Under the pieces are notes generated by a model. It did not search any database and had not been told where the DNA came from. It saw nothing but the letters and a program-made list of their open reading frames with translations. From IMG/VR virus record IMGVR_UViG_3300012347_000286, positions 3,266 through 67,265 of that record: a DNA stretch of 64,000 bases, one strand, 5' to 3'. Origin of the DNA: a virus. The translations under genes were made by a program, and so were the position numbers. Below are positions 1-64,000 of this stretch, piece after piece; the first letter of the stretch is position 1; every line of letters starts with the position of its first letter.

Positions 1-155
1 ACGGAATTGTAATTGGTTATTTTCTTAATCCATTTCTTGCAGTTGCTAAGGCAATCTTAGTGAATGCTTACAATGCTACATACACCCCAGGGTGTACAGG
101 TGATTGCAACCAAGGCAGAAACTGCACGTGTAAGGAGAAATGTAATGGGATTTAA
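1..155 (+). CDS. 3' end of an upstream gene (frame 3, open from the window edge); Cys-rich C-terminus ...TYTPGCTGDCNQGRNCTCKEKCNGI*
   Basis: Frame 3 is open from position 3 to TAA at 153-155. A Cys cluster resembling a zinc-ribbon tail (as in QueC-type proteins) is seen but not proven. Confidence 0.35.
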   Translation, partial: GIVIGYFLNPFLAVAKAILVNAYNATYTPGCTGDCNQGRNCTCKEKCNGI

Positions 156-381
156 GAATCCACTAGACTACAATAGAATGCACCATCAAGTTTATATGGC
201 TGGTGTTGAACTACATCACCCAGGTAACGACGGTTTCACTCAATTTGAAATTAAAAAAGACTTGCACAGAATCAAGTGGTTGCTTGATGAAATTATGGCT
301 GACGCACCTACATTTGCGGGTGAAGAAGAATTCTTAAAAGAACATGAGCAGGTGAAGATGTGGCGAACACTAAAGAAATGA
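145..381 (+). CDS. hypothetical protein (78 aa)
   Basis: ATG at 145 is preceded by AAGGAG at 133-138. The track ORF 64..381 is in the same frame but lacks an RBS. Confidence 0.5.
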   Translation: MGFKNPLDYNRMHHQVYMAGVELHHPGNDGFTQFEIKKDLHRIKWLLDEIMADAPTFAGEEEFLKEHEQVKMWRTLKK

Positions 382-662
382 CAGAAGCTGCTGATAGATT
401 CTTAGAAAAACTAAGAAACGACCCAGTCAAACTCAAAAAGTTTTTGCGTGATATCAATGGCCCTGAAAAACGAATCATTGAAGGCCAAGAACGTGAACAC
501 TTATTTCTAGTGTTCAACCTTATCGAGCCAACAAGCGAAAGCAACAATCAACATTGTTGGACGTCTGTATACCATCATGCAGGTAAAGAGTACCACTATA
601 CAGAAGGTTCAGGCTTTGACGAATTAATAGAGATTCTACCAGATGATTTTCAACAAGATTAA
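360..662 (+). CDS. hypothetical protein (100 aa)
   Basis: Track ORF with weak GGTGA RBS; overlaps the upstream gene by 22 nt. Confidence 0.5.
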   Translation: MANTKEMTEAADRFLEKLRNDPVKLKKFLRDINGPEKRIIEGQEREHLFLVFNLIEPTSESNNQHCWTSVYHHAGKEYHYTEGSGFDELIEILPDDFQQD

Positions 663-1104
663 ACACTTAAAGCAAGAAGGCAAGACAATTGGGATTACGT
701 TCAGTACTTTTGACCTACTCCACGCAGGCCACATCGCCATGCTTAGTGAAGCTAAAAACCATTGCGATTACCTTATTGCTGGGCTCCAAACGGACCCCAC
801 AATTGATAGACCTGATACTAAAAACGCGCCTGTACAATCAGTTGTCGAAAGACAAATCCAATTGGCGGCATGCCGTTATGTCGATGAAATCGTTGTGTAC
901 CAAACAGAACAAGACCTTATAGACCTAATCCTTATACTTCCGATTGATGTGCGTATCTTAGGTGTAGAGTATCAAAGTCAAGACTTTACTGGTCGTGAAC
1001 AAGGTGCTCAAAAGAATATCAATCACATCTTTAATAGTCGTGACCATTCATTCAGTAGTAGTGGCTTACGTAAGCGTGTAGCAGAAGCACAGAAGGGAAA
1101 GTAA
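643..1104 (+). CDS. cytidylyltransferase-family nucleotidyltransferase (TagD/RfaE-domain-II-like)
   Basis: N-terminal TFDLLHAGHI is the HxGH nucleotidyltransferase motif. A later RYVDEIV segment matches glycerol-3-phosphate cytidylyltransferase. Confidence 0.75.
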   Translation: MIFNKIKHLKQEGKTIGITFSTFDLLHAGHIAMLSEAKNHCDYLIAGLQTDPTIDRPDTKNAPVQSVVERQIQLAACRYVDEIVVYQTEQDLIDLILILPIDVRILGVEYQSQDFTGREQGAQKNINHIFNSRDHSFSSSGLRKRVAEAQKGK

Positions 1105-1400
1105 TGGATTTAGAAAAATTCGCTAATAGGTTTGGGTTCAAAGTAGTCAACGTCAGACACCATAGCCCATACCAATACTACGACAGTTATAACAGAACAG
1201 CTAGTTTCTATACCGATAGAGAACATACTACTATTGAAATGGAAATAGACCGTAGACGATTAGAATATTTGTCTAACTATTTTGAACAAAGTGAACGATT
1301 GGATCAACAAGACCGTGAAGAAGCATGGCTTCGTGATAAACATTCTGCACTTAAAGACGCCTACGACAAATACAAAATGTTAGTAGCACTTTACAAATAA
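1104..1400 (+). CDS. hypothetical protein (98 aa)
   Basis: Track ORF, start coupled to the upstream stop. Confidence 0.55.
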   Translation: MDLEKFANRFGFKVVNVRHHSPYQYYDSYNRTASFYTDREHTTIEMEIDRRRLEYLSNYFEQSERLDQQDREEAWLRDKHSALKDAYDKYKMLVALYK

Positions 1401-1480
1401 GGTAAATAAAGTAGCGGTCTCAGGCTCATCCCGCTTTACAAACTCTGCTGCCTATGCTATAATACACATAGGAGAAATCA

Positions 1481-1981
1481 ATGGCAAATAACCCAGTAAC
1501 ATACAAGTACACAAGTACTAAGGAATATATCGACTCATTCCCTTGCGCATATCGTCAATGGCGTGCAGATAGTCACTGTAATACAATTCATGGCTACAGC
1601 TTTTCAATGAAGTTCTATTTCGGTACAAACGATTTAGACGTTCGCAATTGGGCTGCTGATTACGGCGGCTTGAAAGAACTAAAGAAGATTCTTGAGGATC
1701 AGTTTGACCACACATTGTTAGTCGCAGAAGACGACCCAGAACTTGAAACATTCAAACTGTTGCAAGAAAAGAAAATGGCTAAACTAACAATCTTACCAAA
1801 GCTAGGTTGTGAAAGTTTAGCTGATATGCTTTACAAATATGTCAATGGTGTTTACGTCCCTGACTTATGGGGCGAAGGTGAAGCAAATAGATTGTGGTGC
1901 TATCGTGTTGAAGTACGTGAGACACAAAGCAACATGGCATTTAGAGAAGGTCACCGTGAATGGTGTGAGGAATTATTATGA
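1481..1981 (+). CDS. queD: QueD/PTPS-like protein (6-carboxy-tetrahydropterin synthase family) with non-canonical metal ligands
   Basis: [19 protein letters not shown] aligns to the QueD GHKCGRLHGHSF Zn motif, [10 protein letters not shown] aligns to LDHHYLND, and a C-terminal CE is present. Two of the expected His residues appear to be Tyr. Confidence 0.6.
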
Positions 1982-2160
1982 TGAAATTTAAATTAGGCGA
2001 TTTAGTTAAGAAAGTTTCCGGGTCACAATGGCACGGTGTTATTGTTGGTACATACTCAACTGAACTTACCCCAGAAGGTTACGCAGTTGAGAGTGATACT
2101 GAAAAGGGCTCTGTGCAGATTTACCCTGCAAAGGCACTTGAACTATGGGTCAAAGAATGA
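1978..2160 (+). CDS. hypothetical protein (60 aa)
   Basis: Track ORF, start coupled to the upstream stop. Confidence 0.45.
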
Positions 2161-2999
2161 GCAAACTTAAAGTAGCAGAACTATTTTACAGCATTCAAGG
2201 TGAAGGGCGCTACATGGGCGTCCCATCTGTGTTCTTACGAACATACGGATGCAATTTTACATGCGGCGGCTTCGGCATGCCCAAAGGACAATTAAGTGAA
2301 GAACGAAACAACGTGGATGCAGAGAGCATCAAAGATTATAAATCCTTACCGCTTGTCAGTACGGGCTGTGATAGCTATGCATCTTGGGACCCTCGTTTCA
2401 AACATCTTAGTCCTGTGCTCGATACCGATAGTATTGCTAGTAGCATTATGGATATACTTCCTCACGGTCGTTGGCAAGATGAACATCTTGTTATCACTGG
2501 TGGCGAACCTCTTCTTGGATGGCAAAGAAGCTATCCAGACTTACTTTCAAACGAAGACATGAAACGTTTGCGTGAGTTGACATTTGAGACTAATGGTACT
2601 CAAAAGTTATCTCACGAGTTTATGGCGTACTTGCAAGAGTGGAAGCGTCACAAAGAGAAGAACGCATTGACATTTAGTGTCAGTCCTAAACTAAGCAACA
2701 GTGGAGAGAAGTGGGATGAAGCAATTTTGCCTGATGTTATATATCAATACCAGTCTGTGGGTTTCGTATACCTTAAGTTCGTGGTGGCATCAGAAGAAGA
2801 TGTACAAGAGGCAGTGAAAGCTGTAGCTGAATATCGCAAAGGTGGCTTTACTGGTCCAGTATACTTGATGCCAGTAGGTGGCGTTGAAAGTGTTTACACT
2901 ATGAACGCAAAGAACGTAGCACTAGCGGCGATGAAGCTAGGCTTTAGGTACTCGGATAGACTCCAAGTGCCATTATTTAAAAATGAATGGGGTACATAA
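2145..2999 (+). CDS. queE: 7-carboxy-7-deazaguanine synthase QueE-like radical SAM protein
   Basis: [24 protein letters not shown] matches the QueE N-terminus. The cluster motif reads C-x3-C ... then GCDSYASW (QueE CDSxxTW), implying about a 34-aa insert between Cys2 and Cys3. Confidence 0.8.
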
Positions 3000-3187
3000 T
3001 GAGTGAGCAAATTACAGATATTGACGATCCGGTTGCGAGATTTTTAGCAGAGGGCGGCAAGATTACACAAGGTGCATATAAAGAAAGCGGCAGAGCGGAA
3101 GGTGCTAGTACTAACATTTGGTCTAGAAAACCAGGACGCCCTAAAGCAGACGCTATCACACCTGTAGTTGATACTGAGAAAGAATAA
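2999..3187 (+). CDS. hypothetical protein (about 62 aa)
   Basis: ATG overlaps the QueE stop (TAATG); in frame with track ORF 2987..3187. Confidence 0.4.
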   Translation: MSEQITDIDDPVARFLAEGGKITQGAYKESGRAEGASTNIWSRKPGRPKADAITPVVDTEKE

Positions 3188-3188
3188 A

Positions 3189-3812
3189 ATGTTAGAAACA
3201 ATTTGCGAAGTATTAGAAGATGCATATAATCGTAACTGGATTACAAGTCGTGACGGTAACGTGAGTATCCGTCATCACGACCGCGAACATTTTTACATCA
3301 CACCAAGCGGTGTACGTAAGCAGACACTACAACCTGACCAGTTTAAGAAGATTGGTATTGTGAGTAGCTTGATGTGGCGAGAAGAAGAATACACTGACAT
3401 TAGTTCTAAACTAAAACCCAGCGGTGAGATTCCATTACACTTCGGATTACAGAAGAACATGGGTCAACATATCAATGATGTGCGTGTAGTTGTACATGTG
3501 CATCCTACTTATTGTATTGCTGCGATGCATGCCGGTATCGACCTTTCTACTATCAGCGATGCGTTTCCAGAACTAAATCGCTACACAAAGGTAGCACCTA
3601 ATGTCGGTGATGTTGCTCCAATCAGTCAAGAGTTAGCTGATAAGTGTTTTGAGAATCTACAATTGGATAACTACGGTAACATTGCGTATGATATCGTGGG
3701 TATCAAAGGACACGGGGTAGTTGCTATTGATACAAGCCCATGGCGTGCGTATGAGCATATTGAACGGCTAGAACATATTTGCAAGATTGTGTTGGCATCA
3801 GGTAAATACTAA
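3189..3812 (+). CDS. class II aldolase/adducin-family protein
   Basis: GAGAAAG RBS. SRDGNVSIR (GNiS.R motif) and the VVHVHPTY His cluster are typical of AraD/FucA-like class II aldolases. Confidence 0.65.
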   Translation: MLETICEVLEDAYNRNWITSRDGNVSIRHHDREHFYITPSGVRKQTLQPDQFKKIGIVSSLMWREEEYTDISSKLKPSGEIPLHFGLQKNMGQHINDVRVVVHVHPTYCIAAMHAGIDLSTISDAFPELNRYTKVAPNVGDVAPISQELADKCFENLQLDNYGNIAYDIVGIKGHGVVAIDTSPWRAYEHIERLEHICKIVLASGKY

Positions 3813-4093
3813 TGATAAGCACACGTATTATAGACAATGATATGGGTGCGGTAGCAAAGGTGCCTCTTACTGGTAGAGGCACTGTGCATGGTATCAACGT
3901 TGAAATTGATAAAGTCAAACTACCCGAACTTGACATGAGTTTGTTAGAAATGTTGTCTGATGACATGGGCTTGAAACGTTTCAGCGAACATTGCGAAGAA
4001 CATCTGGGCAATAGTGAACTTGAAAAGAAGTTCATTTCAGAGTATACTACGTTTGTAACACCACTTAACAAATCAGGAAAAGCGAGATATTGA
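3812..4093 (+). CDS. hypothetical protein (93 aa)
   Basis: Track ORF, ATGA overlap with the upstream gene. Confidence 0.5.
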   Translation: MISTRIIDNDMGAVAKVPLTGRGTVHGINVEIDKVKLPELDMSLLEMLSDDMGLKRFSEHCEEHLGNSELEKKFISEYTTFVTPLNKSGKARY

Positions 4094-4305
4094 TGAATGA
4101 AAAAATAAAAGAACTTGCGGTACTAGCAAAGATACAAATGGTTAGCGAACCACGCCTTGAAGACTTTGCTGACAGATTGATTAAAGAATGTATCAGTGCA
4201 ATCGAAGAAGTAAAGAAGTCTCCGGCGACTACTTACGAGCGTGATATGACAGACTCCGAGGCTATTGATAAATGCATCCAGGCAATCAAGGATACGTTTC
4301 AATGA
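4090..4305 (+). CDS. hypothetical protein (71 aa)
   Basis: Track ORF, ATGA overlap. Confidence 0.5.
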   Translation: MMNEKIKELAVLAKIQMVSEPRLEDFADRLIKECISAIEEVKKSPATTYERDMTDSEAIDKCIQAIKDTFQ

Positions 4306-5651
4306 AGCTATATAGCAAGCGTATTGCATTTTTAATTAGCGACCAGCACTTTATACCTCACGGTGGCATTGGCTCATTCTGTAAAAGTTTTACAGAGATG
4401 TGCGGTCGACTGAATTGGAAAGTAGATATCATTTTAGACAAAGTACCTACTGGTACTTTTGATGATGTTATTAAAGGTGCAGGCGCTAACATTGTAGTAC
4501 CGGATCTACCATTGCGATATAGTGACCATACTGCGACATTCGCATTTAGCGACACTATTAACTTTGAAAAGATTATCAACTTCCGTAAAGCACTATTGAA
4601 AGCATTTGAGACAAACGTATATGATATGATTGTTTGCAATACGCAGGAAGCAATGACTGCAAGTTATGCAATGACAGTGAACAAGTACATACCTGTTGTA
4701 TTCTACACTCACTTGCATAGTATGATTTTCCGTGATACCCAAGGCAGTGATGTGTTCTTGGATTCTTATCATAACTTCTACAACAAACACATGGAGTTCT
4801 CTGACATTATAATCGGTACGCAAAGTCAGAAGAATATCGATGAACTAACTAAGTACGGCGCAAGTAACTGCGTACTACTGCGTATGCCAATGAGTGAGCG
4901 CGGTCTACTGGAACAAAACACTATTAATGAGCGAAGTGGCGTGTTGTTCATCGGTCGTTGGGAAGAAGGTAAGAACCCTGAATCATATATTAGAGCGATG
5001 AAGGAAGCAAAACTCCCATGCAAAGTTATGACAAACAATAACGGTGCTAAGAAGTTTGAGAAAGCATTTACTGACGCGGGTATCACGGATTATGAAATCA
5101 AAGCAGGCATCACAGGGCAAGAGAAAGTAGACTTCATTAAAAGTTCTAAAGTCTTCTTCATGCCTAGCTTGCGAGAGAACTACCCCTTTGCATTCTTAGA
5201 ATGTCTAGGTCATATGCCATGCGTAGTATTAGATAAGCAAGACTGGTCTGATAACTTTGATTCATCATTGTATCATAAATGCAAGCAAGATGACGTTCCC
5301 GCAATGCTCAACGAATTGTACACATCAGATTCGCGTGGTGCATTAGAGTATGTCAAGTCATTAGATGACGATGTGGCTACTGGTTGGATTAAGTTCTTAG
5401 ATGAATTTGTGGGTAAGCGTAGTAATACAAATGCTGCAAAGATTAACAACTATGAGACAATCAAATACCGTGACTATATCACTGAGTTGGAACGTACTCA
5501 TTTAGCACGTGAAGATTTTGAATCAGTACTGGCAAACAAGTACAAGTTCATTAATGTTTGGTATACTGACTCAGACACATACTTGAGCAAAGATCCAACA
5601 TATAAACCAGTGGAGGAAGTAACAGCTACAGGTCTGTTCAGTTTCGAATGA
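4302..5651 (+). CDS. glycosyltransferase, GT4 (group 1) family
   Basis: C-terminal FIGRWEEGKN ... FMPSLRENYPFAFLECLGHMPCVV matches the GT4 E-x7-E signature. AAGGA RBS sits before the ATG at 4302. Confidence 0.7.
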   Translation: MKLYSKRIAFLISDQHFIPHGGIGSFCKSFTEMCGRLNWKVDIILDKVPTGTFDDVIKGAGANIVVPDLPLRYSDHTATFAFSDTINFEKIINFRKALLKAFETNVYDMIVCNTQEAMTASYAMTVNKYIPVVFYTHLHSMIFRDTQGSDVFLDSYHNFYNKHMEFSDIIIGTQSQKNIDELTKYGASNCVLLRMPMSERGLLEQNTINERSGVLFIGRWEEGKNPESYIRAMKEAKLPCKVMTNNNGAKKFEKAFTDAGITDYEIKAGITGQEKVDFIKSSKVFFMPSLRENYPFAFLECLGHMPCVVLDKQDWSDNFDSSLYHKCKQDDVPAMLNELYTSDSRGALEYVKSLDDDVATGWIKFLDEFVGKRSNTNAAKINNYETIKYRDYITELERTHLAREDFESVLANKYKFINVWYTDSDTYLSKDPTYKPVEEVTATGLFSFE

Positions 5652-6481
5652 AAAAGATTTTAATTACAGGTAACTCAGGTTACATTGGGAGTCACTTAAC
5701 CAAGTTGTTAGGTAATGATTATGAAGTGTATGGGTTGGACTTGAAGAATCCTCAAGTTCCAGTCACTAAGCAATTCAAGCACGATATTAGACAAAACATT
5801 CCTGCTTCAAGTATTGAGTTTGATGCAGTTGTACATCTGGCTGCATTGGTTAATGTAGGTGAGAGTGAGAAACTTCCCACTGATTACTATATGACAAACT
5901 TCTGCGGTACATTGAATGTTATGAACACGGTGAAGTTTAAAAACTTTATCTTTGCTAGTACCGGTGCTGCTGAAAAGTGTGAAAGTGCTTATGGAACAAG
6001 TAAGAAAGCCGCAGAGGATTGTGTACGTGAGTGGTGCAATTATAAGAACGTCCCGTACACTACTTTTAGATTCTACAACGTAATTGGATCAGATGGATTC
6101 AAACCAACGAACCCAGATGGATTGATGTACAATTTAATTAGAGCACTAGATACTAAAGAGTTTACTATTTTTGGGGATGACTACAATACAGTAGATGGTA
6201 CTTGTGTTAGAGACTACGTACATGTAATGGAAATATGTAACGCATTGAAACTAGCAATTGATAAGCCTGCGAACAGTTTGCAGAATTTGGGTCACGGAAT
6301 CGGACACACAGTAAAAGAAATGGTTGAAATCTTTGGTATGACTAATGATGTAACTATTAATGTTACATGTGGTCCAAGACGTAAGGGTGACATTGAAAAG
6401 TCAGTCCTCTCGGACGTTAGCCCATACATGAAGAAACTCTATGAGATTGACGAACTGCTTAAGGTTGACAATATATCGTGA
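5648..6481 (+). CDS. NAD-dependent epimerase/dehydratase (SDR family, UDP-sugar epimerase-like)
   Basis: N-terminal ILITGNSGYIGSHL is a Rossmann GxxGxxG motif, and a YxxxK-type region (YGTSKKAAE) is present. Confidence 0.8.
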   Translation: MKKILITGNSGYIGSHLTKLLGNDYEVYGLDLKNPQVPVTKQFKHDIRQNIPASSIEFDAVVHLAALVNVGESEKLPTDYYMTNFCGTLNVMNTVKFKNFIFASTGAAEKCESAYGTSKKAAEDCVREWCNYKNVPYTTFRFYNVIGSDGFKPTNPDGLMYNLIRALDTKEFTIFGDDYNTVDGTCVRDYVHVMEICNALKLAIDKPANSLQNLGHGIGHTVKEMVEIFGMTNDVTINVTCGPRRKGDIEKSVLSDVSPYMKKLYEIDELLKVDNIS

Positions 6482-6493
6482 TTGTGTTATAGT

Positions 6494-7531
6494 ATGACTA
6501 TGACTACATCTACACACACAAAACGTATCGGCTTTGCTTGCAAATGGGCAGAGATTAACAAAAAAGGCGAGATTGCTAGTGCTGAGGGCCTGAACACAGG
6601 TGGCACTACTCTTGCATGGGCGAATCGCAACAAGCGTGATATCGTGGAACAAAAGATTATTGACGTTGCAAAAACTAACATTGTCAATACCCACGCACTC
6701 ATTAAGAAAGTCGCAACACTTCCTAATGAATTACGCATGTTGCGATTGACTTCGGATATGTTGTCATTCTATACACATGATGCCTATACAGACTTCTGGC
6801 AAAGCAAGTACATGCAAGATTCACTTGCTCGATGGTTCGCCCCACTAGGTGAAACAGCACGACAAAACAATGTTCGTCTAAGTTTTCACCCCGACCAGTT
6901 TGTAGTTCTTGCAAGTGACCGTGACGATGTAGTAAACAATTCAATTAGGGAGTTCGAGTATCATGCAGACATGGCCCGCTGGCTTGGTTATGGCAAGTCA
7001 TTCCAAGATTTTAAAATCAATGTACATATCTCAGGCCGCAAGGGCCCGCAAGGCATTAGAGATGTATACGGCCGTCTTAGCCCTGAAGCACGTAACTGTC
7101 TAACACTAGAGAACGAGGAATACACGCATGGACTTAATGATACTCTATTACTATCTGATATCGTTCCCACTGTACTTGACATTCATCATCATTGGATCCG
7201 GGAAGGGGAATATATCTCGCCTAGCGATGACCGCGTCAAACGTGTTATCGATAGCTGGCGCGGTACTCGCCCCACTCTACACTATAGTGTTAGTCGTGAG
7301 GATGTACTTGTGGGGCACTCAGCTACAATCAGTCCAGACCACACTCAACTGATTACTGAAGGACTAAGTAAACAAAAGCTCCGCGCTCATAGTGACTACT
7401 ACTGGAATGATTCAGTAAATAATTGGGCACTGTCATTCTTAGATAAATTCGATATGATGTGTGAAAGTAAAGCTAAGAACTTAGCCAGCTTTAAACTATA
7501 CGAAAAGGCAAAACAAGATGGGATTATTTGA
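6494..7531 (+). CDS. uvdE: UV damage endonuclease UvdE
   Basis: Blocks VRLSFHPDQFVVLAS, NVHISG, LTLENEE, DIHHHW and RAHSDYY align with Bacillus/S. pombe UvdE (SFHPNQF, NIHIGG, LENDD, HHF, RSHADY). Confidence 0.8.
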   Translation: MTMTTSTHTKRIGFACKWAEINKKGEIASAEGLNTGGTTLAWANRNKRDIVEQKIIDVAKTNIVNTHALIKKVATLPNELRMLRLTSDMLSFYTHDAYTDFWQSKYMQDSLARWFAPLGETARQNNVRLSFHPDQFVVLASDRDDVVNNSIREFEYHADMARWLGYGKSFQDFKINVHISGRKGPQGIRDVYGRLSPEARNCLTLENEEYTHGLNDTLLLSDIVPTVLDIHHHWIREGEYISPSDDRVKRVIDSWRGTRPTLHYSVSREDVLVGHSATISPDHTQLITEGLSKQKLRAHSDYYWNDSVNNWALSFLDKFDMMCESKAKNLASFKLYEKAKQDGII

Positions 7532-7940
7532 TAAATTAAAAGAGGTCTTTAATAAGAAGGAAGAAAAACTTCCTGAACCAAAGAAGGCTCCTAAGGTTAA
7601 GGAACCAACCAAAGAGCTAACTGAAAAAGAGAAAGCTACACTAGCGGGTGAACCCTATGTCTCGATTATCTCGGTTGACTTGGATCCTAATGATATAAAC
7701 AACGGGGCTTTTGAACTTGACTACAACGAAAAATTTGTTGTAAATTTGATTAGAGCAGGGTATAAGTTTAAAGACAGTGACACAGATAATACTATCGTAG
7801 ACAGATGGTTTCAAAATGTATGTCGAAATGTTGCATTAGAAGTCTATGAGCAGGTCCAAGCAGACCCATCCAATCGCAATGAGGATCTTCGTAACATTCG
7901 ACAACGAGACATTGGCAACGGTCGCACAGAAGTAAGCTAA
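7518..7940 (+). CDS. hypothetical protein (140 aa)
   Basis: Track ORF, overlaps the uvdE end. Confidence 0.55.
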   Translation: MGLFDKLKEVFNKKEEKLPEPKKAPKVKEPTKELTEKEKATLAGEPYVSIISVDLDPNDINNGAFELDYNEKFVVNLIRAGYKFKDSDTDNTIVDRWFQNVCRNVALEVYEQVQADPSNRNEDLRNIRQRDIGNGRTEVS

Positions 7941-7952
7941 AAGTACTCATAT

Positions 7953-7990
7953 TAAAAGTCAACAAAAAGGTTGACTTTTATTCTTTTTGG
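7953..7990 (+). terminator. rho-independent terminator (10-bp perfect hairpin AAAAGTCAAC/GTTGACTTTT plus T-run) overlapping the next -35
   Basis: Inverted repeat at 7953-7962 and 7969-7978 is followed by TTATTCTTTTT. Confidence 0.6.
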
Positions 7991-7999
7991 TTGTATAAT
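7971..7999 (+). promoter_or_regulatory. sigma70-type promoter (TTGACT-17-TATAAT)
   Basis: -35 at 7971-7976 and -10 at 7994-7999, upstream of the 8034 start. Confidence 0.7.
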
Positions 8000-8033
8000 A
8001 GATTCATCTTGTAAGCAACTCAATGGAGTAAAA

Positions 8034-9362
8034 ATGGCAACAGTAGTAGCAACATCTAAATTGGCAAAAACAAAAGTAAAGCCAAAAGTTAATATCAAAA
8101 CAGCACGTAAGTCAACATTCGGGCTCACCTTTGATTATTTCAAACGTGACCCAAATGGTCGTCAAATTAATAACATCCTTGAACGTAAGCCCGGGCAGTA
8201 TGCACAAATCTCAATCGAAGATTTAGTTAACAAAGTTAACACTGGTGGCAACATTGATTTTATGTCAGCTCTTGAGCGTTATCAAAAGCTGGCAATTATG
8301 TTCGACCCAGCAAACTTCCCTGTGACTGGAATGGTCCTGCTAGGCGACTTGGCAAGTGACGAAGACATTCAGCGTGAGTTAGATGTGCCTCACGCTACGA
8401 ACATTTTTGCATACTTTGATGAACAACGTGTCCAGTCTATTCAGGCTGTGAAGACACCTGGCAAGCAAGAATATACAATGGTAAACGGACAACATACTGC
8501 AACTACCGTTGCGTTGATTGTTGCATCGGGTTTGATGAAGGGTTGGAAAGCTAAAGATTGGAAGAAGTTCCCAATCTTAGTTTCATACATTGAAACACTG
8601 GATCGTAGTAAAGCACGTGAAACGTTTGCTTTGTTGAACGGCGAAATGTCAAAAGACATTACAACTTTCGACCACTGGAAGCAACACTATTTGTCAGTTC
8701 GTTTAGATGGTAGCAAGAATCCAAAGTACTTGCACACTGCAAAACTGATTCAAATCTTAAAGACTTACGAATGCATTCCCTTACCAGAAGACCATGATGA
8801 TGCAGGTATGGCAGGTGCAGTTACTCACTTGAACGCTGTGGAAACAGCAGCCAAAGGTGGTGACTATGAGAAGTTAGAATTCATCTTTGCAAATCGTAAC
8901 AAGTTCTGGAACAGTCTCCCAGTTGATAACACTGAATTTGGTTTCTACGGTACTCTGTTAGATATCACTGAGGCAGAAAATATCTTGCGTAACTCGCAAG
9001 ATTTTGAAGAATTTGTCGAAGACATTCATGCAGTGGTGCAAAAAGTATTCTCGGGTATGCCTAAGCTGAAGGGCAGTGTTACCAAAGCGTACAAAAAGTA
9101 TCGCTATGACCAATTTGTTGATAAGAACGCAAGTGTCCCATTCAACGTTGCGCTGTATGTTACCTATAAAGTTTACAAGATGCTTGGTGGTACATTTGAT
9201 ATCGCTCCGCTGAATTCAATGTACGTTCACAACAAGGTTGATGTGTTGCACTACCTCACTGATGATGAACTTGCATTCATTAACAAACTGGTTCCTGCTA
9301 AGAGCAAACTCAAAGGCAAGAACGTAGTGATTCCAAAAGCTACTAAAAAGAAAGTAAAGTAA
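8034..9362 (+). CDS. DGQHR-domain (DndB/DpdB-like, ParB-fold) protein, divergent
   Basis: GGAG RBS. MVNGQHTATTVALIV resembles the DGQHR motif of DndB/DpdB. The first 21 codons of track ORF 7971.. lie inside the promoter. Confidence 0.5.
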   Translation: MATVVATSKLAKTKVKPKVNIKTARKSTFGLTFDYFKRDPNGRQINNILERKPGQYAQISIEDLVNKVNTGGNIDFMSALERYQKLAIMFDPANFPVTGMVLLGDLASDEDIQRELDVPHATNIFAYFDEQRVQSIQAVKTPGKQEYTMVNGQHTATTVALIVASGLMKGWKAKDWKKFPILVSYIETLDRSKARETFALLNGEMSKDITTFDHWKQHYLSVRLDGSKNPKYLHTAKLIQILKTYECIPLPEDHDDAGMAGAVTHLNAVETAAKGGDYEKLEFIFANRNKFWNSLPVDNTEFGFYGTLLDITEAENILRNSQDFEEFVEDIHAVVQKVFSGMPKLKGSVTKAYKKYRYDQFVDKNASVPFNVALYVTYKVYKMLGGTFDIAPLNSMYVHNKVDVLHYLTDDELAFINKLVPAKSKLKGKNVVIPKATKKKVK

Positions 9363-9363
9363 A

Positions 9364-9783
9364 ATGTTGAATTGCTTCTTCTACATCATGGTGCTTACAC
9401 ACAATGGTAAAGTTGGATTTGGAATTACTGGCAATGTACACAATCGTATTTTCGACTACATTGCTGGTTCTGCTGAGTTACAATCGTTCAAGTATCTCTA
9501 TTACGGCTCCCGTGCTGACATTGCCGATATTGAGAAGAAACTCAAAGCTGAGTGGAAACGACACATGTGGAAAGTGTTCAAAGGTAACAAATGGACTCTT
9601 GAAATTCTTGACCCATCGTCAGGGCTGTCAGCAGAAGATGTACAAGAATGGGTAAACAATAAGATTGTTGAACTCAACTTACCTATCCGTGTCATTAAAG
9701 ATGAATGGTTGCCCTATCAAGGTGACAAGCGAGTTACCCGTAAATTCATTGAACTTAGCCCAGATATGTATCTTGAGCCTTGA
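9364..9783 (+). CDS. hypothetical protein (139 aa)
   Basis: Track ORF immediately after the upstream stop. Confidence 0.5.
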   Translation: MLNCFFYIMVLTHNGKVGFGITGNVHNRIFDYIAGSAELQSFKYLYYGSRADIADIEKKLKAEWKRHMWKVFKGNKWTLEILDPSSGLSAEDVQEWVNNKIVELNLPIRVIKDEWLPYQGDKRVTRKFIELSPDMYLEP

Positions 9784-9808
9784 CATTTTCTAAATATACG
9801 TATATAAT
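9780..9808 (+). promoter_or_regulatory. sigma70 promoter (TTGACA-17-TATAAT); FEN ATG lies only 6 nt downstream of the -10
   Basis: -35 at 9780-9785 and -10 at 9803-9808; ATG at 9815. Confidence 0.7.
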
Positions 9809-9814
9809 AGACAC

Positions 9815-10828
9815 ATGAAATACGCACTAATCGACACAGCAAACACATTCTTCCGCGCACGACACATTGCTTCTCGTCAAGCAGACACGTGGGAAAAAAT
9901 CGGAATGGCAATTCACTTGACACTCGCTAGTACTAATAGTGTGGTAAATAAGTTTGGAATTGACCATGTAGTCTTTTGCTTAGAAGGTAGGAGCTTTCGT
10001 AAGTCTATCTCCCCTGCATACAAAGCGCATCGTGCAGTAGCACGACAGGCTGCGACAGAAGCTGAAAAAGAAGAATCAGAAATGTTTTGGGAAACTTACG
10101 GCGCATTCACAGAATTCTTGCAAGAGAAAACTAACTGTAGTGTCCTGCGTCATCCCGAAGCAGAAGCAGACGATATGATTGCACGTTTCATTCATCTACA
10201 TCCCGATGATGAACATTTTATTATCAGCACAGACAGCGACTATCACCAATTAATTTCTGAAAAAGTTTCGCAGTTCAATGGAGTTACTAATGAACTCATT
10301 AAACTCGACGGTTACTACAATGATAAGGGCAAACTAATCATTGATAAGAAGACTAAAGAGCCTAAGTTGTTAGACGACCCCGAGTATATTCTATTCAAGA
10401 AAATCATTCGCGGTGACGCAGGCGACAACGTATTCAGTGCATTTCCTGGCGTACGTGAGATTGGTACTAAAACCAAAGTAGGTATTCGTGAAGCATTTGA
10501 AGACCGTAATAGTCAAGGCTTTAAATGGAATAACTTCATGTTACAGCGTTGGACTGACCATGATAATGTTGAGCATCGTGTAAAAGACAAATATGAATTG
10601 AACAAGATTCTGATTGACTTGAAAGCTCAACCTCAAGAAATTAAAGATAAAGTCGATGCGACTATCAAATCAGATGTGCGTGTTACTACTACCCCGCAAG
10701 TTGGTATTAATTTGATGAAGCTGTGTGGAAAATATGAACTTACGAAAATCTCTCAGCAGGCTGATAGCTATGCTAAATGGCTTAACCTCCCATATAAGGG
10801 CCAAGTACATGAATCACATCCTGCATAA
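9815..10828 (+). CDS. flap endonuclease / 5'-3' exonuclease (T5 D15 / T4 RNase H family)
   Basis: MKYALIDTANTFFRARH N-terminus and IISTDSDYHQL acidic clusters are typical of PIN-like 5' nucleases. Confidence 0.85.
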   Translation: MKYALIDTANTFFRARHIASRQADTWEKIGMAIHLTLASTNSVVNKFGIDHVVFCLEGRSFRKSISPAYKAHRAVARQAATEAEKEESEMFWETYGAFTEFLQEKTNCSVLRHPEAEADDMIARFIHLHPDDEHFIISTDSDYHQLISEKVSQFNGVTNELIKLDGYYNDKGKLIIDKKTKEPKLLDDPEYILFKKIIRGDAGDNVFSAFPGVREIGTKTKVGIREAFEDRNSQGFKWNNFMLQRWTDHDNVEHRVKDKYELNKILIDLKAQPQEIKDKVDATIKSDVRVTTTPQVGINLMKLCGKYELTKISQQADSYAKWLNLPYKGQVHESHPA

Positions 10829-11039
10829 ACAAATCTATGCAGGTCTCTATGAGATTATCAAAGATAGAGACTTGTATTATCATAGTGGTGTAGGTCAACA
10901 CTATAGCCACTTAACCGAACGAGGTAAAGAGGCTACGGTTAAGTGGCTTAACATGATGGCATGGGAAATGATTGAACTTGAACGAAAAGAGTTAGATGCC
11001 CGCGCCAAGAAGTTAATGTGGGAAGAGTTGAAAAAATGA
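10809..11039 (+). CDS. hypothetical protein (about 76 aa)
   Basis: Internal ATG with AAGGG RBS; the longer track ORF 10725.. overlaps FEN by 100 nt. Confidence 0.4.
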   Translation: MNHILHKQIYAGLYEIIKDRDLYYHSGVGQHYSHLTERGKEATVKWLNMMAWEMIELERKELDARAKKLMWEELKK

Positions 11040-11263
11040 CCTTTGTTACAACCGATACAACGATTAGAGAGATTCGTCAAGGTGATTACGACTTCTTTAT
11101 CTTAGATGGTGTTAAACTTTCACCTCGTGCATACATTGAAGTATCTGACGTATGCCCTCATAATATTAAATTAGCTATTCATAAAGCAATGGCTGATGGT
11201 TACCTTAAAACTGTAGCGTGTGTTAAAGAAAAAGATTATGTTTGGGAGAAACTCAGTGGATAA
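11018..11263 (+). CDS. hypothetical protein (81 aa)
   Basis: Track ORF. Confidence 0.45.
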   Translation: MGRVEKMTFVTTDTTIREIRQGDYDFFILDGVKLSPRAYIEVSDVCPHNIKLAIHKAMADGYLKTVACVKEKDYVWEKLSG

Positions 11264-11468
11264 GAATCAACAAGAACTATTTAAAATTATCCTCGATGAA
11301 GTCTTGGTTGGCATCAGTGAAAAAGAGTTAGCCAGTTTGATTGACACATTCGTTGAAATATACGAAAATAAGTTTGGTACACTCTCATTAGAAGACACTG
11401 AACCAGAAGAACCTGAACTAATGCACACAAAAGAAGCAACCGAGTACTTGAAGAAGTTCACGCTATGA
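11238..11468 (+). CDS. hypothetical protein (start uncertain; GTG at 11256 has a GGGAGA RBS)
   Basis: Track ORF 11220..11468; candidate starts are ATG 11238 and GTG 11256. Confidence 0.4.
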   Translation: MFGRNSVDKNQQELFKIILDEVLVGISEKELASLIDTFVEIYENKFGTLSLEDTEPEEPELMHTKEATEYLKKFTL

Positions 11469-11953
11469 CAAAAGAAATCTTTTACAAAAAAGTAGGTCGC
11501 AAATACGTCCCTGTCAGTGAATATGACAGTGACCTTTCCTATGCGCTACCAAAAGGTTCGCACTTGCTTGTTGTATACCCAGGGGGACAAAGCACACGCT
11601 ATAATGTCAACCCAAATCATATAGCTCTGATTGCCGCATGCAGAGTAGCAGAAGACACAATAAGTAAAGCTATCATGGATGCGACTGAGATTCGCCGTAG
11701 TACTCGCGGTAAGTCTGAGACTCCGTTGACAGAATCACAAAGAGAAGCATGGAACAATCTTGTAAAAGAATTTGGTCCTGATGCGAAACAACTAGAGTGG
11801 CCAAGCGCACGAGAAGCCGCAGAAAAAGCAGCAGAAGCAATGATGGCAGAAGCTGAAAAGCTAATGTCAGTGCCATCAGTAAAGAAAGCGTATGAGCAGT
11901 TTATGTTCATGGCAGAATTAACAAAGGATAACAACAATGAACTTGAAAGCTAA
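11465..11953 (+). CDS. hypothetical protein (162 aa)
   Basis: Track ORF, ATGA coupling. Confidence 0.55.
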   Translation: MTKEIFYKKVGRKYVPVSEYDSDLSYALPKGSHLLVVYPGGQSTRYNVNPNHIALIAACRVAEDTISKAIMDATEIRRSTRGKSETPLTESQREAWNNLVKEFGPDAKQLEWPSAREAAEKAAEAMMAEAEKLMSVPSVKKAYEQFMFMAELTKDNNNELES

Positions 11954-12398
11954 ACCAATCGTAAAGAATGAATTCTGGGTCATCACTGATGGCTCTAAGA
12001 AAGTCGGTAACGTAGTTGCTGAAGGTAGTGGGTTTGATGTTAAGATTGGGAACAATATCGAACATTACTCTACTAAGAAGGCAATTGAAAAAAGAGTACA
12101 AATTGAGTTTGAGAAAATTGTAAAGTCGAAGGCAGTTCCCGAAACTCCCCCTTTTGCAGTCTATCCAACATCGAGTAACCGCGTCTACAATAACGTATTT
12201 GACGTTAAGCGGAAACTGCATTTGTTTACAGAGACTCCTAAAAGTAAGTGCTTTCACGCCGCAGGTTGGTTTGCATTGAAACAGGGTGAAGAATTCGTTA
12301 CTACGTTATGTCCTAAGTACATTTTTGTTCAACGTTATGACTATATGGGACCATTTAAATCAGAGGAAGAGGCAAATAGTAGCATAAATAGTCTATGA
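11937..12398 (+). CDS. hypothetical protein (153 aa)
   Basis: Track ORF. Confidence 0.55.
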   Translation: MNLKAKPIVKNEFWVITDGSKKVGNVVAEGSGFDVKIGNNIEHYSTKKAIEKRVQIEFEKIVKSKAVPETPPFAVYPTSSNRVYNNVFDVKRKLHLFTETPKSKCFHAAGWFALKQGEEFVTTLCPKYIFVQRYDYMGPFKSEEEANSSINSL

Positions 12399-12580
12399 GC
12401 GAAATTAAGAAATTCATAGATAGAGTTGCTATAGTTGACGGTAGACAGGGGAGAGAAGTTTCCATGCTACTCTCAGATGCAAAGGCATTGCGTGACGAAA
12501 TAATGAAGCTAATGATTGATAACAATCAAAAAACTACTCCGGAAGTAGTTAACGTAGTCATGCAAGGTGGAAAGTGGTAA
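12395..12580 (+). CDS. hypothetical protein (61 aa)
   Basis: Track ORF, ATGA coupling. Confidence 0.45.
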   Translation: MSEIKKFIDRVAIVDGRQGREVSMLLSDAKALRDEIMKLMIDNNQKTTPEVVNVVMQGGKW

Positions 12581-12886
12581 ATGAGCAGAACACAACCAAA
12601 AGTTTTAGTCGAATTAGTTGATAAGACAACTTATAAATGTGACCAGATTGTCGAAGCGGCAGGCATCTGGGCAGTGTTCTATGACGGACAACCAATCAAC
12701 TTAAAGAGCCAGCATTACCTAGATAGCGAAGCTATTCCTAAATACAAAAAAACTAGTTTTAGCAACCCAGGACATGCTCGTAACCTGTGTCGTAAACTTA
12801 ACAATCAATTCAAAACGGATAAATTCAGTGTTGTGTTTATGAACAACGGCACGAAAGTTTATCCAGATGACGACACTAACGTATAA
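12581..12886 (+). CDS. hypothetical protein (101 aa)
   Basis: Track ORF. Confidence 0.5.
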   Translation: MSRTQPKVLVELVDKTTYKCDQIVEAAGIWAVFYDGQPINLKSQHYLDSEAIPKYKKTSFSNPGHARNLCRKLNNQFKTDKFSVVFMNNGTKVYPDDDTNV

Positions 12887-13271
12887 AGAGCAAATAACTG
12901 CGGTAGTATTAGAACAGTTACCGACAGGATTTCATCTTGGATTAACTCAGGATGAAGCTATGCGACAGTGGTGGCAAACTGGAGCACGTAGCAATGGATT
13001 GCGTCTAACTGAATTAGGTGATTTATCTTTTAGAGTAGCAGAGATAGAGTTTTACCAATACGATTTCAAAGTAAAACTTGCTGAAGGGTGGCATGGGTAT
13101 ATACTTGATATGAGTAAGAAATTACAATGCCCGTATTTCTTAGGCACTACTAAAACTCCGGGAAAGAAACAAGAACCGTATATCAGACTGTATGATAGCA
13201 AAATAGCGATGATGATTAGTTTATACGGTGATATAGATAGTTATTTAAAATCGGTCAAAATAAGAAAATGA
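12867..13271 (+). CDS. hypothetical protein (134 aa)
   Basis: Track ORF. Confidence 0.5.
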   Translation: MTTLTYKEQITAVVLEQLPTGFHLGLTQDEAMRQWWQTGARSNGLRLTELGDLSFRVAEIEFYQYDFKVKLAEGWHGYILDMSKKLQCPYFLGTTKTPGKKQEPYIRLYDSKIAMMISLYGDIDSYLKSVKIRK

Positions 13272-13335
13272 TTGTCAACGAAACTGTTGGCAAAGGCGTT
13301 AAATATATACTAGTAATATTTTTAAAGGAACTCAC

Positions 13336-13533
13336 ATGAAAAAACTATTCGCAATCTTAATTACAGCTTTCGCATTCTCAGCATTTGCCGCAGAGCCAGC
13401 AAAGACTCCTGCTACACCCGCAAGTGCACCAATGAAGTTGGCTAAGAAGAAAGACCATTCTAAGGACAAGAAGGTGGACGCCACCAAAAGTCCCAAAAGC
13501 GATAAAAAAGCCGCTGACAAAAAAGCTAAGTGA
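13336..13533 (+). CDS. secreted Lys/Ala-rich histone-H1-like small protein (65 aa, signal peptide)
   Basis: AAAGGAA RBS. Signal peptide MKKLFAILITAFAFSAFA is followed by a KKxK-rich tail. Confidence 0.55.
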   Translation: MKKLFAILITAFAFSAFAAEPAKTPATPASAPMKLAKKKDHSKDKKVDATKSPKSDKKAADKKAK

Positions 13534-13778
13534 TTTAGACGATGAGGACTATGGTCCAGCAGGACCAGAAGAACTAGACCTGCAACGTGGGTTTAGTCGC
13601 CCGAAACTATCTGAACCATTTTATGATGACGGTGTCTCTGATTATGTCGCTATTAGGTTAGCGTTGATTAGAGAGAAAGCTCTACAGAAATATAGAGAAA
13701 CCGTGTTATAATAGCATAAATAAAAGTAGTTAGAGTTCTACTTAAAAACTCAAATTAAACACACACAGGAGAAAATTT

Positions 13779-14090
13779 ATGTTTAACGTATTCGCATATT
13801 CCATGGTCGACACCATTCAGGAATCAAAAAAGAAGTTTGTCAACACAGTCATTACAAACCCAGAAATCAACACAGTTCTAAACTCATTCGTTGATTCTCA
13901 AGCCAAGTACACAAAGCAAGCTATTGACGCTGGCTCATTGGCATTCACTAAACTAGCTTCAATGGCAGTGGATAAGAAATTCTACACTGACGCAATGACA
14001 CCAGCAAAAGAAGCATTTGATAAAATGAAAGACGTTAGTTCTTTCTTCCCAACTGCTAGTTGCGCTAAGCCAGCAAAGAAGGCTAAGTAA
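13779..14090 (+). CDS. hypothetical protein (103 aa)
   Basis: CAGGAGAAAATTTATG RBS. Confidence 0.6.
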   Translation: MFNVFAYSMVDTIQESKKKFVNTVITNPEINTVLNSFVDSQAKYTKQAIDAGSLAFTKLASMAVDKKFYTDAMTPAKEAFDKMKDVSSFFPTASCAKPAKKAK

Positions 14091-14263
14091 TGTTTGGCGT
14101 TGTATTAGGTTTCATCCTATTAATCTCTATCTATCTTGCTGGAGCTTTTATTGCATTGTTACGTCAAAACGGATATCGCTTTGTTGAAACATGTAAAGAT
14201 GTAGTTGAAGCTATTCAGGACATCAAAAATTACAAAGCAAATCAAGGCACTAAAGGGTCATGA
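14090..14263 (+). CDS. small membrane protein (57 aa), not in the ORF track
   Basis: TAATG coupling. Hydrophobic N-terminus MFGVVLGFILLISIYLAGAFIALL. Confidence 0.45.
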   Translation: MFGVVLGFILLISIYLAGAFIALLRQNGYRFVETCKDVVEAIQDIKNYKANQGTKGS

Positions 14264-14838
14264 TTACATACGTCCACACTAACATCTATAAGATTAGTGA
14301 GTATGCTAGACATTTGAAGTCATTAGAAAGTGATGACCGTTATTCACGTTTCGGTCACCCTGCTAGTGACTACAATATCGACCAGCTTATCTTACAAATG
14401 TGTTATCACCCCAAAGACCATGAATTATGGTATGCACGTGATGATGAAAAGCGTGTTGGTTGGGGACATATGGCTAAGAATGACGATGGTTCTTGGGAAC
14501 TTGCAGTATCAGTGGATAAAGAGTTTCAGCGTCAAGGCATTGCAGATAAATTACTAACAGAAATGATTGAATGGGCTAAGTTCCATCATATCCCAGAAGT
14601 TTACATGCACTGCATTGAAAACAACAAAGTCATTCAACATCTTGCTACCAAGCATGAATTGAAACTTAAAGAACGAGGCGATGGTGAACGTACTGCGGCA
14701 ATCGAAGTACCAGAACCTAGCTTAGTAGAAGTGAGCAACCAGTTGTTCAAAGAGCAAACGGAGATTGTGCAAGAGATTACTAGACTACGAGGTAAACTCG
14801 CGGGTCTATGGTTGAATCCAAATCACCAAACTGATTGA
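14260..14838 (+). CDS. GNAT-family acetyltransferase-like protein
   Basis: VDKEFQRQGIADKLL matches the Q/RxxGxG/A acetyl-CoA binding motif. Confidence 0.6.
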   Translation: MITYVHTNIYKISEYARHLKSLESDDRYSRFGHPASDYNIDQLILQMCYHPKDHELWYARDDEKRVGWGHMAKNDDGSWELAVSVDKEFQRQGIADKLLTEMIEWAKFHHIPEVYMHCIENNKVIQHLATKHELKLKERGDGERTAAIEVPEPSLVEVSNQLFKEQTEIVQEITRLRGKLAGLWLNPNHQTD

Positions 14839-14882
14839 TTTTTCAATCACAAATAGACATAATACACACACAGGAGAATAAC

Positions 14883-15155
14883 ATGTCAAAATTCGAAACA
14901 CCAAAACTACCACAAGTAAAATTTAACAAAAACGGCTACGAGATTCGTGCCGACGTTCTAGCAATGGCTAAGGAAGTGGTCATGCAAGACTATCAAGTTA
15001 AGATGCATGGTTGGGAAATCACTGCCGGGCGTGACGAACGTACCGGTCAACTTACAACTACAGTAGCAATGCCAGAGTTTCCGGGCATGGACAAGATTCT
15101 AGAAGCCGCTGAAAAGATGTATGGCTTCGTCAATCAAGGATCTACTCAAAAGTAA
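14883..15155 (+). CDS. hypothetical protein (90 aa)
   Basis: CAGGAGAATAACATG RBS; the track ORF starts 16 codons earlier. Confidence 0.55.
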   Translation: MSKFETPKLPQVKFNKNGYEIRADVLAMAKEVVMQDYQVKMHGWEITAGRDERTGQLTTTVAMPEFPGMDKILEAAEKMYGFVNQGSTQK

Positions 15156-15170
15156 TACTTTTAGTTCTCA

Positions 15171-15200
15171 AAAAGGCTCCACTAGTTGGGGCTTTTTTTT
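15171..15200 (+). terminator. putative rho-independent terminator (GGCUCC..GGGGCU hairpin with G-U pairs plus T8)
   Basis: Hairpin followed by TTTTTTTT at 15193-15200. Confidence 0.5.
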
Positions 15201-15209
15201 GCCCAAAAG

Positions 15210-15238
15210 TTGACAATAAATGGGTAAAGTGATATACT
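15210..15238 (+). promoter_or_regulatory. sigma70 promoter (TTGACA-17-TATACT)
   Basis: -35 at 15210-15215 and -10 at 15233-15238. Confidence 0.65.
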
Positions 15239-15267
15239 ATGGGTAAGTTAAAGAAAAGGTGAACAAA

Positions 15268-15438
15268 ATGAATGTAGCAGATTTGATAGCATTGTTGAAC
15301 AATTTACCCGCTGATGCACCCGTAGTGCATCTAGGTCGTGACGATATGACATGCCCTGTGATATCTGTCCCTGATGTGTGTCTTGATGCTAGTGGACGAG
15401 TGGTTCTGTCTGGTGACTGGGCACCGATGAATTATTAA
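15268..15438 (+). CDS. hypothetical small protein (56 aa), not in the ORF track
   Basis: AAGGTGA RBS; placed between the promoter and the next gene. Confidence 0.45.
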   Translation: MNVADLIALLNNLPADAPVVHLGRDDMTCPVISVPDVCLDASGRVVLSGDWAPMNY

Positions 15439-15457
15439 GTTGTATAAGGAGAAAGAA

Positions 15458-15700
15458 ATGGACAAAGTTAAAATTACAGTTGGTGATATTGTATACTATC
15501 GTAGTAAGGCTGGAAACCAAGTTGTTTGTAAGGTTCGCAAAGTGAACCGAGTGAACTCCAAAGTAGAAATGCTGGCTGTGGGCGACCGAGTTGTACTACG
15601 TTATGATACAGTGGTGATACCAAAAATCAATTTGCGTAGGGCAACTCCTAGCATGATTGAATTGGTTTATGATTGCCACCTAGACCCTGCTATGTTCTAA
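15458..15700 (+). CDS. hypothetical small protein (80 aa); paralog of 16161..16391
   Basis: AAGGAGAAAGAAATG RBS. Shares the pattern GD.I.Y.S.AG..V..VR.V with 16161..16391. Confidence 0.55.
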   Translation: MDKVKITVGDIVYYRSKAGNQVVCKVRKVNRVNSKVEMLAVGDRVVLRYDTVVIPKINLRRATPSMIELVYDCHLDPAMF

Positions 15701-15705
15701 AACGG

Positions 15706-15734
15706 TTGACAATTAATCGTTTTGGGCATATAAT
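15706..15734 (+). promoter_or_regulatory. sigma70 promoter (TTGACA-17-TATAAT)
   Basis: Consensus hexamers with an A/T-tract spacer CGTTTTGGG. Confidence 0.7.
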
Positions 15735-15766
15735 ACATTCATAGTTTGAAACAAAGGAGCTTTAGC

Positions 15767-16102
15767 ATGATGAACGAAACTGAAACAAAACACAAATCAG
15801 CTGGTCAATTTGCTTGGTTCGCCGAGCGTGACGCACGTATGCGTAGTGCAGTAAATAGTTCTCTTTTTTCTGATGCCCAAAAGATTCGCGCAGAACGTGT
15901 GAAGCTGGGTCTTGAAATGGTGTTTAGTGCTGATAAAGTATACATCGAGTTTCGTAAGGGTTTCATTAGTGTTAAAGTTAACAAGCCAGAAGTGCGTGAC
16001 CGCAAGGGTCTTGCATTGTTAGAAATGTGTTACAAGAATGAGGGCTTTGAAAAGTGCAAAACTTCTCAGGGTTTCACTTATCGTTTGTTCAAAAAGGCTT
16101 GA
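15767..16102 (+). CDS. hypothetical protein (111 aa)
   Basis: AAAGGAG RBS before ATGATG. Confidence 0.55.
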   Translation: MMNETETKHKSAGQFAWFAERDARMRSAVNSSLFSDAQKIRAERVKLGLEMVFSADKVYIEFRKGFISVKVNKPEVRDRKGLALLEMCYKNEGFEKCKTSQGFTYRLFKKA

Positions 16103-16127
16103 CGATAAAACGTTTTGGGTATATAAT
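16099..16127 (+). promoter_or_regulatory. sigma70 promoter (TTGACG-17-TATAAT), a member of a 45-nt conserved promoter family
   Basis: GGCTTGACGATAAAACGTTTTGGGTATATAATATACACATAGACAG. Confidence 0.75.
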
Positions 16128-16160
16128 ATACACATAGACAGCAAACAACAGGAGTTGAAA

Positions 16161-16391
16161 ATGGAACTATCAGTTAAAGCAGGGGACAACATTCGTTATA
16201 CATCAGCCGCAGGCACACGAGTTGCTCAAGTTCGTAATGTCTCAATTAACCCAACTGCCCGCCCTGGACACTCTATTGCTTGGCTCAGTTTGTTCGTTCC
16301 AGCACAAAACGGTGGTAAATTTGATACTAATGTTACAATTCCCGCTGACGCAAGTTCTTTAAAAGCATTTAAAGTTGAGAAAATGGCTTGA
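16161..16391 (+). CDS. hypothetical small protein (76 aa); paralog of 15458..15700
   Basis: GGAG RBS. The track ORF 16038.. runs through the promoter. Confidence 0.55.
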   Translation: MELSVKAGDNIRYTSAAGTRVAQVRNVSINPTARPGHSIAWLSLFVPAQNGGKFDTNVTIPADASSLKAFKVEKMA

Positions 16392-16416
16392 CAATAAAAC
16401 GTTTTGGGTATATAAT
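16388..16416 (+). promoter_or_regulatory. sigma70 promoter, a near-identical copy of the 16099 element
   Basis: GGCTTGACAATAAAACGTTTTGGGTATATAATATACACATAGACAG. Confidence 0.75.
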
Positions 16417-16448
16417 ATACACATAGACAGTTAAGAAAAGGGCTCAAA

Positions 16449-16652
16449 ATGTCATTCGAAAAAGTTGTTCTCTCTCAAGTTGCTAAAGTTCTCGGTACTG
16501 ATAACCAAGCAAAATTTGAATACGGTACTCTCTTTGTTCAAGCTCCTGAACGTGATGCCCGTCGTGTCTTCTCTATGCTCTGCAAAGAATACAATTTCAA
16601 AGTTAGCCCAAGCAAAGTCGGTGACGAATTTGCTTACGATTTTATTGCTTGA
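16449..16652 (+). CDS. hypothetical small protein (67 aa)
   Basis: AAAAGGG RBS downstream of the promoter. Confidence 0.55.
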   Translation: MSFEKVVLSQVAKVLGTDNQAKFEYGTLFVQAPERDARRVFSMLCKEYNFKVSPSKVGDEFAYDFIA

Positions 16653-16677
16653 CAATAAAACGTTTTGGGTATATAAT
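16649..16677 (+). promoter_or_regulatory. sigma70 promoter (same family)
   Basis: TTGACAATAAAACGTTTTGGGTATATAAT. Confidence 0.75.
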
Positions 16678-16705
16678 AGAATCTTAAACAGTAAGAAAGA
16701 ACACA

Positions 16706-17005
16706 ATGACTCCATTGACTACACGCCAAAAAGCTCTGATTGTTTCTAACATTGTCAAAGCTGTAAAGAACATTGATAACCTCAACAAGACAGGTTACAA
16801 CTTCATCTACCAATGCTCGGGCTTTATTGCTCACTATGACATGTATGGTTTCATTGCAAGCTATTCAGGCGAATCATTGAAGCGTGATATCTTGTCTTAC
16901 GCAGGTCAAAATCAATGGAAAAACTTTCGCCCAGGCGAACGTGACTATGAATACTACAAAGCTAAGGCTGATGTGTATAACGAAATCGTTTCTCAAATCG
17001 TTTAA
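16706..17005 (+). CDS. hypothetical protein (99 aa)
   Basis: Track ORF after the promoter. Confidence 0.55.
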   Translation: MTPLTTRQKALIVSNIVKAVKNIDNLNKTGYNFIYQCSGFIAHYDMYGFIASYSGESLKRDILSYAGQNQWKNFRPGERDYEYYKAKADVYNEIVSQIV

Positions 17006-17014
17006 GGACTCAAA

Positions 17015-17143
17015 ATGAAAACATTTATTCTTGGTACAATCTTTGGTATCGTTGTTGCTACTGTTGGCTTCTCAGGCATTGCTCGTATGCTTGACAACGG
17101 TGTAGAGAAGACAAAAACAATCGCAGTGGAATCCGCAAAATGA
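17015..17143 (+). CDS. small hydrophobic peptide (42 aa), not in the ORF track
   Basis: AAGGA RBS; MKTFILGTIFGIVVATVGFSGIA is a single TM helix. Confidence 0.4.
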   Translation: MKTFILGTIFGIVVATVGFSGIARMLDNGVEKTKTIAVESAK

Positions 17144-17304
17144 CATTATTTGAAGTGATTGGTTTTCCAAAATCATGCCCATCTGAAACATTCAGCATTG
17201 GTACATATCAAACACTTGAGCGAGCCGAGGAAGTTAAGGCTAAGTCTTACACTGAATATTCTCGCTGTGAGTTTGAAATTGAAACAAAGTGGATGGAAGA
17301 ATGA
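17140..17304 (+). CDS. hypothetical small protein (54 aa), not in the ORF track
   Basis: ATGA coupling with the upstream peptide. Confidence 0.4.
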   Translation: MTLFEVIGFPKSCPSETFSIGTYQTLERAEEVKAKSYTEYSRCEFEIETKWMEE

Positions 17305-17669
17305 GAGTAAAAAACTGGATGATTGAAGTTAGCGTAATTGCACTAATGATTGGTGCAATAGTCGGTCTAGCTGGTTGCAATGAAAATCGTGACCGAACAG
17401 TAGGAGTTGCTGACTACGAACTCAAAGCGGAAGATTGTGTGGTCAAGTATATTGATAACCCTCGTGGTCACAACTTTTTCATCGCTAAGTGTCCGGCAGC
17501 AAGTGAGACAATTACTTACCAGCGACCGCAGGGCAAGGGTAGTGTGCCCACTGCTACAGTAATGACAAGCGAAACACTGCGTATGCAATTAGCTGAGGTT
17601 GAAGCTAAAGAAAAAGCATTGGCTAAGTTGTCAGTGCAAGAAAAAGTTTTGTTAGGCATCAAGGAGTAA
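17301..17669 (+). CDS. lipoprotein (lipobox LAGC)
   Basis: MRVKNWMIEVSVIALMIGAIVGLAGC signal/lipobox; the ATG overlaps the upstream stop. Confidence 0.55.
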   Translation: MRVKNWMIEVSVIALMIGAIVGLAGCNENRDRTVGVADYELKAEDCVVKYIDNPRGHNFFIAKCPAASETITYQRPQGKGSVPTATVMTSETLRMQLAEVEAKEKALAKLSVQEKVLLGIKE

Positions 17670-17672
17670 GTC

Positions 17673-17825
17673 ATGGATAAATGGATGAGTATTTGTTTAA
17701 TCTGTTTCGTGTTCGGTATGTTCAGCCCTGTAATTTTCATGGAGCGAGGAAAAACTGAATGCCGGGTAGAAGCTATCAAAGCACAAATGTCGGCTGACGA
17801 CATTATCAAACTGTGTGGTAAGTGA
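17673..17825 (+). CDS. small membrane protein (50 aa), not in the ORF track
   Basis: AAGGAG RBS at 17661-17666; hydrophobic N-terminus. Confidence 0.45.
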   Translation: MDKWMSICLICFVFGMFSPVIFMERGKTECRVEAIKAQMSADDIIKLCGK

Positions 17826-17857
17826 AATTTAAAAGAGCACAAGCGAGGGATAGAGTA

Positions 17858-18313
17858 ATGGGTCTAGACATGTACGCCTATGTTGGCAAGCCTGGTCAAC
17901 GTAGTGAATACTTTGAGCAAGATGGTCTTGAGTATGACGGTGTTAACCATGAGTGGGTAACACCTGTAGGTGGAGTGCAACCGGTTCATAAGTTAGCACA
18001 GTGGCGCAAGCATCCTAACTTACATGGCTGGATGGAACAACTTTGGATTCAGAAAGGTTGTCCCGGCATTGATTCTGAGTTTTACAAAGAAGAATATAGA
18101 CCTGACTTTAATGGCGTTGAGTTTGAACTAAGTTGGCAAGACTTAGACGACTTGGAACGTGCAGTACGTTCAGGTAACTTACCTGAAACTACCGGATTCT
18201 TCTTTGGTAATAATTCTGACAATGTATACTTTGACCAAGACTTGAAGTTTTGCATTGACGGTAAGGCAGAAATCTTCTTGGGTCAAAGAGTGTTCTACAA
18301 TTCAAGCTGGTGA
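17858..18313 (+). CDS. hypothetical protein (151 aa)
   Basis: GAGGGA RBS before the internal ATG of track ORF 17822... Confidence 0.55.
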   Translation: MGLDMYAYVGKPGQRSEYFEQDGLEYDGVNHEWVTPVGGVQPVHKLAQWRKHPNLHGWMEQLWIQKGCPGIDSEFYKEEYRPDFNGVEFELSWQDLDDLERAVRSGNLPETTGFFFGNNSDNVYFDQDLKFCIDGKAEIFLGQRVFYNSSW

Positions 18314-18528
18314 TGACCAAGTTACGTGTTGACATTCGTCCATACTTCCCTCGTATAGCTAACTACTATTGGGACAATATGGACCCAGCATCTGATGGCA
18401 GTATCTGGGTTTGGCTCAAGCGTGACTATGATATCGTCAAAATTGGGTCTATCGGGGATACTAAAGAACTATGGGTCAATTTTCCCGATGAAAAAACATT
18501 GATGTGGTTTAAGTTGAGGTGGTTATGA
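18310..18528 (+). CDS. hypothetical protein (72 aa)
   Basis: Track ORF, ATGA coupling. Confidence 0.5.
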   Translation: MMTKLRVDIRPYFPRIANYYWDNMDPASDGSIWVWLKRDYDIVKIGSIGDTKELWVNFPDEKTLMWFKLRWL

Positions 18529-18854
18529 GATTAATGTTAGGTACAAAAGAACGGCCCGAGTTACTTGTCAACGTCAAGCAAGAACACAGTCCTACTCATT
18601 TTGAATTTTGGGTAGTCAATGGTAATTGGGATGGCACATTCTATAACGGGTATGTCACTGTGCATCATCCTTATAACCCACATTCTAGTCTTGATAAGGT
18701 TGAAATACTCTGTGACAATCAAGACAGGTTACGTAGCAGTGACTGGAGTGGTGGCTATCAAGCAGTGTTTGATAACTTCCACAATGAAACGTATGTGGCA
18801 CCTAAGCCTAAGCCAGTAGTATATGACGATATGGATGACGATATCCCATTCTAA
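18519..18854 (+). CDS. hypothetical protein (111 aa)
   Basis: Track ORF. Confidence 0.5.
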   Translation: MVMRLMLGTKERPELLVNVKQEHSPTHFEFWVVNGNWDGTFYNGYVTVHHPYNPHSSLDKVEILCDNQDRLRSSDWSGGYQAVFDNFHNETYVAPKPKPVVYDDMDDDIPF

Positions 18855-18857
18855 GGC

Positions 18858-18886
18858 TTGACAATAAACCCATTTGGATGTATAAT
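18858..18886 (+). promoter_or_regulatory. sigma70 promoter (same family; TTGACA-17-TATAAT)
   Basis: GGCTTGACAATAAACCCATTTGGATGTATAATATACACATAGAT. Confidence 0.75.
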
Positions 18887-18913
18887 ATACACATAGATTA
18901 GATAGGAACACCC

Positions 18914-20251
18914 ATGACAGCAAGTTGGATTAACAAGTTAAACGAATCAGATAGTCGCCTTCACAAAGAAGACGTAGTAAAGCAAGCACTTGAGGCGTGT
19001 GTTCTAGGGAGTGTCAACGCACAGACTTTCTTAGGACTAGCTAAAGCAACTTATAATCCATATGTCACGTTCGGTGTCAAACAAATTCCAGATACAGTAG
19101 GTATCGTCGGCGCTGAGAACCCTTGGCAGGATTTCAACGAACTGTTGATTCAATTATCTCAGCGCCGACTTACTGGTCACGCGGCACGTGATGCTATTCA
19201 AAACATGGCTGAACGTTTTGACAGTGATGAATGGAATACATTCTGTGCGGCAGTACTGCGCCGAGACTTACGTGCAGGTATCTCTAGCACAACTATCAAC
19301 AAAATCTGTAAAAAGACTGATTGGGAAATTCCAGTGTTCGGTTGCCAACTAGCAACTAACAGTGAAGGTCGCCCTGAAATGAAGGGTATCAAACGACTTG
19401 AGCCTAAGTTAGATGGTGTGCGTATGTTGTTGATGGTCATCCCAAGTGATGATGGTGAAATCACTACAATCGCATTTAGCCGTAACGGCAAAACATTTGA
19501 TAACTTTGGTCATATCGAAGACCAAGTACGTGACAACTTTAACAAGTTGGTTCGCAAAGCCGCAACAAGTAACTTGAGCATGGGCTTTGTTATGGACGGT
19601 GAAGTGATTGGTAATAGCTTCCAAGAACTTATGCGACAAGCACGCCGCAAATCAGACGTTCAAGCTGAGGATTCAGTCTACAACGTGTTCGACATTATTC
19701 CTCTTGATGCCTTCCGTGAAGGTCATTGGAATGCTCAACTAGAAAAGCGTATCAAAATTCTTGACGACATGCGTCCAGTGTTTGATGACATGGCTAGTCT
19801 TGAATTGTTGCCACACATCATGGTTGACTTAGACACAGCAGCCGGTAAAGACCAGCTTGAGCGTTATGCACAAGATAATGTCAAGGCAGGCTTTGAAGGT
19901 ATTATGATTAAGGAAATGCAAGCTCCTTATATCTGCAAGCGTAGTACAGACTGGATGAAGTGGAAGCCAGTCATCACGGTAGATTTAGAAGTTATCGGCA
20001 TCGAAGAAGGCACCGGTCGTAACGCAGGTCGTTTGGGTGCATTAGTTTGTAATGGAGTAGATGATGGTAAGGAAATCACAGTCAATGTGGGTAGTGGTTT
20101 TAGTGACAGTGACCGAGATAACTATTGGCGTGATAGCAATTTCATCATTGGTCGAACTGCTGAGGTCATGTGTGATGTGATTACACAAAACCAAGATGGT
20201 ACTTACAGTTTGCGTTTCCCTCGCTTTGTTCGTTTCCGGGATGACAAATGA
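18914..20251 (+). CDS. ATP-dependent DNA ligase
   Basis: KLDGVR (motif I, adenylated Lys), EGIMIK (motif IV) and LRFPRFVRFRDDK (motif VI). Confidence 0.85.
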   Translation: MTASWINKLNESDSRLHKEDVVKQALEACVLGSVNAQTFLGLAKATYNPYVTFGVKQIPDTVGIVGAENPWQDFNELLIQLSQRRLTGHAARDAIQNMAERFDSDEWNTFCAAVLRRDLRAGISSTTINKICKKTDWEIPVFGCQLATNSEGRPEMKGIKRLEPKLDGVRMLLMVIPSDDGEITTIAFSRNGKTFDNFGHIEDQVRDNFNKLVRKAATSNLSMGFVMDGEVIGNSFQELMRQARRKSDVQAEDSVYNVFDIIPLDAFREGHWNAQLEKRIKILDDMRPVFDDMASLELLPHIMVDLDTAAGKDQLERYAQDNVKAGFEGIMIKEMQAPYICKRSTDWMKWKPVITVDLEVIGIEEGTGRNAGRLGALVCNGVDDGKEITVNVGSGFSDSDRDNYWRDSNFIIGRTAEVMCDVITQNQDGTYSLRFPRFVRFRDDK

Positions 20252-20493
20252 ACGACCGAGTTAATAACTTGATTGACCAGTCTGGTTTTGGCTCGTATGC
20301 TGAAATTTCAGACACTTACATTGTTCACAAAAATGATTTAGCGGAGTTCGCCGAGTTGATTGTAGAAGCAGTCTTGGATCAAGTTAAAGAACGTGCATAC
20401 TATACGGGTGACAGAGACTGGAGCGATGAAGTGGATCGCCCCTGGATTCAGTTAGAATTTGGGTACGGTCACTTAGCAGAGATGAAAAAATGA
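20248..20493 (+). CDS. hypothetical protein (81 aa)
   Basis: Track ORF. Confidence 0.5.
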   Translation: MNDRVNNLIDQSGFGSYAEISDTYIVHKNDLAEFAELIVEAVLDQVKERAYYTGDRDWSDEVDRPWIQLEFGYGHLAEMKK

Positions 20494-20657
20494 TTCCATA
20501 TACTGATTATGAGAAACTTGCCTTGCTTGAGGAAATTGAGCGGGGTGACAAAGTTGTTATCCCAACCAGCGTTGAACATGCTGAGTTTATGTTGATGGTG
20601 GCAAATGCCTATATCAACGAACACAAAAAAGAAATGCTTGACATTCTTAGGAGTTAA
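20490..20657 (+). CDS. hypothetical small protein (55 aa), not in the ORF track
   Basis: ATGA coupling. Confidence 0.4.
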   Translation: MIPYTDYEKLALLEEIERGDKVVIPTSVEHAEFMLMVANAYINEHKKEMLDILRS

Positions 20658-20812
20658 TGATGAACGATAAGAAACAAGAACTGTACACAGTGTATTGGAC
20701 ACAAGATTACCCACAATGGCAAGAAACACTTGACGAGTTGGATGAGCTTATGTTAGAATCTAGTGAGTACAAAGAAGCTAACGAGCTTATTAACCGAATC
20801 AAAGGAATATAA
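20657..20812 (+). CDS. hypothetical small protein (51 aa), not in the ORF track
   Basis: AGGAG RBS at about 20648. Confidence 0.4.
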   Translation: MMNDKKQELYTVYWTQDYPQWQETLDELDELMLESSEYKEANELINRIKGI

Positions 20813-21090
20813 TGGTAACAATCGTAAAACATGAATGGCATCAAGTTGATAGTCAATTCTTGGCAGAGATTGACGAAGACATATTGAGTCAAATCTATCC
20901 GGACTTGGATGAAGACGAAATTGCAGTTATGCTAAAGCAATTGGAAGATGGCGAGATTGATATCGATACCCTTATCGGTGAAGCCTCTGAAAATAATGTC
21001 GTAATTGAATGGGACCGCGACTACGATGACTGGTGGACAGAGCGTAAGGGTGGGTATGAAGTAACTTATGAGGTAAAAGATGAATCCTGA
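20812..21090 (+). CDS. acidic hypothetical protein (92 aa)
   Basis: Track ORF; Asp/Glu-rich. Confidence 0.5.
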   Translation: MVTIVKHEWHQVDSQFLAEIDEDILSQIYPDLDEDEIAVMLKQLEDGEIDIDTLIGEASENNVVIEWDRDYDDWWTERKGGYEVTYEVKDES

Positions 21091-21274
21091 AGAACTAGTA
21101 GGAAAAGAATTTATCTTTGAAGATGGTAACTCGATTAAAGTAATGCAAACACGCCGCCGCGATGACGGTCATTGGGTAACAGCACATATTTTTTCGGGCA
21201 GGGGTATTCCTCGACAGCTTACTATGCCTCACCAAGAATTTGTAGATACATACGGACACCTATTTAAAGACTAA
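21080..21274 (+). CDS. hypothetical protein (64 aa)
   Basis: Track ORF. Confidence 0.45.
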   Translation: MNPEELVGKEFIFEDGNSIKVMQTRRRDDGHWVTAHIFSGRGIPRQLTMPHQEFVDTYGHLFKD

Positions 21275-21284
21275 ATATTATGTT

Positions 21285-22847
21285 ATGTTAAAAAGAATCT
21301 TTTCACTAAGTAACGGGGCGTTGCTCGTTGCACTATCATTAAGTACTATTGCCGCTTGGTATAGTATCATCGGTCTAACCGCTATCTTCGCAGGTGCGGT
21401 TGTTCCCATTATCATTATGGGTACTGCACTAGAGTTTGCAAAGATTACAACCACAGTTTGGTTACGTAAGTACTGGTATCGCTGTTCATTGATTATGAAG
21501 ATATACCTAGTTCCTGCTGTTGTGTTACTAGCACTATTGACTAGTATGGGTATCTTTGGATTCTTATCTAAAGCACACATGGATCAAGGAATTGGGTCAG
21601 GCGATGTGCAGGCTAAAGTGTCCTTGCTTGACGAAAAGATTGCTACTCAGCGTGAAACTATCAAGTCAAGTAAGTCTATGCTGGCTCAAATGGATCAGCA
21701 AGTTAACGACATTATGACTAAGGGCGATAGTGAAAAGTCAGTTGAGCGTTCGGTTACGATTCGTAAACAACAGGCTAAAGAACGTGCCTCACTGCAAAAA
21801 GATATTGAAGTTGCAAACAAAGAAATCGCAAAACTAAACGAAGAACGAGCACCTATTGCTAGTGAACTACGCAAAGTAGAAGCAGAGGTAGGTCCTATCA
21901 AGTATATCGCTGCCCTTATTTACGGTGACAATGCTGATGCAAATATGCTTGAAGCTGCGGTTCGTTGGGTTATTATCTTACTCGTTGTGGTCTTTGATCC
22001 ACTTGCTATCATGTTAGTATTAGCTGCTAATCAAAGTAAAGAGTGGGACGAAAACAATGACGTAGAAGAAGAAAACAAACTACGTGAACAAGTTGAGCAT
22101 GATAAAGTAGTTGAGACTATTTTAGAAGAAGTTCCGGTAGTAGAAGAATCAGTTGTTCTTGAAGTAACTGACGAAGAGGAAGAAGCATTCAGAGAGTTAG
22201 AGCCCAAGCCTGAACCAGAAAAGAGCATGGCAGAACTTCACCCATATTTGAATCAACCATTCACTCACTTTGAGAATACTACACCAATTGTTCACAAACC
22301 AGAAGTTGAAGAACCAGCGTATGAACAAGATGACGGTCCTTTAACAGAAGAACAGGTTGAACAGATTGTTGAATCAGCAGAGGTTCCTAAAATCTTAGCA
22401 ATGGGAATTGACGATGTTGAACGTCCTGGTGACTACGTGCTTCCCAAAGATGATTACGTGCTACCTGATTTTAAAGTGATTCCTGGTAGTGATTTTATTG
22501 AGTACGAAGGCAAAAAGATGCACAAGAGTGCATTTAAGGACCGTCACCCGGAACTCGCACTTGAGGTAGATAGACCAAGAGAACCTAAGACAGACTTTGG
22601 ATCATCCTTTCCATTAGCTCCTCTTGCTGGTGACACTTTTGTGCGTGTTGACACTATCCCAAATAGTGTATACAAGTTCAATGGCATACGTTGGATAGAG
22701 ACAAACAGAAGTACTACTGACACCTACTTATCTAATGCGGATTACATACAGTTCTTGGTAGAGAAAATTGCTACTGGAGAATATGATCCTGAGCAATTAA
22801 CCGAACAAGAAGAAGAAGCAATTCGTATTCATATTGCAAACTCATAA
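21285..22847 (+). CDS. large membrane protein: N-terminal TM helices, central coiled coil, acidic C-terminal domain
   Basis: Three to four hydrophobic segments, then a KE-rich heptad region, then an E/D-rich tail. Confidence 0.6.
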   Translation: MLKRIFSLSNGALLVALSLSTIAAWYSIIGLTAIFAGAVVPIIIMGTALEFAKITTTVWLRKYWYRCSLIMKIYLVPAVVLLALLTSMGIFGFLSKAHMDQGIGSGDVQAKVSLLDEKIATQRETIKSSKSMLAQMDQQVNDIMTKGDSEKSVERSVTIRKQQAKERASLQKDIEVANKEIAKLNEERAPIASELRKVEAEVGPIKYIAALIYGDNADANMLEAAVRWVIILLVVVFDPLAIMLVLAANQSKEWDENNDVEEENKLREQVEHDKVVETILEEVPVVEESVVLEVTDEEEEAFRELEPKPEPEKSMAELHPYLNQPFTHFENTTPIVHKPEVEEPAYEQDDGPLTEEQVEQIVESAEVPKILAMGIDDVERPGDYVLPKDDYVLPDFKVIPGSDFIEYEGKKMHKSAFKDRHPELALEVDRPREPKTDFGSSFPLAPLAGDTFVRVDTIPNSVYKFNGIRWIETNRSTTDTYLSNADYIQFLVEKIATGEYDPEQLTEQEEEAIRIHIANS

Positions 22848-22860
22848 GATAACAAAAAGG

Positions 22861-22889
22861 TTGACAAATAACCCATTGTCTGCTATACT
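22861..22889 (+). promoter_or_regulatory. sigma70 promoter (TTGACA-17-TATACT)
   Basis: GGTTGACAAATAACCCATTGTCTGCTATACT. Confidence 0.65.
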
Positions 22890-22920
22890 ATCTTCATTGT
22901 TTAACTAAAGGGAATTTTTT

Positions 22921-23529
22921 ATGAAACGTATTCTTACTGCGGTCGCTGTAACAGCTTTGATTACCGGATGCTCTAGTATCAAGCCCACAGAGACTATCGC
23001 AGAGCAAAAACTATCAACCTCGTTTGTTAGTGAAAAAATCAAAATCGAGACTAAATGCTCTTGGATGGGCATGGGTAATGAGTGCAAAATCGTTGCTATC
23101 GAAGCAACCGGTACTGCACCCAGTTTCGGTTCAACTGTCAACAATCGTAAAATTGCACTAACTCGCGCCGAAATGCGAGCCAAAGCAAACGTTGCAGAGT
23201 TCTTGGATAATCAAATTAGCACAAGTCGAGTTAATACTACTATCGCAAAGAACATTGAACGAGCCACTGACAAGGTTCGTCAAGGCAAGGCTGACAGTGA
23301 GGCAGTCGAAATGACAGACACCGAAGCTAAGAACATTTCCCTTCGTGAGAATCAAAACGATACTGCATCTACTTTGACCGAAACTATCCGAACATCTGCA
23401 CAGGCAGTATTGCGTGGTTTCCGTAAAATTGATGAACGTGTAGTAGGAGACCAAGAAGTTGCAGTAACCATTCGTTGGGACATTGGGGCTAACACCTCTC
23501 GTAAGCAACTTATTCAATTGATGCAATGA
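22921..23529 (+). CDS. lipoprotein (lipobox ITGC)
   Basis: MKRILTAVAVTALITGCSS. Confidence 0.6.
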   Translation: MKRILTAVAVTALITGCSSIKPTETIAEQKLSTSFVSEKIKIETKCSWMGMGNECKIVAIEATGTAPSFGSTVNNRKIALTRAEMRAKANVAEFLDNQISTSRVNTTIAKNIERATDKVRQGKADSEAVEMTDTEAKNISLRENQNDTASTLTETIRTSAQAVLRGFRKIDERVVGDQEVAVTIRWDIGANTSRKQLIQLMQ

Positions 23530-24524
23530 AGCATCTAATCTTATTGCTCACGTTGGCACTAGTGTCAGCGTGTGCATCAAAGCCTGCGAAAACTGCGCAC
23601 AGTTTTGACGACAGTATACCTGTACAAGTAGTCGGTGTAGGTAGTACATTCAGTGAAGCCAAGACTAATGGCTTTAATCGAGCAATTGAATATGTCGTGG
23701 GTACAGTCATTGTAACCGAGAAAGAATCGAAACATGATTCCCTAACTCGAAATGAAATTATCAATCATAGTTCGGGTTATGTAGACACCTACACTATCAT
23801 ACGTGAAGATACTGTAAACGGTCGAGTTAGATTGACAATGGATGTGTATATTAAGCACAGTAAGATTGCCAATCGAATCCTCAATAAGGATAAAGAGCAA
23901 ACAACAGTAAACGGTGACCAACTAGCAACACAGTATTCTACCTACTTAAATTCTCGTACAACGGTTACTCAGGTTATCAACACAGTATTAAATGATTACC
24001 CGTCACGGGCGTTCACTGTTAAAAAGGTGAAGTCAGAATTTTTACTAGATAACGAGAACAATGCTAGGTTGTTGATAACTTACAGGTTAGACTGGAACTA
24101 TAACTATCTAGTTTCGTTGAACGAAGCATTGCAGATGGGTGCAGATGACCGTAATGCAAACATTACACAAAATCGTGTGTTGGTTAACAGCAAGAAGCCT
24201 GAGAACTGGCTCTTAGGTGAGGGTAAGAACTACTATTTCAATGATAACAAGTTATATTCCCTAATCTATGAAAAACTTCACGTAACTACAGTCGTTTATG
24301 CTATAATACTAGATGTGAGAGACAACGCAATTAGTTGCGACCAATCACACCATGACATGGTAGCAGGAGGTAGTTGGCTTTGGGTTCAAGGTCACATATC
24401 TCCCCAATCAACAATCGATATTACGATAGATCCTATCTCTGTGAAAAAGTTGAGTGGTGCGCATAACATCGAACTTGGCGTCAGCGGAGATACTAATTAT
24501 TGTAAAAATCTAAAGCGAAGATAA
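23526..24524 (+). CDS. lipoprotein (lipobox VSAC)
   Basis: MKHLILLLTLALVSACAS. Confidence 0.6.
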   Translation: MKHLILLLTLALVSACASKPAKTAHSFDDSIPVQVVGVGSTFSEAKTNGFNRAIEYVVGTVIVTEKESKHDSLTRNEIINHSSGYVDTYTIIREDTVNGRVRLTMDVYIKHSKIANRILNKDKEQTTVNGDQLATQYSTYLNSRTTVTQVINTVLNDYPSRAFTVKKVKSEFLLDNENNARLLITYRLDWNYNYLVSLNEALQMGADDRNANITQNRVLVNSKKPENWLLGEGKNYYFNDNKLYSLIYEKLHVTTVVYAIILDVRDNAISCDQSHHDMVAGGSWLWVQGHISPQSTIDITIDPISVKKLSGAHNIELGVSGDTNYCKNLKRR

Positions 24525-24532
24525 GTATTATA

Positions 24533-25732
24533 ATGACTGATGAATCAAAACAACTAAACCATTGTAGTTTCTGCGGAGCAAGCAAAGAAGCAGTTAAAAA
24601 ATTAGTAGTAGGTGAAACTGCCGCTATTTGTAGTGACTGTATTGAACTTTGTGAGGACCTAATTGAGGACGAAATCTCGGAAGAACAGGAGACTACAAAT
24701 CCTGACTACGATCCTGAATCTATCAAAGAGTTTCTGGATCAGCATGTCATCGGTCAAAATGATGCTAAAACTGTATTGAGCGTTGCCATTGCAAACCATT
24801 ACAAGCGTATCAATCACCCACCAAAAGACTTAGAGATTCAAAAGGGAAACGTTCTTATCGTAGGGCCCACGGGTAGTGGTAAAACATTGCTTGCTAAGAC
24901 TGCTGCCAAGTTTCTCAAAGTGCCCTTTGTAGTCGCTGATGCAACTAGTTTGACAGAAGCCGGATACGTCGGTGATGATGTAGAATCCATGATATCAATG
25001 TTACTTAACGCGGCTGGGGGAGACAAAGAACTAGCAGAGCGCGGTATTGTATTCGTTGATGAAATTGACAAAATCGCCCGTAAGAGCGAAGGTTCTAGTA
25101 TCACACGTGACGTATCCGGCGAAGGCGTACAGCAAGCACTATTGAAGATGGTTGAAGGCACAACTTGTCGAGTACAAAGCTCCGGTGGACGCAAGCACCC
25201 AGGCGGTGATATGGCTGAAATCAACACAAAGAACATCCTCTTTATTGCAGGCGGTGCTTTTGTTGGATTGAAAGACGTTATCGGTAAAAGAACAAACAAC
25301 TCTGGCATTGGCTTCACTGCCGGTGTCAAGGATGCTAAGGTTGAAGGTGACTTGAGTAAAGTAACACCCGACGACTTGACTAAGTTTGGTATGATTCCTG
25401 AGTTTATCGGTCGTTTCACAACTACAGTAAGCATTAGCGAATTGACCAAAGAACAGTTAATCCACATTCTTACTGATGTTAAGAACAATTATGTTGCTCA
25501 ATATAAGTATTTGCTCAAGTTAGATGGAATCGAGCTAACCTTCACTAGTGATGCATTGGATGAACTAGCAGAACGTTGCTTAAAACTCAAAACAGGTGCT
25601 CGTGGATTGCACACTGAGATTGAACGTGTACTAATGCCCCATATGTATCGTACTAGATACTACCGCCAAAATGAAATTAAGATGCTAAATATAGATAAGG
25701 AGCAGGTTATAAACCCACAAGCTATTCTATGA
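24533..25732 (+). CDS. clpX: ClpX ATP-dependent protease ATPase subunit
   Basis: N-terminal C4 zinc finger (CSFCG...CSDCIELC), Walker A GPTGSGKT, GYVG pore loop, Walker B VDEIDK and IGF ClpP-docking loop. Confidence 0.9.
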   Translation: MTDESKQLNHCSFCGASKEAVKKLVVGETAAICSDCIELCEDLIEDEISEEQETTNPDYDPESIKEFLDQHVIGQNDAKTVLSVAIANHYKRINHPPKDLEIQKGNVLIVGPTGSGKTLLAKTAAKFLKVPFVVADATSLTEAGYVGDDVESMISMLLNAAGGDKELAERGIVFVDEIDKIARKSEGSSITRDVSGEGVQQALLKMVEGTTCRVQSSGGRKHPGGDMAEINTKNILFIAGGAFVGLKDVIGKRTNNSGIGFTAGVKDAKVEGDLSKVTPDDLTKFGMIPEFIGRFTTTVSISELTKEQLIHILTDVKNNYVAQYKYLLKLDGIELTFTSDALDELAERCLKLKTGARGLHTEIERVLMPHMYRTRYYRQNEIKMLNIDKEQVINPQAIL

Positions 25733-25950
25733 GCATAAAAGGCAGACGAGTACAAGTACATGACGGCAACGTTGAAAAAGCGTTGCGCAAATTTAAGAAG
25801 AAAATTCTTGAGCAAGGTCTTATCCAAGAGATACGTGACCGACAAGAATATGTGAAACCAACGACCAGACGCAAAGTTGCTGCGGGACAAGCGGAAAGTC
25901 GTTGGAAGAAACATCTACGTAGCCAACAGCTACCCCCAAAACAATACTAA
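25729..25950 (+). CDS. rpsU: ribosomal protein S21 (bS21) homolog
   Basis: VEKALRKFKKKILEQGLIQEIRDRQEYVKPTTRRK aligns with E. coli S21 ([32 protein letters not shown]). Confidence 0.8.
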   Translation: MSIKGRRVQVHDGNVEKALRKFKKKILEQGLIQEIRDRQEYVKPTTRRKVAAGQAESRWKKHLRSQQLPPKQY

Positions 25951-26056
25951 CCCAATAATATACAAATATTTTACGCAATCATGTAAAATATATAAATACG
26001 TTATAGATGCTTAACTGGTCTATAAGTTACAATCTTGCTTTTTAAAGGAGAAAAAT

Positions 26057-27937
26057 ATGAGCAAAGTCATCGGTATCGACCTCGGTACCACAAATTCATG
26101 CGTAGCCGTTATTGAAAACGGAATCCCCAAAGTTATTGAGAATTCAGAAGGTGCTAGAACAACACCATCTATCGTTGCTTACACAAGTGATGAAATTCTA
26201 GTAGGCGCAAGCGCAAAGCGTCAGGCAGTAACAAACCCAAAGAACACAGTATACGCAAGCAAGCGTTTAATCGGTCGCAAGTTCGCCGAAGAAGCTGTCC
26301 AAAAAGATATTAATTTGATGCCATACAAAATCGTTGCTAATGACAACGGTGATGCATGGGTTCAAGTTAACGAAGATAAGTTAGCACCTCCGCAAATCTC
26401 AGCAGAAGTATTGCGCAAGATGAAGAAGACTGCGGAAGACTATCTAGGTGAAGAAGTCACCCAAGCAGTTATCACAGTTCCAGCATACTTTAACGATAGT
26501 CAACGTCAAGCAACGAAAGATGCTGGTCGTATTGCTGGTCTAGAAGTATTGCGTATTATCAACGAACCAACAGCAGCCGCACTAGCATACGGTGTTGACA
26601 AGCAAGACAAGAAAGACCGTAAAGTCGCAGTCTATGACTTAGGTGGAGGTACGTTTGACGTATCTATCATTGAGTTGGCAGACGTTGATGGTGATAAGCA
26701 GATTGAAGTTCTATCAACAAACGGCGACACTTTCTTGGGCGGTGAAGATTTCGACCAACGCATCATGGATTACTTGGTTGAAGAGTTTAAGAAAGAGTCC
26801 GGCGTTGACTTGACTAAAGACGTTCTTGCATTGCAACGTTTGAAAGAAGCCGCAGAGAAGGCTAAGATTGAATTGTCAAGTTCACAAAGCACAAGTGTTA
26901 ACTTGCCATACGTTACAGCAGACGCATCAGGTCCTAAACACTTGAACGTTACAATCAATCGTGCTAAGTTGGAACAACTAGTTGATGAATTGATTCAACG
27001 TAGTCTTGCCCCATGTAAGCAAGCGATGAAGGATGCAGGCGTTACTGCAAGTGACATTGACGAAGTTATCTTAGTCGGTGGTATGACACGTATGCCAAAG
27101 GTGCAAGAAGTTGTTGAACAATTGTTTGGCAAAGCACCTCGCAAAGATGTTAACCCAGACGAAGCAGTTGCCGCTGGTGCAGCTATTCAAGGTTCTGTTC
27201 TAGCAGGTGACCGTACTGACGTTCTATTGCTTGACGTTACTCCACTATCATTGGGTATCGAAACGATGGGCAATGTGTTCTCAAAAGTTATCAACAAGAA
27301 TACAACTATCCCTACTAAGGCTTCACAGACTTTCAGTACAGCACAGGACAATCAACCTGCTGTTACAATCAAAGTAGGACAGGGTGAGCGTGAACTATTC
27401 CAATATAATAAAGTACTTGGTGAGTTCAACTTAGATGGTATTGCACCAGCACCCCGCGGTATGCCTCAAATCGAAGTTACGTTTGATATTGACGCAAACG
27501 GTATCATGCACATCAGTGCTAAAGACAAGGGTACAGGTAAAGAGAACAAAATCACTATCAAGTCTAACTCAGGTTTGACAGAAGCAGAGATTCAGCAAAT
27601 GGTTAAAGATGCTGAGGACAATGCAGAAGCAGATAAGAAACACGTTGAATTGGTACAAGCACGTAACGGTGCTGAAGGTACGTACAACACGTTTAAGAAA
27701 GACTTTGATTCATACAAGGATCAAGTAACAGAAGAAGAACGTACCAAAGCAGAAGAAGCATTGAACGCTATTCAAGAGGCACTTAAAGGTGAAGATGTAG
27801 AAGCAATTCAAAAAGCTACTACTGATTTGTATCAATCGATTGGTCCAATCACCGCTAAGAAGCACGAAGCAGAAGAGGCTGCAAAGCCAAAAGCTGATGA
27901 CAACATCACTGATGCAGAAGTTAAGGAGGCGGTATGA
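26057..27937 (+). CDS. dnaK: DnaK (Hsp70) chaperone
   Basis: [22 protein letters not shown] and [11 protein letters not shown] are Hsp70 signatures; full-length. Confidence 0.95.
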
Positions 27938-28386
27938 GCAACAGAGGCACTTTAACACTACGTTCAATAGACGTTCCTTCTATTCATAAATTTGGTATTG
28001 GTTTTGATTCAATGATAGATGAATTGATGCGAGTCAGTTCTGCCCAAACAACAAGTAACTATCCTCCTCATAACGTCATTAAGACAGGTGAGAATACTGT
28101 TCTGATTGAAATGGCAGTTGCAGGATTCGCAGAAGGTGAGATTAATATCTCCACTGAGAACAATATCCTTACTATCCATGGTCAGCAGTTCCGCAACGAA
28201 CCCGTTAACTATGAATATTTGCATCGAGGATTGAGTAGCAGAGACTTTACCCAAAACTTCAGATTAGCTGAACATGTTGAGGTAAAAGATGCTACAATCA
28301 AGAACGGCATTCTTACCATCTTACTAGAGCGTGATGTTCCGGAAGAAAAGAAGCCCAGAAGTATTGCTATTAATTTCAATAAATAG
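27934..28386 (+). CDS. small heat-shock protein (Hsp20/alpha-crystallin, IbpA-like)
   Basis: Alpha-crystallin domain pattern (GILTIHGQQ ... [11 protein letters not shown]); coupled to the dnaK stop. Confidence 0.75.
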
Positions 28387-28395
28387 TATAATATG

Positions 28396-28430
28396 AGCAT
28401 AGTGCGGGGATAGTCCCCGCACTCTTAACA
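28396..28430 (+). terminator. perfect hairpin (AGTGCGGGGA / TCCCCGCACT) after the sHSP gene; no T-run
   Basis: 10-bp stem with 4-nt loop. Confidence 0.45.
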
Positions 28431-28441
28431 GGTCTACATAT

Positions 28442-28750
28442 ATGGCACAATCAGATACCCAAGTGACAATCAAACCCAATCTTAAATTAACTGAACCACC
28501 TTTGTATAAGGTTATCTACATGAACGATGACACGACTACAATGGACTTTGTTGTCCGTAGTCTAATTGAACACTTCAACTATACTATGGAGACTTCTGAG
28601 AATATTACAACCAGTATTCACGAAGCCGGCTCTGCGGTTGTTGCAGTACTACCCTATGAAATTGCAGAACAAAAGGGCATTGAAGTAACGTTAGATGCAA
28701 GAAGTGAAGGCTTTCCCTTGCAAGTCAAAATCGAAGTTAGTGAAGGTTAA
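28442..28750 (+). CDS. clpS: ClpS-like adaptor protein
   Basis: YKVIYMNDDTTTMDFVVRSLIEHF parallels the ClpS core (V.LLNDDYTPMEFVV.VL...F). Confidence 0.7.
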   Translation: MAQSDTQVTIKPNLKLTEPPLYKVIYMNDDTTTMDFVVRSLIEHFNYTMETSENITTSIHEAGSAVVAVLPYEIAEQKGIEVTLDARSEGFPLQVKIEVSEG

Positions 28751-29439
28751 ATCGTCACTTCAATTCGTTTAGCATAATAGGGTTCCCTATCATGCTTTGG
28801 ATTATTTAAATAGTTGATACCGTTTATCATGGTATCAACTATTTTTTCATGTGTTCCGAAAACCCAATGTGATATCTTATGCTCAGTGTCAGCGTGAGTG
28901 ACATAATCTAAGGTAATATCAGTTAACGTACCCTTTTCTCCAAAGTACAATTTGTTAGAAGGTACGCAGTTTGATGCAATAATTATCTTCTTCACATCTA
29001 CGTGTAGTTGTAGTCGCTCAATGGTTTTTTCTAAGTAACTCATATCATCAAAGAAATGAGATTTTAAATCAAACTCATCCGCAGTAGACATACTTTCATA
29101 ATTTTTATACCAACCGTTGATTCCCACGATTGCTATCCCGTCAACGACTACTACGTTGTTATGTAAATATACTGCATTCCCGATACGCGAGGTCAAGTGC
29201 CCAATCGAATCGAGGGTGTCTTCTCTTGATTGTAAGTCTTTGTTTTCAAGGGCCCCGTCGATGAAGAATACACCTTGATATAATTTACTCAAGTGATGCA
29301 ATGCTTTAGCGACCGTAAAGATATCATCCGATAGATTACCGGCTACAATGCAGTACAGACTGGTAGGTTTTCCCTCCCAGTCAAATTCAGAATCGCTGAC
29401 TAGGTGTAAGTCGCTAATGATGTCAAATCCAAAAATCAT
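28747..29439 (-). CDS. putative metallophosphoesterase-like protein
   Basis: N-terminal DIISDLHL (D-x-H) and VAGNLSDD motifs; weak. Confidence 0.45.
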   Translation of the reverse strand: MIFGFDIISDLHLVSDSEFDWEGKPTSLYCIVAGNLSDDIFTVAKALHHLSKLYQGVFFIDGALENKDLQSREDTLDSIGHLTSRIGNAVYLHNNVVVVDGIAIVGINGWYKNYESMSTADEFDLKSHFFDDMSYLEKTIERLQLHVDVKKIIIASNCVPSNKLYFGEKGTLTDITLDYVTHADTEHKISHWVFGTHEKIVDTMINGINYLNNPKHDREPYYAKRIEVTI

Positions 29440-29492
29440 AATGTATTTATGAAAAAAGGGACCGAAGTCCCCTTTAAAGTAGCATATTTAGA

Positions 29493-29738
29493 TTATGCTT
29501 TTGGCTTTTTAGCAGCTGGCTTCTTTGCTGGGGCCTTTGCAGCTGGGGCTTTCGCCTTAGCTGGGGCTTTCGCTTTCGGTGCTGCTTTTGGCTTAGCTGG
29601 TGCCTTAGGTGCTGCCTTAGGTGCTGCTTCTGCAACAACGGGGGTAGCATTTACTGCTTCAACTTTAGTAACTTCTGCTACAACGGGTGTTGCAACAGGT
29701 TCGCTACTACCAAAAATCTTCTTTAGAAATGAAAACAT
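29493..29738 (-). CDS. Lys/Ala/Pro-rich histone-H1-like (AKP-repeat) DNA-binding protein (81 aa)
   Basis: AGGAG RBS on the minus strand; PKAAPKAPAKPKAAPKAKAPAKAKAPAAKAPAKKPAAKKPKA tail. Confidence 0.6.
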   Translation of the reverse strand: MFSFLKKIFGSSEPVATPVVAEVTKVEAVNATPVVAEAAPKAAPKAPAKPKAAPKAKAPAKAKAPAAKAPAKKPAAKKPKA

Positions 29739-29802
29739 GTTTTTCTCCTTGAACTACTATTTAGACGCATACTTACGTACATATATTTTTTTAAATAAGA
29801 GT

Positions 29803-30294
29803 ATGGCGCTTACTAATCTTAGTTTGTCGGAACTCATGGATTTGCCTTTACCCAGTGTAACTGTGCAGAAGCGTCTTCCTTTTCGCCCAACAAAGTACTT
29901 CCTACATCATGCGTATGAACTCATAAACTATGAGGTTTTCGGAAATACTATGTACAAAGCTACATTAGAACTACGTCCTAACTGTAGAAAGTACTGGGGA
30001 ATGTGTGAGGGGCATATAAAACCAGTGATGACTGGTAGCTACTGTAACATCATTATGATGGATAAATGGTTCTGCCCACAGTGGTTTATCACTACTCTAG
30101 CACACGAAATGGTGCATCAATATCAATGGGATGTGCTTGGTCCTGAAAGACAAGCTAATGGGAAAGATTGGTTAATGAGTCACGGTCCTAGCTTCTATGC
30201 ATTCAGAGAAGATTTAGAGCCACACAATATCTCATTAAAAACGGCGCATTCTCAGCGCCGTTGGTTTAAACATCAAGATTTGTTTAAGGCTTAA
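29803..30294 (+). CDS. SprT-like / WLM-type zinc metalloprotease domain protein
   Basis: HEMVHQYQW is an HExxH motif. The 5' part of the track ORF is antisense to the AKP gene and is rejected. Confidence 0.55.
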   Translation: MALTNLSLSELMDLPLPSVTVQKRLPFRPTKYFLHHAYELINYEVFGNTMYKATLELRPNCRKYWGMCEGHIKPVMTGSYCNIIMMDKWFCPQWFITTLAHEMVHQYQWDVLGPERQANGKDWLMSHGPSFYAFREDLEPHNISLKTAHSQRRWFKHQDLFKA

Positions 30295-31451
30295 CGTTTA
30301 GCACGTGTAGCACGTTCGCTACCTACTTCAGGTTCTACTTCAGGTTTAGCTTCCTTAGAAACCTTCTGTTTAGCGTTAGGGTTACTTGTAACGTTTCCGT
30401 TAACGTCAACAAGAACAACGTCCTTGTCACCCTTCTTACCGATACCACGAGCTAATGTAACACCCAATGTACGCAATCCTGGAAGAGGATTGCTACGTGT
30501 ACTGTCGTTACGAATCAACCAAACCATCAAGTGACTTTCAGGAATGTCTTCTTTGCTAGTGATAACAGCATGACAGTCAACAGTTACATTGTTGCCTTCT
30601 TGCACGAAATGCTGAGGCTTGAATGTCTGAATGACGACTCCGCCCTTTGGATTCAAGTCGCTACCAAAGATAGCTGATAATCCTTCTTCTGGAGTAGGCT
30701 CAACAACGATTTCTTTGTCTAACTTGTAAACTGGATTAGTCGCACCTGTCTTCTTGTCTACTGTCTCGCTAATCTTGATTAGATTGACTGCACCTTGTTT
30801 GACAAGTTTCTTGATGATTTCTTTAGCCTTCTCACCGAACAAGCTATCAGCACTTTCCCACATGTCAGCATTAACTTTCTTAATACTGATAGGCAACGCA
30901 CCCTTTTGACTACGCAACACAACGTCAGCTTTTTTGCGGTTTGCAGTGTCACGTCCTGCAACGTCAACGTTTGTGCAGTTTTTGATAGCCATTTTCTTAC
31001 CACGAGGGTCTTTGAATGTAACGTTGACTGAGCCGTACTTGTCAACAACTGATTGAAGAATACTAGCCATTTCCAATTCGTTAGCAACGCCAGCAGACTT
31101 CTCACCCTGACCACCTGAATCTTTGATGACAATAGAAACAGGACTGTTTTGGAAGATGATGCCGCCCAAACTGCTTAGTTTAGGGTTATCACTGTAAGTT
31201 GGTTGATACTCTTTAAGTGTCTTTTGAAGACCTGCAAGAATCTCGCCCAAAATCTGATTACGGAACTCATCTTTGCGTTGACCTTCGGGAATCTGAACTA
31301 AGACTTCAATCTTGTTGCTTGCCTTATCCTTGATTTCCTCGTAGCCGATTTTAGCTAGTGCTGCGACAACTGTTGGTTTGGTCAAAGTCGTAGCGATTGG
31401 GCTAGCTGCTTCAACCAAAGTAGTTGCAAATTCATAGTGTCTCATGTACAA
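30291..31451 (-). CDS. hypothetical protein (386 aa) with Lys-rich C-terminal tail
   Basis: Track ORF convergent with the SprT-like gene; no family recognised. Confidence 0.6.
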   Translation of the reverse strand: MYMRHYEFATTLVEAASPIATTLTKPTVVAALAKIGYEEIKDKASNKIEVLVQIPEGQRKDEFRNQILGEILAGLQKTLKEYQPTYSDNPKLSSLGGIIFQNSPVSIVIKDSGGQGEKSAGVANELEMASILQSVVDKYGSVNVTFKDPRGKKMAIKNCTNVDVAGRDTANRKKADVVLRSQKGALPISIKKVNADMWESADSLFGEKAKEIIKKLVKQGAVNLIKISETVDKKTGATNPVYKLDKEIVVEPTPEEGLSAIFGSDLNPKGGVVIQTFKPQHFVQEGNNVTVDCHAVITSKEDIPESHLMVWLIRNDSTRSNPLPGLRTLGVTLARGIGKKGDKDVVLVDVNGNVTSNPNAKQKVSKEAKPEVEPEVGSERATRAKR

Positions 31452-31533
31452 TCTCTCATGTAGTTAGTGAAGTGATAATTATATCACCGATTTAGTATTT
31501 ATCGCAAATTATTTTTAACAAAGGCAAAAAAAA

Positions 31534-32127
31534 ATGAGTTTAGTTCCAATCGTAGTAGAATCTACTTCCAAAGGTGAGCGCAGTTACGACATTTACAGTC
31601 GGTTGATGCGTGACCGTGTTATCTTGCTTGAGGGCGAAGTTCACGACCAAATGGCAAACTTGATTGTTGCCCAACTACTTTTCTTGGAATCAGAAGATGC
31701 GACTAAAGACATTAGCATGTACATTAACTCTCCGGGTGGTTCGGTTACTGCTGGTATGGCCATCTATGATACTATGCAATTTATTGCCCCCGACGTTCAA
31801 ACAATCGTCATGGGTCAGGCTTGTTCTATGGGTAGTCTTCTCGCTCAGGGAGGGGCAGCTGGAAAAAGATTCATGCTCCCAAACGCACGACACATGATTC
31901 ATCAGCCCTCTGGTGGCGCACGTGGTATGCAAAGTGACATTGAGATTTCTTACAAAGAGATTACATATTTGAAAACTCGTTTGACTGAAATCTACGTTGA
32001 ACACAATAGCAAGGGCAAGACCTACGCAGAGTTTGAGAAGGATATGGATCGTGACACATTCATGTCAGCACAACAAGCGTTAGACTATGGTCTGATTGAC
32101 AAGATTGTGACAAAACGAAACGGTTGA
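31534..32127 (+). CDS. clpP: ClpP protease proteolytic subunit
   Basis: [10 protein letters not shown] (Ser), MIHQP (His) and RDTFMSA (Asp) form the catalytic triad. Confidence 0.9.
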
Positions 32128-32152
32128 CAATAAATGTGTTCGGTGATATACT
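32124..32152 (+). promoter_or_regulatory. sigma70 promoter (TTGACA-17-TATACT); the clpP stop codon TGA lies inside the -35
   Basis: CGGTTGACAATAAATGTGTTCGGTGATATACT. Confidence 0.7.
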
Positions 32153-32176
32153 AAGCACATCAATAACTATTGTAAG

Positions 32177-34132
32177 TTGAAAATGAGCCACATATCACCG
32201 AACGTAATCAAGTTCCCCGTAACATCCAAGTCAATTGATTTGGCATTCATGCGTCCATTGCAAAAGAAATATTTGCATGACAATGTGTTTCAGTCCCTAG
32301 ACGAGTCTGAGAAACTGAATGACCATAGAATCACTATTGTGCCCGCAGGCACTGGTTCAGGTAAGTCTACTATCGTTACCAAAATCACGATTGCCTCAAT
32401 CATTAGTCGTGATCCAAATGCCAAGTGCATTATCTTTACTTCACCCGATAGCGGTTGTGTTGACGGACCTTTCTCGTCATTTGTTCGAGAGTGGAATGGA
32501 AAGAAGATTACCTGTGCTGACGGTTCAGTTAAAGAGATCCGTGCTAGACAAAAAGACGAAATCGTTAAGTCTTGGGCAGTTGGTGAAAAAACCTCCAATG
32601 ATGTAGTTGACGTTTGGTTTGTTACTACTCAATGGTTGGGCCTTAAGTGGAAAGAATATCGTAATCCCAATATCTTGCAAAAGAACATTGGCATTCCTGA
32701 CTATATCATCGTTGATGAAATTCACTTTGGAATGGGCACAATCAATGCTACTACGATTTTCGAGGACCAAGGGCGCAATAATAAAAACTTTGACCCTAAG
32801 TGGCTACCTACTATTTACGGTATGGCTGTCGCCGGATCACGAGTTATAGGTTATACCGGTACTGCTACCAAGAGTCAACGTGGTGGCACGGTGTTAGGTG
32901 CATCCGTGTTTAAGACTTTGGATCGCATGCCTGAAAGCAAGAATACTAGCGTCTTTGCTGAAACATTACCTATCGAGCCACTGGTAAATTCAGCATACAT
33001 TGTCCAAGATGTTAGTAACACTTACGAATTAGCAAAACTTCAATACGAACTAACAGTATCAAAGACTTTGCAATTCTTCAAGGACATCGACCAAGACACA
33101 TGGGTAAAAGCTGAAGCCATTGGTATTTCAAAATTGATGCCAGGTTCATTCTTTAAGTTCGGTCGCTGTGACGCTACTACATCAATTCCGTTAGAGCATG
33201 ATCCGATGAGTCGTGTCCGCAAAGGTCAAAAGAAAGACTTCTTGGACTATTCATCTGACATTGGCGCTGACTCCGGTATTGTGACAAGTGACCAAAAATC
33301 GTTTCACCCAAATAAAGGTGGTGTTAACTACCACTATACTGCCAACGACATTATCAATCGTGCGAATAGTTCAAGTGTGGCACAAAACCCACTTACACTT
33401 GGGGTAATCATGCAAGGTAACATGGGTTGGGATATCCCGCGATTGAAGCAAGTATCTTTCTTGGGTCACCCGAGTGCAAAAAATGTTCACTTGATGCAAC
33501 TACAAACAATGGCACGAGCAAAACGTTTAGTGCATGGTGTATATGAACATAATACAAAAGCAGTTGAGATTGCAGAACTCGATGTATCGATGCAACAAAA
33601 AGAATTGTTGGCAAGGTACGTAGTGTTCTCGAATACCGTGAATATTGTTGTTCCCAAGTATGCACATCTGCTGAAGTCTGCATACAGTGAGTTTAAACAA
33701 CACATGCACACTCCTGCAGAGGGTTTAGATTTGTATTTGAACATTATTAAAACTCATGTTCCTACAAAATCTAATGTTTCTAAAATGACAAAGCCTCACT
33801 TTCACATGGGGTATAATCCCGGTTCACAAAATCAAGCAAGCAAGAAAGATTATTGCCAGCACTGCACTGATTTAGGTTTAGTCACTGACAAAGGTGATAC
33901 TTTGTGTTCTATTATTGGACGTGTCCAGGCTAATGATATTGCCGAGCGTAGACTGTCTGATGAGGAGTTCAAAGAGTATTGGAAGGGACAGTTGAAGTTG
34001 GACCACTTGAACGGTGTTCGTACTGACAATCGTCCTGAAAATCAGTACACTCGCTGTGGCATCAGTGATGCGTTGAAAACCTTGATTAAGAAAGACTACT
34101 TGAACACCTACAAAAAGGTTGACGGTAAATAG
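32177..34132 (+). CDS. superfamily-2 DEAH-box helicase
   Basis: Walker A PAGTGSGKST, DEIH box (IIVDEIHFG) and further helicase motifs. Confidence 0.75.
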   Translation: MKMSHISPNVIKFPVTSKSIDLAFMRPLQKKYLHDNVFQSLDESEKLNDHRITIVPAGTGSGKSTIVTKITIASIISRDPNAKCIIFTSPDSGCVDGPFSSFVREWNGKKITCADGSVKEIRARQKDEIVKSWAVGEKTSNDVVDVWFVTTQWLGLKWKEYRNPNILQKNIGIPDYIIVDEIHFGMGTINATTIFEDQGRNNKNFDPKWLPTIYGMAVAGSRVIGYTGTATKSQRGGTVLGASVFKTLDRMPESKNTSVFAETLPIEPLVNSAYIVQDVSNTYELAKLQYELTVSKTLQFFKDIDQDTWVKAEAIGISKLMPGSFFKFGRCDATTSIPLEHDPMSRVRKGQKKDFLDYSSDIGADSGIVTSDQKSFHPNKGGVNYHYTANDIINRANSSSVAQNPLTLGVIMQGNMGWDIPRLKQVSFLGHPSAKNVHLMQLQTMARAKRLVHGVYEHNTKAVEIAELDVSMQQKELLARYVVFSNTVNIVVPKYAHLLKSAYSEFKQHMHTPAEGLDLYLNIIKTHVPTKSNVSKMTKPHFHMGYNPGSQNQASKKDYCQHCTDLGLVTDKGDTLCSIIGRVQANDIAERRLSDEEFKEYWKGQLKLDHLNGVRTDNRPENQYTRCGISDALKTLIKKDYLNTYKKVDGK

Positions 34133-34147
34133 ATTTGGATGTATAAT
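34119..34147 (+). promoter_or_regulatory. sigma70 promoter (TTGACG-17-TATAAT) overlapping the helicase 3' end
   Basis: GGTTGACGGTAAATAGATTTGGATGTATAAT. Confidence 0.7.
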
Positions 34148-34173
34148 AGAGACTTCTACAGCAAGGAGTCTCT

Positions 34174-34377
34174 ATGTCTTACATTCGATTCAATCACGAC
34201 CCAAAGTGGGGCCCTCGCAAAGGACTTGAGGGCCCATTCCATTATCCCTCAGGTGTAGTACTTTATTATGACCCAAAAGCAGGTGAGTACTACGATCCTA
34301 CTACTGACTTCTATGTTCCCCATGAAGACGTTGAGGAACTGAAAAACTCTATCTTCCAACTACTAAAAAAGGCTTGA
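34174..34377 (+). CDS. hypothetical small protein (67 aa)
   Basis: GGAG RBS. Confidence 0.5.
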   Translation: MSYIRFNHDPKWGPRKGLEGPFHYPSGVVLYYDPKAGEYYDPTTDFYVPHEDVEELKNSIFQLLKKA

Positions 34378-34402
34378 CATTAATTGCTTTTGGGCATATA
34401 AT
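34375..34402 (+). promoter_or_regulatory. sigma70 promoter (same family, 16-nt spacer)
   Basis: GGCTTGACATTAATTGCTTTTGGGCATATAATAGATACTTAGACAG. Confidence 0.7.
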
Positions 34403-34434
34403 AGATACTTAGACAGTTAAGAAAAGGGCTCGAA

Positions 34435-34653
34435 ATGTTTAACGCAAAGCAAAATCGTTTGTTGACTACTCTAGGTCTCGTAAGTGATAAAGAGCGCATC
34501 GAAATGTATGAGTCTTACCAAGAAGTAGACTGCGAAATGCGGGCTAACGGTATGGGCGGCCAATCATTTACTGGTTGGTTAGAACACAAAATCCGTGTTG
34601 CAGAGTACATCGCCAAGCGTAATGCCGAAAAGTCGCTGAAACAAATGGCTTGA
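34435..34653 (+). CDS. hypothetical small protein (72 aa)
   Basis: RBS AAAAGGG, as at 16449. Confidence 0.5.
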   Translation: MFNAKQNRLLTTLGLVSDKERIEMYESYQEVDCEMRANGMGGQSFTGWLEHKIRVAEYIAKRNAEKSLKQMA

Positions 34654-34678
34654 CAAATAATCATTTTGGGTATATAAT
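34650..34678 (+). promoter_or_regulatory. sigma70 promoter (same family)
   Basis: GGCTTGACAAATAATCATTTTGGGTATATAAT. Confidence 0.75.
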
Positions 34679-34708
34679 AGAATCTTAAACAGTCAAAAGG
34701 AAGTCAAA

Positions 34709-35134
34709 ATGTCAACACGTTCAGCAATCGGTATCATGCATGGTAACAACTGCAAAGCTATCTACTCACATTCAGATGGTTATCTGTCTTACGTGGGTAA
34801 AGTGTTGCTTGAGCATTATGACAGCACCAAAGCTAACATGCTGGTCGCTATGGGCGATATGTCTATGTTGGGTAAAGAGATTGGTGAGAAGATTGACTTC
34901 AACGACCGCATGGTCTATGATACTGACAACATTGCAAAACAATGTCGTTTCTACAAGCGTGACCGTGACGAGACCGGTGTCGAGTTCAAAACATTCTTCA
35001 ACGACCAAGAGTTGTTCGCAGGTATTGACGCAGAATATTTCTACGTGATGAAGGACAACGTGTGGTACGTTTCTGAAGGTGCTGAGTGGAAAGTTTTGTC
35101 AGAAGCACTTGCAGAAGAAATGGTTGGTGCTTAA
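34709..35134 (+). CDS. hypothetical protein (141 aa)
   Basis: AAGGAAG RBS. Confidence 0.55.
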   Translation: MSTRSAIGIMHGNNCKAIYSHSDGYLSYVGKVLLEHYDSTKANMLVAMGDMSMLGKEIGEKIDFNDRMVYDTDNIAKQCRFYKRDRDETGVEFKTFFNDQELFAGIDAEYFYVMKDNVWYVSEGAEWKVLSEALAEEMVGA

Positions 35135-35505
35135 TGAAATACTTTGAAGAGGTCACTGATTGGGGCAGCACGACTGCTAAGAATCATACGTACTATTTGA
35201 ATGATGACAAGTCTAAAATGGTAGGCTACATCAAACATGGTACTACTGACCTCTTCAAGTTCAAGCAGCCAATCAGTTTCTACGGCAAGGGTCGTAAGTT
35301 TGTAGAGTTAAAGAAAATGAAGGGTGAGCCCGATTCAGTGTACTTCACTAAGTCAGAATCATTCGTTCCAAAAGCTGCTATCATTGTGCAAGGTTCGAAC
35401 GGTAAAGAGTATCACATCACAAAGATTGGTAGTAAATACTCTTGCACGTGTCCTGGATTCGCATTTCGTCACGTGTGCAAGCACGTAACGGAATTGAAAG
35501 CATGA
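35134..35505 (+). CDS. SWIM-type zinc-finger protein
   Basis: C-terminal CTCPGFAFRHVCKHV matches the CxCxnCxH SWIM motif. Confidence 0.55.
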   Translation: MKYFEEVTDWGSTTAKNHTYYLNDDKSKMVGYIKHGTTDLFKFKQPISFYGKGRKFVELKKMKGEPDSVYFTKSESFVPKAAIIVQGSNGKEYHITKIGSKYSCTCPGFAFRHVCKHVTELKA

Positions 35506-35675
35506 TTGAAATTATAAGAACATTTACTGGTGAACCAAGACCAAATGGTCAAGCAAAGATAACTGAGGCACCGATGTATCGTTGCACCAAGTGCGGCAAT
35601 ATCAAACCCTCATTCAAAGAATTGAAAGAAGAAGGTTGTACAAAACATGAGTATCATTCAAGCGTACAAAAGTGA
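35502..35675 (+). CDS. small zinc-ribbon-like protein (57 aa)
   Basis: CTKCG ... C..H pattern; ATGA coupling. Confidence 0.45.
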   Translation: MIEIIRTFTGEPRPNGQAKITEAPMYRCTKCGNIKPSFKELKEEGCTKHEYHSSVQK

Positions 35676-36366
35676 CGAAGACGGTAAAGTGTTTGAGTTC
35701 AAAGTGGACTACACTAAGCACCTGCGTAAACTAGCAACCAAGCGCCGTGCAGAAAAAAAGCGCATTCAACACCTTGCTAATCGTGAAGTATTCCTTGACA
35801 AGATGGGTCAGATTGGCTCGTTCACTGAGTTGGAACAATTCATCAAGGACAACTGGGTGTTCTTTCGCATGAACGCACAAGAAAGATCCCATGGTAGACG
35901 CTTTGGTGCAAAAGATGACAACCTGCTCGGATTAACTCTGAGGGTAGATGGGTTCAATGTGTTAACTAGCAATAGTCACAAGTGTCCTCGCAAGGGTGTG
36001 AGTAATTTTGACCGCCGAAGTGAGCACAATAAAGATAAACCAATTGGCTACCCAGGCTGGCGAGGTCGTATCATTTACTCAGTGACAAGTTCTACTACAT
36101 TTGGTAGTGCATACTTTGACCACACTCCTATCTGTACTGGTAGTGGTGGCGGTGGCGATACATCACTAAGCTATGACTTGACATTGTGGGCAAGTGACTT
36201 CCCTGTTATCTGGGAAAAACACTGCCGTGATACTTGGATAATGAAACAGAACCAAGAAAAAATGTATGTTTGGCGCAGTCTCGGTGGTAAAGGGTTGACT
36301 CCCCCGGTCACTGAAGCAGATATCCCAAGTGACTGGGTTTGTCCCGATCCTCTGACAGGTGTATAA
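35647..36366 (+). CDS. hypothetical protein (239 aa)
   Basis: Track ORF. Confidence 0.55.
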   Translation: MSIIQAYKSDEDGKVFEFKVDYTKHLRKLATKRRAEKKRIQHLANREVFLDKMGQIGSFTELEQFIKDNWVFFRMNAQERSHGRRFGAKDDNLLGLTLRVDGFNVLTSNSHKCPRKGVSNFDRRSEHNKDKPIGYPGWRGRIIYSVTSSTTFGSAYFDHTPICTGSGGGGDTSLSYDLTLWASDFPVIWEKHCRDTWIMKQNQEKMYVWRSLGGKGLTPPVTEADIPSDWVCPDPLTGV

Positions 36367-36596
36367 TGAATTCAGCACAAAGACGCAAAACAAAACGTGA
36401 GCACCCTCATAGTATCATCCTTCGCACTGTTGGGCAAGAACAGTATTTCAAATATGACGAGAAGGTTAGTAAAGCTACTAAGTGGTGCAAGAAACATTGT
36501 AAAGACAGTTGGAGAATTAGCAGTGATTGGGACCATGCTGAATTCAAGTTCAGTAGTCATAAAGACGCAACGGTGTTTGCATTGAAATGGGTATGA
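36366..36596 (+). CDS. hypothetical basic small protein (about 76 aa)
   Basis: TAATG coupling; N-terminus MNSAQRRKTKREHPH is basic. Confidence 0.45.
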   Translation: MNSAQRRKTKREHPHSIILRTVGQEQYFKYDEKVSKATKWCKKHCKDSWRISSDWDHAEFKFSSHKDATVFALKWV

Positions 36597-36910
36597 AAAC
36601 ATTTATTGACATTGAATCAGGTGGATTTAAACCCGGAGAGGTTATAGTTATGATGGCTAGACAAACAGGTAAGAGTACAATCATGCAACACCTCTTTGAA
36701 GAAGAAGCCAAGGTGACTAAATTTGCAACAGTTAGTAGCGAGTTAGTTGATGATGAACAGTGGTATACTGTTAGGACAAGTAGCCCTATTATTTCTAAAT
36801 GGATTAGAAGTCAGAATAAAAACTGGTACGTTGAGATAACTGCAAACTACCCTAACTATTTTGATGTGAATGAAAAATTGTACGTAATGCTGGAGTTAAA
36901 ATTTAAATGA
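36587..36910 (+). CDS. hypothetical protein (107 aa)
   Basis: Track ORF. Confidence 0.5.
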   Translation: MGMKTFIDIESGGFKPGEVIVMMARQTGKSTIMQHLFEEEAKVTKFATVSSELVDDEQWYTVRTSSPIISKWIRSQNKNWYVEITANYPNYFDVNEKLYVMLELKFK

Positions 36911-37197
36911 TTTTTTATAAGATTAGAAGCAAAAACGACCCTGAACTATTTGTTAAGGGCACTCCCTACTACCAAAGCTACGACAAGACTGGTCGCATCT
37001 TTCAATCACTAGGGCAACTACGCACATTCATAACTGGTGTTATGAATTCTGATAGTGGTTATAATAGAAATTCTAAAAGTCATCGCAATCGTATAGCAGA
37101 GTGGGAAGTAGTTGAATTGGAGATGGTTATTAGAGAAGTGAAGGGTATTCACGAAATCATCACTGCTAATAAACTCAAAGAATTAATAATGAAGTGA
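36907..37197 (+). CDS. hypothetical protein (96 aa)
   Basis: Track ORF, ATGA coupling. Confidence 0.5.
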   Translation: MIFYKIRSKNDPELFVKGTPYYQSYDKTGRIFQSLGQLRTFITGVMNSDSGYNRNSKSHRNRIAEWEVVELEMVIREVKGIHEIITANKLKELIMK

Positions 37198-37198
37198 T

Positions 37199-37227
37199 TG
37201 ACATTTAACCATAACTGTGATATAATC
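37199..37227 (+). promoter_or_regulatory. sigma70 promoter (TTGACA-17-TATAAT)
   Basis: GATTGACATTTAACCATAACTGTGATATAAT. Confidence 0.7.
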
Positions 37228-37232
37228 ATACT

Positions 37233-38084
37233 ATGAAAATCGCACTATGCAGTGACCTGCACTTAGAATTTAAAGACATTGAACTATTCAACACCGAAGG
37301 TGCTGAGGTATTGATCCTATCTGGCGACATTATGGTTGCCGATAGCTTGCACAATCACGAGCCACCTACTGTGACTAGTCCATACGAGCCGTATCAAAAG
37401 CTAGGGCATAACGCATTGATGGCTCAACGATATCGTGCTTTCATGGAACGTGTGAGCAAAGAGTTCCCTCACGTTGTTTACGTTGCTGGTAATCACGAGT
37501 TCTATCACGGCAAGTGGGTAGGCTCTATCCAAGACCTTCGCAATGAGGCTGCACGGTATCCCAACGTGTACTACTTAGAGCGTGATATGAAAGTTATCAA
37601 TGACGTAACCTTTGTCGGTGCGACATTATGGACTGACTGCAATAAGGGTGACCCGTTGACACTTCACGCATTGACTGACATGATGAACGACTTCCGCATC
37701 ATCCGAAACGATGAAAAGGGTTACACAAAGTTGCGTCCTGCGCATACAATGTGGCGTCATCAACAAACTCTCAACTACTACACAACTGTTATCGGTGACC
37801 GTAAAGACGAGAAGATTGCGGTCGTTGGTCACCATGCACCAAGTAAAATGAGTACGCATGAACGTTACCTTGCACCCGAGCATTCTTTGATGAACGGTGG
37901 TTATAGTTCGGACCTTAGTGAGTTCATTCTTGACCATCCTCAAATCAAATTGTGGACGCACGGGCACATGCACGACCCATTTGATTACAACATCGGTGAG
38001 ACACGCATTGTCTGTAACCCTCGCGGTTACGGTGGTCACGATCCACAAGCTGATGTGTTCAAGCTACAGTTTTTGGATATCTAA
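37233..38084 (+). CDS. calcineurin-like metallophosphoesterase
   Basis: CSDLHLE (DxH), ILSGDIMV (GDxxD) and VAGNHEF (GNHE). Confidence 0.8.
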   Translation: MKIALCSDLHLEFKDIELFNTEGAEVLILSGDIMVADSLHNHEPPTVTSPYEPYQKLGHNALMAQRYRAFMERVSKEFPHVVYVAGNHEFYHGKWVGSIQDLRNEAARYPNVYYLERDMKVINDVTFVGATLWTDCNKGDPLTLHALTDMMNDFRIIRNDEKGYTKLRPAHTMWRHQQTLNYYTTVIGDRKDEKIAVVGHHAPSKMSTHERYLAPEHSLMNGGYSSDLSEFILDHPQIKLWTHGHMHDPFDYNIGETRIVCNPRGYGGHDPQADVFKLQFLDI

Positions 38085-38109
38085 ATTGAAACAAGGTGTC
38101 CAATACTTC

Positions 38110-38138
38110 TTGCACAGAAGTAGAAAGTATCGTATAAT
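38110..38138 (+). promoter_or_regulatory. sigma70-like promoter (TTGCAC-17-TATAAT)
   Basis: Upstream of the 38182 start. Confidence 0.55.
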
Positions 38139-38181
38139 TTGTGTACGTTGCAAGACAACGAAATATTTAAAGGAAAAACAA

Positions 38182-38445
38182 ATGACAACATTAACAAAAA
38201 GCGAACGCCTAGTAGAGGCATTGAAGACAGGTGAAAAATTGACAGCGGCTCAAATCAAAGCACGTTTCGGCATTGCTAATCCAACAGCAACCGTTAGCTC
38301 TTTGCGTTTGAACGGTGGTTATAGCATTTACGGTAACCCTGCAAAAGACTCTAAAGGTCGTGCTGTTACCAAGTACCGCTTGGGTACACCTAGCCGCGCA
38401 GTTATCGCCGCAGGCTATCGTGCTTTGGCATCACAAGCACAGTAA
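38182..38445 (+). CDS. hypothetical protein (87 aa)
   Basis: AAAGGAAAAACAAATG RBS. Track ORF 37897.. is over-extended through the promoter. Confidence 0.5.
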   Translation: MTTLTKSERLVEALKTGEKLTAAQIKARFGIANPTATVSSLRLNGGYSIYGNPAKDSKGRAVTKYRLGTPSRAVIAAGYRALASQAQ

Positions 38446-38462
38446 TACATAAGTGTTACAAA

Positions 38463-38490
38463 TAAAAAGGGCACATAGTTGCCCTTTTTT
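38463..38490 (+). terminator. rho-independent terminator (AAAGGGCA..TGCCCTTTTTT)
   Basis: GC stem plus T6. Confidence 0.7.
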
Positions 38491-38502
38491 GCATTCTTTA
38501 AT

Positions 38503-38520
38503 TGGAATCTGTGTTATAAT
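38503..38520 (+). promoter_or_regulatory. candidate extended -10 promoter (TGtTATAAT) with a poor -35
   Basis: GTGTTATAAT at 38511-38520. Confidence 0.4.
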
Positions 38521-38547
38521 ACATTATCGAAACAGATAGGAGTACTA

Positions 38548-39012
38548 ATGAGTTTTTTGCATAATTTGATGGTCAAGCTAGGTCGCTATCGTTTGATTCC
38601 AGATAGACGAACAGGTGAAGACTATATGCACCGCTACTATCTGTTTCTCAAGGATCGCGTGAAGTTCCCCTTCAATGTAACATTGCATAAAATTGTGAAA
38701 AGTGATGACCCTATCATGCACGACCATCCTTGGGGTTACATGACAATCGTACTCAAGGGCGGTTACTGGGAACACACTCCTGTATTCAACAATCAAGGCA
38801 AACGTATCGCCGAGTTTCAAACATGGCGAGGACCCGGTTCTATTATCAAACGTAGTGCAAACGAATATCATTGGCTTGAGTTAGACGAGTCAGTGGGTCC
38901 AGCTACTACCTTGTTCTTTATGGGCAAGCAACAACGTGAATGGGGATTCTTACTTGGCAGCTTCTGGGTGCAATGGCAAGACTACCTAACACAAAAACAA
39001 AAGAAAGACTAA
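38548..39012 (+). CDS. hypothetical protein (154 aa)
   Basis: TAGGAGTACTAATG RBS. Confidence 0.55.
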   Translation: MSFLHNLMVKLGRYRLIPDRRTGEDYMHRYYLFLKDRVKFPFNVTLHKIVKSDDPIMHDHPWGYMTIVLKGGYWEHTPVFNNQGKRIAEFQTWRGPGSIIKRSANEYHWLELDESVGPATTLFFMGKQQREWGFLLGSFWVQWQDYLTQKQKKD

Positions 39013-39249
39013 ATGTTTATTACACTCACAAATGCTACGCCGGCACACAAAGGCAAACCCGTCTCTATCAATAGTAACTGTATCGTTACAATTAATACCG
39101 ACAAAGTTGAACGTCAGCTAGACGAGAACACTACCGTAACAGAAGATATCACTTTTGTATTTTGTCCACCACATGGCACATGGGAAGTATCAGAATCATT
39201 AGAAGAGGTGACCAGTAAACTTAATGGTAAAACAGGATTCTTTAAATGA
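39013..39249 (+). CDS. hypothetical protein (78 aa)
   Basis: Track ORF. Confidence 0.5.
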   Translation: MFITLTNATPAHKGKPVSINSNCIVTINTDKVERQLDENTTVTEDITFVFCPPHGTWEVSESLEEVTSKLNGKTGFFK

Positions 39250-39527
39250 ACGAAGACTTACGTGAAACTCTCATTATCCTACAAGAGGAACTTATCGAAG
39301 CGGCACAAGTTATTTCCAAGTGTTTTAGATTCGGTCCTGACCAACTTGTTCCAAACACAGACTACACGAATTTACAACGACTTACGGAAGAGCTTGGCGA
39401 TGTCCAAGCAATGATTGAATTGCTCGTTGACTTGCAAGTTGGTATCGATGACCAATCGTTGCTAGAAGCAAAAATGAAGAAGTTCGAAAAACTCAAACAA
39501 TGGTCTAACTTAACTATCAATAAATAA
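39246..39527 (+). CDS. hypothetical protein (93 aa)
   Basis: Track ORF, ATGA coupling. Confidence 0.5.
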   Translation: MNEDLRETLIILQEELIEAAQVISKCFRFGPDQLVPNTDYTNLQRLTEELGDVQAMIELLVDLQVGIDDQSLLEAKMKKFEKLKQWSNLTINK

Positions 39528-39531
39528 TATC

Positions 39532-39897
39532 ATGGAATTCTTTACACTTTTGCTTGTTTTCTGCTTAGGCTTTGGCATTGGTAAGCTACATGCCTACTAT
39601 AAATTTGTTGTCCTCATTAAAGACCTAGCTGATGATGCAGGAATCGATATTATCAAAGAGATTAAGAAGCAGGATGAGGACACTATTAGTGTAGACAAAC
39701 TTAAGGTCGAAGCTCACGGTGATGTATTGTACCTATTTGATATAGACACTGACACATTTATTTGTCAAGGCAAAACAGTGCAAGAACTTGCAAAAGTAGC
39801 AAACGAGTTTAAGCATATTGAATATGCAGTGGTCAAACATGGTACTAAGGTGTTCTCGTTTGAAAACGGTGAATCAAAGGAAGTCACACTCGCATGA
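39532..39897 (+). CDS. hypothetical protein (121 aa) with N-terminal TM helix
   Basis: MEFFTLLLVFCLGFGIG hydrophobic start. Confidence 0.5.
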   Translation: MEFFTLLLVFCLGFGIGKLHAYYKFVVLIKDLADDAGIDIIKEIKKQDEDTISVDKLKVEAHGDVLYLFDIDTDTFICQGKTVQELAKVANEFKHIEYAVVKHGTKVFSFENGESKEVTLA

Positions 39898-40430
39898 AAG
39901 TAAATATCGGCAAGTTTCCTAAGTACACTCCGCAAAAAGTTAAAGTCAACATTGACCGCTTTGATACTTGGAGTATGGATAATACTCTTGCACATATTAT
40001 CTATCCAATGTTGCTACAACTTAAAGACACTAAGCACGGTGTTCCCGGAGTATTTGTAGATGATGTTGGTGGCGAAGATTATGCTTCTCAAGATAGTTTT
40101 GACTTTTACAAAGAGACACATCAAGCATCTTGGGATATTGCGGCAAAACGATGGGATGACACACTTGATAAAATGATTTGGGCGTTTAGTCAAATAATCG
40201 ATGACGAGTGGGAACAACAATATCATCACGGTAAGGCAAAATATGATTGGGTAGAAACAGATTCGCTATACCCTAATCCAGTCACCGGGGTCCCTGAGCC
40301 TACTTATCAAATGGTAGATAAGAATCCTGACGAACACTGGTACGACAGTGTTGGACATCGGTTGCACGAAGAACGTATCCAAGAAGGTCTTGAGTTGTTT
40401 GGTAAGTACTATCGCAACTTGTGGGATTGA
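39894..40430 (+). CDS. hypothetical protein (178 aa)
   Basis: Track ORF. Confidence 0.55.
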   Translation: MKVNIGKFPKYTPQKVKVNIDRFDTWSMDNTLAHIIYPMLLQLKDTKHGVPGVFVDDVGGEDYASQDSFDFYKETHQASWDIAAKRWDDTLDKMIWAFSQIIDDEWEQQYHHGKAKYDWVETDSLYPNPVTGVPEPTYQMVDKNPDEHWYDSVGHRLHEERIQEGLELFGKYYRNLWD

Positions 40431-40431
40431 T

Positions 40432-40677
40432 ATGAACGTGTTTGACCAAATGATAGATAGTCTATCTAAAGAAGCATTTAAAGATTATATTTTCAAACCT
40501 ATCTCAGAAGAAAAGTTTCAAGAATTCTTAAAAGAAGCAACATTTGAAAGACTCAAGGGTAGGAAGCTAGGTGAGATTTTCGCAGAAAAGTTTAACATCC
40601 GAGACAGAGCACTAAGTATGTTTAGTGATGACCAAGATGTTATCAAGCATATTAGATATTGCAAATACGTTACATGA
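40432..40677 (+). CDS. hypothetical protein (81 aa)
   Basis: ATG just after the upstream stop; the track ORF is extended upstream. Confidence 0.45.
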   Translation: MNVFDQMIDSLSKEAFKDYIFKPISEEKFQEFLKEATFERLKGRKLGEIFAEKFNIRDRALSMFSDDQDVIKHIRYCKYVT

Positions 40678-41216
40678 AACAAAAATATATCGACTACTAC
40701 ATGGATGTAGCACAGCGTACTGGTAAACTCAGTCACGCTATTCGTAGACAAGTAGGAGCAGTCATTGTCAAAGACAATCGAATTCTCAGCTATGGCTACA
40801 ACGGTATGCCCACAGGATGGGATAACGAATGTGAATACAAAGACTACATGAGTGCTGACGCAGGCGGCTGGTTAACTGCTGATGAAATTTATGAGCGTTG
40901 GCCCTTTAAAGAAGAAGTCACTAAGATTACTGATTCAGGCGAAGAATACAAATATAATGCTCGGTACCGTCTAGTCACTAAGGATGAAGTACTTCATGCA
41001 GAAAGTAATGCTATCGCAAAAGTGTCCGGTTCAACTGAATCAAGTGAAGATGCTACTTTATTCGTAACAACTGCTCCTTGCATTCATTGTGCTAAGATGA
41101 TTTTTCAATCTGGCATCAAGTCGGTGTTCTACAAAGAAGAATACCGCGATACACAAGGTATCGACTTTTTATCTAAAGGTGGTGTCGATGTTACAAGATA
41201 CGTGGCACAAGATTGA
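40674..41216 (+). CDS. dCMP deaminase (cytidine/deoxycytidylate deaminase family)
   Basis: HAESNAI (H-A-E) and PCIHCAKMI (PCxxC) zinc-binding motifs. Confidence 0.8.
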   Translation: MKQKYIDYYMDVAQRTGKLSHAIRRQVGAVIVKDNRILSYGYNGMPTGWDNECEYKDYMSADAGGWLTADEIYERWPFKEEVTKITDSGEEYKYNARYRLVTKDEVLHAESNAIAKVSGSTESSEDATLFVTTAPCIHCAKMIFQSGIKSVFYKEEYRDTQGIDFLSKGGVDVTRYVAQD

Positions 41217-41388
41217 AGTAGACTTATCATACGGTGAACTTACCCCGTTACTAAAATGGGTAGAAAAGAACTGTACAAATAATTGGAACTACGATATAAT
41301 TGAGTCAGCAGGCAGAGAAGCAGGTATCTATCACTTCTTCTTTAAAGAAGATAAAGATGCGGTTGCGTTCACACTCTGGAAAACATGA
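41197..41388 (+). CDS. hypothetical small protein (63 aa)
   Basis: GGTGG RBS. Confidence 0.4.
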   Translation, partial: DTWHKIEVDLSYGELTPLLKWVEKNCTNNWNYDIIESAGREAGIYHFFFKEDKDAVAFTLWKT

Positions 41389-41627
41389 AGCATTATATAT
41401 TTCAACGTGAGTCGAGCAATTTTGACGATATCCTAAAGGATGTTTCAATCAAAAGTAAAATCTACACAGTGATTACTTGGAAAGGTCACCTCAGACTAGG
41501 TATACAAGACTACGATAATAAATTATCAAGCTACATCATGTTAAAGTATGGGGATGAAATTCGAACCAACTTAACTGCCGATTACTCACCAAAACCGGGA
41601 ATTGACTATATCCCAAAAAGGAAATAA
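41385..41627 (+). CDS. hypothetical protein (80 aa)
   Basis: Track ORF. Confidence 0.5.
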   Translation: MKHYIFQRESSNFDDILKDVSIKSKIYTVITWKGHLRLGIQDYDNKLSSYIMLKYGDEIRTNLTADYSPKPGIDYIPKRK

Positions 41628-41628
41628 A

Positions 41629-41991
41629 ATGGAATCTATCTTACTCGTTCTAGTACTACTACAAATTAAACATTGGTACATTGACTTTGTTAACCAATCA
41701 AATGAAGAGGTTGCTAGTAAAGGCATCTATGGTGACAGACAAGGTATTATGCATAGTGCCAAACATGGTCTAGGTACTATGCTTGCAATCACAATAGTAG
41801 TGTCACCTGCTTATATTTTCTTTGCTGTAGTATGTGGCATCATCGACTTTATTGTTCACTACCATATTGACTGGGCTAAAATGAATTACGGGAATCGTGA
41901 TATCACAACTCCCGCATTTTGGAATCATCTTGGACTAGACCAAATGGCTCATCAACTCACATATCTGTTTATTGCGTTTATGATGACTTAA
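41629..41991 (+). CDS. membrane protein (about 120 aa, 3 TM)
   Basis: AAAAGGAAATAAAATG RBS; hydrophobic segments. Confidence 0.5.
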   Translation: MESILLVLVLLQIKHWYIDFVNQSNEEVASKGIYGDRQGIMHSAKHGLGTMLAITIVVSPAYIFFAVVCGIIDFIVHYHIDWAKMNYGNRDITTPAFWNHLGLDQMAHQLTYLFIAFMMT

Positions 41992-42308
41992 ACTGATTTA
42001 TGTTTGTTATAGGGGATGACTTTTAGCTTGTCCCCTACACCGATAATGCAACTAGTGTCATCTTTAGTCGCAACAATACTCCAGCTATCATTAGCTGGAT
42101 TTGTCCATATGGTCATAATACTGCCCGCTTCGTCGGCGGCTTTTCCTGTGATGACAGGAATTTCTTGATACTTATTCTTCAATGTTTCAAAAATATGCTT
42201 AGTCGTGTCACAATACATATCACGTATCTCGACTTCTCCTGCTGTCGCAGAGCATGATAGTATCGCTGTTATTAGTACAAGTATTTTCATATAATTTAAT
42301 TTGTTCAT
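41988..42308 (-). CDS. secreted protein with signal peptide (106 aa)
   Basis: MKILVLITAILSCSATAGEV signal. Confidence 0.5.
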   Translation of the reverse strand: MNKLNYMKILVLITAILSCSATAGEVEIRDMYCDTTKHIFETLKNKYQEIPVITGKAADEAGSIMTIWTNPANDSWSIVATKDDTSCIIGVGDKLKVIPYNKHKSV

Positions 42309-42489
42309 TATTTGACCCCGATACGGTTTGCTCCCAAACGTACATCAGCATCGTTGCCACAGCTAGTATTAATATAATCAATACTCGCACTATAGCCCAT
42401 GTCTCTATTATCCAGGTGATAACTTCAACTAAACAGTCTAATACTTGTTGGGGGTGTAGCTTTCGTAAGGATCTTCTTTTCCAACTCAT
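42220..42489 (-). CDS. possible small membrane protein, overlapping 41988..42308 in another frame
   Basis: Internal ATG (MSWKRR..) of track ORF 42220..42513; one TM helix. Confidence 0.3.
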   Translation of the reverse strand: MSWKRRSLRKLHPQQVLDCLVEVITWIIETWAIVRVLIILILAVATMLMYVWEQTVSGSNNEQIKLYENTCTNNSDTIMLCDSRRSRDT

Positions 42490-42577
42490 TGTTCCCCTTG
42501 AGCAATGCCGCACATTATTTATGCGTCACTGTAATGTACTTATACTTTAGTACGAGCCATTATGTTAGTATTATATG

Positions 42578-42610
42578 GTAAAAAATCCCCTTTCGGGGAT
42601 TTTTATTTGA
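42578..42610. terminator. bidirectional rho-independent terminator (AAAATCCCC-TTTC-GGGGATTTT)
   Basis: Perfect 9-bp stem flanked by A/T runs on both sides, between convergent transcription units. Confidence 0.7.
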
Positions 42611-42815
42611 TTAAGAAATCATCTATCTTATCATTAGCTTCATCTAAATCTTCTGCATACACCTTAATGTATGCTGTACCATTTGATATTTTCATATCAT
42701 ATGGTACACGACCGTCAAATGCAAAATCAGAAGGTAATTCACGTTCTATCGTGAACTCTTGCAGATTCTTGATTCGTTTCATCAACTGATCCATGTGATA
42801 CAACGGGGTTGACAT
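42603..42815 (-). CDS. hypothetical protein (70 aa)
   Basis: Track ORF. Confidence 0.5.
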   Translation of the reverse strand: MSTPLYHMDQLMKRIKNLQEFTIERELPSDFAFDGRVPYDMKISNGTAYIKVYAEDLDEANDKIDDFLIK

Positions 42816-42824
42816 GACAAATCC

Positions 42825-43370
42825 TTAGAACCAGAGCCAAATGCCTTGGCTTAGTAAAATGATACCAATGACTGCGACTACTTCACTGACCTTGTACATT
42901 GTGTTATTAACAGCAATGATAGATGCAGACAATAGAACAATCGCTAATTGGAATGCCATTGAAGCAAATGTTAGCCATGGTGAATGTCTAGCTGCTTGGT
43001 CACGTGCTGCTTCAAATGCTTGTGCTTTTGCTAGTAACTCTTTCTTGCCTTCGCCTGACTTTGGGTCACTTTCGTAACGCTCAATCTTAGCTTCTAGCTT
43101 TTCTACGCGGGCTTTGTCGCCTTTAGCTTTAGCATCTTCTAGTTGCCCTTCAGCAATTGAGCCTTTGATACTCTTTGCTTGGAAGAAAGCGTATGTGTCA
43201 GTTGCCTTCAACATATTCTTCATTACTGCACCTGAGTGCTGGTTAGCAAAGTATGTAGTTACTGCCATGAACAATGCCATGATAACGATTACTAATCCTG
43301 CTTTGTCTTTGATTTGTGCTTCACGTTCTGAACGTGTGAGTGGTTTTGGTTGTTGTGCTGCTTCAGCCAT
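42825..43370 (-). CDS. membrane protein with central coiled coil (181 aa)
   Basis: A TM helix near residue 30, a KAE-rich coiled coil, and C-terminal TM helices. Confidence 0.55.
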   Translation of the reverse strand: MAEAAQQPKPLTRSEREAQIKDKAGLVIVIMALFMAVTTYFANQHSGAVMKNMLKATDTYAFFQAKSIKGSIAEGQLEDAKAKGDKARVEKLEAKIERYESDPKSGEGKKELLAKAQAFEAARDQAARHSPWLTFASMAFQLAIVLLSASIIAVNNTMYKVSEVVAVIGIILLSQGIWLWF

Positions 43371-43390
43371 ATATATCTCCTATGATATAT

Positions 43391-43558
43391 TTAGTGCCCT
43401 TTGAGCCACTTCATTAAGAAATAAAATGCTGCCATTACAACAGTAAAAACGGCAACCAAGAAGGAGTTCACTATCAACGTAGATAGAACTATTCCTTGCT
43501 CTAGCATCCACCACCAAAGATACACGTATTGTTCTTCAATCTCTTTGAATATCTTCAT
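43391..43558 (-). CDS. small TM protein (55 aa), not in the ORF track
   Basis: ATG overlaps the upstream stop; MKIFKEIEEQYVYLWWWMLEQGIVLSTLIVNSFLVAVF. Confidence 0.4.
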   Translation of the reverse strand: MKIFKEIEEQYVYLWWWMLEQGIVLSTLIVNSFLVAVFTVVMAAFYFLMKWLKGH

Positions 43559-43559
43559 C

Positions 43560-44342
43560 TTATCTTCCTATGTACTTCTTGGGCAACGCCTCAAGTCTAC
43601 GTTGTTCTTCTGTCTTGGGTATCCAACCCTCACCGTATTGCGGGTATTTCCTAATACGGTCTTCTACTACTAATGCGAATGATATGCCTATGCCGGCAGC
43701 TAATATTACTGCTCCGATTCCCCAAGTCGCTTCAATCCAAAGTAGTTGAATTCTTTTCTTGATCCTGCGGCTTCTTGCTTGCTCATTCTGCATCTTCTGT
43801 TGAATGAGTTTTCGCTGGGTTTCTCCCATCTTACCCATCATTGCTTCTACTTCAGAATACAATGCACCAAGTTCTGGTGGCGATTGATATACCATTAGTT
43901 CACGCAGGTCCACTGACATTTGTTCTAGTTGCTTACGCATTAGAACACGTTGCAAAGCACGTTTACCTAGACTAGCATCTCCGTCATAAACCTCTGTCTC
44001 AGCACGTAGTTCTTCTTCTTCCATGATAGCTAAACACTTATGGAAGTTATCATAGTATGCACCCAAATGCTCACCAATCTCTTGATATACGCCTGTGTGC
44101 TGCCCTTCATTGGCTTTCTTGTTTAGCTCAATTACACTATTTTTTTCTTTAATGAATTGGTTTCGTTGTTCTACTGTGGCAGGCTTTTCGGGCGGGTGGA
44201 GCTTCTTAAACTGTTCATCAAGGTCTTTGATGACGTCCTTTACTTCTCCAGCAGCACCCTTGATGTCCTTATAGAGCTTACACCCAGCTTTTACAGCAGA
44301 TACAGCCCCGTTGGCAAGCGCAAACAGCGTTAACGGATCCAT
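43560..44342 (-). CDS. hypothetical protein (260 aa) with C-terminal TM segment
   Basis: Track ORF. Confidence 0.55.
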   Translation of the reverse strand: MDPLTLFALANGAVSAVKAGCKLYKDIKGAAGEVKDVIKDLDEQFKKLHPPEKPATVEQRNQFIKEKNSVIELNKKANEGQHTGVYQEIGEHLGAYYDNFHKCLAIMEEEELRAETEVYDGDASLGKRALQRVLMRKQLEQMSVDLRELMVYQSPPELGALYSEVEAMMGKMGETQRKLIQQKMQNEQARSRRIKKRIQLLWIEATWGIGAVILAAGIGISFALVVEDRIRKYPQYGEGWIPKTEEQRRLEALPKKYIGR

Positions 44343-44451
44343 TGACTCCCTTTGTTATTCTTATTAAGTTATGGCAATTCGTATTATTATTTAGTTGATT
44401 TCGGTAAACTAAAGTATAGCTATATTACCACAAAGGTGTTATAATTACAGC

Positions 44452-44982
44452 ATGAACATACAAAAGCCACACTTATATCTAGATATGGACGGGGTTCAAG
44501 CCGACTTCTTTAGAGCTTGGGCAGATAAACACGGGGTATCACATTACAAAGAAATACCCCATCCCGAAGATGCTATCAATGAATTAGCATCGAGCAGCCC
44601 TGAGCAAGTTTATCAGTTTTTCCGAGATTTGAAACCTTTAGCAGGTGGATTACACATCATTCATTGGCTACATAGCAATAATATCCCGTTTACTGTCTTA
44701 TCTGCTCCGTTACGAGGTGAATACAAAGAAGCAAGTAAGCAAGGCAAAAGAGACTGGTTAGATGAGTTCAACCCTGGAACTAGTGAATCAGCAATCTTTA
44801 CTAGCAAAAAGTTTGAGTACGCAATGAAAGATGGTGAACCTCAAGTCTTAGTAGATGACTTTGGTGCCTACTTAAAGGCATGGAGTGATGCAGGTGGCAT
44901 AGCTGTCAAGCATGACAACGAAACAACCGGAGTAACTATTCAAGAACTTGAAAAAATCTACGCTCCTTGGCTAGCTAAATAA
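44452..44982 (+). CDS. HAD-family 5'(3')-deoxyribonucleotidase-like protein
   Basis: LYLDMDGVQADF is a DxDGV HAD motif I resembling NT5C-type deoxynucleotidases (T5 dmp-like role). Confidence 0.7.
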   Translation: MNIQKPHLYLDMDGVQADFFRAWADKHGVSHYKEIPHPEDAINELASSSPEQVYQFFRDLKPLAGGLHIIHWLHSNNIPFTVLSAPLRGEYKEASKQGKRDWLDEFNPGTSESAIFTSKKFEYAMKDGEPQVLVDDFGAYLKAWSDAGGIAVKHDNETTGVTIQELEKIYAPWLAK

Positions 44983-44989
44983 GTAATAT

Positions 44990-45166
44990 ATGACCAGTAA
45001 AACTGAAAAAGCAAGATACGAAGTAATCACACAAGAAGACCCTGACACAGGTGACCTCATTATTCCGTTGCCACCGGAGCTACTAACTGAGTTAGGCTGG
45101 AAAGAAGGTGATGACATTCAATTTGATGTGGGCACTGACGGTAGGATTATTGTTCGCAAAGTTTAA
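44990..45166 (+). CDS. AbrB/MazE (SpoVT-AbrB swapped-hairpin) family small protein (58 aa), not in the ORF track
   Basis: LIIPLPPELLTELGWKEGDDIQFDVGTDGRIIVRK matches the AbrB/MazE fold pattern. Confidence 0.5.
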   Translation: MTSKTEKARYEVITQEDPDTGDLIIPLPPELLTELGWKEGDDIQFDVGTDGRIIVRKV

Positions 45167-45168
45167 CA

Positions 45169-45564
45169 ATGGCATATACTAATCTATCTAACCTTTCCCC
45201 GACATATACAGTCACAACTGGCTCCGGTGGAGTTTCTGGTGCTTATCTTGTTTCAAACGGCAACAGCACAAATACCTGGGCAGTCACATCAGCGTCTGGT
45301 CAAACAGACTTAAAGCCAAACTCATTACAAGTTAAGGGCAAAAGTGAATTCGAAGACGATGTAAACATAATCGGAGACTTGAAACTTCAGGGTAAAAGTC
45401 TTAAAGATTCACTAGACAAAATCGAAGAAAAACTAGCTATTCTTCACCCAAACGAAGAACTAGAAGAAAAATGGGAAAACTTGCGTGGCTTACGTAAGTT
45501 ATACATGGAACTGGAAGCAGAGATTAAAGAGAAAGAGAAGATGTGGAGTATACTGAAAAAGTAG
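45169..45564 (+). CDS. hypothetical protein (131 aa): G/S/T-rich N-terminus, coiled-coil C-terminus
   Basis: Track ORF. Confidence 0.5.
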   Translation: MAYTNLSNLSPTYTVTTGSGGVSGAYLVSNGNSTNTWAVTSASGQTDLKPNSLQVKGKSEFEDDVNIIGDLKLQGKSLKDSLDKIEEKLAILHPNEELEEKWENLRGLRKLYMELEAEIKEKEKMWSILKK

Positions 45565-45567
45565 TAC

Positions 45568-45606
45568 TTGACAATAACTCTATAATCCACTATAATTGAC
45601 TATAAT
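45568..45606 (+). promoter_or_regulatory. sigma70 promoter with three TATAAT hexamers phased 10 bp apart (TTGACA ... TATAATccacTATAATtgacTATAAT)
   Basis: -35 at 45568-45573; the second TATAAT sits at the canonical 17-nt spacing. Confidence 0.55.
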
Positions 45607-45625
45607 CAACTATGAATCAAGTCCT

Positions 45626-46018
45626 ATGACCATGCATCTTCATCACCCATCACTATCAATGGGTGGCAAACGCAAAGGTAAAGTTAAATTTCGCAATGCT
45701 GACGAGGCTCGCAAAGCCCGTGAGCTTGATGCATCCTGGAAAGAGTTGCAAAAGAAGTGGGAAGTTGACCTGGAAGAAAAGAAACGTAGCAGAGCAATGA
45801 GAGCCGAGCCACTCACTTACAAACTAAGTGCACCAGTTGGACGTTCCACTTCTACGCATATCCCTAGTCGTGTAACAGAAGGTCATTCAACTTCATCCGT
45901 ACACAAGGTCTACACAGGCGACAAGATTCTAGGCATTGCAACACTGCACAAGTCAAACGCTGTTCCAGTCTTCTCCCAGCAAGAAGCTGTTGATATTTCA
46001 AAGATGCGCCGTGGATAA
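45626..46018 (+). CDS. hypothetical basic protein (start uncertain)
   Basis: Track ORF 45596..; no clear RBS. Confidence 0.35.
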   Translation: MTMHLHHPSLSMGGKRKGKVKFRNADEARKARELDASWKELQKKWEVDLEEKKRSRAMRAEPLTYKLSAPVGRSTSTHIPSRVTEGHSTSSVHKVYTGDKILGIATLHKSNAVPVFSQQEAVDISKMRRG

Positions 46019-46311
46019 TGGTATATATTACTGTGAAATAGCAGGGAATTACACCCCTGAATTCACTAAGGGTGTGACTAGCATACCCTATAGACGAGAG
46101 TACCATACAAAAATATTACGTTGTATTTCATACAGTGATAGAGTATGGATACAGGGTCCTAGGGGCGGAGTAAAGATAGTTAAAAATAGACGAGACATGA
46201 CAAACGTGTATGGTTATGTTACCAAGAACGAAAAACTAATGAAAGAGTTTATGTGGGTCAAACTACAAGCCCAAACTCTTGCATACTACAATTAAGGAGA
46301 AAGTGAACTAA

Positions 46312-46527
46312 ATGGCGAAAGAAGAAGGACTGAAAATGGATGGTAAGGTAATTGAAGTATTACCCGACACCAAGTTCAGAATCACCCTGCAAAACGGGAT
46401 AACAGTAATGGGATATCTGTCCGGTAAAATGAGACAGCACACCATCAAAATTCTACTAGGGGACACAGTAGAAGTAGAATTTAGTCCCTACGATATGACA
46501 AAAGGTCGAATCACACGTAGACGATAA
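46312..46527 (+). CDS. infA: translation initiation factor IF-1
   Basis: MAKEEGLKMDGKVIEVLPDTKFRITLQNGITVMGYLSGKMRQHTIKILLGDTVEVEFSPYDMTKGRI is about 50% identical by eye to E. coli IF1; TAAGGAG RBS. Confidence 0.85.
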   Translation: MAKEEGLKMDGKVIEVLPDTKFRITLQNGITVMGYLSGKMRQHTIKILLGDTVEVEFSPYDMTKGRITRRR

Positions 46528-46541
46528 CTAAATACTCTACG

Positions 46542-47093
46542 ATGTACGATATTGTAGAGAAAATAGAAGAATCCCGTAAAAAGAAAATAGAGATAGAACC
46601 TCTATCTTATTCCAACACCGATTTAAGCCCAGTTCTAAGTAAAGCCACTATGGATTATCACTATGGTGATTTAGCCCACGGCTATGTGAAACGCTACAAT
46701 AGCGGTGAGGGTGACAGTGACTTTAATTATGCAGGCGCCTTTTTGCATAATATCTACTTTCAACAATTTCAAAAGCCACAAGAAAGTGGTACACCCAACG
46801 GTCCTGTACTCAATCTAATCAAACGCAAGTATGGTTGGTGGAGAGATTTCAAAGAAGTATTCAAAACTGAAGCAATGAAGATCCAGGGCTCAGGCTGGAT
46901 TTATCTATCGTTCAGTGGTGACATAAAGACCATAGAAAATCACGAGGTACGTGATGACATTCTTATCTTAGTTGACTGGTGGGAGCATGCCTGGGCTCTC
47001 GACTACCAAGCTGATAAGAAAGCCTATTTAGAGAATATCTGGAAGATTATGAATTGGAGCCATATCAACACCCGTTGGGGAAAGAATCTCTGA
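46542..47093 (+). CDS. Fe/Mn superoxide dismutase-like protein
   Basis: DWWEHAWALDYQ matches the SOD D-x-W-E-H-A-Y-Y motif, and the N-terminus has His-containing helices. Confidence 0.65.
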   Translation: MYDIVEKIEESRKKKIEIEPLSYSNTDLSPVLSKATMDYHYGDLAHGYVKRYNSGEGDSDFNYAGAFLHNIYFQQFQKPQESGTPNGPVLNLIKRKYGWWRDFKEVFKTEAMKIQGSGWIYLSFSGDIKTIENHEVRDDILILVDWWEHAWALDYQADKKAYLENIWKIMNWSHINTRWGKNL

Positions 47094-47119
47094 TAAATAC
47101 TTAATAAGGATTATCAAAA

Positions 47120-50100
47120 ATGGCTATTCCAGGACAAGCAAATATTAATATTGGTGCAGAAAATCAAGTTGCAGGAAGCGACAACTTGTATGAAGCATTT
47201 CACACCATTCAAAACAACTTCACAACATTATTCAATGCCTCTAGCACTCTAACTACGTTTAGAGCCGGAGAAGGTATTCAAGTATCAGCGAATGCAAGCA
47301 ACGGCGTTGTCGATATCAACAACACTGGGGTAACTAAAATTACAGCAGGAACCGGAGTCACTATCTCTAGTGCAAACGGTAATGTAACTATTTCAACCGC
47401 TGCTCAAGGTCAGACTGGAGTTACACGAGTTGGACTAACGTCTTCAACGTTAAATGTAGGTGGCGTTTCTGGTAGTAATGTAGTTAGCTCAGGTACATTC
47501 ACTGTCGATTTACCCCGAGTGCCCACTAGCAGCAGTTTTGCAACCGGGTCTTACATTGCACCAAACGTAACAGTAGACGAGTTCGGTAGAGTTACAGCCA
47601 TTGCGAACGGTGTAGGTGTAGGTACTGTGACCAGCGTAGGTATTAATCCTGGAAAAGGTATTGCAGTTACCGGTGGTCCGATTGTTGATTCGGGTGCAAT
47701 TGATGTTATCAATACAGGTGTCACTAGCTTACAAGCGGGTACTGGTATTAGACTATCCGGATCCAATGGGGATATAACAGTATCTGCACTACAAGTAACT
47801 TCCGGTACTGTCACACAAATAGGATTAACTAGTAATACGTTGTCAGTTACTGACGGAACAGTGACCTCATCAGGCACTATCAACGTAGAGCTTCCAGTAA
47901 ACTTATCATCTAATAATTTGATACTGAGCGGAAACGCAAACGTATCCGGTAACGTGAATACGTACAAGTTAGTTTCTACATTCTCTAACGTGCAAACAGA
48001 CTTGACTATCGGTGGCGGTCCAAGCCCCGGGTCACTAACATTTAAAACACAAAATAACTCAGGAAACTACGTTTCATTAATTCCACCTGTTAACACAGCA
48101 GTAGCTGGATTAGTTTTCATGTTACCGAATACGTTGGGATCAAACTCACAAGTATTAGGTACTGACGGCGCAGGAACAATGAACTGGAGAATTCCTCCTG
48201 CTGCAGGTACAAACACGCAGATTCAATTCAATGACCCTGCAAGTAACGGAGCTCCGCAATTAGCCGGACATGCAAACCTTACGTTCAATAAAAACACCGG
48301 TCTATTAACATCACAGCAACTATCTGTTACTGCAAACGCAAACGTCGGTAACTTGAGCACTTCAGGAACTGTGACCGCATCGAGATTTATATCAAACGTT
48401 GCCACAGGCACAACACCGTTTACTGTTACCAGTACTACTATGGTAACTAACTTGTATTCTCAATACGCAAACTCTATCGTTGCTAATGCACAACCTAACA
48501 TCACGAGCGTGGGTAGACTATCTAGCCTTACTGTAGGCAATGCAACTGCAAACGTTGTGTTAGGGAACAGTACTATTACTACGTCTGATATCACTGCTAG
48601 TAATGCGTTTGTGTTGACCAATACTGCTTCATTATTATTCAATACTCAAACAAGTAATACCAAATTTACAGCGTTGCAACCACCAGATACTATTTTAGCC
48701 GGTGCCGGACTATATGCAAATGGAACCCCGGGTGGCAATGCATTCATGTTCTGGAATCTACCGAACACATGGGGCAACGTGAATCAATTCCTGACCACTG
48801 ATGGTTCAGGAACAATGCAGTGGTCTAATGTTCCTGCAAGTTCACCGGGATTTGACGGTGCAAATATAATCGCAATTTCTAACACAACCGTTTCTACAAC
48901 AACTACAACGGGTGCGTTGACTGTTGGTGGCGGGGTCGGTGTAGAAGGTAACGTAAATGTCGGTGGCAACTTAGCATTAGCTACAGGTGGCATCAATGTA
49001 GGCGGTGGTAACTTAACTGTAACTCAAACTGGTATGCTAGGTGCTAGGAATCTCACGTTGTCCAGCGGTGCTAACATTTCAGGTGATGTTAATTTTCTAG
49101 CATTCAGTGATGTACGATTTGCTGGCAATATTGCTGGTAATGTTTCCTTCAGAGGAGATTATTTTAACTTTGGTAGCAATGCTGTTATTTCAGGTGGTGG
49201 GTATATCACTAGTAAAGACATTACTGTAAATGGTAGAGTTGAAGCGACCGGTAATATTACAAGCAGTAGCTATGTTGACGGTCAGTATGTCAAAGCTAGT
49301 ACAGCATTATACGTATACGGGCAGTCACAACTAGGAAACGTCGGCAACGTGTATATTACAGGCGGCACTTCAGGACAAGTATTGTCCACTGATGGGACTG
49401 GTAACTTGTCATGGATCTCTGCTTCAAGTGGCGGTGGTAGTAGTTTTGATGCATCACAACAATTAACTATCACAAACACAAACACATCTACTAGTTACAT
49501 TACCGGTGCTGTAAGAGTTGCAGGTGGCATGGGCGTAATCGGCAACATCAACGCTGGCGGTAATGTTACATCTACGATTACTGCAAGCAATATTACCGGA
49601 AACGTAAGTTACTCAAGCTATTCAGGTGCATTTACAAATACAACAGGTGAGTGGATGCAGTCTGGTCTATATTATGACGGAACAAATATCATTATCAATG
49701 AAAGGTTCTGGAAAGACCCCATCGGTTTCGCTCAAGTCAAATCTGCAATATCAAACGGTGTTCAGTTTGGAGTTGACCCAGGTGGTTACAGTATATTACC
49801 AGTGACTCCGTCAGGTGACTGGGTAGAACAGACGATGTACGGGGCGGGTATATGGACTATTACTGTAGGTACTATTAGTGGTGTACCGAGTGGAACACTA
49901 GCAGTTATATCTATCAGCAATATAACGCTTAATGATGGTGGGTTAGTTTCTGCTAAGTTAGTATCAGGTCAAGTTCTTAAAACAGCGTTGAACGGTCAAT
50001 TAATAACTAATAAAATTTCTTCACACAATGCCGATGTTACGATATCTACGTTTGACGTAATGTTTAATGCATATCGTAAGATTTATCTAGGTGGTTTTGG

Positions 50101-50431
50101 TTCTGCAACTATCGCTCTAGATGACACCATGAAAATGGACAGTCAAGGTATAATTCAGAGAACTAATGGCAACATTACAATCATGCCGAACATTCAGACA
50201 GCCGATGACAATATTATAATGTCTCCTGCTACTGTTAGTGCAAAATTTGTAGCCACAATAGGAACTACCTTTTCTGCACTAAGTAATCAAGGAACACCTG
50301 CTGCAGGTCAACGTGCATTTATCACTGATGGTGACTTAGCCGCAGCCGGTAACTTTGGCGCAGTTGTAGGCGGAGGAGGCTCGAATGGAGTGCCCGTTTA
50401 CTATGATGGAAGTACTTGGCGCATTGGATAA
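47120..50431 (+). CDS. large repeat-rich tail fiber-like protein (1103 aa)
   Basis: G/T/S/N/V-rich beta-repeat composition and an internal ~64-aa (~190-nt) duplication. Confidence 0.65.
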   Translation: MAIPGQANINIGAENQVAGSDNLYEAFHTIQNNFTTLFNASSTLTTFRAGEGIQVSANASNGVVDINNTGVTKITAGTGVTISSANGNVTISTAAQGQTGVTRVGLTSSTLNVGGVSGSNVVSSGTFTVDLPRVPTSSSFATGSYIAPNVTVDEFGRVTAIANGVGVGTVTSVGINPGKGIAVTGGPIVDSGAIDVINTGVTSLQAGTGIRLSGSNGDITVSALQVTSGTVTQIGLTSNTLSVTDGTVTSSGTINVELPVNLSSNNLILSGNANVSGNVNTYKLVSTFSNVQTDLTIGGGPSPGSLTFKTQNNSGNYVSLIPPVNTAVAGLVFMLPNTLGSNSQVLGTDGAGTMNWRIPPAAGTNTQIQFNDPASNGAPQLAGHANLTFNKNTGLLTSQQLSVTANANVGNLSTSGTVTASRFISNVATGTTPFTVTSTTMVTNLYSQYANSIVANAQPNITSVGRLSSLTVGNATANVVLGNSTITTSDITASNAFVLTNTASLLFNTQTSNTKFTALQPPDTILAGAGLYANGTPGGNAFMFWNLPNTWGNVNQFLTTDGSGTMQWSNVPASSPGFDGANIIAISNTTVSTTTTTGALTVGGGVGVEGNVNVGGNLALATGGINVGGGNLTVTQTGMLGARNLTLSSGANISGDVNFLAFSDVRFAGNIAGNVSFRGDYFNFGSNAVISGGGYITSKDITVNGRVEATGNITSSSYVDGQYVKASTALYVYGQSQLGNVGNVYITGGTSGQVLSTDGTGNLSWISASSGGGSSFDASQQLTITNTNTSTSYITGAVRVAGGMGVIGNINAGGNVTSTITASNITGNVSYSSYSGAFTNTTGEWMQSGLYYDGTNIIINERFWKDPIGFAQVKSAISNGVQFGVDPGGYSILPVTPSGDWVEQTMYGAGIWTITVGTISGVPSGTLAVISISNITLNDGGLVSAKLVSGQVLKTALNGQLITNKISSHNADVTISTFDVMFNAYRKIYLGGFGSATIALDDTMKMDSQGIIQRTNGNITIMPNIQTADDNIIMSPATVSAKFVATIGTTFSALSNQGTPAAGQRAFITDGDLAAAGNFGAVVGGGGSNGVPVYYDGSTWRIG

Positions 50432-50434
50432 ACA

Positions 50435-50462
50435 AAAAGCCCCGAAAGGGGCTTTTTTATTT
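50435..50462. terminator. bidirectional rho-independent terminator (AAAGCCCC-GAAA-GGGGCTTTTTT)
   Basis: Perfect stem with A-run upstream and T-run downstream; marks the switch from plus- to minus-strand transcription. Confidence 0.8.
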
Positions 50463-50669
50463 CTTCATACTTCGTAGCATGTATTCGGTATAGTACACTT
50501 GACACATTGTAACTATATCCTTATGCGGCCATTCTAGTAAGAACGGACAAGTTGTTTTCCACCTACCATGCTTTTGATAGTACGCCAACTCTTTGAGGTC
50601 TTCTTTATCAGAAGGATCGAATCGATGACGATACCCAATGTACTCAGTTAGTTGGTTGTAGTCTTGCAT
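50457..50669 (-). CDS. hypothetical protein (70 aa)
   Basis: Track ORF. Confidence 0.5.
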   Translation of the reverse strand: MQDYNQLTEYIGYRHRFDPSDKEDLKELAYYQKHGRWKTTCPFLLEWPHKDIVTMCQVYYTEYMLRSMKK

Positions 50670-50858
50670 TTATTCCCGCGGTAGTGTAGTCGCATCCTTG
50701 AGAATGTCAGCGACTTCCTCAATAGTGTTGCACATAATTTTTGAAGTTTTCCAATCGTCTTGGTCGTCACGACCGGACACTTCAACCATAAAGCCATTGT
50801 CGTAAAAGTAGACCTGTGCAGAGTCGCCTACTTTAGCGAGTTTGTCGGAGACTTTCAT
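50670..50858 (-). CDS. hypothetical protein (62 aa)
   Basis: Internal ATG coupled (ATG..TAA) to the upstream gene; the full track ORF 50670..51071 overlaps its neighbour by 211 nt. Confidence 0.45.
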   Translation of the reverse strand: MKVSDKLAKVGDSAQVYFYDNGFMVEVSGRDDQDDWKTSKIMCNTIEEVADILKDATTLPRE

Positions 50859-50859
50859 A

Positions 50860-51255
50860 TTAGAGCGGTGCCTCGCCCACGACTGCCAACAATTCTTCGG
50901 CAGTAACTTCTTTTGTTTTTGCTTTAGCACGGGCTTTGATAGCATCCATACTTGGCTTTGCTTTTGCCTTAGAGATAGTAACTTTGACTGTGCCTTTCTT
51001 TGCTTCTTTTTGCTTATCTGACAATGAATCAGCAATAGTTGCTTGGTCTGCGGGTGATTGAAAATCTGCATGTGATGCTAGATATTGCAATGCCTCAACC
51101 TTAGACATTTCGCTCGGCAATTCAATGAGGTCAATGCGAGTTGCGCCACCTTTAGAGAATTGTTTGACACGGCGCACCATGTCATCAGTAAAACGGACCT
51201 TTGTACTAGTACCGTGAGTTGTGATACCTGCGACTTTGAAAGTTTGATTAGCCAT
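50860..51255 (-). CDS. Lys/Ala-rich protein (131 aa), possibly nucleic-acid binding
   Basis: AAGGAAAACAAATG RBS; KAKAKPSMDAIKARAKAKTK segment. Confidence 0.6.
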   Translation of the reverse strand: MANQTFKVAGITTHGTSTKVRFTDDMVRRVKQFSKGGATRIDLIELPSEMSKVEALQYLASHADFQSPADQATIADSLSDKQKEAKKGTVKVTISKAKAKPSMDAIKARAKAKTKEVTAEELLAVVGEAPL

Positions 51256-51295
51256 TTGTTTTCCTTAAGAAAAATTTAGTTTAAAAGATTGTCAT

Positions 51296-51336
51296 TTGAC
51301 AGTTACTATTATAACACCGGGCGTAGTAACTGTCAA
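51296..51336 (-). promoter_or_regulatory. minus-strand sigma70 promoter (TTGACA-17-TATAAT) embedded in a perfect 13-bp inverted repeat (TTGACAGTTACTA / TAGTAACTGTCAA), a candidate operator
   Basis: IR arms at 51296-51308 and 51324-51336; -35 at 51331-51336 and -10 at 51308-51313, both minus strand. Confidence 0.6.
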
Positions 51337-51358
51337 GAAGAATTTTGCCCGAAATGAG

Positions 51359-51502
51359 TTACGCCTCGCTTAAAAAGACTGCCTTACCAATTGGGCTCAT
51401 TCCTTTGCCCAAACTCTCTGCAATCCATCCAGTATCACCTGAGAGAATGATATCTTGGTATTGCGATTCACTGATGAAAACTCGGATACGATATTGACGC
51501 AT
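51359..51502 (-). CDS. hypothetical small protein (47 aa), not in the ORF track
   Basis: AAGGAG RBS on the minus strand. Confidence 0.45.
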   Translation of the reverse strand: MRQYRIRVFISESQYQDIILSGDTGWIAESLGKGMSPIGKAVFLSEA

Positions 51503-51512
51503 GATTTGCTCC

Positions 51513-51932
51513 TTAAGCTAAGATATATGGTTTGTTCCACTGACCGATGTTCACATCAACATACCAACCCACATCAAAGTAGTCAGTTTGGATGTCTGAA
51601 TTGTTGTGATTACCTTTGTTCATTTCGGCAAGAACTTCGGACAAGAATTCTTTTGCTTTACCTGAAAAGTGATCCTGATACCAGTATACATTCACATCCA
51701 ACGATTTGTTATTGCGGACGTACTCAATTTGGTCTTGAGACATTACGTTGTAATGTTTAGATCCGTTTGTACCGATATAATTTTCAATAAAGTCAATCGA
51801 ACCTGACTTAACATTCAGAACAAAAGTACTGTGATTGCGTACAGCAAGAGAACCCTTGACACCGTACTTTTTCAGGATAGCTTTGATAGCTGGGGCACGT
51901 TCAGATTTGCGTTCTTGATTGAAGTAAGCCAT
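51513..51932 (-). CDS. hypothetical protein (139 aa)
   Basis: AAGAGGA RBS downstream of a consensus promoter. Confidence 0.6.
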   Translation of the reverse strand: MAYFNQERKSERAPAIKAILKKYGVKGSLAVRNHSTFVLNVKSGSIDFIENYIGTNGSKHYNVMSQDQIEYVRNNKSLDVNVYWYQDHFSGKAKEFLSEVLAEMNKGNHNNSDIQTDYFDVGWYVDVNIGQWNKPYILA

Positions 51933-51964
51933 TTTCTAAGTCCTCTTTGTTGCTGTCTAAGTAT

Positions 51965-51993
51965 CTATTATATGCCCAAAACGATTAATTGTC
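51965..51993 (-). promoter_or_regulatory. sigma70 promoter (minus; TTGACA-17-TATAAT, TAGACAG box downstream)
   Basis: Reverse complement reads GGTTGACAATTAATCGTTTTGGGCATATAATAGATACTTAGACAG. Confidence 0.7.
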
Positions 51994-52000
51994 AACCTTT

Positions 52001-52135
52001 TTATTGGTGTAGACGGTCGATTTCTGCATCAATTTTAGCTTGGACTTGGGCGTTGCGCTCATACATAGCTTGGTACACCATGTAGCCAATGTAGATTACG
52101 CCAAAAGTCACTGCAACAATGTCAACTATATCCAT
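52001..52135 (-). CDS. small TM protein (44 aa), not in the ORF track
   Basis: AGGAAG RBS; MDIVDIVAVTFGVIYIGYMVY. Confidence 0.45.
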   Translation of the reverse strand: MDIVDIVAVTFGVIYIGYMVYQAMYERNAQVQAKIDAEIDRLHQ

Positions 52136-52169
52136 TTTTTACTTCCTGTGTTTTGCTGTCTAAGTATCT

Positions 52170-52198
52170 ATTATACAACCAAAACCATTATTTGTCAA
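52170..52198 (-). promoter_or_regulatory. sigma70 promoter (minus)
   Basis: Reverse complement reads GGTTGACAAATAATGGTTTTGGTTGTATAATAGATACTTAGACAG. Confidence 0.7.
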
Positions 52199-52203
52199 CC
52201 TTT

Positions 52204-52383
52204 TTACGAATTAATCGTTTCAAAAGGATTGAATACTTCAGTATTAGTTTCTGGTTCCATCAAATCTGAGGTTTCGTATACCCAAATGACGGGCACTTCG
52301 AGAAACTCAGCGATTCGCATGGGAGAATAACCCTGCTCCAACATTAATTCAATGTCGATGGATAGTTCGGACATTTTACTCAT
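52204..52383 (-). CDS. small HTH-like protein (59 aa), not in the ORF track
   Basis: TAATG coupling; LEQGYSPMRIAEFLEVP resembles a helix-turn-helix. Confidence 0.4.
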   Translation of the reverse strand: MSKMSELSIDIELMLEQGYSPMRIAEFLEVPVIWVYETSDLMEPETNTEVFNPFETINS

Positions 52384-52583
52384 TACTTTTTACTTGAAGC
52401 ACCTGCATTAAACATGATGCCGAACAAGATGTTCAGACCCCATGCTTGCAACCAAGTAACTTCTTTGACACCTGTAGCATCAACCAAGCAACCGTTCCAC
52501 AACATGTAGACGGGCCAAGACAAGAGGAAGCTGATGAACAAGAGGGATACGAGTCCAACGAGAACTGCGAAAAGTTTTTCCAT
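52383..52583 (-). CDS. small membrane protein (66 aa, 2 TM)
   Basis: AAGGA RBS; track ORF. Confidence 0.5.
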   Translation of the reverse strand: MEKLFAVLVGLVSLLFISFLLSWPVYMLWNGCLVDATGVKEVTWLQAWGLNILFGIMFNAGASSKK

Positions 52584-52585
52584 GA

Positions 52586-52771
52586 TTAATCCTTATCAAT
52601 AGGTAAAGCGATGATTTTACAATGCTGGTCTCGTGGGAGTGATTTTTCACATTCCTCGATAGCATTTTTTATGATGTTTTTGTCACTAGTAGGGGAGAGG
52701 TCAATAAGAGCCGCTAGTGCTACTAAGGCAATTAACGCTCCCATCCCCATTGTCATTAATGTTTCTTTCAT
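52586..52771 (-). CDS. small membrane protein (61 aa); paralog of 55227..55397
   Basis: C-terminus IIKNAIEECEKSLPRDQHCKIIALP versus YRQAIQECERTLPRDQHCKVIGVP. Confidence 0.5.
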   Translation of the reverse strand: MKETLMTMGMGALIALVALAALIDLSPTSDKNIIKNAIEECEKSLPRDQHCKIIALPIDKD

Positions 52772-53067
52772 TATGCCGCCGACAACATGTTAGCCGGAAC
52801 GCGCCAGACACCGCCGATTTGTACGCCGGGCTTGTCTTCACGCACGAGAATGAATTTACGATTGACCTTCTCAACAGTACCTAGAACAGTCATACCTTGA
52901 CGACCTGTGAACTTGACTTTAGAACCTTTGACTAGCGTACACTTTACAGTAGATGCAATTTGGGCACGAGCAAAACGAATTGCGTCACCGATTGCATTCA
53001 GTTGTTCGTTAGTAAAGTTACCAGCGATGATAGCGGCGTTGACTTGGGCTACTGATGAAACTGTCAT
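52771..53067 (-). CDS. hypothetical protein (98 aa)
   Basis: CAGGAG RBS after the promoter; the track start is an upstream TTG. Confidence 0.55.
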   Translation of the reverse strand: MTVSSVAQVNAAIIAGNFTNEQLNAIGDAIRFARAQIASTVKCTLVKGSKVKFTGRQGMTVLGTVEKVNRKFILVREDKPGVQIGGVWRVPANMLSAA

Positions 53068-53101
53068 TTTCAAACTCCTGTTTGTTGCTGTCTAAGATTC
53101 T

Positions 53102-53130
53102 ATTATACAACCAAAATGATTAATTGTCAA
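53102..53130 (-). promoter_or_regulatory. sigma70 promoter (minus)
   Basis: Reverse complement reads GATTGACAATTAATCATTTTGGTTGTATAATAGAATCTTAGACAG. Confidence 0.7.
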
Positions 53131-53357
53131 TCCTTTTCGTTGATTTTTTTCAAGGTTTCTTGGTACTCAAGGCGATTGAGGGTGACACAATACAAAATGT
53201 ATACTAACCAACTAATGAATCCAAACATGAATGCATCTATAATAACCTCTGCCGACACTGTATGTAGGACAAATACGATTGCTCCCACACCAGCGAATGC
53301 CAAGCCAAGTATGCCGAATGTGAAAAGTAATGCTTTTAGTTTAAGCGAAAGTTTCAT
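53127..53357 (-). CDS. small membrane protein (76 aa, 2 TM)
   Basis: AAAGGA RBS before the internal ATG of track ORF 53127..53471. Confidence 0.5.
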   Translation of the reverse strand: MKLSLKLKALLFTFGILGLAFAGVGAIVFVLHTVSAEVIIDAFMFGFISWLVYILYCVTLNRLEYQETLKKINEKD

Positions 53358-53487
53358 TTTTGATTTCCTTTGTAAGAATGTCGTTTGTGATGATTGTGCC
53401 GCCATATGCTTGCTGGAATGTATCAGCGACAGCCTTGAGAAAGAAAGTGAATACTTTACCGTTACGTGCAATGAGTGTGTATTTCAT
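53341..53487 (-). CDS. hypothetical small protein (48 aa), not in the ORF track
   Basis: AAGGAA RBS directly after the promoter. Confidence 0.4.
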   Translation of the reverse strand: MKYTLIARNGKVFTFFLKAVADTFQQAYGGTIITNDILTKEIKNETFA

Positions 53488-53511
53488 ACATTCCTTTGAA
53501 TCAATATATGA

Positions 53512-53540
53512 ATTATACACCCAAAATGATTAATTGTCAA
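53512..53540 (-). promoter_or_regulatory. sigma70 promoter (minus)
   Basis: Reverse complement reads CTTGACAATTAATCATTTTGGGTGTATAAT. Confidence 0.65.
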
Positions 53541-53691
53541 GTCCTCGATTGCGATGTTTTGGTTGACGATTGTACTTGCCCTTTTTGGACTCTACCACCT
53601 TGGGTTTGAACGGCGTGTCCTCACAGAATAGAACACGATGGACCCGATGTTTGGGCTGTTTAACAGTGAAGGATAGTAGTTCTTTTTTCAT
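53530..53691 (-). CDS. small basic protein (53 aa), apparently leaderless; its stop lies inside the next promoter
   Basis: ATG is 6 nt after the -10; K/R-rich (KPKVVESKKGKYNRQPKHRNRG). Confidence 0.4.
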   Translation of the reverse strand: MKKELLSFTVKQPKHRVHRVLFCEDTPFKPKVVESKKGKYNRQPKHRNRGLDN

Positions 53692-53697
53692 AACGAA

Positions 53698-53726
53698 ATT
53701 ATAGCATGAACTCTATTTAGTGTCAA
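53698..53726 (-). promoter_or_regulatory. sigma70 promoter (minus; TTGACA-17-TATAAT)
   Basis: Reverse complement reads GGTTGACACTAAATAGAGTTCATGCTATAAT. Confidence 0.65.
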
Positions 53727-54091
53727 CCGATAGTTAACTCAATTCGTTTGACGTTTTTGGTAGTAAAACTACGCCATTCTTTCTTTTCTAAGTCAAAGAC
53801 ACGCAATGCCTTTGTACTTACAGTTTCCTTACGAGGCGTCTTACCCTCTGCTAATGGGACTGCCGGTGGCAAATCTTTTGCTTCTAAGGTACACTTCATC
53901 ACACGCTCAGACCCATCTACCTTAGTGAATGTGATTGTTGCTGGACCCATTTGTAACATGCTCTTGAGCCAAGCATGTAGGTTGGCTTCTGTGATATCAT
54001 CAATGTTTTTTAAGTTATTAGGGTCAGTGAAGTTAATCATTATAATTCCAGTACGTGATATTTTGAAAAGGGGTAAGTGATTTGTAACCAC
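53723..54091 (-). CDS. hypothetical protein (up to 122 aa; start uncertain, GTG at 54091 or ATG at 54040)
   Basis: Track ORF. Confidence 0.5.
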   Translation of the reverse strand: MVTNHLPLFKISRTGIIMINFTDPNNLKNIDDITEANLHAWLKSMLQMGPATITFTKVDGSERVMKCTLEAKDLPPAVPLAEGKTPRKETVSTKALRVFDLEKKEWRSFTTKNVKRIELTIG

Positions 54092-54149
54092 TCAAGTAAT
54101 TCAGGGTCATATGGAAGATTGACTTCCCCATCTTTGTTTGTGATAATTT

Positions 54150-54443
54150 TCACAACTCAACCTTTTCACCCTCATGAGTGAAGAAGGCAGATTCTTTCTT
54201 AGCTTTAGTCCAACTCTTACAGTAGTGATTGTCTTCATCACAGATTGCAAGTGCTTCTTTCTTAGAAACAACTCGGTGCGACACAATCGTTTCACCGAGA
54301 TGCACTTGACTGAATTCTTTTGCTTCGTTCATAACTACAGTATCAAGCGCCCATTCTTTTTTGCCTTCAGGCACTTCGACCATATAGCGCATACGAAACT
54401 GAGATACAGCTTCTACCAAGACCCATTCTTTTTTCTCTGACAT
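54150..54443 (-). CDS. hypothetical protein (97 aa)
   Basis: GGAG RBS. Confidence 0.6.
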   Translation of the reverse strand: MSEKKEWVLVEAVSQFRMRYMVEVPEGKKEWALDTVVMNEAKEFSQVHLGETIVSHRVVSKKEALAICDEDNHYCKSWTKAKKESAFFTHEGEKVEL

Positions 54444-54444
54444 T

Positions 54445-54738
54445 TTAAGCTCCAGTTAACATACGAATTAAACCAATACTATCAATGGTTGTTAGCAAGA
54501 TGTAGTTTGCCAACATTCCAAAACTCTTCCTAGTGAAAGCAGCCCAAGCGTACATAGCGCAACCTGCGATCCAAACAGGATACAACATAATAAGCGGTGG
54601 GTTGGGGACAGTGAGTGCCATAGTAATACTACACCCAATAGAAATAGCCCAAGCGCACAACTCAACGCAAAAGCGCAAAGGGTGAGTTCTGTAATCATCT
54701 TTGATCCAACTAAAAATTCCAGCTAATATATCATTCAT
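54445..54738 (-). CDS. membrane protein (97 aa, 3 TM)
   Basis: ATGA coupling; hydrophobic. Confidence 0.55.
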   Translation of the reverse strand: MNDILAGIFSWIKDDYRTHPLRFCVELCAWAISIGCSITMALTVPNPPLIMLYPVWIAGCAMYAWAAFTRKSFGMLANYILLTTIDSIGLIRMLTGA

Positions 54739-54932
54739 TCGGGTCGACCTTGTTCTTTCATTCGGGGTTCTAAAACTGTATTATACAGTTCTTCCATTAC
54801 TTTGTAAAGACTTTTGGCATCGCGCTCAGTCAAGCCACTCGTCCAGGGCGGGTCACTTTCTAGTTTTCTGATGCCATAGTCATGTCTGTAATCCAGACAC
54901 ATTTCATAGATAATTTCGTCTTTTGTTTTCAT
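54735..54932 (-). CDS. hypothetical protein (65 aa)
   Basis: ATGA coupling; the track start is an upstream TTG. Confidence 0.5.
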   Translation of the reverse strand: MKTKDEIIYEMCLDYRHDYGIRKLESDPPWTSGLTERDAKSLYKVMEELYNTVLEPRMKEQGRPE

Positions 54933-55240
54933 AACCAACTGTGACCGGTCCAAGTGTTTAAGAATCTCATGCTTGCTTTACCACCAGAGGCAAAGTACTT
55001 CTTCTCAAACAGATTGTATGCTGACTTCCATTTCTTAGCAACTGGTTTGGGTGAGTGACAAGCTAGGTAATGTAACTTTTGAAACTGCTTAACAATAGTT
55101 TTCTTATTGAGTTTGTAGCCAGCTGGATACCATTCGATTCGAGTTTGGAAGTTGTAGTTATCGTTATGACCATACCTCAATCGTTCTTTCATTACGTAAG
55201 CCTTACCAAAGTCTTGTGGTCTAAACTTATTTCGGGACAT
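54929..55240 (-). CDS. hypothetical basic protein (103 aa)
   Basis: GGAG RBS before MSRNK. Confidence 0.55.
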   Translation of the reverse strand: MSRNKFRPQDFGKAYVMKERLRYGHNDNYNFQTRIEWYPAGYKLNKKTIVKQFQKLHYLACHSPKPVAKKWKSAYNLFEKKYFASGGKASMRFLNTWTGHSWL

Positions 55241-55397
55241 GAGGTACTCCAATTACTTTACAATGCTGGTCACGAGGAAGTGTTCGTTCACATTCTTGAA
55301 TAGCTTGACGATACTTAGTGTTATCGCTCCATGGGTGATTGAACAACCATATTGCGACAATAAAGCCAATGAAGGCTGCCCAAAGTGTATCTTTCAT
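55227..55397 (-). CDS. small membrane protein (56 aa), not in the ORF track; paralog of 52586..52771
   Basis: GGAGAG RBS; shared C-terminal ECE(K/R)(S/T)LPRDQHCK motif. Confidence 0.45.
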   Translation of the reverse strand: MKDTLWAAFIGFIVAIWLFNHPWSDNTKYRQAIQECERTLPRDQHCKVIGVPHVPK

Positions 55398-55573
55398 TAC
55401 TTCTCTCCGAAGATATAAGCGCCCATTTTCTTTTCAGTCGCTTCTTTGTCTTTCATACCGCAATCAAAGCAAATTTCTTCACCATTGGGACCGTATGGTC
55501 TAGTTTCGTCAATCATCCCGCACATTTGACATGCTTGGGGAGATTCTTCTTGGATGATGCCGCGACCACTCAT
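55397..55573 (-). CDS. small zinc-ribbon protein (58 aa), not in the ORF track
   Basis: CQMCG ... CFDCG (2x CxxC); TAATG coupling downstream. Confidence 0.45.
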   Translation of the reverse strand: MSGRGIIQEESPQACQMCGMIDETRPYGPNGEEICFDCGMKDKEATEKKMGAYIFGEK

Positions 55574-55749
55574 TGCATTGAATCTTTCATCATTTTGTAG
55601 TTCAGATATGCAAGACCAAAGTCAATCACTGCACTGATGCCATCGCCTCGTTCAATGCTAACTAAACCATGGGCGCAACACCAACCAATAATAAACCATG
55701 TGATTTGAAAGTAGTTTTCACGCCACCATGCTAAAAATTTATCAATCAT
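55570..55749 (-). CDS. small TM protein (59 aa), not in the ORF track
   Basis: AAGGA RBS; hydrophobic WFIIGWCCAHGLV. Confidence 0.4.
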   Translation of the reverse strand: MIDKFLAWWRENYFQITWFIIGWCCAHGLVSIERGDGISAVIDFGLAYLNYKMMKDSMQ

Positions 55750-55853
55750 TTTTCATCCTTATTTGTATACTTGCCTGCTTTGTATCCAGTGTAGATAGCC
55801 ATTGCTATCACACTGAATATACCGAGAACTAGTAGAATCTCAATTACTATCAT
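55746..55853 (-). CDS. possible TM peptide (35 aa)
   Basis: ATGA coupling; a single hydrophobic helix. Confidence 0.3.
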   Translation of the reverse strand: MIVIEILLVLGIFSVIAMAIYTGYKAGKYTNKDEK

Positions 55854-55989
55854 TTAGTTTACTCACATCGAAACGCTTACGAAGTTTTGTTGCAAAATAA
55901 CCTTTAAGGATGACTTCATCAAACATGAAGAACAGCCCAATCAACAATGTAATCGTAATTGTAATCATAAAAAAGTCAGCAAAAAACAT
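55840..55989 (-). CDS. possible small TM protein (49 aa)
   Basis: GGGA RBS immediately after the upstream stop; hydrophobic. Confidence 0.35.
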   Translation of the reverse strand: MFFADFFMITITITLLIGLFFMFDEVILKGYFATKLRKRFDVSKLNDSN

Positions 55990-55991
55990 AA

Positions 55992-57122
55992 TTAATCCCA
56001 GCTTGATGAAGAACTTGAATCACTAGAGCTAGATGAACTAGAGCTATCCGACCAGCTTGACGAGCTAGAAGATGAACTAGAGCTATCCGACCAGCTTGAG
56101 CTTGAGGACTTGCTTGGTGTGTCATCCCAGCTTGAGCTACGCGATGGGGTGCTTGGTGCGTCATCCCATGAGCTGGAGCGTGAACTAGAACTTGCGGGCA
56201 CTTCACGTTCAACAATACGTTCACGTTCCACAACTCGGGTAGTATCGTGATGCGAACCACTCAACATGTTACCAATCAACACACCAGTCAACATATCAGT
56301 GCCACTTGAGCTAGTATGCACAACAGTCGGGGCAGGCTGACTGAAAGTGTTTGCTGATGTACGATACATTCGTGCGCTTGCTTCTGCGGCATCTGCACGA
56401 GCTTGAGCAGCCAGTCGTTCACGGCGTTCTTCTGCTTCAAGGAAGAGTCGTTGCTTTTCTGCGGCTTCTTCTTTCACACGCTTAACTGTTTTCAACTTGT
56501 CAGGATTCTCTGGGTCGAAACGTTCGTGACCATAATTCTTATGTGACTTCAATGCAGCCTCTGCCGCCAATTCAGCCTTACGTTCTGCATCTTGCTTGGC
56601 AAGCATATCCATGTGTTGACGCTTACGTTCAGCTTCACGGTCTGCACGAGCTTTTTCCTCGATTGCTTTGAGTTCGGCTTCGTATTTTTCGTCAGCTTCT
56701 TTATTCTTACGATACACGGTATAGATAATGCCACCAACTGCAAACACAAACAGTACCAAGATAATGTTGCGTACAGTATGACTTTCCTCAATGGATTCAA
56801 TCTTTGCTACTTGCGGGGTAATTGCTTGTTTCAGTTTTTGCACTGAACCTTCAGGAGCAAAGTCAAGTGTTGGGTTAAGACCTGTTGCGATTGTCAGGGC
56901 TTTGTTTGCTTTTTCTAGATTGCCTAGACCTGCTTGTGCTTGCGCCATTGCGTAGAATGCTTTGGAACTCTTTGGATGATTCTGAATAATCACCTCAAGA
57001 CCTGATGCGGCTGCGGCATAGTTCTTTTGTTGAATGAGACCTTCGATTTGTTCAAACGTTGCTTCGGCTTGTGCGGCGATTGCCATCAAACCAAACATTA
57101 CTGCGACTAGAAACTTTTTCAT
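55992..57122 (-). CDS. secreted protein: signal peptide, TPR-like N-domain, charged coiled coil, Ser-rich repetitive C-terminal tail
   Basis: MKKFLVAVMFGLMAIAAQA signal; an EAERKRQ-type coiled coil; (S)nWDD(A/T)PS repeats. Confidence 0.65.
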   Translation of the reverse strand: MKKFLVAVMFGLMAIAAQAEATFEQIEGLIQQKNYAAAASGLEVIIQNHPKSSKAFYAMAQAQAGLGNLEKANKALTIATGLNPTLDFAPEGSVQKLKQAITPQVAKIESIEESHTVRNIILVLFVFAVGGIIYTVYRKNKEADEKYEAELKAIEEKARADREAERKRQHMDMLAKQDAERKAELAAEAALKSHKNYGHERFDPENPDKLKTVKRVKEEAAEKQRLFLEAEERRERLAAQARADAAEASARMYRTSANTFSQPAPTVVHTSSSGTDMLTGVLIGNMLSGSHHDTTRVVERERIVEREVPASSSSRSSSWDDAPSTPSRSSSWDDTPSKSSSSSWSDSSSSSSSSSSWSDSSSSSSSSDSSSSSSWD

Positions 57123-57148
57123 AGTTACCTCTGTGTTAATATGTGTCT

Positions 57149-57177
57149 ATTATATAGGAAAAGCGGTTTATTGTCAA
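57149..57177 (-). promoter_or_regulatory. sigma70 promoter (minus)
   Basis: Reverse complement reads GGTTGACAATAAACCGCTTTTCCTATATAAT. Confidence 0.7.
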
Positions 57178-57203
57178 CCGCTTTTCTTTGTGCTACTTGA
57201 GTA

Positions 57204-58094
57204 TTACTTTCCCAGATTGAGCATCATGTCCTTGCCACCGTTGACCACTGTGTTGGGCATCTTACCATCCCACTTGTCAATCCATTGCAACTGTACATAT
57301 TGTGCGCCACCGTTACTTTGAATAGCTTGTGCTTGAATTTGAATAGCTTTAGCTTCACCTTCAGCTTGTGCGATACGTGACTTAGCTTCAACCTCAATAC
57401 GTTGCAAGTCTTGTTCGGCTTTCAACTTACTTTGTGTAGCAACCATCTTTGCGTCAATCGCATCTTGGTATGCTTTACCAAATCCAAAGTTGACCAAGCT
57501 GATGTTACTCACTGTGATATCGAAGGGTGCGACTTTTGTTTGTAGACGTTCCAGAATCTTACCAGACACTTCTTCACGTTTGATAATCAATTCTTCACTT
57601 GTATACTGACCAGTCACGGTCTTGAACACTTCACTGATAGCTGGTGCAAGTACTTTGTCTGCTACGTTCAATCCAAACTCTTTGTAGATAGTTGGGACCA
57701 TGTTAGGAGTCAAGCGATAGTTTACAACAATGTCAGTGTGTACTTGTTGCATATCTTTAGTACCTGCGCTTTGATTTTCAAGCTGGGCACGTTGTAACTG
57801 TACGTTTACATTCTTAACTGAACTGATTGGGTTGACAAACGTAACACCTTCAGTCAATACGTTATCTAAGTTAGTTTTACCTAGAGTAACTTGCACACCA
57901 ACGTTACCTGGGGGAACGATTGTGATTGATTCAAAAGCAATTACTGCGATAACTAGCAAGAAGGGCAATGATGCAAAGCTACGAAATGGGTACGTAGTTT
58001 CGTATCCGGTGTTCGTGCGTTTGTCAACTGACATGAAATAAAACGCGCCTGCAATTACGATTGCTACGATGAATGAGAGACCAATTAAAAACAT
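57204..58094 (-). CDS. SPFH/band-7 (prohibitin/HflK/C-like) membrane protein
   Basis: N-terminal TM helix, SPFH core, and C-terminal AEGEAKAIQIQAQA coiled coil. Confidence 0.8.
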   Translation of the reverse strand: MFLIGLSFIVAIVIAGAFYFMSVDKRTNTGYETTYPFRSFASLPFLLVIAVIAFESITIVPPGNVGVQVTLGKTNLDNVLTEGVTFVNPISSVKNVNVQLQRAQLENQSAGTKDMQQVHTDIVVNYRLTPNMVPTIYKEFGLNVADKVLAPAISEVFKTVTGQYTSEELIIKREEVSGKILERLQTKVAPFDITVSNISLVNFGFGKAYQDAIDAKMVATQSKLKAEQDLQRIEVEAKSRIAQAEGEAKAIQIQAQAIQSNGGAQYVQLQWIDKWDGKMPNTVVNGGKDMMLNLGK

Positions 58095-58178
58095 TTTGTT
58101 TCCTTAAAAAATTATCGGAGAGGGCTTATTGACATTGCCTCTACGCACACTGCGGGGGTTAACTTTTATCAGCGTTGA

Positions 58179-59234
58179 TTAAAACGCATCGTAGTAGCGG
58201 TAAGACTGTTTCTTGATTCGAGTCAAGGTCAAAGTAGTACCGTTATCTTCGAACACAAACTCACCTTTGTTTGCATCGACTTTAATCAATGCGTTAGGGT
58301 TGAACACTTTGTATTCCCAATCACCTTCTTTGTTGTCTGGTTCAGGATCAAAATCTACAGAGACACCCTTTGGTTGCAATGGGTTACCCTCGAACTTGTG
58401 ACGATACTCAATTTTCTTACCCTTGTGTACAATATCAATTTCGTACTCAGTACCTGAATCGAACTCTGGCTTAGCGTTCAACATTGCCAACGCATCTTGT
58501 GGTGATTCGTTGTAACGATTCATTTCTTCAACCAATGCTTTCAGCATGTCAAAGTTGAATTCAGCGAACAGTGAACCCACGTTAACGATAGAGTTAATAT
58601 GTTCTTTGTTGTTCAACTTGTCACCGCAGTATTCACGGATGAAGTTTGCGTCCAAACCCTTGAAGTCCATCATGTAGAAGATACGACCAGGACGATTACG
58701 CATGTGTGAATCAACACGCCACTTGTCATTACATGTCAACAAGAACAATTTCTTAGTTGGGAACACACCATCAAGCAATGTCAAGACTTTCTCTTGGTCA
58801 TCACGGTCATAAGTCTTTTCAAACTCGTCAAACAAGATAGCGCAAGGCTGGTCGATTGATTGAATGAAATTGTTGAACTTGTCACCGCACCAAGGGGCGT
58901 TAATGACGATTGTTGGGATATCCATTTCAGCCAACTTCATGCAAACGTTCTTAGTAAGCAATGTCTTACCAGAACCTTTTTCACCAGTCAACATGACACC
59001 TGTAGTCGCAGGGCGATCCAAGAATGTGTTAACGATTCGGTCAGTGTTCTTTAGTGAATCACCGTATACTTTACCGATTGGTTGGAATGACTCAATCTTT
59101 TCCAAGAACAACTCGCCGGTCATTTCATTCTTCTGAATGATGTAATTACCTGCGGGCAATTTCTCAGTAAGATCCAACGCCTCTTTCTTAGTGACGCGGT
59201 ATGTATTGCCTGATTTCAAAAAGTATGCTGACAT
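58179..59234 (-). CDS. AAA+ ATPase
   Basis: Walker A GEKGSGKT, Walker B ILFDEFE, sensor-1 TCND and Arg-finger-like RPGRI. Confidence 0.7.
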   Translation of the reverse strand: MSAYFLKSGNTYRVTKKEALDLTEKLPAGNYIIQKNEMTGELFLEKIESFQPIGKVYGDSLKNTDRIVNTFLDRPATTGVMLTGEKGSGKTLLTKNVCMKLAEMDIPTIVINAPWCGDKFNNFIQSIDQPCAILFDEFEKTYDRDDQEKVLTLLDGVFPTKKLFLLTCNDKWRVDSHMRNRPGRIFYMMDFKGLDANFIREYCGDKLNNKEHINSIVNVGSLFAEFNFDMLKALVEEMNRYNESPQDALAMLNAKPEFDSGTEYEIDIVHKGKKIEYRHKFEGNPLQPKGVSVDFDPEPDNKEGDWEYKVFNPNALIKVDANKGEFVFEDNGTTLTLTRIKKQSYRYYDAF

Positions 59235-59284
59235 AAGTTTCTCTGTGTGTTTAAATTAGAAGTGTAGTATACTACCGTTTTGAG

Positions 59285-59315
59285 TTATTGTATAGAGAAA
59301 AGGGCAAATGCCCCT
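59285..59315 (-). terminator. putative rho-independent terminator downstream of nadV (AAAGGG..CCCTTT hairpin with T-rich flanks)
   Basis: Hairpin at about 59290-59310. Confidence 0.45.
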
Positions 59316-59319
59316 TTCT

Positions 59320-60720
59320 TTATTTGCGAGAGTTTGCTCGGACTTCGTCAAAAGTGTAAGACTTTGTAAGACTACCATCTTCGTAGACAGTAACCAATGC
59401 GTCAGTCCAACCACCAATGCCTTTGTCTGACCAACCTGTTGGGGCTGATACACCAGATGCATATTCGCCACCACTGTTAGTGAACAAACGAACACGACCA
59501 CCTTTACTACGTTTGCCTGAGTCAGTGATAGGATCCTTGACTACATCGATCCATTTACCATCGACCTGGACACTTGAGCATTTCATTGCGAAACGTTGGG
59601 TGTCGCGGTCCACGATTTGCAACAACGCTCCACCCATGCCAAAAGCAATATTATCAGCACTGTACCCAAGAGCCATAAAAGCACCGAGAATCCCGCGAAT
59701 AGTAAGTTCATTTACACCATCTCCTTGAATGAGGCGAACGTTGTTCAACACTTTAAAGCCTTTAGAGTTTTTCACACTACCGAACTTCATGTCCAGAATT
59801 TGTACCAACTCTTTGTTGACTGTGATAGGATCACCTGAGTCAGGACGAATCACAACCACTGCACCACTATCAATAACTTGTTGACGCAATTCTTCACCCC
59901 AGATTTTACTGGCTGCGTTGAAAATGTCGTAGCTATCAGATACAAACGCAACGATAGAGCCGGGCTTACCGTATTGTGTTAACATGTTGCTGTAGGCTTT
60001 TGCTTCGTTTTCACGGCCCCAACTTGTTACAGTGCTGTGCTCCATTGCAGGAATGCTGTAACCGCAAACGTCAGCATCATAATACTCCATAGCGTACAGA
60101 ATACCAGTAATAGTGTCGGTACCCATAAAGTTAATGAGATGTCCCGCACCACCAATCCCAGCGCTTTCAAGAGAGCTAACGCCCCGAGCACCGAAATCGT
60201 GTAACTTAAAATCAATACCACTTGGGTCTCCTGTCTTTTCTAAGTACTCGGCAATCACTTTCTTGATTGTGTAAGATTGTGTTGCCACTGTTGTGCCATA
60301 CCACACTGCACGAAGCAATGATGTTTCAAGCCAAGTTGTCAACCAGAAACAGTTAGGGTCTGTGTTCTCAATTGTTGCAAGTACGTTCGAGACCGGAACA
60401 ACAGAGCCTTCGGGTACCGCTCTAATAACAACTGGGAGATATCCGTTGTGGTTGTCAAGAATGTACTGCCATCCTTCTCGGTTAAAGGGGACACCGTGTG
60501 CTGTGAGGATTTTGTCTGCGGTGTCAATGTCAGCTTGGGTAATTGGGCTGAGTAAGTATTCTTTGATAAAAGCCTGTAATCCGAAGAATACCGTTCTATC
60601 ATAACGGCCCCCTCGTGACTCAATGTACGAGTATACACCTGTAGTTCCTACTGGATATTGTTTGAACATTGATACTTTATAGCTATCTGTGTTCAGGATG
60701 ATGTTTTTAGCGAGTTTCAT
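59320..60720 (-). CDS. nadV: nicotinamide phosphoribosyltransferase (NAMPT / NadV)
   Basis: N-terminal NIILNTDSYKVSMFKQYP and overall length are typical of NadV (as in KVP40-type phages). Confidence 0.9.
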   Translation of the reverse strand: MKLAKNIILNTDSYKVSMFKQYPVGTTGVYSYIESRGGRYDRTVFFGLQAFIKEYLLSPITQADIDTADKILTAHGVPFNREGWQYILDNHNGYLPVVIRAVPEGSVVPVSNVLATIENTDPNCFWLTTWLETSLLRAVWYGTTVATQSYTIKKVIAEYLEKTGDPSGIDFKLHDFGARGVSSLESAGIGGAGHLINFMGTDTITGILYAMEYYDADVCGYSIPAMEHSTVTSWGRENEAKAYSNMLTQYGKPGSIVAFVSDSYDIFNAASKIWGEELRQQVIDSGAVVVIRPDSGDPITVNKELVQILDMKFGSVKNSKGFKVLNNVRLIQGDGVNELTIRGILGAFMALGYSADNIAFGMGGALLQIVDRDTQRFAMKCSSVQVDGKWIDVVKDPITDSGKRSKGGRVRLFTNSGGEYASGVSAPTGWSDKGIGGWTDALVTVYEDGSLTKSYTFDEVRANSRK

Positions 60721-60775
60721 AATAAAGTTCCTTTATTTAAGTTTTGCCTAGAGTCTATCTCTAGGACTTGTTATC

Positions 60776-60804
60776 AGTATAACACAACATTATTATTGTG
60801 TCAA
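60776..60804 (-). promoter_or_regulatory. sigma70 promoter (minus; TTGACA-17-TATACT)
   Basis: Reverse complement reads GGTTGACACAATAATAATGTTGTGTTATACT. Confidence 0.65.
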
Positions 60805-60992
60805 CCTTCTTTGGGTTCCATATCAGTTGGATCGAATACATATCCACCTTTGATTCCAAGAATAGGGTCAACCATAAAGTTTGGAACCCATTTGTCCTTC
60901 TTTCCAATCAGTGAGTAAATTGGGAGTGACTTACCGTCTACTACCATTTCACCTACTTGTTTGGTTTCGTATTTGTATTCCCACCAACCCAT
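60801..60992 (-). CDS. hypothetical protein (63 aa)
   Basis: GGGGG RBS; its stop lies within the downstream -35. Confidence 0.45.
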   Translation of the reverse strand: MGWWEYKYETKQVGEMVVDGKSLPIYSLIGKKDKWVPNFMVDPILGIKGGYVFDPTDMEPKEG

Positions 60993-60993
60993 A

Positions 60994-61455
60994 TCAGCCC
61001 CCAAATTCTACCAAAGTGACTGAGCCACCTTTTGATGCGACACCGTATGCAAATGCCTCAATCATTCCAATGATTGTTTCACTGTCGCCACCTGCAAGTC
61101 CCATACCAATGTAGGGCAAGCCGATTCGTTTGTCACCGTATGCATGAATGAGTTTTTGCAAAATCAATTCAAATGCCACGTACTCAAACACATCGGTACC
61201 TTGACTCATATTGTACTGAGTGTAAGCGTTAATAATCAGAAATGTACCCTGGTCATATTCTGTCCAGTTACCTAACTTCATGTATTCACCGCGCTCAGTC
61301 AGATTGTCAATTTCAGCACACAGAGGATATCGTTCACGAATTTCTCGTGCGATGCCACCGCCCATTGTGTTAAAGCAATTACATCCCTGCACCACAACGT
61401 CAAACTCACCTGCTTCTGCTAAGTCTAGCAGATTACCTTTTGCATGTTTTAGCAT
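60994..61455 (-). CDS. macro-domain protein (ADP-ribose binding/processing)
   Basis: VVQGCNCFNTMGGGIAREI matches the macro-domain NAANxxLxxGGGV diphosphate-binding loop. Confidence 0.75.
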   Translation of the reverse strand: MLKHAKGNLLDLAEAGEFDVVVQGCNCFNTMGGGIAREIRERYPLCAEIDNLTERGEYMKLGNWTEYDQGTFLIINAYTQYNMSQGTDVFEYVAFELILQKLIHAYGDKRIGLPYIGMGLAGGDSETIIGMIEAFAYGVASKGGSVTLVEFGG

Positions 61456-61993
61456 ACCTTTTTCCTTGAGTAAAGAATTCCCAACCGCGCAATATAACGC
61501 TAAAACTAAACAACAGTATCATATCAGTAGCAAAGTCACCAACCATCATGCTTATACCTGAATCAAGACAATCGTGAACCAACACACCATTCAAAACCCC
61601 GAATAACGCGGAAATGAGTGATAGCATCATAATGTGATAATATTTCAAGTTATCGTATGTCGCAGATAATTTAAATATCTTGTTGGTTATTAACAATGCA
61701 ATCATAGGAGCACAAGCAAACACTATGACATTCAAAACCATGATATAGATTGTACCAGTCTTATCCATAAGATAAAGTGTTCCCAAAATCACACCAGTTA
61801 AGCCATACCATCCAAATACTAGTATCATCAATAGTTTGATAAAGGATGGTATAAAGATTAAGGCTGCATGTGGATGACGTTGAACCCATGTATCATTGAA
61901 CAAGAATTCATTAAAATTATACGAAGCTACTAGTATAAGAGCTATACATAAAATTTGTAATAAACGAAGTGGATTTATGCTTGTTTTAAACAT
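61433..61993 (-). CDS. polytopic membrane protein (186 aa, about 6 TM)
   Basis: Hydrophobic segments throughout. Confidence 0.55.
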   Translation of the reverse strand: MFKTSINPLRLLQILCIALILVASYNFNEFLFNDTWVQRHPHAALIFIPSFIKLLMILVFGWYGLTGVILGTLYLMDKTGTIYIMVLNVIVFACAPMIALLITNKIFKLSATYDNLKYYHIMMLSLISALFGVLNGVLVHDCLDSGISMMVGDFATDMILLFSFSVILRGWEFFTQGKRYAKTCKR

Positions 61994-62307
61994 GCCGTGA
62001 GTTTTTCAAAATAATCAATTGTTAATTGAGTAGGTTGCACTATCTTGGATCTACCGTCTTTGGTAGACTGTTCAAGTTTGATAACTCCCTTTGTCTGCAA
62101 TGTAACAAGCCGACGTTGAATAGTTGATTCGCTGAGACCATTAGCCAAATTCGCGGCATCCAGCACAGTAACTTCCTCACTAGAGTGCCACTTAGCAGTT
62201 AGTGACAGCAATAGCCTATCTTCAACTGGATCAAGTTGGGGCCATGCTGGAGTTGCTTCCTTCACTGCCCCCATTAAATTAATAAATTTTGCGTATGATG
62301 ATATCAT
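61975..62307 (-). CDS. putative winged-helix transcriptional regulator
   Basis: AAAGGAG RBS; LANGLSESTIQRRLVTLQTKGVIK resembles a MarR-type recognition helix and wing. Confidence 0.45.
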   Translation of the reverse strand: MISSYAKFINLMGAVKEATPAWPQLDPVEDRLLLSLTAKWHSSEEVTVLDAANLANGLSESTIQRRLVTLQTKGVIKLEQSTKDGRSKIVQPTQLTIDYFEKLTACLKQA

Positions 62308-62323
62308 TATACTACTCCTTTAG

Positions 62324-63343
62324 TTATGCACCCACAGCCCACATGACCATGTCATAGTGGTCTTCGAAACATTCGTCACTGCGTACTTCTGCGATTGGTA
62401 CCCAACGTGCTTTTTCAGCGTCATCACTACCTTTCACCTTAGGCAACTCACCATCAGGCAACTGAATCTTGAAACAGTGTGTGATGATACGACCACGGGG
62501 TGAACGATCCACAGCGTCAAATACACGATTGTCAACGATGCTACCACGCAACACGGGGCCTGGTACTTTAATCATTGTTTCTTCGCGCAGTTCACGAATA
62601 GCCGCATCCAATACTGTCTTGTCGGTGTTTGCGTTGACGTAACCACCGGGCAATGCCCACAAGCCACGACCGGGTTCAGCACGGCGTTTAATCATCAACA
62701 CGTGACCCGAACAGATAACAACACTGTCAGCAGTAGAGAAGATTGGAGGGTACTTCAAGCTGGCATATTGTTTGTTGTGTTCAATCAAGAATTCACGTTC
62801 GCGGATAATCTGTTCATACTCAGGAGTATCCTTGAAAGCATCCAAGTAGACGAATGTACTTTGTGGAACCACAGCTTTAATGAAGTTCATGTTTACATCA
62901 CGTTTGAAATACAAGTCACGGATGTTAACTGCACTGAGTGGTTCAATTTCTTCCACATCAACGTATTCCCATTGGGGGAACATATCCAAGTAGAAACTTG
63001 ATTCGTCTTTTTTGTGACCGATGATGGCAGTTTTAGTGCCGAGGATGCGATAACGACTTACGATACTCTGGATGCGTACTGCCCAGGCTTGGTCATTGTA
63101 CATGGTGTCAATGTTTTCTTCGATGTGAATACTCATTGACAGACCGCCTGTAGCAGCCTTAATCATTCTAGCACGTTCGGCACTAGTGAACGGGTTTTTG
63201 TAAGTGCGGGGTTGAGCAGCCGATCCTGTGATAATCACGAGGTTGTCGGTCAATGCTGTGGCTCGCTTGATAATCTCTAAGTGAGCATTGTGGAAGGGTT
63301 GAAAGCGTCCAATGAGGACTAGTGTACCATATTCTTTTGACAT
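62324..63343 (-). CDS. nadM: bifunctional NMN adenylyltransferase / Nudix hydrolase (NadM-Nudix, NatV-like)
   Basis: GRFQPFHNAH is the (H/T)xGH nucleotidyltransferase motif. The Nudix box is GGYVNANTDKTVLDAAIRELREETMI. Confidence 0.85.
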   Translation of the reverse strand: MSKEYGTLVLIGRFQPFHNAHLEIIKRATALTDNLVIITGSAAQPRTYKNPFTSAERARMIKAATGGLSMSIHIEENIDTMYNDQAWAVRIQSIVSRYRILGTKTAIIGHKKDESSFYLDMFPQWEYVDVEEIEPLSAVNIRDLYFKRDVNMNFIKAVVPQSTFVYLDAFKDTPEYEQIIREREFLIEHNKQYASLKYPPIFSTADSVVICSGHVLMIKRRAEPGRGLWALPGGYVNANTDKTVLDAAIRELREETMIKVPGPVLRGSIVDNRVFDAVDRSPRGRIITHCFKIQLPDGELPKVKGSDDAEKARWVPIAEVRSDECFEDHYDMVMWAVGA

Positions 63344-63405
63344 TGAAAAATCCTTTCAATAAATGTCTGCTCGGCGTCTATCGCTCTGCTTCTTTATTTA
63401 TACTT

Positions 63406-63434
63406 AGTATAACACCGTTTGTATTATTTGTCAA
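63406..63434 (-). promoter_or_regulatory. sigma70 promoter (minus; TTGACA-17-TATACT)
   Basis: Reverse complement reads GGTTGACAAATAATACAAACGGTGTTATACT. Confidence 0.65.
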
Positions 63435-63651
63435 CCTTTTTTGCCCATTTGCTGTCTGGATAGGGGAAAAATTCTGTCTCAATTACAAAGAATTTGTGTC
63501 TACCTTTTGGGTTCTCTTGGTTGTACTCTTTTTGAGCAAAGTCTCGGTAAAAATCAGCATCCTCTTTTCGCTGGAACCCACGACTGTCAACTTTCCATGT
63601 TACTTTTTTAGCACAGTGGCTAAGGGTATTTGTACGCATTACTAGAAACAT
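63424..63651 (-). CDS. hypothetical protein (75 aa)
   Basis: AAGGA RBS before the internal ATG; the track start is GTG. Confidence 0.45.
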   Translation of the reverse strand: MFLVMRTNTLSHCAKKVTWKVDSRGFQRKEDADFYRDFAQKEYNQENPKGRHKFFVIETEFFPYPDSKWAKKVDK

Positions 63652-63659
63652 ATCAGTCC

Positions 63660-63989
63660 TTACCACCCAATATGAATGCCGTAGTTTTGAATTGTAGGTC
63701 CGTTGCCGTTGTCGTCTGCTAGACCTCGTGGCACATAAGATTGCCCGTCTAACTTAATCTCAACACGATATCCCAATTCTTTGAGTTTCCATTCTACAGC
63801 CTTTTGTAAAGGTGTAATTGTGCTCTGTAGGTACTCAAACTGCCGCACACTACCCATATCGATAAACACATGACGCTTGCCGCCTTCGGCAGCTTCTTTC
63901 ACTTTTTTCTCAACGCTGTGTTTCAAGTAGTCAGCAACTTCTTGCCCACTTTGGTCATACAGTTCTTTGGCTTCTTTTGCGGTAATCAT
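63660..63989 (-). CDS. hypothetical protein (109 aa)
   Basis: GGGA RBS; track ORF. Confidence 0.55.
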   Translation of the reverse strand: MITAKEAKELYDQSGQEVADYLKHSVEKKVKEAAEGGKRHVFIDMGSVRQFEYLQSTITPLQKAVEWKLKELGYRVEIKLDGQSYVPRGLADDNGNGPTIQNYGIHIGW

Positions 63990-64000
63990 TTTAATCCCAA

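Follow-up and report, generated by a model that had tools for sequence, protein, structure and literature searches.

What role does a contiguous set of host-like genes for protein degradation and folding play in a virus? This question is raised by the IMG/VR record IMGVR_UViG_3300012347_000286, of which positions 3,266 to 67,265 were analyzed (64,000 nt, hereafter the window). The genes that had been named in the initial annotation are intact. All ORFs were confirmed at the coordinates listed here, and every functional motif that was checked is present.

22861..22889, + strand: sigma-70-type promoter-like site before lipoprotein A (TTGACA, 17 nt, TATACT, with TG)
22921..23529, + strand: lipoprotein A, 202 aa (ORF; lipobox ITGC)
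23526..24524, + strand: lipoprotein B, 332 aa (ORF; lipobox VSAC)
24533..25732, + strand: ClpX AAA+ unfoldase with zinc-binding N-domain (Pfam, PDB alignment, motifs)
25729..25950, + strand: bS21 homolog, 73 aa (PF01165, 2.6e-13; PHROG match)
25951..26059, + strand: chaperone-gene leader, roughly 105 nt, ending on the dnaK ATG
26057..27937, + strand: DnaK (Hsp70), 626 aa (Pfam HSP70, 3.7e-258, 858 bits)
27934..28386, + strand: Hsp20, small heat-shock protein of the alpha-crystallin family (Pfam, 9.4e-17)
28364..28392, + strand: sigma-70-type promoter-like site before clpS (TTGCTA, 17 nt, TATAAT)
~28402-28422: G+C-rich hairpin after the clpS promoter-like site, seen in the alignment
28442..28750, + strand: ClpS adaptor, 102 aa (Pfam, 5.5e-24, 84 bits; PDB ClpS chains, 4e-13)
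28747..29439, - strand: metallophosphoesterase-fold protein, 230 aa (in 140/147 loci)
28808..28844, + strand: terminator-like hairpin directly downstream of clpS (16-bp stem and T run)
29493..29738, - strand: protein with Ala/Lys/Pro-rich tail and amphipathic N-terminus, 81 aa (ORF conserved by position)
29803..30294, + strand: SprT-like zinc metalloprotease, 163 aa (HEMVH and downstream His)
30291..31451, - strand: unknown 386-aa protein, PHROG 12709 (in ~1/4 of relatives)
31424-31452: promoter-like site before clpP (scores 9/12 in the window)
31534..32127, + strand: ClpP serine peptidase of the housekeeping type, 197 aa (Pfam, 1.4e-79)

Gene order and conservation of the block

The synteny comparison comprised 147 IMG/VR loci. 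Within this clade, the genes are arranged in the order lipoprotein A, lipoprotein B, clpX, S21, an optional dnaK, hsp20, clpS and then clpP. More than 100 IMG/VR viral contigs, reaching 360 kb in length, show this arrangement, and so does an NCBI contig that had been annotated independently. Chance does not explain an order that is shared by so many related loci (>100). The Clp components form its invariant core, with ClpS, ClpX and ClpP occurring together in nearly every relative, whereas DnaK and S21 can be lost. Median dN/dS values of ~0.09-0.12 for ClpX (~0.10), S21, DnaK, ClpS and ClpP indicate purifying selection, although these values are rough because dS is saturated.

All genes of the block have cellular homologs, which could point to bacterial DNA that was mis-assembled or mis-binned into a viral contig. 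Such an artefact is hardly credible, since the order of the block is unlike any bacterial arrangement and the block is flanked by phage genes on over 100 independent contigs, which come from many samples. Furthermore, identities are low, with ~50% for ClpX to its best matches in the phage collection (host-derived records among them) and, to the bacterial homologs compared, ~35% for ClpS and 36-46% for S21. The relatives of the window are IMG/VR viral contigs, and the window itself is phage-like, with genes for an ATP-dependent DNA ligase, QueD- and QueE-like proteins, NAMPT and a 5'-3' exonuclease.

Promoter-like sites and transcription units

Promoters and terminators were called solely by their match to a consensus, and promoter-like sites were counted from a score of at least 10 of 12 (for lipoprotein A within 130 nt upstream). 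Such sites were found upstream of lipoprotein A in 79% of 67 unique loci, upstream of clpS in 84% of 91 and upstream of clpP in 63% of 76, against 6% in the random-window control. Over the whole region, the count of 39 is not above that of shuffled sequences (31 +/- 5.2). Since lipoprotein A, clpS and clpP are each preceded by a conserved sigma-70-type promoter-like site close to consensus, the block is, as judged from these predicted sites, more than one transcript. The lipoprotein genes had been assigned to the clpX transcript. This is probably correct, as the promoter is conserved before lipoprotein A and none was found conserved before lipoprotein B or clpX in the clade loci. The two lipoprotein genes overlap by 4 nt, and their lipoboxes are kept in 70/70 (A) and 43/51 (B) orthologs. 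The Pfam search gave no match for lipoprotein A, and the Pfam and PHROG searches gave no significant match for lipoprotein B. The terminator-like hairpin downstream of clpS is located inside the 3' end of the convergent gene.

ClpX and ClpP

The phage ClpX matches the Pfam families zf-C4_ClpX (3.2e-13), AAA_2 (1.2e-31) and D2-small, and solved ClpX chains align with it end to end. Its motifs comprise four zinc-finger cysteines, Walker A and B, GYVG, RKH, IGF and GARGL, with the residues conserved in 89-94 of 94 clade sequences. The zinc finger, GYVG pore loop and IGF loop recognized earlier are all among them. The ClpP ORF begins at the mature N-terminus, and solved housekeeping ClpP chains align over the whole protein (4e-75). 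Its catalytic triad, which had been described as intact, was confirmed as Ser98, His123 and Asp174, each present in 79/79 sequences across the clade. Like the E. coli ClpXP and ClpS-ClpAP systems, the phage ClpX, ClpP and ClpS are canonical, with the checked residues conserved.

A phage ClpP might also act as a prohead (head maturation) protease, with ClpX, Hsp20 and DnaK as chaperones of capsid or tail assembly. PHROGs files ClpP under 'head maturation protease' families, a 'prohead protease' pVOG occurs next to bS21 in 310 phage genomes (Chen et al., PMC9723584), and Iyer et al. consider it possible that virion assembly is assisted by phage ClpA and ClpX. We consider a function in assembly improbable, since this ClpP is a stand-alone protein of 197 aa that aligns with housekeeping ClpP over the full length and carries no scaffold fusion, and ClpX retains the IGF loop, which docks on true ClpP. 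In addition, no structural genes were found in the 64-kb window among the genes tested, and the promoter-like sites belong to the host sigma-70 type. A phage-encoded ClpXP, as proposed in the initial annotation together with an exchangeable bS21, is a reasonable reading of these sequences.

ClpS and its putative partner

In bacteria, clpS-clpA forms an operon apart from clpP-clpX, and ClpA is the protein with which ClpS works. The known partners of the ClpS adaptor are ClpA or ClpC, not ClpX. In the phage, by contrast, clpS is placed together with clpX and clpP, and no clpA was seen. The sequence covered comprised the 64-kb window and the 10-kb flanks of relatives, out of genomes of ~350 kb that may encode a phage ClpA, DnaJ or GrpE elsewhere. 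No ClpA was detected within the window, and none was found in the clade with short exact peptide words among the best 80 loci kept. The residues corresponding to N34, D35, D36, T38, H66, E79, E82 and K84 of E. coli ClpS are invariant in the alignment. Of these, we take E79, E82 and K84 to be the ClpA-contact residues.

It had been proposed that ClpXP and ClpS together provide the phage with an N-degron-directed degradation system of its own. This is not borne out, given that ClpS partners ClpA or ClpC, that the presumed ClpA-contact residues are kept and that no phage ClpA was found within the scope given above. For a self-contained pathway, ClpS would have to be re-wired to hand its substrates to the phage ClpX. 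The joint occurrence of the three Clp genes in nearly every relative and the negative ClpA search would fit such a re-wiring, but it appears very unlikely: we know of no described ClpS-ClpX pairing, the presumed contact residues for ClpA are retained, the zinc-binding domain of ClpX is ordinary and lacks a ClpA-type N-domain, and clpS has a conserved promoter-like site of its own. From the sequence, it is more likely that ClpS hijacks the host ClpA. That phage ClpS feeds the host ClpAP has also been predicted (PMC7824862).

Genes between clpS and clpP

The initial annotation left the two genes at 28747-29439 and 30291-31451, both on the minus strand, unnamed. For the first, the AlphaFold2 model (pLDDT 86.5) has PptH, Dbr1, Mre11 and GpdQ as best structural matches (TM ~0.6), and relatives carry the JGI name 'predicted phosphohydrolase'. 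Upstream of this gene lies the Ala/Lys/Pro-rich ORF, with more than 50% A+K+P in 43/92 unique loci. Its relatives show a transmembrane helix or an MxxFLKKLFG N-terminus. The ORF, listed as a gene before, is indeed a real one, as its position is conserved across the clade; it was also called on the NCBI contig.

The presence of a SprT-like protease gene was likewise verified, whereas its extent had to be revised to 29803-30294. A 281-aa ORF starting at 29449 was rejected, since almost all homologs have ~163 aa. The Pfam score of the protein (20.6 bits) is under the cut-off, with PF10263 matches in many homologs. The family profile matches human SPRTN at 7e-4, SPRTN is also the best structural match of the model (pLDDT 90.5, TM 0.54), and H101, E102, H105 and H127 are invariant.

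bS21, the chaperones and the probable host

The start codon of the bS21 gene overlaps the clpX stop codon (ATGA) in the window. An overlap was found in 78/78 unique clpX/S21 junctions, 64 of them of the ATGA type. The protein combines a host-like C-terminal anchor with a diverged N-terminal part, and its C-terminal tail RSQQLPPKQY is of the Neisseria and Burkholderia bS21 type.

DnaK is nearest to Burkholderiales (70-76% identity), and in a crude tree without support values the phage copies form one group inside Burkholderiales-type sequences. DnaK had been counted as part of a full complement but is optional in the clade, being present in 57/147 loci (~40% of relatives). As far as this tree indicates, the gene appears to have been acquired once, at a later stage, from Burkholderiales-like bacteria. 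The hsp20 start overlaps the dnaK stop codon (ATGA) in the window, and the C-terminal IxI motif of Hsp20 is present in 97/97 sequences. Because of the DnaK identity and the type of the bS21 tail, Betaproteobacteria of the order Burkholderiales are the probable hosts.

A conserved RNA leader of the chaperone genes

The leader is composed of an AT-rich box, hairpin 1 (~26001-26025) and an anti-Shine-Dalgarno hairpin CTTGCTTTTTAAAGGAG (26034-26050). Its covariance model scores 93 bits in the window, and the element was found in 79/80 loci, always ending on the ATG of hsp20 or dnaK. In DnaK-bearing loci, second copies precede hsp20 and likewise end on the ATG, and in one locus (L072) a copy precedes a relocated dnaK and ends on its ATG. 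In the window the pattern occurs once, where chance would give 0.03 matches. Hairpin 1 shows compensatory changes in 6/8 pairs (RNAalifold and pair counts), and 0/500 shuffles reach the observed percentage paired, compensatory pairs or cells, or covariation score. In hairpin 2, an invariant CUUGCUU pairs with the AAGGAG Shine-Dalgarno sequence; this hairpin never varies and hence has no covariation support. The predicted probability that the Shine-Dalgarno sequence is unpaired rises from 0.07 at 4 C to 0.23 at 37 C (median of 41 leaders) and from 0.36 to 0.80 in the window.

By these models, the leader resembles short ROSE-type RNA thermometers. The ibpA gene of Pseudomonas is controlled by two-hairpin ROSE-like thermometers (Krajewski et al., 2013, PMC3669281). 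Both have a ~60-nt 5' leader that immediately precedes a small heat-shock gene, a stable hairpin I with covariation and a hairpin II in which a U(U/C)GCU segment pairs imperfectly with the Shine-Dalgarno sequence and leaves the AUG free. In contrast to ibpA, the phage leader is viral, also stands before dnaK, lacks the upper G-C clamp and is matched by none of the Rfam ROSE models; its temperature response is a prediction. The exact ROSE-like closing pair occurs in only about half of the minimum-free-energy folds.

Comparison with known phages and proposed function

The combined set had been called remarkable. That it is without precedent is not supported, since several of its genes are carried by Atu_ph07 and by the moraphages, and an S21/Hsp20/Clp neighbourhood was counted in published phage genomes. 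Host-like ClpX, ClpP, ClpS and Hsp20 genes are likewise encoded by Atu_ph07, Bacillus phage G and Lak phages, and such Clp and chaperone genes of jumbo phages are read as aids of proteolysis and aggregate handling during infection. The Agrobacterium phage Atu_ph07 carries ClpX, ClpA, ClpB, ClpP, ClpS, DnaJ and Hsp20. However, its genes are scattered (gp2, gp155, gp292, gp492, gp676, gp708) and its ClpS is accompanied by a phage ClpA, whereas here they form one compact, ordered block in which no ClpA was recognized and the S21 gene overlaps clpX. Protein identity to cultured jumbo phages is only ~50%. Across 900 published phage genomes, Chen et al. (2022, PMC9723584) counted Hsp20 (n=127) and two 'ATP-dependent Clp protease' pVOGs (n=50 and 47) at a distance of up to ten genes from bS21. 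This neighbourhood was counted there but not dissected. The bS21 of freshwater phages shares the purifying selection, the diverged N-terminal part and the host-like C-terminal anchor (PMC9723584; Mizuno et al., 2019, PMC6375957). In the clades of Chen et al., however, bS21 is surrounded by late structural genes and Bacteroidetes are predicted as hosts, while here it overlaps clpX behind a sigma-70-type promoter and has a betaproteobacterial tail. Moraphages carry DnaK, DnaJ, Hsp20 and a ClpA-like VOG (Perez-Hernandez et al., 2025, PMC12619734). They are likewise large freshwater phages known from metagenomes only, with a DnaK acquired from the predicted host lineage. Their DnaK groups with Flavobacteriales (predicted hosts Bacteroidota) instead of Burkholderiales, and a ClpX, ClpS or S21 module is not mentioned in that paper. 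Each component and the statistical S21/Hsp20/Clp neighbourhood have been reported before; new are the conserved architecture, the clpX-S21 start/stop overlap and the chaperone-gene leader.

ClpXP and ClpS could also serve chiefly to remove particular host proteins (defence proteins or regulators, for example) or degrade bulk host protein into amino acids in nutrient-poor lake hosts, with general folding support being secondary. The invariant Clp components beside the losable DnaK and S21, the promoters, which look early and host-type, and further host-physiology genes of the window (SOD, SPFH protein, NAMPT, NMNAT) agree with this, and a counter-defence role was proposed for moraphage chaperones (PMC12619734). 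As a main function it is nevertheless doubtful: no phage adaptor for ClpX was recognized. It also overlaps with the explanation favoured here, and sequence cannot separate the two.

We favour, with some confidence, the view that this conserved block serves host takeover in large freshwater phages, which form an uncultivated clade. The block would be transcribed by the host RNA polymerase, probably early in infection. ClpX would dock with its IGF loops on phage or host ClpP, giving a phage-controlled ClpXP protease, while ClpS would bind N-degron substrates and the N-domain of host ClpA and thereby redirect or block host ClpAP rather than feed ClpX. Phage bS21 would be made together with ClpX and may exchange into host 30S subunits; incorporation of phage bS21 into E. 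coli 70S ribosomes has been described (PMC6375957). Hsp20 and, in one sub-lineage, DnaK with host DnaJ and GrpE would keep the phage protein load soluble, their translation being throttled by a ROSE-type anti-Shine-Dalgarno hairpin that may open with temperature or stress.

Gene content and conserved gene order

The region at 22.9 to 32.1 kb contains the gene set named in the initial annotation. The genes for ClpX, ClpP, ClpS, DnaK, Hsp20 and bS21 are all present and score well above the curated Pfam cut-offs, with the ClpX, ClpP and ClpS residues intact. The block comprises the following open reading frames (ORFs):

22921-23529 (+): lipoprotein gene A
23526-24524 (+): lipoprotein gene B
24533-25732 (+): clpX
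25729-25950 (+): bS21 gene
26057-27937 (+): dnaK
27934-28386 (+): hsp20
28442-28750 (+): clpS
28747-29439 (-): 230-aa ORF, convergent with clpS
29493-29738 (-): 81-aa Ala/Lys/Pro-rich ORF, forming a minus-strand pair with the 230-aa ORF
29803-30294 (+): SprT-like gene, 163 aa
30291-31451 (-): 386-aa ORF
31534-32127 (+): clpP

Comparison of all window proteins with 147 fetched loci revealed a recurring order: DUF4407-like membrane protein, lipoprotein A, lipoprotein B, ClpX, S21, optionally DnaK, Hsp20, ClpS, the 230-aa protein (-), optionally the SprT-like protein, optionally the 386-aa protein (-) and ClpP. The same order was found on an independently annotated NCBI metagenome contig (GCA_013572995.1). 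ClpX, Hsp20, ClpS, the 230-aa gene and ClpP are near-universal across the 147 loci, S21 is missing from a few, and DnaK occurs in just 57. The membrane protein of the window (21285-22847, +) has 520 aa with a coiled coil and weak DUF4407 similarity (1.6e-4); it lies directly 5' of the lipoprotein genes in most relatives. On the other side, a 651-aa ResIII-like putative helicase (32177-34132, +) follows clpP, with a promoter-like site at 32124-32152 scoring 11/12. It takes this position in only 3 of the 147 related loci, so the module varies at its right end.

In IMG/VR, 529 stretches encode a relative of the window ClpX; the best 80 of these show 72-93% identity, and the contigs that bear them reach 359,563 bp. 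A search with ClpS had a similar outcome, and the window S21 is related to 1360 protein clusters. The median pairwise dN/dS is about 0.1 for ClpX, S21, DnaK, ClpS and ClpP, values which are rough because synonymous sites are saturated. In the 50,697 phage records of INPHARED, a near-identity DNA search with the block gave no match, and an exact-sequence look-up of the window ClpX matched no record. This clade of uncultivated large freshwater phages therefore has no close relative in INPHARED, where the best ClpX matches are about 50% identical and belong to Bacillus phage G, Atu_ph07, Phosso and Lak phages.

ClpX, ClpP and ClpS

The alignment of the window ClpX to ClpX chains of known structure spans the full length (2.9e-120). 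Its zinc-binding N-domain was recognized (PF06689, 3.2e-13), and C11, C14, C33 and C36 are found in 94 of 94 clade sequences. Walker A, Walker B, the pore-1 motif GYVG, the RKH loop and the sensor-2 motif GARGL are kept in 92-94 of the 94, GYVG in all of them. The IGF loop is I259-G260-F261 in the window and (I or M)-G-F in 94/94 clade sequences. ClpP matches PF00574 with 266.6 bits over positions 2-181 of 182 and can be aligned in full with housekeeping ClpP chains of known structure (4e-75). Each residue of the triad S98, H123 and D174 is present in 79/79 sequences, and the start of the ORF coincides with the mature N-terminus. As the IGF loop is intact and ClpP appears active-site-competent, the two proteins would form a phage-encoded ClpXP, which is regarded as the core of the block. 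ClpP was also considered as a phage prohead protease, for which a scaffold, portal or capsid context was sought. This assignment is considered unlikely: the protein is a stand-alone one of 197 aa, and the tested neighbours in the window include no head genes.

ClpS (PF02617, 84 bits) is about 35% identical to its E. coli counterpart. N34, D35, D36, T38 and H66 of E. coli ClpS are invariant in a ClpS alignment that includes the E. coli protein; together with M40 we take these to be the N-degron pocket residues. Across the clade, N28, D29, T32 and H60 occur in 97/97 sequences and M34 in 91/97, while D30 varies between D, N and E. Also invariant in this alignment are E79, E82 and K84 of E. coli ClpS, which we assume to be the contact residues for the ClpA N-domain. 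Within the clade, E76 is found in 97/97 sequences and K78 in 92/97, with R in the other 5.

ClpS is an adaptor of ClpA or ClpC. A phage system for N-degron-directed degradation had been proposed for this block at the outset; ClpS is where this proposal is weakest. The ClpA contact residues are preserved in the phage protein, and the window encodes no ClpA. Two IMG/VR scans, one with E. coli ClpA and one with a viral ClpA from a sample also holding a clade contig, each returned 211 ClpA-like stretches; none of the best 80 loci per scan lies on a module-bearing contig, in a search that is insensitive as it needs exact 8-residue words. The most economical reading is that phage ClpS engages host ClpA, by which it would either retarget ClpAP to N-degron substrates or block other ClpAP activities. 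Such an engagement of host ClpA has also been proposed for other phages (PMC7824862).

bS21, DnaK and Hsp20

The window bS21 matches PF01165 with 49.9 bits and ribosomal S21 chains at about 1e-6; an alignment of bS21 proteins shows the conserved core ALRxFK...KPT..RK. Incorporation into the 30S subunit was described for a pelagiphage bS21 in E. coli (PMC6375957). The genes clpX and S21 overlap in 78 of 78 unique junctions, 64 of them with ATGA, and coupled translation of the two therefore looks like a trait of the clade.

DnaK matches PF00012 with 858 bits over positions 1-596 of 599, and each signature motif checked is unchanged in 33-34 of 34 sequences. A J-domain (HPD) scan of the window gave two HPD matches, neither of them J-like, and no co-chaperone is called on a related NCBI contig. 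The phage DnaK would presumably use DnaJ and GrpE of the host. For Hsp20 (PF00011, 61.4 bits), the C-terminal IxI motif is found in 97/97 sequences.

A conserved leader before the chaperone genes

The spacer 3' of S21 has a length of about 105 nt, which is conserved whether hsp20 or dnaK comes next. It forms a leader (25951-26059 in the window) that ends on the chaperone start codon in every locus checked. According to an alignment of the leaders (A4), it consists of an AT-rich box, a hairpin, and an invariant CTTGCTT located 3-9 variable bases 5' of an invariant AAGGAG. Where dnaK is absent the leader precedes hsp20, and where it is present the leader precedes dnaK; in loci without S21 it lies directly 3' of clpX. 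At locus L072, where dnaK has moved upstream, dnaK has its own leader copy (3713-3817). Many DnaK-bearing loci hold a second, weaker copy before hsp20 (13373-13472 in L023, 10983-11089 in L014 and 13374-13480 in L006). This second copy is gone from the window, where hsp20 instead overlaps the stop codon of dnaK. With a covariance model derived from A4, a single match was obtained in the window (25952-26059, 93 bits) and the element was found in 79 of 80 ClpX-anchored loci, about half of which are in the training alignment.

Two hairpins are predicted independently by RNAalifold. Hairpin 1 shows compensatory changes in 6 of 8 pairs, with 99.4% of cells paired. None of 500 shuffles matched the observed percentage of paired cells, the compensatory pairs or cells, or the covariation score, and sliding the 3' partners lowered pairing to 40-66%. 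In hairpin 2, CUUGCUU pairs with AAGGAG around a bulged G in 41/41 sequences; because this pairing never varies, it is without covariation support either way. Folding predictions likewise have the Shine-Dalgarno sequence occluded. For the isolated Shine-Dalgarno hairpin, the predicted free energy passes through zero within the range of 20-30 °C. From 4 to 37 °C, the predicted probability of an unpaired AAGGAG increases from 0.36 to 0.80 in the window leader, and the median over 41 leaders from 0.07 to only 0.23.

Short two-hairpin ROSE-like thermometers are known from Pseudomonas ibpA, with a stable hairpin I, a hairpin II whose U(U/C)GCU segment occludes the Shine-Dalgarno sequence, and a free AUG (PMC3669281). 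The phage leader has the same architecture, including a U(U/C)GCU segment which pairs imperfectly with the Shine-Dalgarno sequence. The Rfam ROSE models gave no match at E values of up to 10 within 25700-28600, and at the gathering score no Rfam family was detected there or in nine related loci. We infer that the leader would work like a ROSE element and sense temperature; it is not filed as a family member because no Rfam ROSE model matches. Membership in Rfam freshwater-2 (RF02980) was rejected, as the match at 25990-26059 (+) reaches 19.6 bits against a gathering score of 49.9 and rests mostly on the U-rich and the A-rich Shine-Dalgarno (AAAGGAGAAAA) regions. This orphan metagenomic motif may derive from leaders of related phages.

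The conserved AT-rich box (TTTTACGCAAT ... TAAAATAnATA) is located at 25951-26000 (+), about 10 nt 5' of hairpin 1. In the window it contains TATAAATA, the motif of T4-type late promoters; that the box acts as such a promoter is a guess. A degenerate pattern scan found no other copy of the box in the window.

Promoter-like sites and transcription

The following putative transcription signals were identified:

22861-22889 (+): sigma-70-type promoter-like site before lipoprotein gene A, consensus match of 11/12 with TG
28364-28392 (+): sigma-70-type promoter-like site before clpS, near-consensus match
28808-28844 (+): terminator-like 16-bp hairpin after clpS

Sites matching at least 10 of 12 positions were counted upstream of each gene in the unique clade loci.

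Table. Loci with an upstream promoter-like site of at least 10/12.
clpS: 84%
Lipoprotein A: 79%
clpP: 63%
dnaK: 12%
clpX: 11%
hsp20: 4%
S21: 1%
Lipoprotein B: 0%
Random windows (control): 6%

As judged from these sites, the block is more than one transcript. The host-type promoter-like sites suggest early expression, whereas a late, structural-gene context has been reported for other bS21 phages.

The clpS leader carries a G+C-rich hairpin (28402-28422, +; GUGCGGG-GAUAGUC-CCCGCAC) a short distance 3' of its promoter-like site. The loop GAUAGUC is similar to the sequence GAUAGUC or GAUGGUC that many relatives have in the middle of hairpin 1 of their chaperone leader. Scored with the covariance model of that leader, the clpS hairpin reaches just 16.5 bits (E 1.4).

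Other genes of the block

A SprT-like protease, also named in the initial annotation, is encoded in the block, though by the 163-aa ORF at 29803-30294 and not by a 281-aa ORF. Homologs are almost all about 163 aa long, and the long stretch that the 281-aa ORF adds at its N-terminus is antisense to the Ala/Lys/Pro-rich gene. H101, E102, H105 and H127 (HExxH and a third His) are invariant. The window protein itself stays under the Pfam cut-off (20.6 vs 25.6 bits), and a PDB sequence search with the single protein gave only noise, so that the assignment needed a family profile and a structural model. The profile matches human SPRTN (6mdw) at 7e-4, and the best structural match of the model is SPRTN 6mdx (TM 0.54). 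On this basis, the SprT-like assignment holds at the family level.

The Ala/Lys/Pro-rich ORF proved to be a real gene, as had been proposed: ORFs of 77-139 aa lie directly 5' of the 230-aa gene in related loci. Their products have a transmembrane helix or an amphipathic N-terminus (MxxFLKKLFG) and a basic tail rich in A, K and P; an APYKVE motif is frequent. For the 230-aa protein, Pfam gave no match. Its model (pLDDT 86.5) resembles the calcineurin-like metallophosphoesterases PptH, Dbr1, Mre11 and GpdQ (TM about 0.6), and relatives are named "predicted phosphohydrolase" by JGI. The first motif is D-x-N in most relatives and D-x-H in the window. For the 386-aa protein, an uncharacterised PHROG was the sole match, and a PDB sequence search yielded only noise. 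None of the 230-aa, SprT-like and 386-aa proteins is demonstrably part of protein quality control.

Host and origin

Among 185,579 species genomes, the closest bacterial DnaKs belong almost all to Burkholderiales, including Limnohabitans, Rhodoferax, Polynucleobacter and Paraburkholderia, with 70-76% identity; E. coli DnaK is 66.5% identical to the phage protein. The phage DnaKs cluster together within Burkholderiales in a neighbour-joining tree, which is crude and has no support values; this grouping fits a single acquisition. The C-terminal end of the phage bS21 (LRSQQLPPKQY) can be compared with those of Neisseria (LRSQQLPPKMY), Burkholderia (IRSQMLPKKLY) and E. coli (ARENARRTRLY). Its N-terminal part has diverged, a pattern described for other phage bS21 proteins (PMC9723584). 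From the DnaK affinity and the bS21 tail, a betaproteobacterial host is likely.

Remainder of the window

Outside the block, the window resembles the portion of a large phage genome that houses auxiliary and nucleotide-metabolism genes. Among its products are an ATP-dependent DNA ligase, a 5'-3' exonuclease and a dCMP deaminase; ARAGORN detected no tRNA and no tmRNA in the window. The genes at 59320-60720 (-) for NAMPT and at 62324-63343 (-) for a bifunctional NMNAT/NUDIX protein form an NAD+ salvage pair. Such pairs are known from large phages. QueD-like (1481-1981, +; PHROG 2e-36) and QueE-like (2145-2999, +; PHROG 2e-53) genes suggest 7-deazaguanine modification of the phage DNA. The gene for a Fe/Mn superoxide dismutase (46542-47093, +; Sod_Fe_C 6.3e-21, Sod_Fe_N 2.4e-06) is also host-like and related to stress, and lies at a distance of about 14 kb from the module. 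A 1103-aa ORF (47120-50431, +) is without Pfam or PHROG match. Further genes encode a DUF4337 protein (42825-43370, -; 8e-30) and a SPFH/Band 7 protein (57204-58094, -; 3e-29). On the related NCBI contig L394, a Band_7 gene (14456-15256) lies a few genes from clpX.

Precedents and meaning of the block

The combination had been called remarkable at the outset; each component has phage precedents. Atu_ph07 carries ClpX, ClpA, ClpB, ClpP, ClpS, DnaJ and Hsp20, but these are scattered over its genome, whereas the block described here is compact. DnaK and ClpX are also carried by Lak and other huge phages. Moraphages encode DnaK, DnaJ, Hsp20 and a ClpA-like VOG (PMC12619734). Viral bS21 is widespread and can enter 70S ribosomes (PMC6375957), and a count by Chen et al. 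across published phage genomes includes Hsp20 and Clp protease pVOGs among the neighbours of bS21 (PMC9723584). The finding is therefore no categorical novelty. Judging by the literature that could be searched, four aspects are new: a compact architecture that the clade conserves, the coupling of clpX and S21, the occurrence of clpS alongside clpX and clpP while no clpA is in view, and a ROSE-like leader dedicated to phage hsp20 and dnaK. In the literature searched, there is no report of a ROSE-type leader in any phage.

These elements could be joined into a self-sufficient phage programme of protein turnover and translation without bacterial counterpart. ClpS would then deliver N-degron substrates to phage ClpXP without ClpA, coupled synthesis of ClpX and bS21 would tie remodelled ribosomes to proteolysis, and a viral RNA thermometer adjusted to the temperatures of lakes would switch the chaperone genes. 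We consider this joint reading highly improbable.

Previous reports of phage chaperones, Clp components and ribosomal proteins mostly concern auxiliary genes that are scattered and whose use is unclear. In the present phage group, which is very common in freshwater metagenomes, they are united in one conserved and selected block. Several ideas are thereby made testable: large phages may bring their own ATP-dependent protease instead of relying on that of the host, phage ClpS may retarget or silence host ClpAP, and phage chaperones may be under a stress or temperature switch at the RNA level. The conserved overlap of clpX and S21 provides a handle on the purpose of viral bS21.

Follow-up and report, generated by a model that had tools for sequence, protein, structure and literature searches.

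A ribosomal protein bS21 homologue encoded directly behind clpX in a family of large aquatic phages

The S21 gene and its neighbourhood

The window, by which we mean the whole stretch of DNA analysed here (64,000 nucleotides of the IMG/VR virus record IMGVR_UViG_3300012347_000286), carries a gene for a homologue of ribosomal protein bS21 between clpX and dnaK (Table 1). Its product was matched by Pfam PF01165 Ribosomal_S21 (49.9 bits against a cut-off of 27, E = 2.6e-13), by the S21p equivalog model TIGR00030 (53.1 bits against 28.95) and by phrog_21469 'ribosomal protein S21', and a phmmer comparison with the PDB returned 33 matching sequences (best E = 6e-7), all of them bS21 or bS21m from solved ribosomes. 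The protein is full length and of a single domain, with no large extension or additional domain, and is strongly basic (20 Lys/Arg against 7 Asp/Glu, net charge about +13). It retains the core motif ALRKFKK...R.R..Y/F.KPT..RK, and the last residue in the phage family is invariably aromatic, like that of E. coli bS21. The C-terminal tail of the family differs from cellular S21 in an invariant W59, an LPxK motif and a less basic composition. An AF2 model of moderate confidence (pLDDT 74) predicts helices at residues 15-28, 31-39 and 46-67; its top Foldseek match in the PDB was B. subtilis bS21 (7qv1_b) at a non-significant E = 2.1, a weakness to be expected because the protein folds only on rRNA. 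Judged by these signatures, the reading frame is a real gene for a bS21 homologue.

The preliminary description had placed this gene among Clp and DnaK genes, and the cluster is borne out, ClpX, DnaK, Hsp20, ClpS and ClpP all being recognised. The clpX product scored 514 bits with the NCBIfam ClpX equivalog NF003745 (cut-off 359) and the clpP product 309 bits with NF001368 (cut-off 249), the prohead-protease model remaining under its own cut-off; clpP thus completes a phage ClpXP, so that a full ClpXP together with ClpS lies within 7 kb. The DnaK of the window is 68-69% identical to gammaproteobacterial DnaK sequences in the phage collection. Downstream of it, hsp20 has an ATG overlapping the dnaK stop (ATGA) and an upstream AAGGAGG Shine-Dalgarno (SD) sequence, and its product has IbpA as best NCBIfam match (116 bits, under the equivalog cut-off of 212). 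In almost every locus of sufficient length clpS comes after hsp20, and the terminator-like hairpin behind clpS is probably the end of the unit.

Table 1. Genes and sequence features at the S21 locus of the window, with the distant infA gene
Feature	Position	Strand	Description
Promoter of sigma-70 consensus, TTGACA-17-TGnTATACT	22861..22889	+	11/12; likely start of the lipoprotein-lipoprotein-clpX-S21 unit
Two predicted lipoprotein genes	22921..24524	+	202 aa and 332 aa; signal peptide then Cys (..LITGCSS.., ..LVSACAS..)
clpX	24533..25732	+	399 aa; zinc-finger N-domain and AAA+ module (Pfam zf-C4_ClpX, AAA_2)
ATGA overlap of S21 start and clpX stop (TGA)	25729..25732	+	signature of termination-reinitiation coupling
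rpsU-like gene, phage ribosomal protein bS21	25729..25950	+	73 aa; ATG start, TAA stop
Conserved regulatory spacer, 5' UTR of dnaK/hsp20	25951..26056	+	106 nt; 16 invariant columns over 46 sequences
Hairpin I in spacer	26001-26025	+	compensatory changes at 6/8 pairs
Invariant CUUGCUU in spacer	26034-26040	+	can pair with SD 26044-26050, one bulged G
SD of dnaK, AAAGGAG	26044-26050	+	dnaK's own SD
dnaK	26057..27937	+	626 aa; HSP70, 858 bits
hsp20, IbpA-like small heat-shock protein	27934..28386	+	150 aa; Pfam HSP20
clpS adaptor homologue	28442..28750	+	102 aa; Pfam ClpS, 84 bits vs 23
Terminator-like hairpin	28808..28844	+	16-bp stem then T-run, after clpS; pattern scan only
clpP proteolytic subunit	31534..32127	+	197 aa; Pfam CLP_protease, E = 1.4e-79
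infA, translation initiation factor IF-1	46312..46527	+	71 aa; SD-led; TIGR00008, 102.9 bits vs 61.15

Upstream of clpX, the two predicted lipoproteins have no match in Pfam, and their genes are syntenic with clpX-S21 in most relatives. Of 50 full-length related loci, 18 likewise have a promoter of at least 11/12 consensus ahead of the first lipoprotein gene, at the same place as in the window. No promoter of strength comparable to that of the window was found between it and S21; the window holds 27 promoters of the 11/12-consensus kind against 2.0 ± 1.4 in shuffles. The wider setting is viral, with genes that are typical of large phages, namely those for NAMPT, NMNAT-Nudix, QueE- and PTPS-like proteins, an ATP ligase and an RNase H-like exonuclease among many unmatched ORFs. 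The nearest cultured relatives of the exonuclease belong to the jumbo phages PA5oct and XaC1, at no more than 47% identity, and no virion or structural gene was recognised among the window ORFs scanned, which covered all large ORFs near S21.

Coupling to clpX and the spacer ahead of dnaK

The S21 start has no SD sequence at normal distance and no ribosome-binding site of its own, and the 4-nt ATGA overlap with clpX recurs at 45 of 51 distinct related clpX-S21 junctions. Five junctions at which the two genes are separated have instead a strong SD (AAGGAGG or GGGAGG) just upstream of S21. A TAAGGAG lying 26 nt upstream was rejected as the SD of S21, being too distant and within the codons of the conserved ClpX C-terminus. 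It is hence very likely from the layout of these junctions that S21 is translationally coupled to clpX, as the preliminary description had proposed.

The coupling to dnaK that was proposed alongside it does not hold. The two genes are parted by a gap containing a conserved element, dnaK has its own SD, and dnaK is often absent in relatives: it is not at the S21-adjacent position in about 60% of 80 S21-anchored loci, and among 80 ClpX-anchored loci it is present in 37 and missing at the position in 42. The gene that follows the spacer is either the IbpA-like hsp20 or a dnaK inserted before hsp20.

The spacer includes an AT-rich promoter-like stretch, and in all 46 aligned spacers CTTGCTT stands 3-5 nt ahead of (A)AGGAG. 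RNA thermometers of the ROSE class are marked by a U(U/C)GCU that faces the SD and leaves one G bulged, and by their place ahead of a small heat-shock gene. The Rfam model ROSE_3 (RF02523) spans its full length in the best-scoring relative with 28.2 bits and E = 2e-4, under the gathering score of 43; the spacer of the window gave no ROSE match at E <= 10, and none of the spacers of 12 relatives gave one at the gathering score. By its motif arrangement the spacer therefore resembles a ROSE-type thermometer below the Rfam gathering score, and dnaK/hsp20 are best described as a separate translational unit behind a ROSE-like candidate thermosensor. Three other candidates in this spacer were rejected. 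The T4-type late promoter TATAAATA occurs in the spacer, but the window as a whole has no excess of it (2 against 4.1 expected) and only 12 of 54 related spacers contain it; the Rfam 'freshwater-2' RNA, top match of the window spacer, reached 19.6 bits against a gathering score of 49.9 and less in a relative; and hairpin I has no following U-run that would make it an intrinsic terminator between S21 and dnaK.

Conservation of the family and its initiation signals

The preliminary description had named lack of conservation in related phages as one thing that would refute its proposal, and the gene is conserved there. Relatives of the S21 at 60-83% identity occur on 383 viral contigs of IMG/VR, and with ClpX as an independent probe S21 lies directly behind clpX at 76 of 80 related viral loci; its absence at the other four indicates that it is dispensable in some lineages. 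The median dN/dS over 241 pairs with unsaturated dS was 0.097, a value of purifying selection. Look-up of the exact S21 sequence found only two short contigs, and a megablast of the 12 kb around S21 against 50,697 GenBank phage records gave no match, so that this collection has no record of a near-identical phage. Related contigs reach 330-370 kb, and one of 524 kb, possibly chimeric, has two copies of the IF-1 gene and two of a phosphoesterase gene. Because the relatives come from many different environmental metagenome samples, the family may not be restricted to marine settings; two distant relatives are in genome bins whose isolate labels look marine.

A scan of species-representative genomes, with search patterns biased towards the phage motif ALRKFKKK, returned 18 S21 loci. 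The five nearest of them (44-56% identity), in bins labelled Haliscomenobacter, Chitinophagales, Polynucleobacter, Neomarinimicrobiota and Rickettsiales, contain the phage cassette in whole or in part and are therefore phage contigs mis-binned in unrelated MAGs, with no host signal. True bacterial S21 proteins found with these phage-biased patterns are about 40-46% identical over the aligned parts, with one 36-residue match at 61%, and an exhaustive search of the representatives gave 915 S21 matches, the best at 57% identity.

That IF-1 is also phage-encoded was correctly noted beforehand, infA scoring well above the cut-off of its model (Table 1). Relatives of it were found in 104 viral stretches, and the lists of the best 80 S21 and the best 80 IF-1 relatives have 25 contigs in common. 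Several genes had further been described as leaderless or nearly so, which promoter geometry supports. At four starts (9815, 37233 and 6500, and 53691 on the minus strand) the end of the -10 box lies exactly 6 nt ahead of the ATG, a promoter geometry that would set the transcription start at the ATG itself; however, most genes in the window, including dnaK, hsp20 and infA, have canonical SD leaders, and an SD core precedes 45 of 110 naive window starts against 8% of control positions. Across the family, the ATG follows the -10 box by 5-7 nt at 26 of 245 strong promoters and by 8-16 nt at none, while leaders of 28-34 nt follow 136 of the 245, so that, as far as promoter geometry tells, leader length is bimodal, with a leaderless class and a class of short SD leaders. 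The 28-34-nt leaders belong to a repeated promoter-leader cassette. As a fixed trait of given genes the leaderless layout was rejected: it holds for the exonuclease in one sub-clade (about 25 of 61), and for the phosphoesterase gene it is seen only in the window and in 3 of 61 distinct relatives, the promoters moving around.

The preliminary description had tied these observations together by making leaderless initiation dependent on the stoichiometry of S21 and initiation factors. bS21 supports the anti-SD sequence that leadered mRNAs use. In a cryo-EM preprint, ribosomes without uS2 and bS21 had less difficulty with leaderless lambda cI mRNA (PMC10491246), and IF-1 is reported to enhance both leaderless translation and 70S scanning (PMC9031893). 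As ribosomes without bS21 are reported to favour leaderless mRNA, the link between S21 and leaderless genes finds no support in these sources in the sense proposed, and the part of the idea that concerns IF-1 is a plausible hypothesis.

Known phage S21 proteins and possible roles

Phage-encoded bS21 is already documented (Mizuno 2019, PMC6375957; Al-Shayeb 2020, PMC7162821; Chen 2022, PMC9723584), and the S21 of the window is a new example of it rather than a new kind. The virus-encoded bS21 of Mizuno 2019 (PMC6375957; PHROG 21469; Pelagibacter phage HTVC008M) is likewise a small basic homologue from a large aquatic phage, is under similar purifying selection (pN/pS 0.10, against a dN/dS of about 0.10 in our family) and has likewise been suggested to take the place of host bS21 in the 30S subunit. 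The S21 of the window is nevertheless only 41-45% identical to those of cultured pelagiphages and Methylophilales phages, and whereas the HTVC008M protein looks recently host-derived, ours belongs to a deep phage-only clade with fixed synteny. The same study reported that bS21 assembles late and belongs with the dynamic ribosomal proteins that exchange easily and that viruses are prone to encode, and that E. coli 70S ribosomes take up pelagiphage bS21 and are then only about 5% active in vitro (PMC6375957). With the huge phages of Al-Shayeb 2020 (PMC7162821) our family shares a large genome, S21 together with an initiation factor (IF1/IF3) and canonical SD use; that paper describes for the huge-phage bS21 a long basic or aromatic N-terminal extension, where the S21 of the window has only 2-3 extra residues relative to E. 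coli, and the passages of it that were searched contain no description of a coupling to ClpX. The freshwater Bacteroidetes phages of Chen 2022 are again large environmental phages with a conserved bS21, in a late-stage form on the reverse strand inside a module of terminase, capsid and portal genes, and among the neighbours of bS21 in 900 genomes Hsp20 (127) and Clp proteases (50 and 47) are frequent (PMC9723584). Unlike in those clades, the S21 of the window is co-directional with its neighbours, between clpX and dnaK and behind a promoter of sigma-70 consensus. Promoter and SD use in Bacteroidetes differ from a pattern of TTGACA/TATAAT promoters with AGGAG SDs, and this pattern in the phage therefore points away from a Bacteroidetes host.

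Closer in gene order are two jumbo phages of Gammaproteobacteria. Salicola phage SCTP-2 has the same ClpX-S21-ClpS order (gp194-gp193-gp192, the S21 gp193 being annotated 'hypothetical') and Vibrio phage 2.275.O has an IF-3-S21-ClpS-like order (gp044-046). Their S21 proteins are only 37-40% identical to that of the window and, unlike the window, neither phage has Hsp20 or DnaK between S21 and ClpS. The S21 family is a large one of big aquatic phages, with hosts probably of Proteobacteria type. For the role of a second S21, the bS21 paralogues of Francisella tularensis offer a working model, cellular rather than viral, in which an alternative bS21 is reported to alter which mRNAs are translated well (PMC9578407, PMC13374519).

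We take the protein to be a genuine, selectively maintained phage bS21, and consider it reasonably probable that it is made together with ClpX, joins the host 30S subunit and supports SD-dependent initiation. Under such a model the host RNA polymerase would express clpX-S21 early, to judge from the strong, host-type promoter consensus, and ribosomes that have just finished ClpX would make S21 in a fixed ratio to it. The phage S21 would then enter host 30S subunits, a step whose only precedent is the pelagiphage protein (PMC6375957), replacing or adding to host bS21, and there it may support the anti-SD end of 16S rRNA, and SD-dependent initiation could thereby be kept going or tuned on the many short SD leaders of the phage. 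S21, with IF-1 some 20 kb off, may thus form the initiation part of a takeover module whose proteostasis part would comprise ClpXP, ClpS, the IbpA-like Hsp20 and sometimes DnaK. The low activity of ribosomes with pelagiphage bS21 (PMC6375957) means that a helper role is not established, and this model does not account for the tight link to ClpX.

That same low activity would fit an alternative in which the phage S21 poisons ribosomes as a form of host shut-off, weakening or blocking the anti-SD and so depressing SD-dependent translation of the host, while leaderless or shared-leader phage messages escape. This is the closest workable version of the earlier proposal on S21 and leaderless genes, and it would also accommodate the distinct leaderless class among the strong family promoters, the divergent C-terminal tail of S21 and a phage-encoded IF-1 with its reported effects on leaderless translation and 70S scanning (PMC9031893). 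We regard it as unlikely. Over half of the strong family promoters drive SD leaders, including those of dnaK, hsp20, infA and most early genes, and a block of the anti-SD would therefore harm the phage itself; in the cryo-EM preprint it was the absence of uS2 and bS21 that went with easier handling of leaderless mRNA, rather than the presence of a bS21 (PMC10491246); and the residual activity of about 5% may stem from a mismatch between pelagiphage S21 and E. coli ribosomes.

Slightly less likely still is a role outside the ribosome, in which the S21-like protein would serve ClpX or ClpS as an adaptor, substrate-mimic or RNA-binding partner instead of being a ribosomal subunit protein, for example by marking host ribosomal proteins or ribosomes for remodelling. 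Such a role would fit the strict coupling to ClpX given by the junction layout, the complete ClpXP and ClpS nearby, the persistence of Clp neighbours at 37-40% S21 identity in SCTP-2 (ClpX and ClpS) and 2.275.O (ClpS-like), and the rank of Hsp20 and Clp proteases among the commonest neighbours of phage bS21 (PMC9723584). Against it, the whole bS21 signature is kept, the equivalog-level model is passed and the protein has gained no domain or extension. Moreover, phage genes often lie side by side because they share their timing and not because their products interact physically, and a bS21 that acts as a Clp adaptor has no precedent known to us.

In a further scheme, improbable in our judgement, phage ClpXP/ClpS would remove host bS21 or other initiation components that can be exchanged, and the phage S21, made in step with ClpX, would substitute for them; with IF-1, ribosomes altered in this way would favour leaderless messages and those with 28-34-nt leaders. 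What speaks for it is the unusual depth and tightness of the ClpX-S21(-ClpS) linkage and the bimodality of leader length. Finally, a recently captured host rpsU without adaptive function, although in other phages bS21 is inferred to have passed from host to virus several times independently (PMC6375957), is effectively refuted here by a dN/dS of about 0.1 with saturated synonymous sites, by the fixed position and ATGA coupling over hundreds of contigs and deep relatives, and by the nature of the nearest matches in representative genomes, which in the scan with phage-biased patterns are mis-binned phage cassettes (44-56%), true bacterial S21 proteins matching at about 40-46% over the aligned parts apart from the one 36-residue match at 61%.

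bS21 is the commonest ribosomal protein encoded by viruses, and our results refine where and how one large class of the phage genes is expressed, current ideas being unchanged by this result alone; the fresher parts are the ROSE-like element and the bimodal leader lengths. The family offers a well-populated test case, in which S21 keeps a fixed position across hundreds of contigs, behind a sigma-70 promoter that is likely early, with coupling to ClpX and a partner IF-1, to which the natural variants without S21 (4 of 80) add value. As the phage messages come in two sharply separated designs, one reporter pair could reveal a shift in initiation preference caused by a viral bS21. The Bacteroidetes phages had led to the assumption that a phage bS21 gene is late and part of the structural module; the family corrects this view.

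Identity of the S21 gene and its surroundings

By sequence, the short ORF between clpX and dnaK clearly belongs to bS21, as the preliminary description had proposed. It scores 49.9 bits against the Pfam family Ribosomal_S21 (curated cut-off 27) and 53.1 bits against the NCBIfam equivalog TIGR00030 (cut-off 28.95), it is assigned to PHROG 21469 ('ribosomal protein S21'), and among all PDB chains its phmmer matches were to bS21 and mitochondrial bS21m only (best E = 6e-7). The protein is full-length relative to E. coli bS21, strongly basic, retains the core ALR(K/R)FK(K/R)...KPT..RK and, as in E. coli, has an aromatic C-terminal residue. The neighbours are also those previously named: upstream lies a true ClpX (514 bits versus a cut-off of 359) and downstream DnaK (858 bits), followed by an IbpA-like Hsp20, whose start overlaps the dnaK stop (ATGA at 27934-27937), and then by ClpS. 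With a ClpP missed in the preliminary description, a true ClpP and not a prohead protease, the phage proteostasis island at 24533-32127 is complete, comprising ClpX, DnaK, IbpA-like Hsp20, ClpS and ClpP; ClpA, the usual partner served by ClpS, was not found in the window.

IF-1 proved to be phage-encoded as well, and S21 and IF-1 travel together, since 25 contigs are common to the best-80 lists of both, with a distance of roughly 10-30 kb between the two genes; Vibrio phage 2.275.O has S21 next to IF-3. Right after infA and sodB-like genes lies a 1103-aa ORF (47120-50431) with no match in Pfam, NCBIfam or PHROG. The best NCBIfam match of a GNAT acetyltransferase at 14260-14838 is RimI (ribosomal protein S18-alanine acetyltransferase), and because its 31 bits fall far under the cut-off of 86, it is probably a generic GNAT.

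The window has the gene complement of a large phage. No close DNA relative was found among GenBank phage records of the collection searched, no virion gene was recognised within the 64-kb window, and numerous ORFs had no matches. Besides genes for an ATP-dependent ligase, an RNase H-like 5'-3' exonuclease, UvdE, dCMP deaminase and SOD, the window has, at 1481-2999 and 59320-63343 (minus strand), QueD/PTPS-like and QueE-like genes, which suggest a 7-deazaguanine pathway, and a NAMPT and NMNAT-Nudix pair, which suggests salvage of NAD; auxiliary modules of both kinds are typical of large phages. The exonuclease has its closest matches in jumbo phages that infect Proteobacteria, among them PA5oct and XaC1 (identity at most 47%). 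At least 383 IMG/VR contigs carry an S21 that is 60-83% identical, some of them 330-370 kb long. The 524-kb IMGVR_UViG_3300027749_002876 (loci L187, L225, L299 and L309) carries both IF-1 and the phosphoesterase gene twice, as diverged copies lying far apart; instead of a single genome, it may be a chimera built from two related phages.

Features of the window and of the spacer behind S21
Feature	Position	Strand	Remark
S21 ORF	25729..25950	+	ATG to TAA, 73 aa
clpP	31534..32127		genuine ClpP by profile matches
IF-1 (infA)	46312..46527		102.9 bits vs cut-off 61.15
Promoter examples	9780-9808, 16388-16416, 34374-34402, 37198-37226		sigma-70 consensus
Promoter example	53726-53698	-	sigma-70 consensus
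Predicted leaderless start	9815		exonuclease
Predicted leaderless start	37233		phosphoesterase
Predicted leaderless start	6500		UvdE
Predicted leaderless start	53691	-	53-codon ORF
Weaker leaderless candidates	44452, 29449		
Spacer, part 1			AT-rich promoter-like stretch
Spacer, part 2			hairpin; compensatory changes in 6/8 predicted pairs
Spacer, part 3			invariant CUUGCUU 3-5 nt before SD; can pair with SD leaving a bulged G

Linkage of S21 to clpX

S21 had been described as translationally coupled between clpX and dnaK, a claim that is very likely right on the clpX side and fails on the dnaK side, where a conserved 106-nt spacer intervenes. The S21 ATG overlaps the clpX TGA as ATGA and no SD was found at working distance from the S21 start. 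Among 51 distinct junctions from relatives, 45 share this 4-nt overlap and one overlaps by 7 nt; the remaining five, with genes 1 or 9 nt apart, all have a strong SD (AAGGAGG or GGGAGG). This reciprocal pattern is a classic signature of translational coupling, from which we infer that synthesis of S21 would depend on translation of clpX. The only strong promoter upstream (TTGACA-17-TGnTATACT at 22861-22889) lies ahead of two lipoprotein genes; with a threshold of 11/12, 18 of 50 relatives have it at the same position.

In 80 of 80 loci found with S21 as the probe, clpX immediately precedes S21 and hsp20-clpS comes after it; dnaK separates S21 from hsp20 in only roughly 40% of these loci. Because these loci had been picked through S21 itself, we used ClpX as an independent probe, and S21 was directly behind clpX in 76 of the 80 loci obtained. 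In the other four (L398, L414, L418 and L421), natural S21-less variants, clpX is followed by the usual conserved spacer and hsp20; IF-1 (locus L236) is still on the contig of L418. S21 is therefore nearly, not absolutely, universal in the phage family, and the conservation on which the preliminary description had made its proposal hinge is present. Among 14 diverse copies 30 of 73 alignment columns are invariant, and the median dN/dS of S21 is 0.097.

Part or all of the cassette orf520-ClpX-S21-Hsp20-ClpS is also carried by five contigs (loci L081-L085; S21 identity 44-56%; one of 335 kb, two with marine-looking isolate labels) binned into MAGs of Haliscomenobacter, Chitinophagales, Polynucleobacter, Neomarinimicrobiota and Rickettsiales, most likely as mis-binned phage genomes. 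True bacterial S21 proteins in the same genome scan were about 40-46% identical (61% in one short 36-residue match), the scan being biased by the phage motif so that its matches need not include the nearest cellular relative. In Salicola phage SCTP-2 the order is ClpX (gp194)-gp193-ClpS (gp192), and gp193 (L100, MF360958.1 192454-192714), which bears the annotation 'hypothetical protein', is a bS21 homologue sharing 37% identity with that of the window; Vibrio phage 2.275.O has the order IF-3-S21-ClpS-like. Taken with the cassette in the MAG-binned contigs, these layouts argue for an S21-Clp linkage that is old and vertically kept.

Promoters, leaderless starts and the role of phage S21

The window contains 27 sigma-70-consensus promoters scoring at least 11/12, 16 of them perfect (12/12; TTGACA-17-TATAAT), against 2.0 ± 1.4 in shuffles. 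They belong to a recurring cassette whose spacer bases (TTGACAATAAA...TTTGG) are conserved and whose leader start is partly so; it is abundant in related contigs too. Judging from other lytic phages, these promoters would be early and read by host RNA polymerase. The suggestion that several genes are leaderless or nearly so is borne out as a prediction from promoter-ATG geometry, a consensus promoter ending exactly 6 nt before the ORF-opening ATG at four sites. Across 245 distinct strong promoters of the window and 160 related loci, the spacing between the -10 box and the first ATG that opens an ORF has a sharply bimodal distribution, with 26 promoters at 5-7 nt, 136 at 28-34 nt and none at 8-16 nt. 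About 25 of 61 distinct relatives share the 6-nt layout of the exonuclease, with varying spacer bases, the others being leadered with an SD; that of the phosphoesterase is rare (the window and 3 of 61 distinct relatives), so promoters come and go. Leaderless transcripts are reported from the jumbo phages phiKZ and AR9. At 29439/29449 just 9 nt separate the start codons of two divergent genes (230 aa, minus strand; 281 aa, plus strand), and therefore each promoter and any leader must lie inside the opposite gene; CATAAT ends 6 nt before the plus-strand ATG.

S21 had further been tied to leaderless initiation through S21 and IF stoichiometry, which present evidence does not support. The direct evidence considered here is a cryo-EM preprint in which ribosomes without uS2 and bS21 take leaderless lambda cI mRNA more easily, since bS21 supports the anti-SD (PMC10491246). 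According to a review, leaderless translation is mildly inhibited by S1 and S2, inhibited by IF3 and stimulated by IF1 and IF2, and 70S scanning is strongly stimulated by IF1 (PMC9031893). From these findings, extra bS21 would be expected to serve the SD-led majority of the phage's messages; phage IF-1 might plausibly favour the leaderless class as well as re-initiation where cistrons overlap, as many do.

The best supported model, which we consider fairly probable, is that a functional bS21 would be made early in a fixed ratio to phage ClpX, would join host 30S subunits and would there sustain or tune SD-dependent initiation during infection; as a precedent, a pelagiphage bS21 is incorporated into E. 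coli ribosomes (PMC6375957). That phage S21 instead disfavours host SD-led mRNAs as a form of shut-off is unlikely, as the phage itself uses SDs. An extraribosomal role with ClpX/ClpS, for which the deep S21-Clp linkage is the sole point in favour, seems to us slightly less likely again, and a neutral passenger gene is effectively refuted. The tight link to ClpX is accounted for by none of these models.

A candidate thermometer and the relation to known phage bS21

Few non-coding bases of the family are as well conserved as the 106 nt behind S21 (window 25951-26056, L035:6223-6331 in a related contig, and 45 other related loci), whether dnaK or hsp20 follows. Rfam model ROSE_3 aligns end to end with the hsp20-type spacer of a relative (28.2 bits, E = 2e-4, under the gathering score of 43); Rfam gave no ROSE match in the dnaK-type spacer of the window, in which the first hairpin is degenerate. 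The spacer is thus a candidate ROSE-type RNA thermometer ahead of phage hsp20/dnaK, and the simplest reading is that the phage lineage acquired an ibpA-like gene with its thermosensing leader, dnaK being inserted later behind the leader in one sub-clade. A proteobacterial host, and not one from the Bacteroidetes, is suggested by the TTGACA-17-TATAAT promoters, the AGGAG SDs, the IbpA-like Hsp20 behind a ROSE_3-like leader and a DnaK that shares 68-69% identity with DnaKs of Gammaproteobacteria.

Viral bS21 has already been described at scale, with the same hypothesis of host-protein replacement: in 1,310 genomes and contigs, 90% of them aquatic (PMC6375957), in 900 genomes with Hsp20 and Clp as frequent neighbours (PMC9723584) and in huge phages together with IF1 or IF3 (PMC7162821). 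In Bacteroidetes phages, however, bS21 is a late, structural-module gene (PMC9723584), whereas the S21 analyzed here follows a probable early promoter and falls outside those late-expressed clades. What is added here is the ATGA coupling of S21 to clpX with its conservation, a probable early promoter for clpX-S21, the depth of the ClpX-S21-ClpS synteny, including the unannotated S21 of SCTP-2, and the natural S21-less variants. Because the RNA thermometers known from phages number only a handful (PMC11182007), the candidate phage thermometer may be fresher than the S21 gene itself.

Follow-up and report, generated by a model that had tools for sequence, protein, structure and literature searches.

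Genes for IF1, IF3 and S21/ribosomal proteins are carried by huge phages, in which such sets have been proposed to redirect or sustain initiation (Al-Shayeb et al. 2020, PMC7162821), and IF1, IF3 and S21 have been reported again, for soil huge phages. Phage-encoded bS21 goes back to Mizuno et al. 2019, a work taken here as it is cited in PMC7162821. With respect to superoxide dismutases (SODs), the literature describes Cu,Zn enzymes, namely the SodC of Gifsy-2 and of an O157 prophage (PMC2569942) and the SOD homologues of Megavirus chilensis and of poxviruses (PMC9405923). Searches of the literature for a characterised phage Fe/Mn SOD yielded Cu,Zn enzymes alone, from prophages, poxviruses and giant viruses, and the enzyme goes unmentioned in the PA5oct omics paper and in a 2026 jumbo-phage review. 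The literature on phages and SOD also includes responses of host sodB to infection. Already known, then, are IF1 and S21 in huge phages, which are published, and a SOD that is annotated in the genomes of PA5oct-like phages.

Here we describe a locus in a 64,000-nt stretch of viral DNA (referred to as the window) in which infA, the gene for IF-1, is followed by a gene for an Fe/Mn-type SOD (sod). The locus is likely to represent a sigma-70 operon of a jumbo phage that encodes an orthodox IF-1 and a SOD of the stress gene set, the two genes being neighbours and not a dedicated pair. What it adds to the known picture is a nearly phage-specific compact SOD subfamily, a predicted sigma-70 operon and a conserved but optional infA-sod synteny; the subfamily, with its modified second sphere, is a modest novelty, and current views are not overturned by the finding. 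Further, an abundant, well-delimited uncultured clade of about 350 kb joins the viruses that carry an initiation factor and a ribosomal protein of their own.

The window, infA and the predicted transcription unit

The window has a GC content of 41% and about 110 densely packed, mostly unidirectional ORFs, the majority of which have no family and some of which are matched in PHROG only. A tRNA scan and an Rfam scan of the whole window detected no tRNA or rRNA, the Rfam scan returned no match of any kind, and no aminoacyl-tRNA synthetase was seen in the window. As no capsid or terminase gene lies within it, its phage status rests on relatives and gene content. The latter comprises genes of DNA and nucleotide metabolism (ATP-dependent DNA ligase, 5'-3' exonuclease, UvdE, dCMP deaminase and an NT5C-type nucleotidase), genes of NAD salvage (NAMPT and NMNAT-Nudix) and a proteostasis block encoding ClpX, bS21, DnaK, Hsp20, ClpS and ClpP. 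For a 24-kb part of the window, megablast revealed no DNA-level relative among 50,697 phage records, the sole blastn match of the locus was a 120-nt stretch of SOD common to PA5oct-like phages, and searches with the DNA ligase and DnaK returned no close cultured relative, the DnaK matches being mostly bacterial or contaminant records. Among IMG/VR viral contigs, 57 were found to carry the SOD and 80 the IF-1, several of them 335-367 kb in length. Moreover, a 357.5-kb ENA contig matches the window in the order of dCMP deaminase, DUF4337, MazE-like, UP140, IF-1, SOD and fibre-like gene. The size of these viral contigs, together with the synteny on the 357.5-kb contig, indicates that the window derives from an uncultured but widespread jumbo-phage clade with genomes of about 350 kb.

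The infA gene (46312..46527, + strand) encodes a translation initiation factor IF-1 of 71 aa, identified by Pfam, NCBIfam, alignment to solved structures and identity to the E. coli protein. The ORF matched Pfam PF01176 with an E-value of 2.5e-22 and 78.7 bits (cut-off 30.2) and the infA equivalog of NCBIfam, TIGR00008, with 102.9 bits (cut-off 61.15), and residues 1-70 align without gaps to residues 1-70 of the solved IF1 chains 2n78_A and 9fco_I. Identity to E. coli IF1 is 38/71 (53.5%), in agreement with the earlier note on this DNA, which had called infA recognisable at about 50% identity. The IF-1 signatures LPN/D, GKMR, IxIL-GD-V-VE, PYD and GRI..R are all found in the window protein and are kept at 90% or more in 109 members of the clade, while His29 and His34 are replaced by Ile and Tyr, positions occupied by Pro and Tyr in T. 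thermophilus IF1. The opposite strand at the infA/sod locus holds short ORFs only (at most 52 aa). Judged by sequence, the window protein is an orthodox, full-length orthologue of IF-1; as a 71-aa OB-fold with the GKMR, PYD and GRI..RR motifs, it would most likely bind the 30S A-site like cellular IF1.

The best 120 database matches to the protein are all metagenomic IF-1 sequences of 71 aa with 72-99% identity, several of which sit on contigs of 340-360 kb. This indicates that the clade has carried infA for a long time and did not acquire it recently. Compared with contigs encoding an identical IF-1, infA differs by 4-7% at the DNA level, with 8-15 synonymous and no non-synonymous codon changes, a count biased by the choice of these contigs for exact protein identity. 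Within the SOD-anchored set, IF-1 is 57-80% and SOD 56-86% identical, which corresponds to similar rates of divergence, and clade-wide the identity of the two proteins spans 56-87%.

A sigma-70 promoter of perfect consensus (TTGACA-17-TATAAT; 45568..45596, + strand) lies upstream of these genes. The motif match is conserved, with a perfect or near-perfect promoter at the same place upstream of the UP140 homologue in most relatives, and the window contains 16 perfect sigma-70 matches vs. 0.06 expected, all oriented with the genes. Downstream of the promoter is a uORF of five codons, MNQVL* (45612..45629, + strand), the TGA of which shares nucleotides with the start codon of the following gene (ATGA). 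That gene, UP140 (45626..46018, + strand), has no Shine-Dalgarno sequence ahead of it, and among the 65 distinct upstream regions seen in relatives, 51 have a uORF ending in ATGA. UP140 encodes a conserved basic protein of 130 aa and unassigned function that matches phrog_27048, the match beginning at residue 11 of the longer ORF; the protein is represented by at least 7988 clusters, all of about 130 aa, and its AF2 model is poor (pLDDT 57). The following gene is UP94, and neither UP140 nor UP94 was assigned to a Pfam or NCBIfam family.

A Shine-Dalgarno sequence of infA, AAGGAG (46294..46299, + strand), ends 12 nt before the infA ATG, and the 21-nt string reaching from it to the ATG, AAGGAGAAAGTGAACTAAATG, is identical in contigs with differing upstream genes. 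The sod gene, which has no evident Shine-Dalgarno sequence, begins 14-18 nt past the infA stop codon wherever the two genes are adjacent, and translational coupling of infA and sod is possible. Apparently leaderless genes number at least three in the window and include those at 9815 and 37233. Beyond sod is an ORF for a repetitive, Gly/Thr/Ser/Asn-rich protein of 1103 aa (47120..50431, + strand), fibre-like by composition only, which has no match in Pfam, NCBIfam or phage records and the N-terminus of which is 44-65% identical in contigs with a 100% identical IF-1. It is followed by an intrinsic-terminator-like hairpin with a 10-bp stem, five GC pairs and a T-run (50434..50457, + strand), located between convergent genes. 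We predict that the promoter at 45568..45596, the uORF, UP140, UP94, infA, sod, the gene for the 1103-aa protein and the terminator at 50434..50457 constitute one transcription unit, of which the promoter and the terminator are consensus matches only. Since the promoter has the perfect host-type sigma-70 consensus, the unit would most likely be transcribed by the host RNA polymerase, probably early, a timing that we infer.

The stretch between UP140 and infA (46020..46310) had been described in the earlier note as being without a convincing ORF and as a possible structured leader. Both descriptions have to be abandoned, as the stretch is occupied by UP94, a conserved gene of 94 codons that runs from a GTG at 46011 to a TAA at 46295 on the + strand, overlaps the UP140 stop by 8 nt, and is recognised by homology and coding-type substitutions. 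It is homologous to a called 93-aa gene in three contigs with identical IF-1 (L003, L006 and L007); in comparison with L003, 30 of the 51 substitutions fall at third codon positions and the codon changes are 24 synonymous and 14 non-synonymous. Conservation in the alignment of 46020..46310 goes in triplets, and the consensus fold of eleven homologues is negligible (-2.42 kcal/mol, 13 pairs and one compensatory change). The notion of a regulatory leader of infA finds some backing in the single-sequence fold, which is somewhat better than that of shuffled sequences (z = -2.59; 2 of 200 shuffles as good), but this is outweighed by the coding pattern and the negligible consensus fold. Taking into account that Rfam yields no match and that the stretch is wholly missing in many relatives, in which UP140 ends 25-30 nt ahead of infA, we rejected the structured leader as exceedingly improbable.

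A compact Fe/Mn-type superoxide dismutase

The sod gene (46542..47093, + strand), which begins 14 nt past the infA stop, encodes a compact SOD of 183 aa, assigned to the Fe/Mn type by Pfam, its ligands, an AF2 model and Foldseek. The protein matched Sod_Fe_C (PF02777) with an E-value of 6.3e-21 and 74.8 bits (cut-off 20.9) over profile positions 2-102 of 102, and Sod_Fe_N (PF00081) with 28.4 bits vs. a cut-off of 27, over profile positions 3-41 of 82 only. In HMMER alignments, H40 (46659..46661), H69 (46746..46748), D145 (46974..46976) and H149 (46986..46988), all on the + strand, fall on the metal ligands of 3ak1, 4ffk and 8avm. The earlier note had placed a SOD-like gene with the D-x-W-E-H motif immediately after infA and had held that absence of the four ligands from a profile alignment would speak against it; the motif reads D-W-W-E-H at residues 145-149 (46974..46988), and all four ligands are aligned and are invariant in relatives. 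Also invariant, among 32 relatives with 72-93% identity and 46 distinct IMG/VR sequences with 51-86% identity, are Tyr48 (equivalent to Tyr34), GSGW, Trp147, Glu148 and Asn133-His134. The MAFFT alignment of the IMG/VR sequences is one column off at the second ligand, for which the count of the motif N-x-A-G-x-x-x-H was used instead (46 of 46). Codon changes in sod are synonymous in 37-44 cases vs. 12-23 non-synonymous ones, a pattern of purifying selection. Cumulatively, these findings predict that 46542..47093 encodes an Fe/Mn-type SOD with intact metal ligands.

The AF2 model of the protein (pLDDT 89.5, pTM 0.85), in which the first 10 residues are disordered, superimposes on solved SODs in Foldseek with TM scores of 0.80-0.84 and rmsd values of 2.1-3.3 Å, the top structural matches being the cambialistic SODs of A. 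pernix, P. gingivalis and B. fragilis. According to the HMMER alignments, the tip of the alpha-hairpin is short by about 20-25 residues relative to solved SODs; both hairpin helices are still present in the model (residues 34-53 and 59-74). The outer-sphere residue is His134 (in ENHE) and a Gly is located four residues ahead of the second ligand, a combination that we take to be the arrangement of archaeal and cambialistic SODs and that agrees with the best matches, i.e. the SODs of A. pernix and P. gingivalis and B. fragilis SodFM2. The position of His30 is occupied by Leu44, which is invariant across the subfamily, and the residue aligned with Tyr163 of E. coli FeSOD (Tyr166 of human MnSOD), Ala152 in the window protein, is Ala in most subfamily members. 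The His30-Tyr166 pair spans the SOD dimer interface, and in human MnSOD turnover falls about ten-fold when this pair is mutated, although activity is not abolished. On the precedent of the human enzyme, replacement of this pair suggests that the compact SOD may have a lower or a changed activity. In NCBIfam, the protein scored below the cut-off of every SodA/SodB equivalog (the best being NF007832, with 72.5 vs. 348 bits), so neither the name sodB nor sodA is warranted. The SOD, which has no signal peptide, would be cytoplasmic and would most likely dismutate superoxide in the infected cell.

With regard to the spread of this enzyme, 25 of 50,697 phage records matched the SOD. Twelve of the 25 are plainly phage genes, 11 from PA5oct-like phages and one from a Vibrio jumbo phage, and the remainder are mostly short fragments or bacterial records. 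In the uncultured clade, by comparison, the SOD was found at 57 IMG/VR loci and in at least 120 protein clusters at 72% identity or above. Hence, the assertion that phage SOD is rare is accurate for cultured phages but not for this clade. Clustered at 50%, the compact subfamily falls into a few dozen groups (37 at E <=1e-30), mostly of 170-190 aa, and canonical SODs of about 200 aa appear only near 95 bits, with split alignments. Only three relatives were detected among 185,579 species genomes, all of them on MAG contigs, one of which displays the UP140-IF1-SOD synteny. The compact subfamily thus appears to occur almost only in phages. The bins that hold the three contigs are labelled Haliscomenobacter, Polaromonas and Methylophilaceae; together with homologues of UP140 in PhiW-14-like phages, these bins give weak hints as to the host. 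If active, the compact SOD would represent a minimal SOD scaffold and would show directly that large phages deal with oxidative stress in the infected cell as well as with proteostasis (ClpXP, DnaK and Hsp20).

Linkage of infA and sod, and competing explanations

The arrangement of the two genes was compared at 79 IF-1-anchored IMG/VR loci, which are partly redundant, such that the counts are not independent. At 29 of these loci sod is directly downstream of infA, with a gap of at most 55 nt, at 27 it follows after 0.18-3.4 kb, and at 20 there is no sod within at least 5 kb; three do not extend far enough for a decision. In two contigs whose IF-1 is 100% identical (L003 and L006) there is no SOD, and infA is directly followed by the fibre-like gene. 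Conversely, PA5oct-like phages have the SOD gene after clpS and no infA, as exemplified by Callisto (clpX-ibpB-clpS-sodB-ftsH-lig), and most of the more distant SOD homologues (51-60% identity) lack an infA within 6 kb. Side-by-side placement of infA and sod is therefore a common condition of a conserved gene backbone in which genes can be inserted or lost, and, given the separation of the genes, the loss of SOD and its presence without IF-1 elsewhere, it is not evidence of joint function.

A homologue of bS21 is encoded at 25729..25950 (+ strand), between ClpX (24533..25732) and DnaK (26057..27937), and was identified by Pfam (PF01165, 49.9 bits) and NCBIfam (TIGR00030, 53.1 bits vs. a cut-off of 28.95). 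It lies about 20 kb from infA, inside the ClpX-DnaK-Hsp20-ClpS-ClpP block. The proposal that infA, S21 and the SOD make up a translation toolkit is therefore correct in that IF-1 and bS21 are both present, and a translation-initiation gene set consisting of these two is plausible, but bS21 is distant and the SOD fits the stress set better. The occurrence of the SOD among clpX, ibpB, clpS and ftsH, without infA, in PA5oct-like phages argues for its placement in a stress/proteostasis gene set rather than in a translation toolkit. We propose that infA and sod, as the third and fourth genes of the predicted unit, are neighbours by conserved, interruptible synteny; that IF-1 and bS21 would, by orthology, maintain or raise initiation capacity as host gene expression collapses; and that the SOD probably belongs with the stress/proteostasis genes for ClpXP, ClpS, DnaK and Hsp20.

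The contrary view, that infA and sod have been selected together as a functional module in which the SOD guards the translation apparatus or the two are co-regulated, is in line with the position of infA upstream of sod on the same strand in 56 of the 76 informative IF-1-anchored loci and with the short gaps (29 loci, and 14 nt in the window without an obvious Shine-Dalgarno sequence of sod), which would fit translational coupling. However, many relatives have as much as 5 kb of unrelated genes between infA and sod, the SOD is lacking at 20 loci and in close relatives with identical IF-1, and in PA5oct-like phages and most distant homologues it occurs without infA nearby, rendering a dedicated module quite improbable. 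That the window is cellular DNA, a piece of bacterial chromosome or plasmid with infA and sod as ordinary host genes, is very improbable: dnaK, clpXP, infA, rpsU and sod are typically cellular genes, and the three SOD relatives come from MAG bins, but phage synteny (UP140-IF1-SOD) is found on a MAG contig, the relatives are IMG/VR viral contigs of around 350 kb, and the dense unidirectional genes, the predominance of ORFs without a family and the PHROG-only matches are at odds with such an origin, as are an IF-1 only about 54% identical to that of E. coli and a SOD subfamily otherwise missing from the species genomes.

More weight can be given to doubts about what the two proteins do, although each remains unlikely. 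The SOD-like protein could lack efficient dismutase activity and have a metal-binding or structural role similar to that of the FeSOD-like PAP9/FSD2 of the plastid RNA polymerase. The short hairpin, Leu in place of His30 and the mostly Ala at the Tyr163 position are fixed or nearly so, the protein falls short of the SOD equivalog models, and PAP9 chains are among the sequence and structure matches. Nonetheless, the PAP9 matches are no better than those of ordinary SODs, and the ligands, Tyr34, the outer-sphere His, GSGW and the bridging Glu are invariant at 51-93% identity, which would be expected only under selection for metal catalysis; a non-enzymatic protein is thus given a small chance. 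Slightly smaller is the chance that the phage IF-1, instead of boosting initiation, competes with host IF1, biases the choice of start sites or mRNA classes, or serves as an RNA chaperone. IF1 does have RNA-chaperone activity, 18 of the 71 residues deviate in the window protein from what E. coli, B. subtilis and T. thermophilus have in common, including parts of the central stretch KMR-x-x-x-IRIL (KMRQHTIKIL in the window), and the leaderless-looking genes and the uORF in place of a Shine-Dalgarno sequence hint at unusual modes of initiation. Against this, the protein scores far above the infA equivalog cut-off, retains the length and motifs of cellular IF1, and bears no sequence sign of a dominant-negative form. 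A further reading, which we hold to be about as unlikely as a non-enzymatic SOD, sees the compact SOD as a phage-specific lineage with altered kinetics or metal use and the infA operon as part of a programme of non-canonical initiation. On the side of the SOD, this would go with its loss of the hairpin tip and of the proton-relay pair His30/Tyr166; on the side of initiation, early mRNAs may be leaderless with a uORF-coupled first gene, and IF-1 with bS21 may shift ribosomes between leaderless and Shine-Dalgarno-led messages during infection. In comparison to all of these, an orthodox IF-1 and a stress-set SOD encoded side by side in a jumbo-phage operon remains the preferred explanation.

Comparison with described systems

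Like the huge phages described previously, such as the Lak megaphages and Sinorhizobium phage Phosso (PMC7162821), the clade combines a full-length IF-1 and a bS21 with a genome of more than 200 kb, and in tblastn the window IF-1 is 51-60% identical to its counterparts in Lak, Phosso and an uncultured 595-kb phage. It differs from the IF1 systems of those phages in representing another clade, in which infA is placed in a conserved predicted operon with a sigma-70 promoter, usually with sod downstream. The bS21 homologue of the window resembles phage bS21 (Mizuno et al. 2019, to the extent that this work is reflected in PMC7162821) in scoring above the equivalog cut-off, and is unlike it, within the same limits of that source, in lying about 20 kb from infA in the ClpX-DnaK block.

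The SOD is of the two-domain fold with four ligands that is seen in the cellular Fe/Mn SODs of A. pernix (3ak1/3ak2), P. gingivalis (1qnn) and B. fragilis (SodFM2, 8avl), with which it also shares Tyr34, the Glu of DxWEH, the Gly at position -4 from the second ligand and the outer-sphere His, the last in the context ENHE in the window protein vs. EKHN in the cellular enzymes. In contrast to them, it is only about 29% identical, has a short hairpin, and has other residues at the positions of His30 and Tyr163/Tyr166. Viral and prophage Cu,Zn SODs (PMC2569942, PMC9405923) are comparable in being superoxide-scavenging enzymes carried by a virus, but are of an unrelated fold and metal family; furthermore, the SodC of prophages is a periplasmic protein in the service of bacterial virulence (PMC2569942), whereas the window SOD is predicted to be of the Fe/Mn type, to act in the cytoplasm and to belong to a jumbo phage that is probably lytic.

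The closest counterparts are found in the PA5oct-like Pseudomonas jumbo phages (Arenbergviridae/Wroclawvirus) and Vibrio phage 2.275.O, which possess a SOD of the same compact subfamily. PA5oct-like sodB products and the window SOD have in common a length of 182-183 aa, the deletion of about 25 residues in the hairpin and Leu for His30, as well as the NHEVRDDI and D-x-W-E-H motifs, at 45.7% identity; the 182-aa SOD of Callisto (WMI31805.1) carries the same deletion and substitutions as that of the window. The likeness extends to other genes, since PA5oct-like genomes and the window both encode ClpX, ClpS, a small heat-shock protein and an ATP-dependent ligase. The difference resides in the neighbourhood of the SOD gene, which follows clpS, with no infA, in PA5oct-like phages and follows infA in the window.

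A short upstream ORF before the first long gene of the predicted infA operon

The first long gene downstream of the promoter of the predicted infA operon is always UP140, which encodes a basic protein of 130 aa (45626..46018). Its start codon lacks an SD sequence and is preceded by a 5-codon uORF (MNQVL*, 45612..45629), whose stop overlaps the UP140 start in an ATGA motif. When homologous uORF positions were compared in loci L008-L148 of relatives, a uORF of this type was present in 51 of the 65 distinct upstream regions, a count drawn from loci that are phylogenetically non-independent and in which the TGA of the uORF is automatic given the conserved Met-Thr start. Distant relatives without the uORF carry GGAG in its place. 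UP140 itself falls into at least 7988 database clusters, with a length of exactly 130 aa in nearly all of them, and distant homologues occur in PhiW-14-like phages (Delftia PhiW-14, Acidovorax ACP17 and Synechococcus BUCT-ZZ01); structure prediction for UP140 gave no usable model.

Upstream of the operon lies a gene for a MazE/AbrB-like protein of 58 aa with a SpoVT-AbrB fold (44990..45166), which the 357.5-kb relative keeps at the same position; no toxin partner for this protein was identified.

Perfect sigma-70 promoters and putative leaderless mRNAs

Perfect TTGACA-N17-TATAAT promoters occur 16 times in the window, against 0.06 expected, with consensus matches for example at 15706, 16388, 16649, 34374 and 34650 and, on the minus strand, at 51995, 53130 and 53540. 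Many of the 16 share the extended spacer AATTAATCNTTTTGGG, and many are followed by a conserved 'AGAnaCTTAGACAG' leader. Judged from these sequence features, the set looks like a phage-specific early-promoter class. At three of the 16, the gene's ATG follows the -10 hexamer by exactly 6 nt: those of the 5'-3' exonuclease gene (9780..9817, start 9815), the metallophosphatase gene (37198..37235, start 37233) and a 53-aa ORF on the minus strand (53726..53689, start 53691). Since the Pfam domain alignments of the exonuclease and the metallophosphatase begin at residues 3 and 1, respectively, we consider the mRNAs of these three genes to be probably leaderless.

Genes downstream of infA and in relatives

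The operon also encodes a repetitive, Gly/Thr/Ser/Asn-rich protein of 1103 aa (47120..50431), for which family and phage-record searches returned no match. Because contigs that share a 100% identical IF-1 show only 44-65% identity at the N-terminus of this protein, it is, by sequence comparison, hypervariable, as would be expected of a receptor-binding fibre. In the 357.5-kb relative (L008, 10540..11468), the next genes 3' of SOD are one for a DUF2608 protein and one for an A-type Fe-S carrier (PF01521); 9 kb upstream lies a ferredoxin gene. This arrangement hints that SOD is linked to protection of phage Fe-S proteins. Among the window's ORFs scanned with Pfam, PF01521 had 0 matches.

Two distinct IF-1 loci, L074 and L112, were observed in the 524.6-kb record IMGVR_UViG_3300027749_002876, with 80% and 71% IF-1 identity to the window, and the assembly probably joins two related phages, as a chimera or by concatenation.

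NAD salvage and proteostasis genes

On the minus strand, the window encodes a nicotinamide phosphoribosyltransferase and an NMNAT-Nudix fusion (59320..60720 and 62324..63343), an NAD salvage pair that agrees with the NAD salvage already described in other jumbo phages (title of PMC11662467). A proteostasis block on the plus strand (24533..32127) comprises the genes for ClpX (24533..25732), bS21 (25729..25950), DnaK (26057..27937), Hsp20 (27934..28386), ClpS (28442..28750) and ClpP (31534..32127), and is comparable to the clpX-ibpB-clpS-sodB-ftsH block of the PA5oct-like phages.
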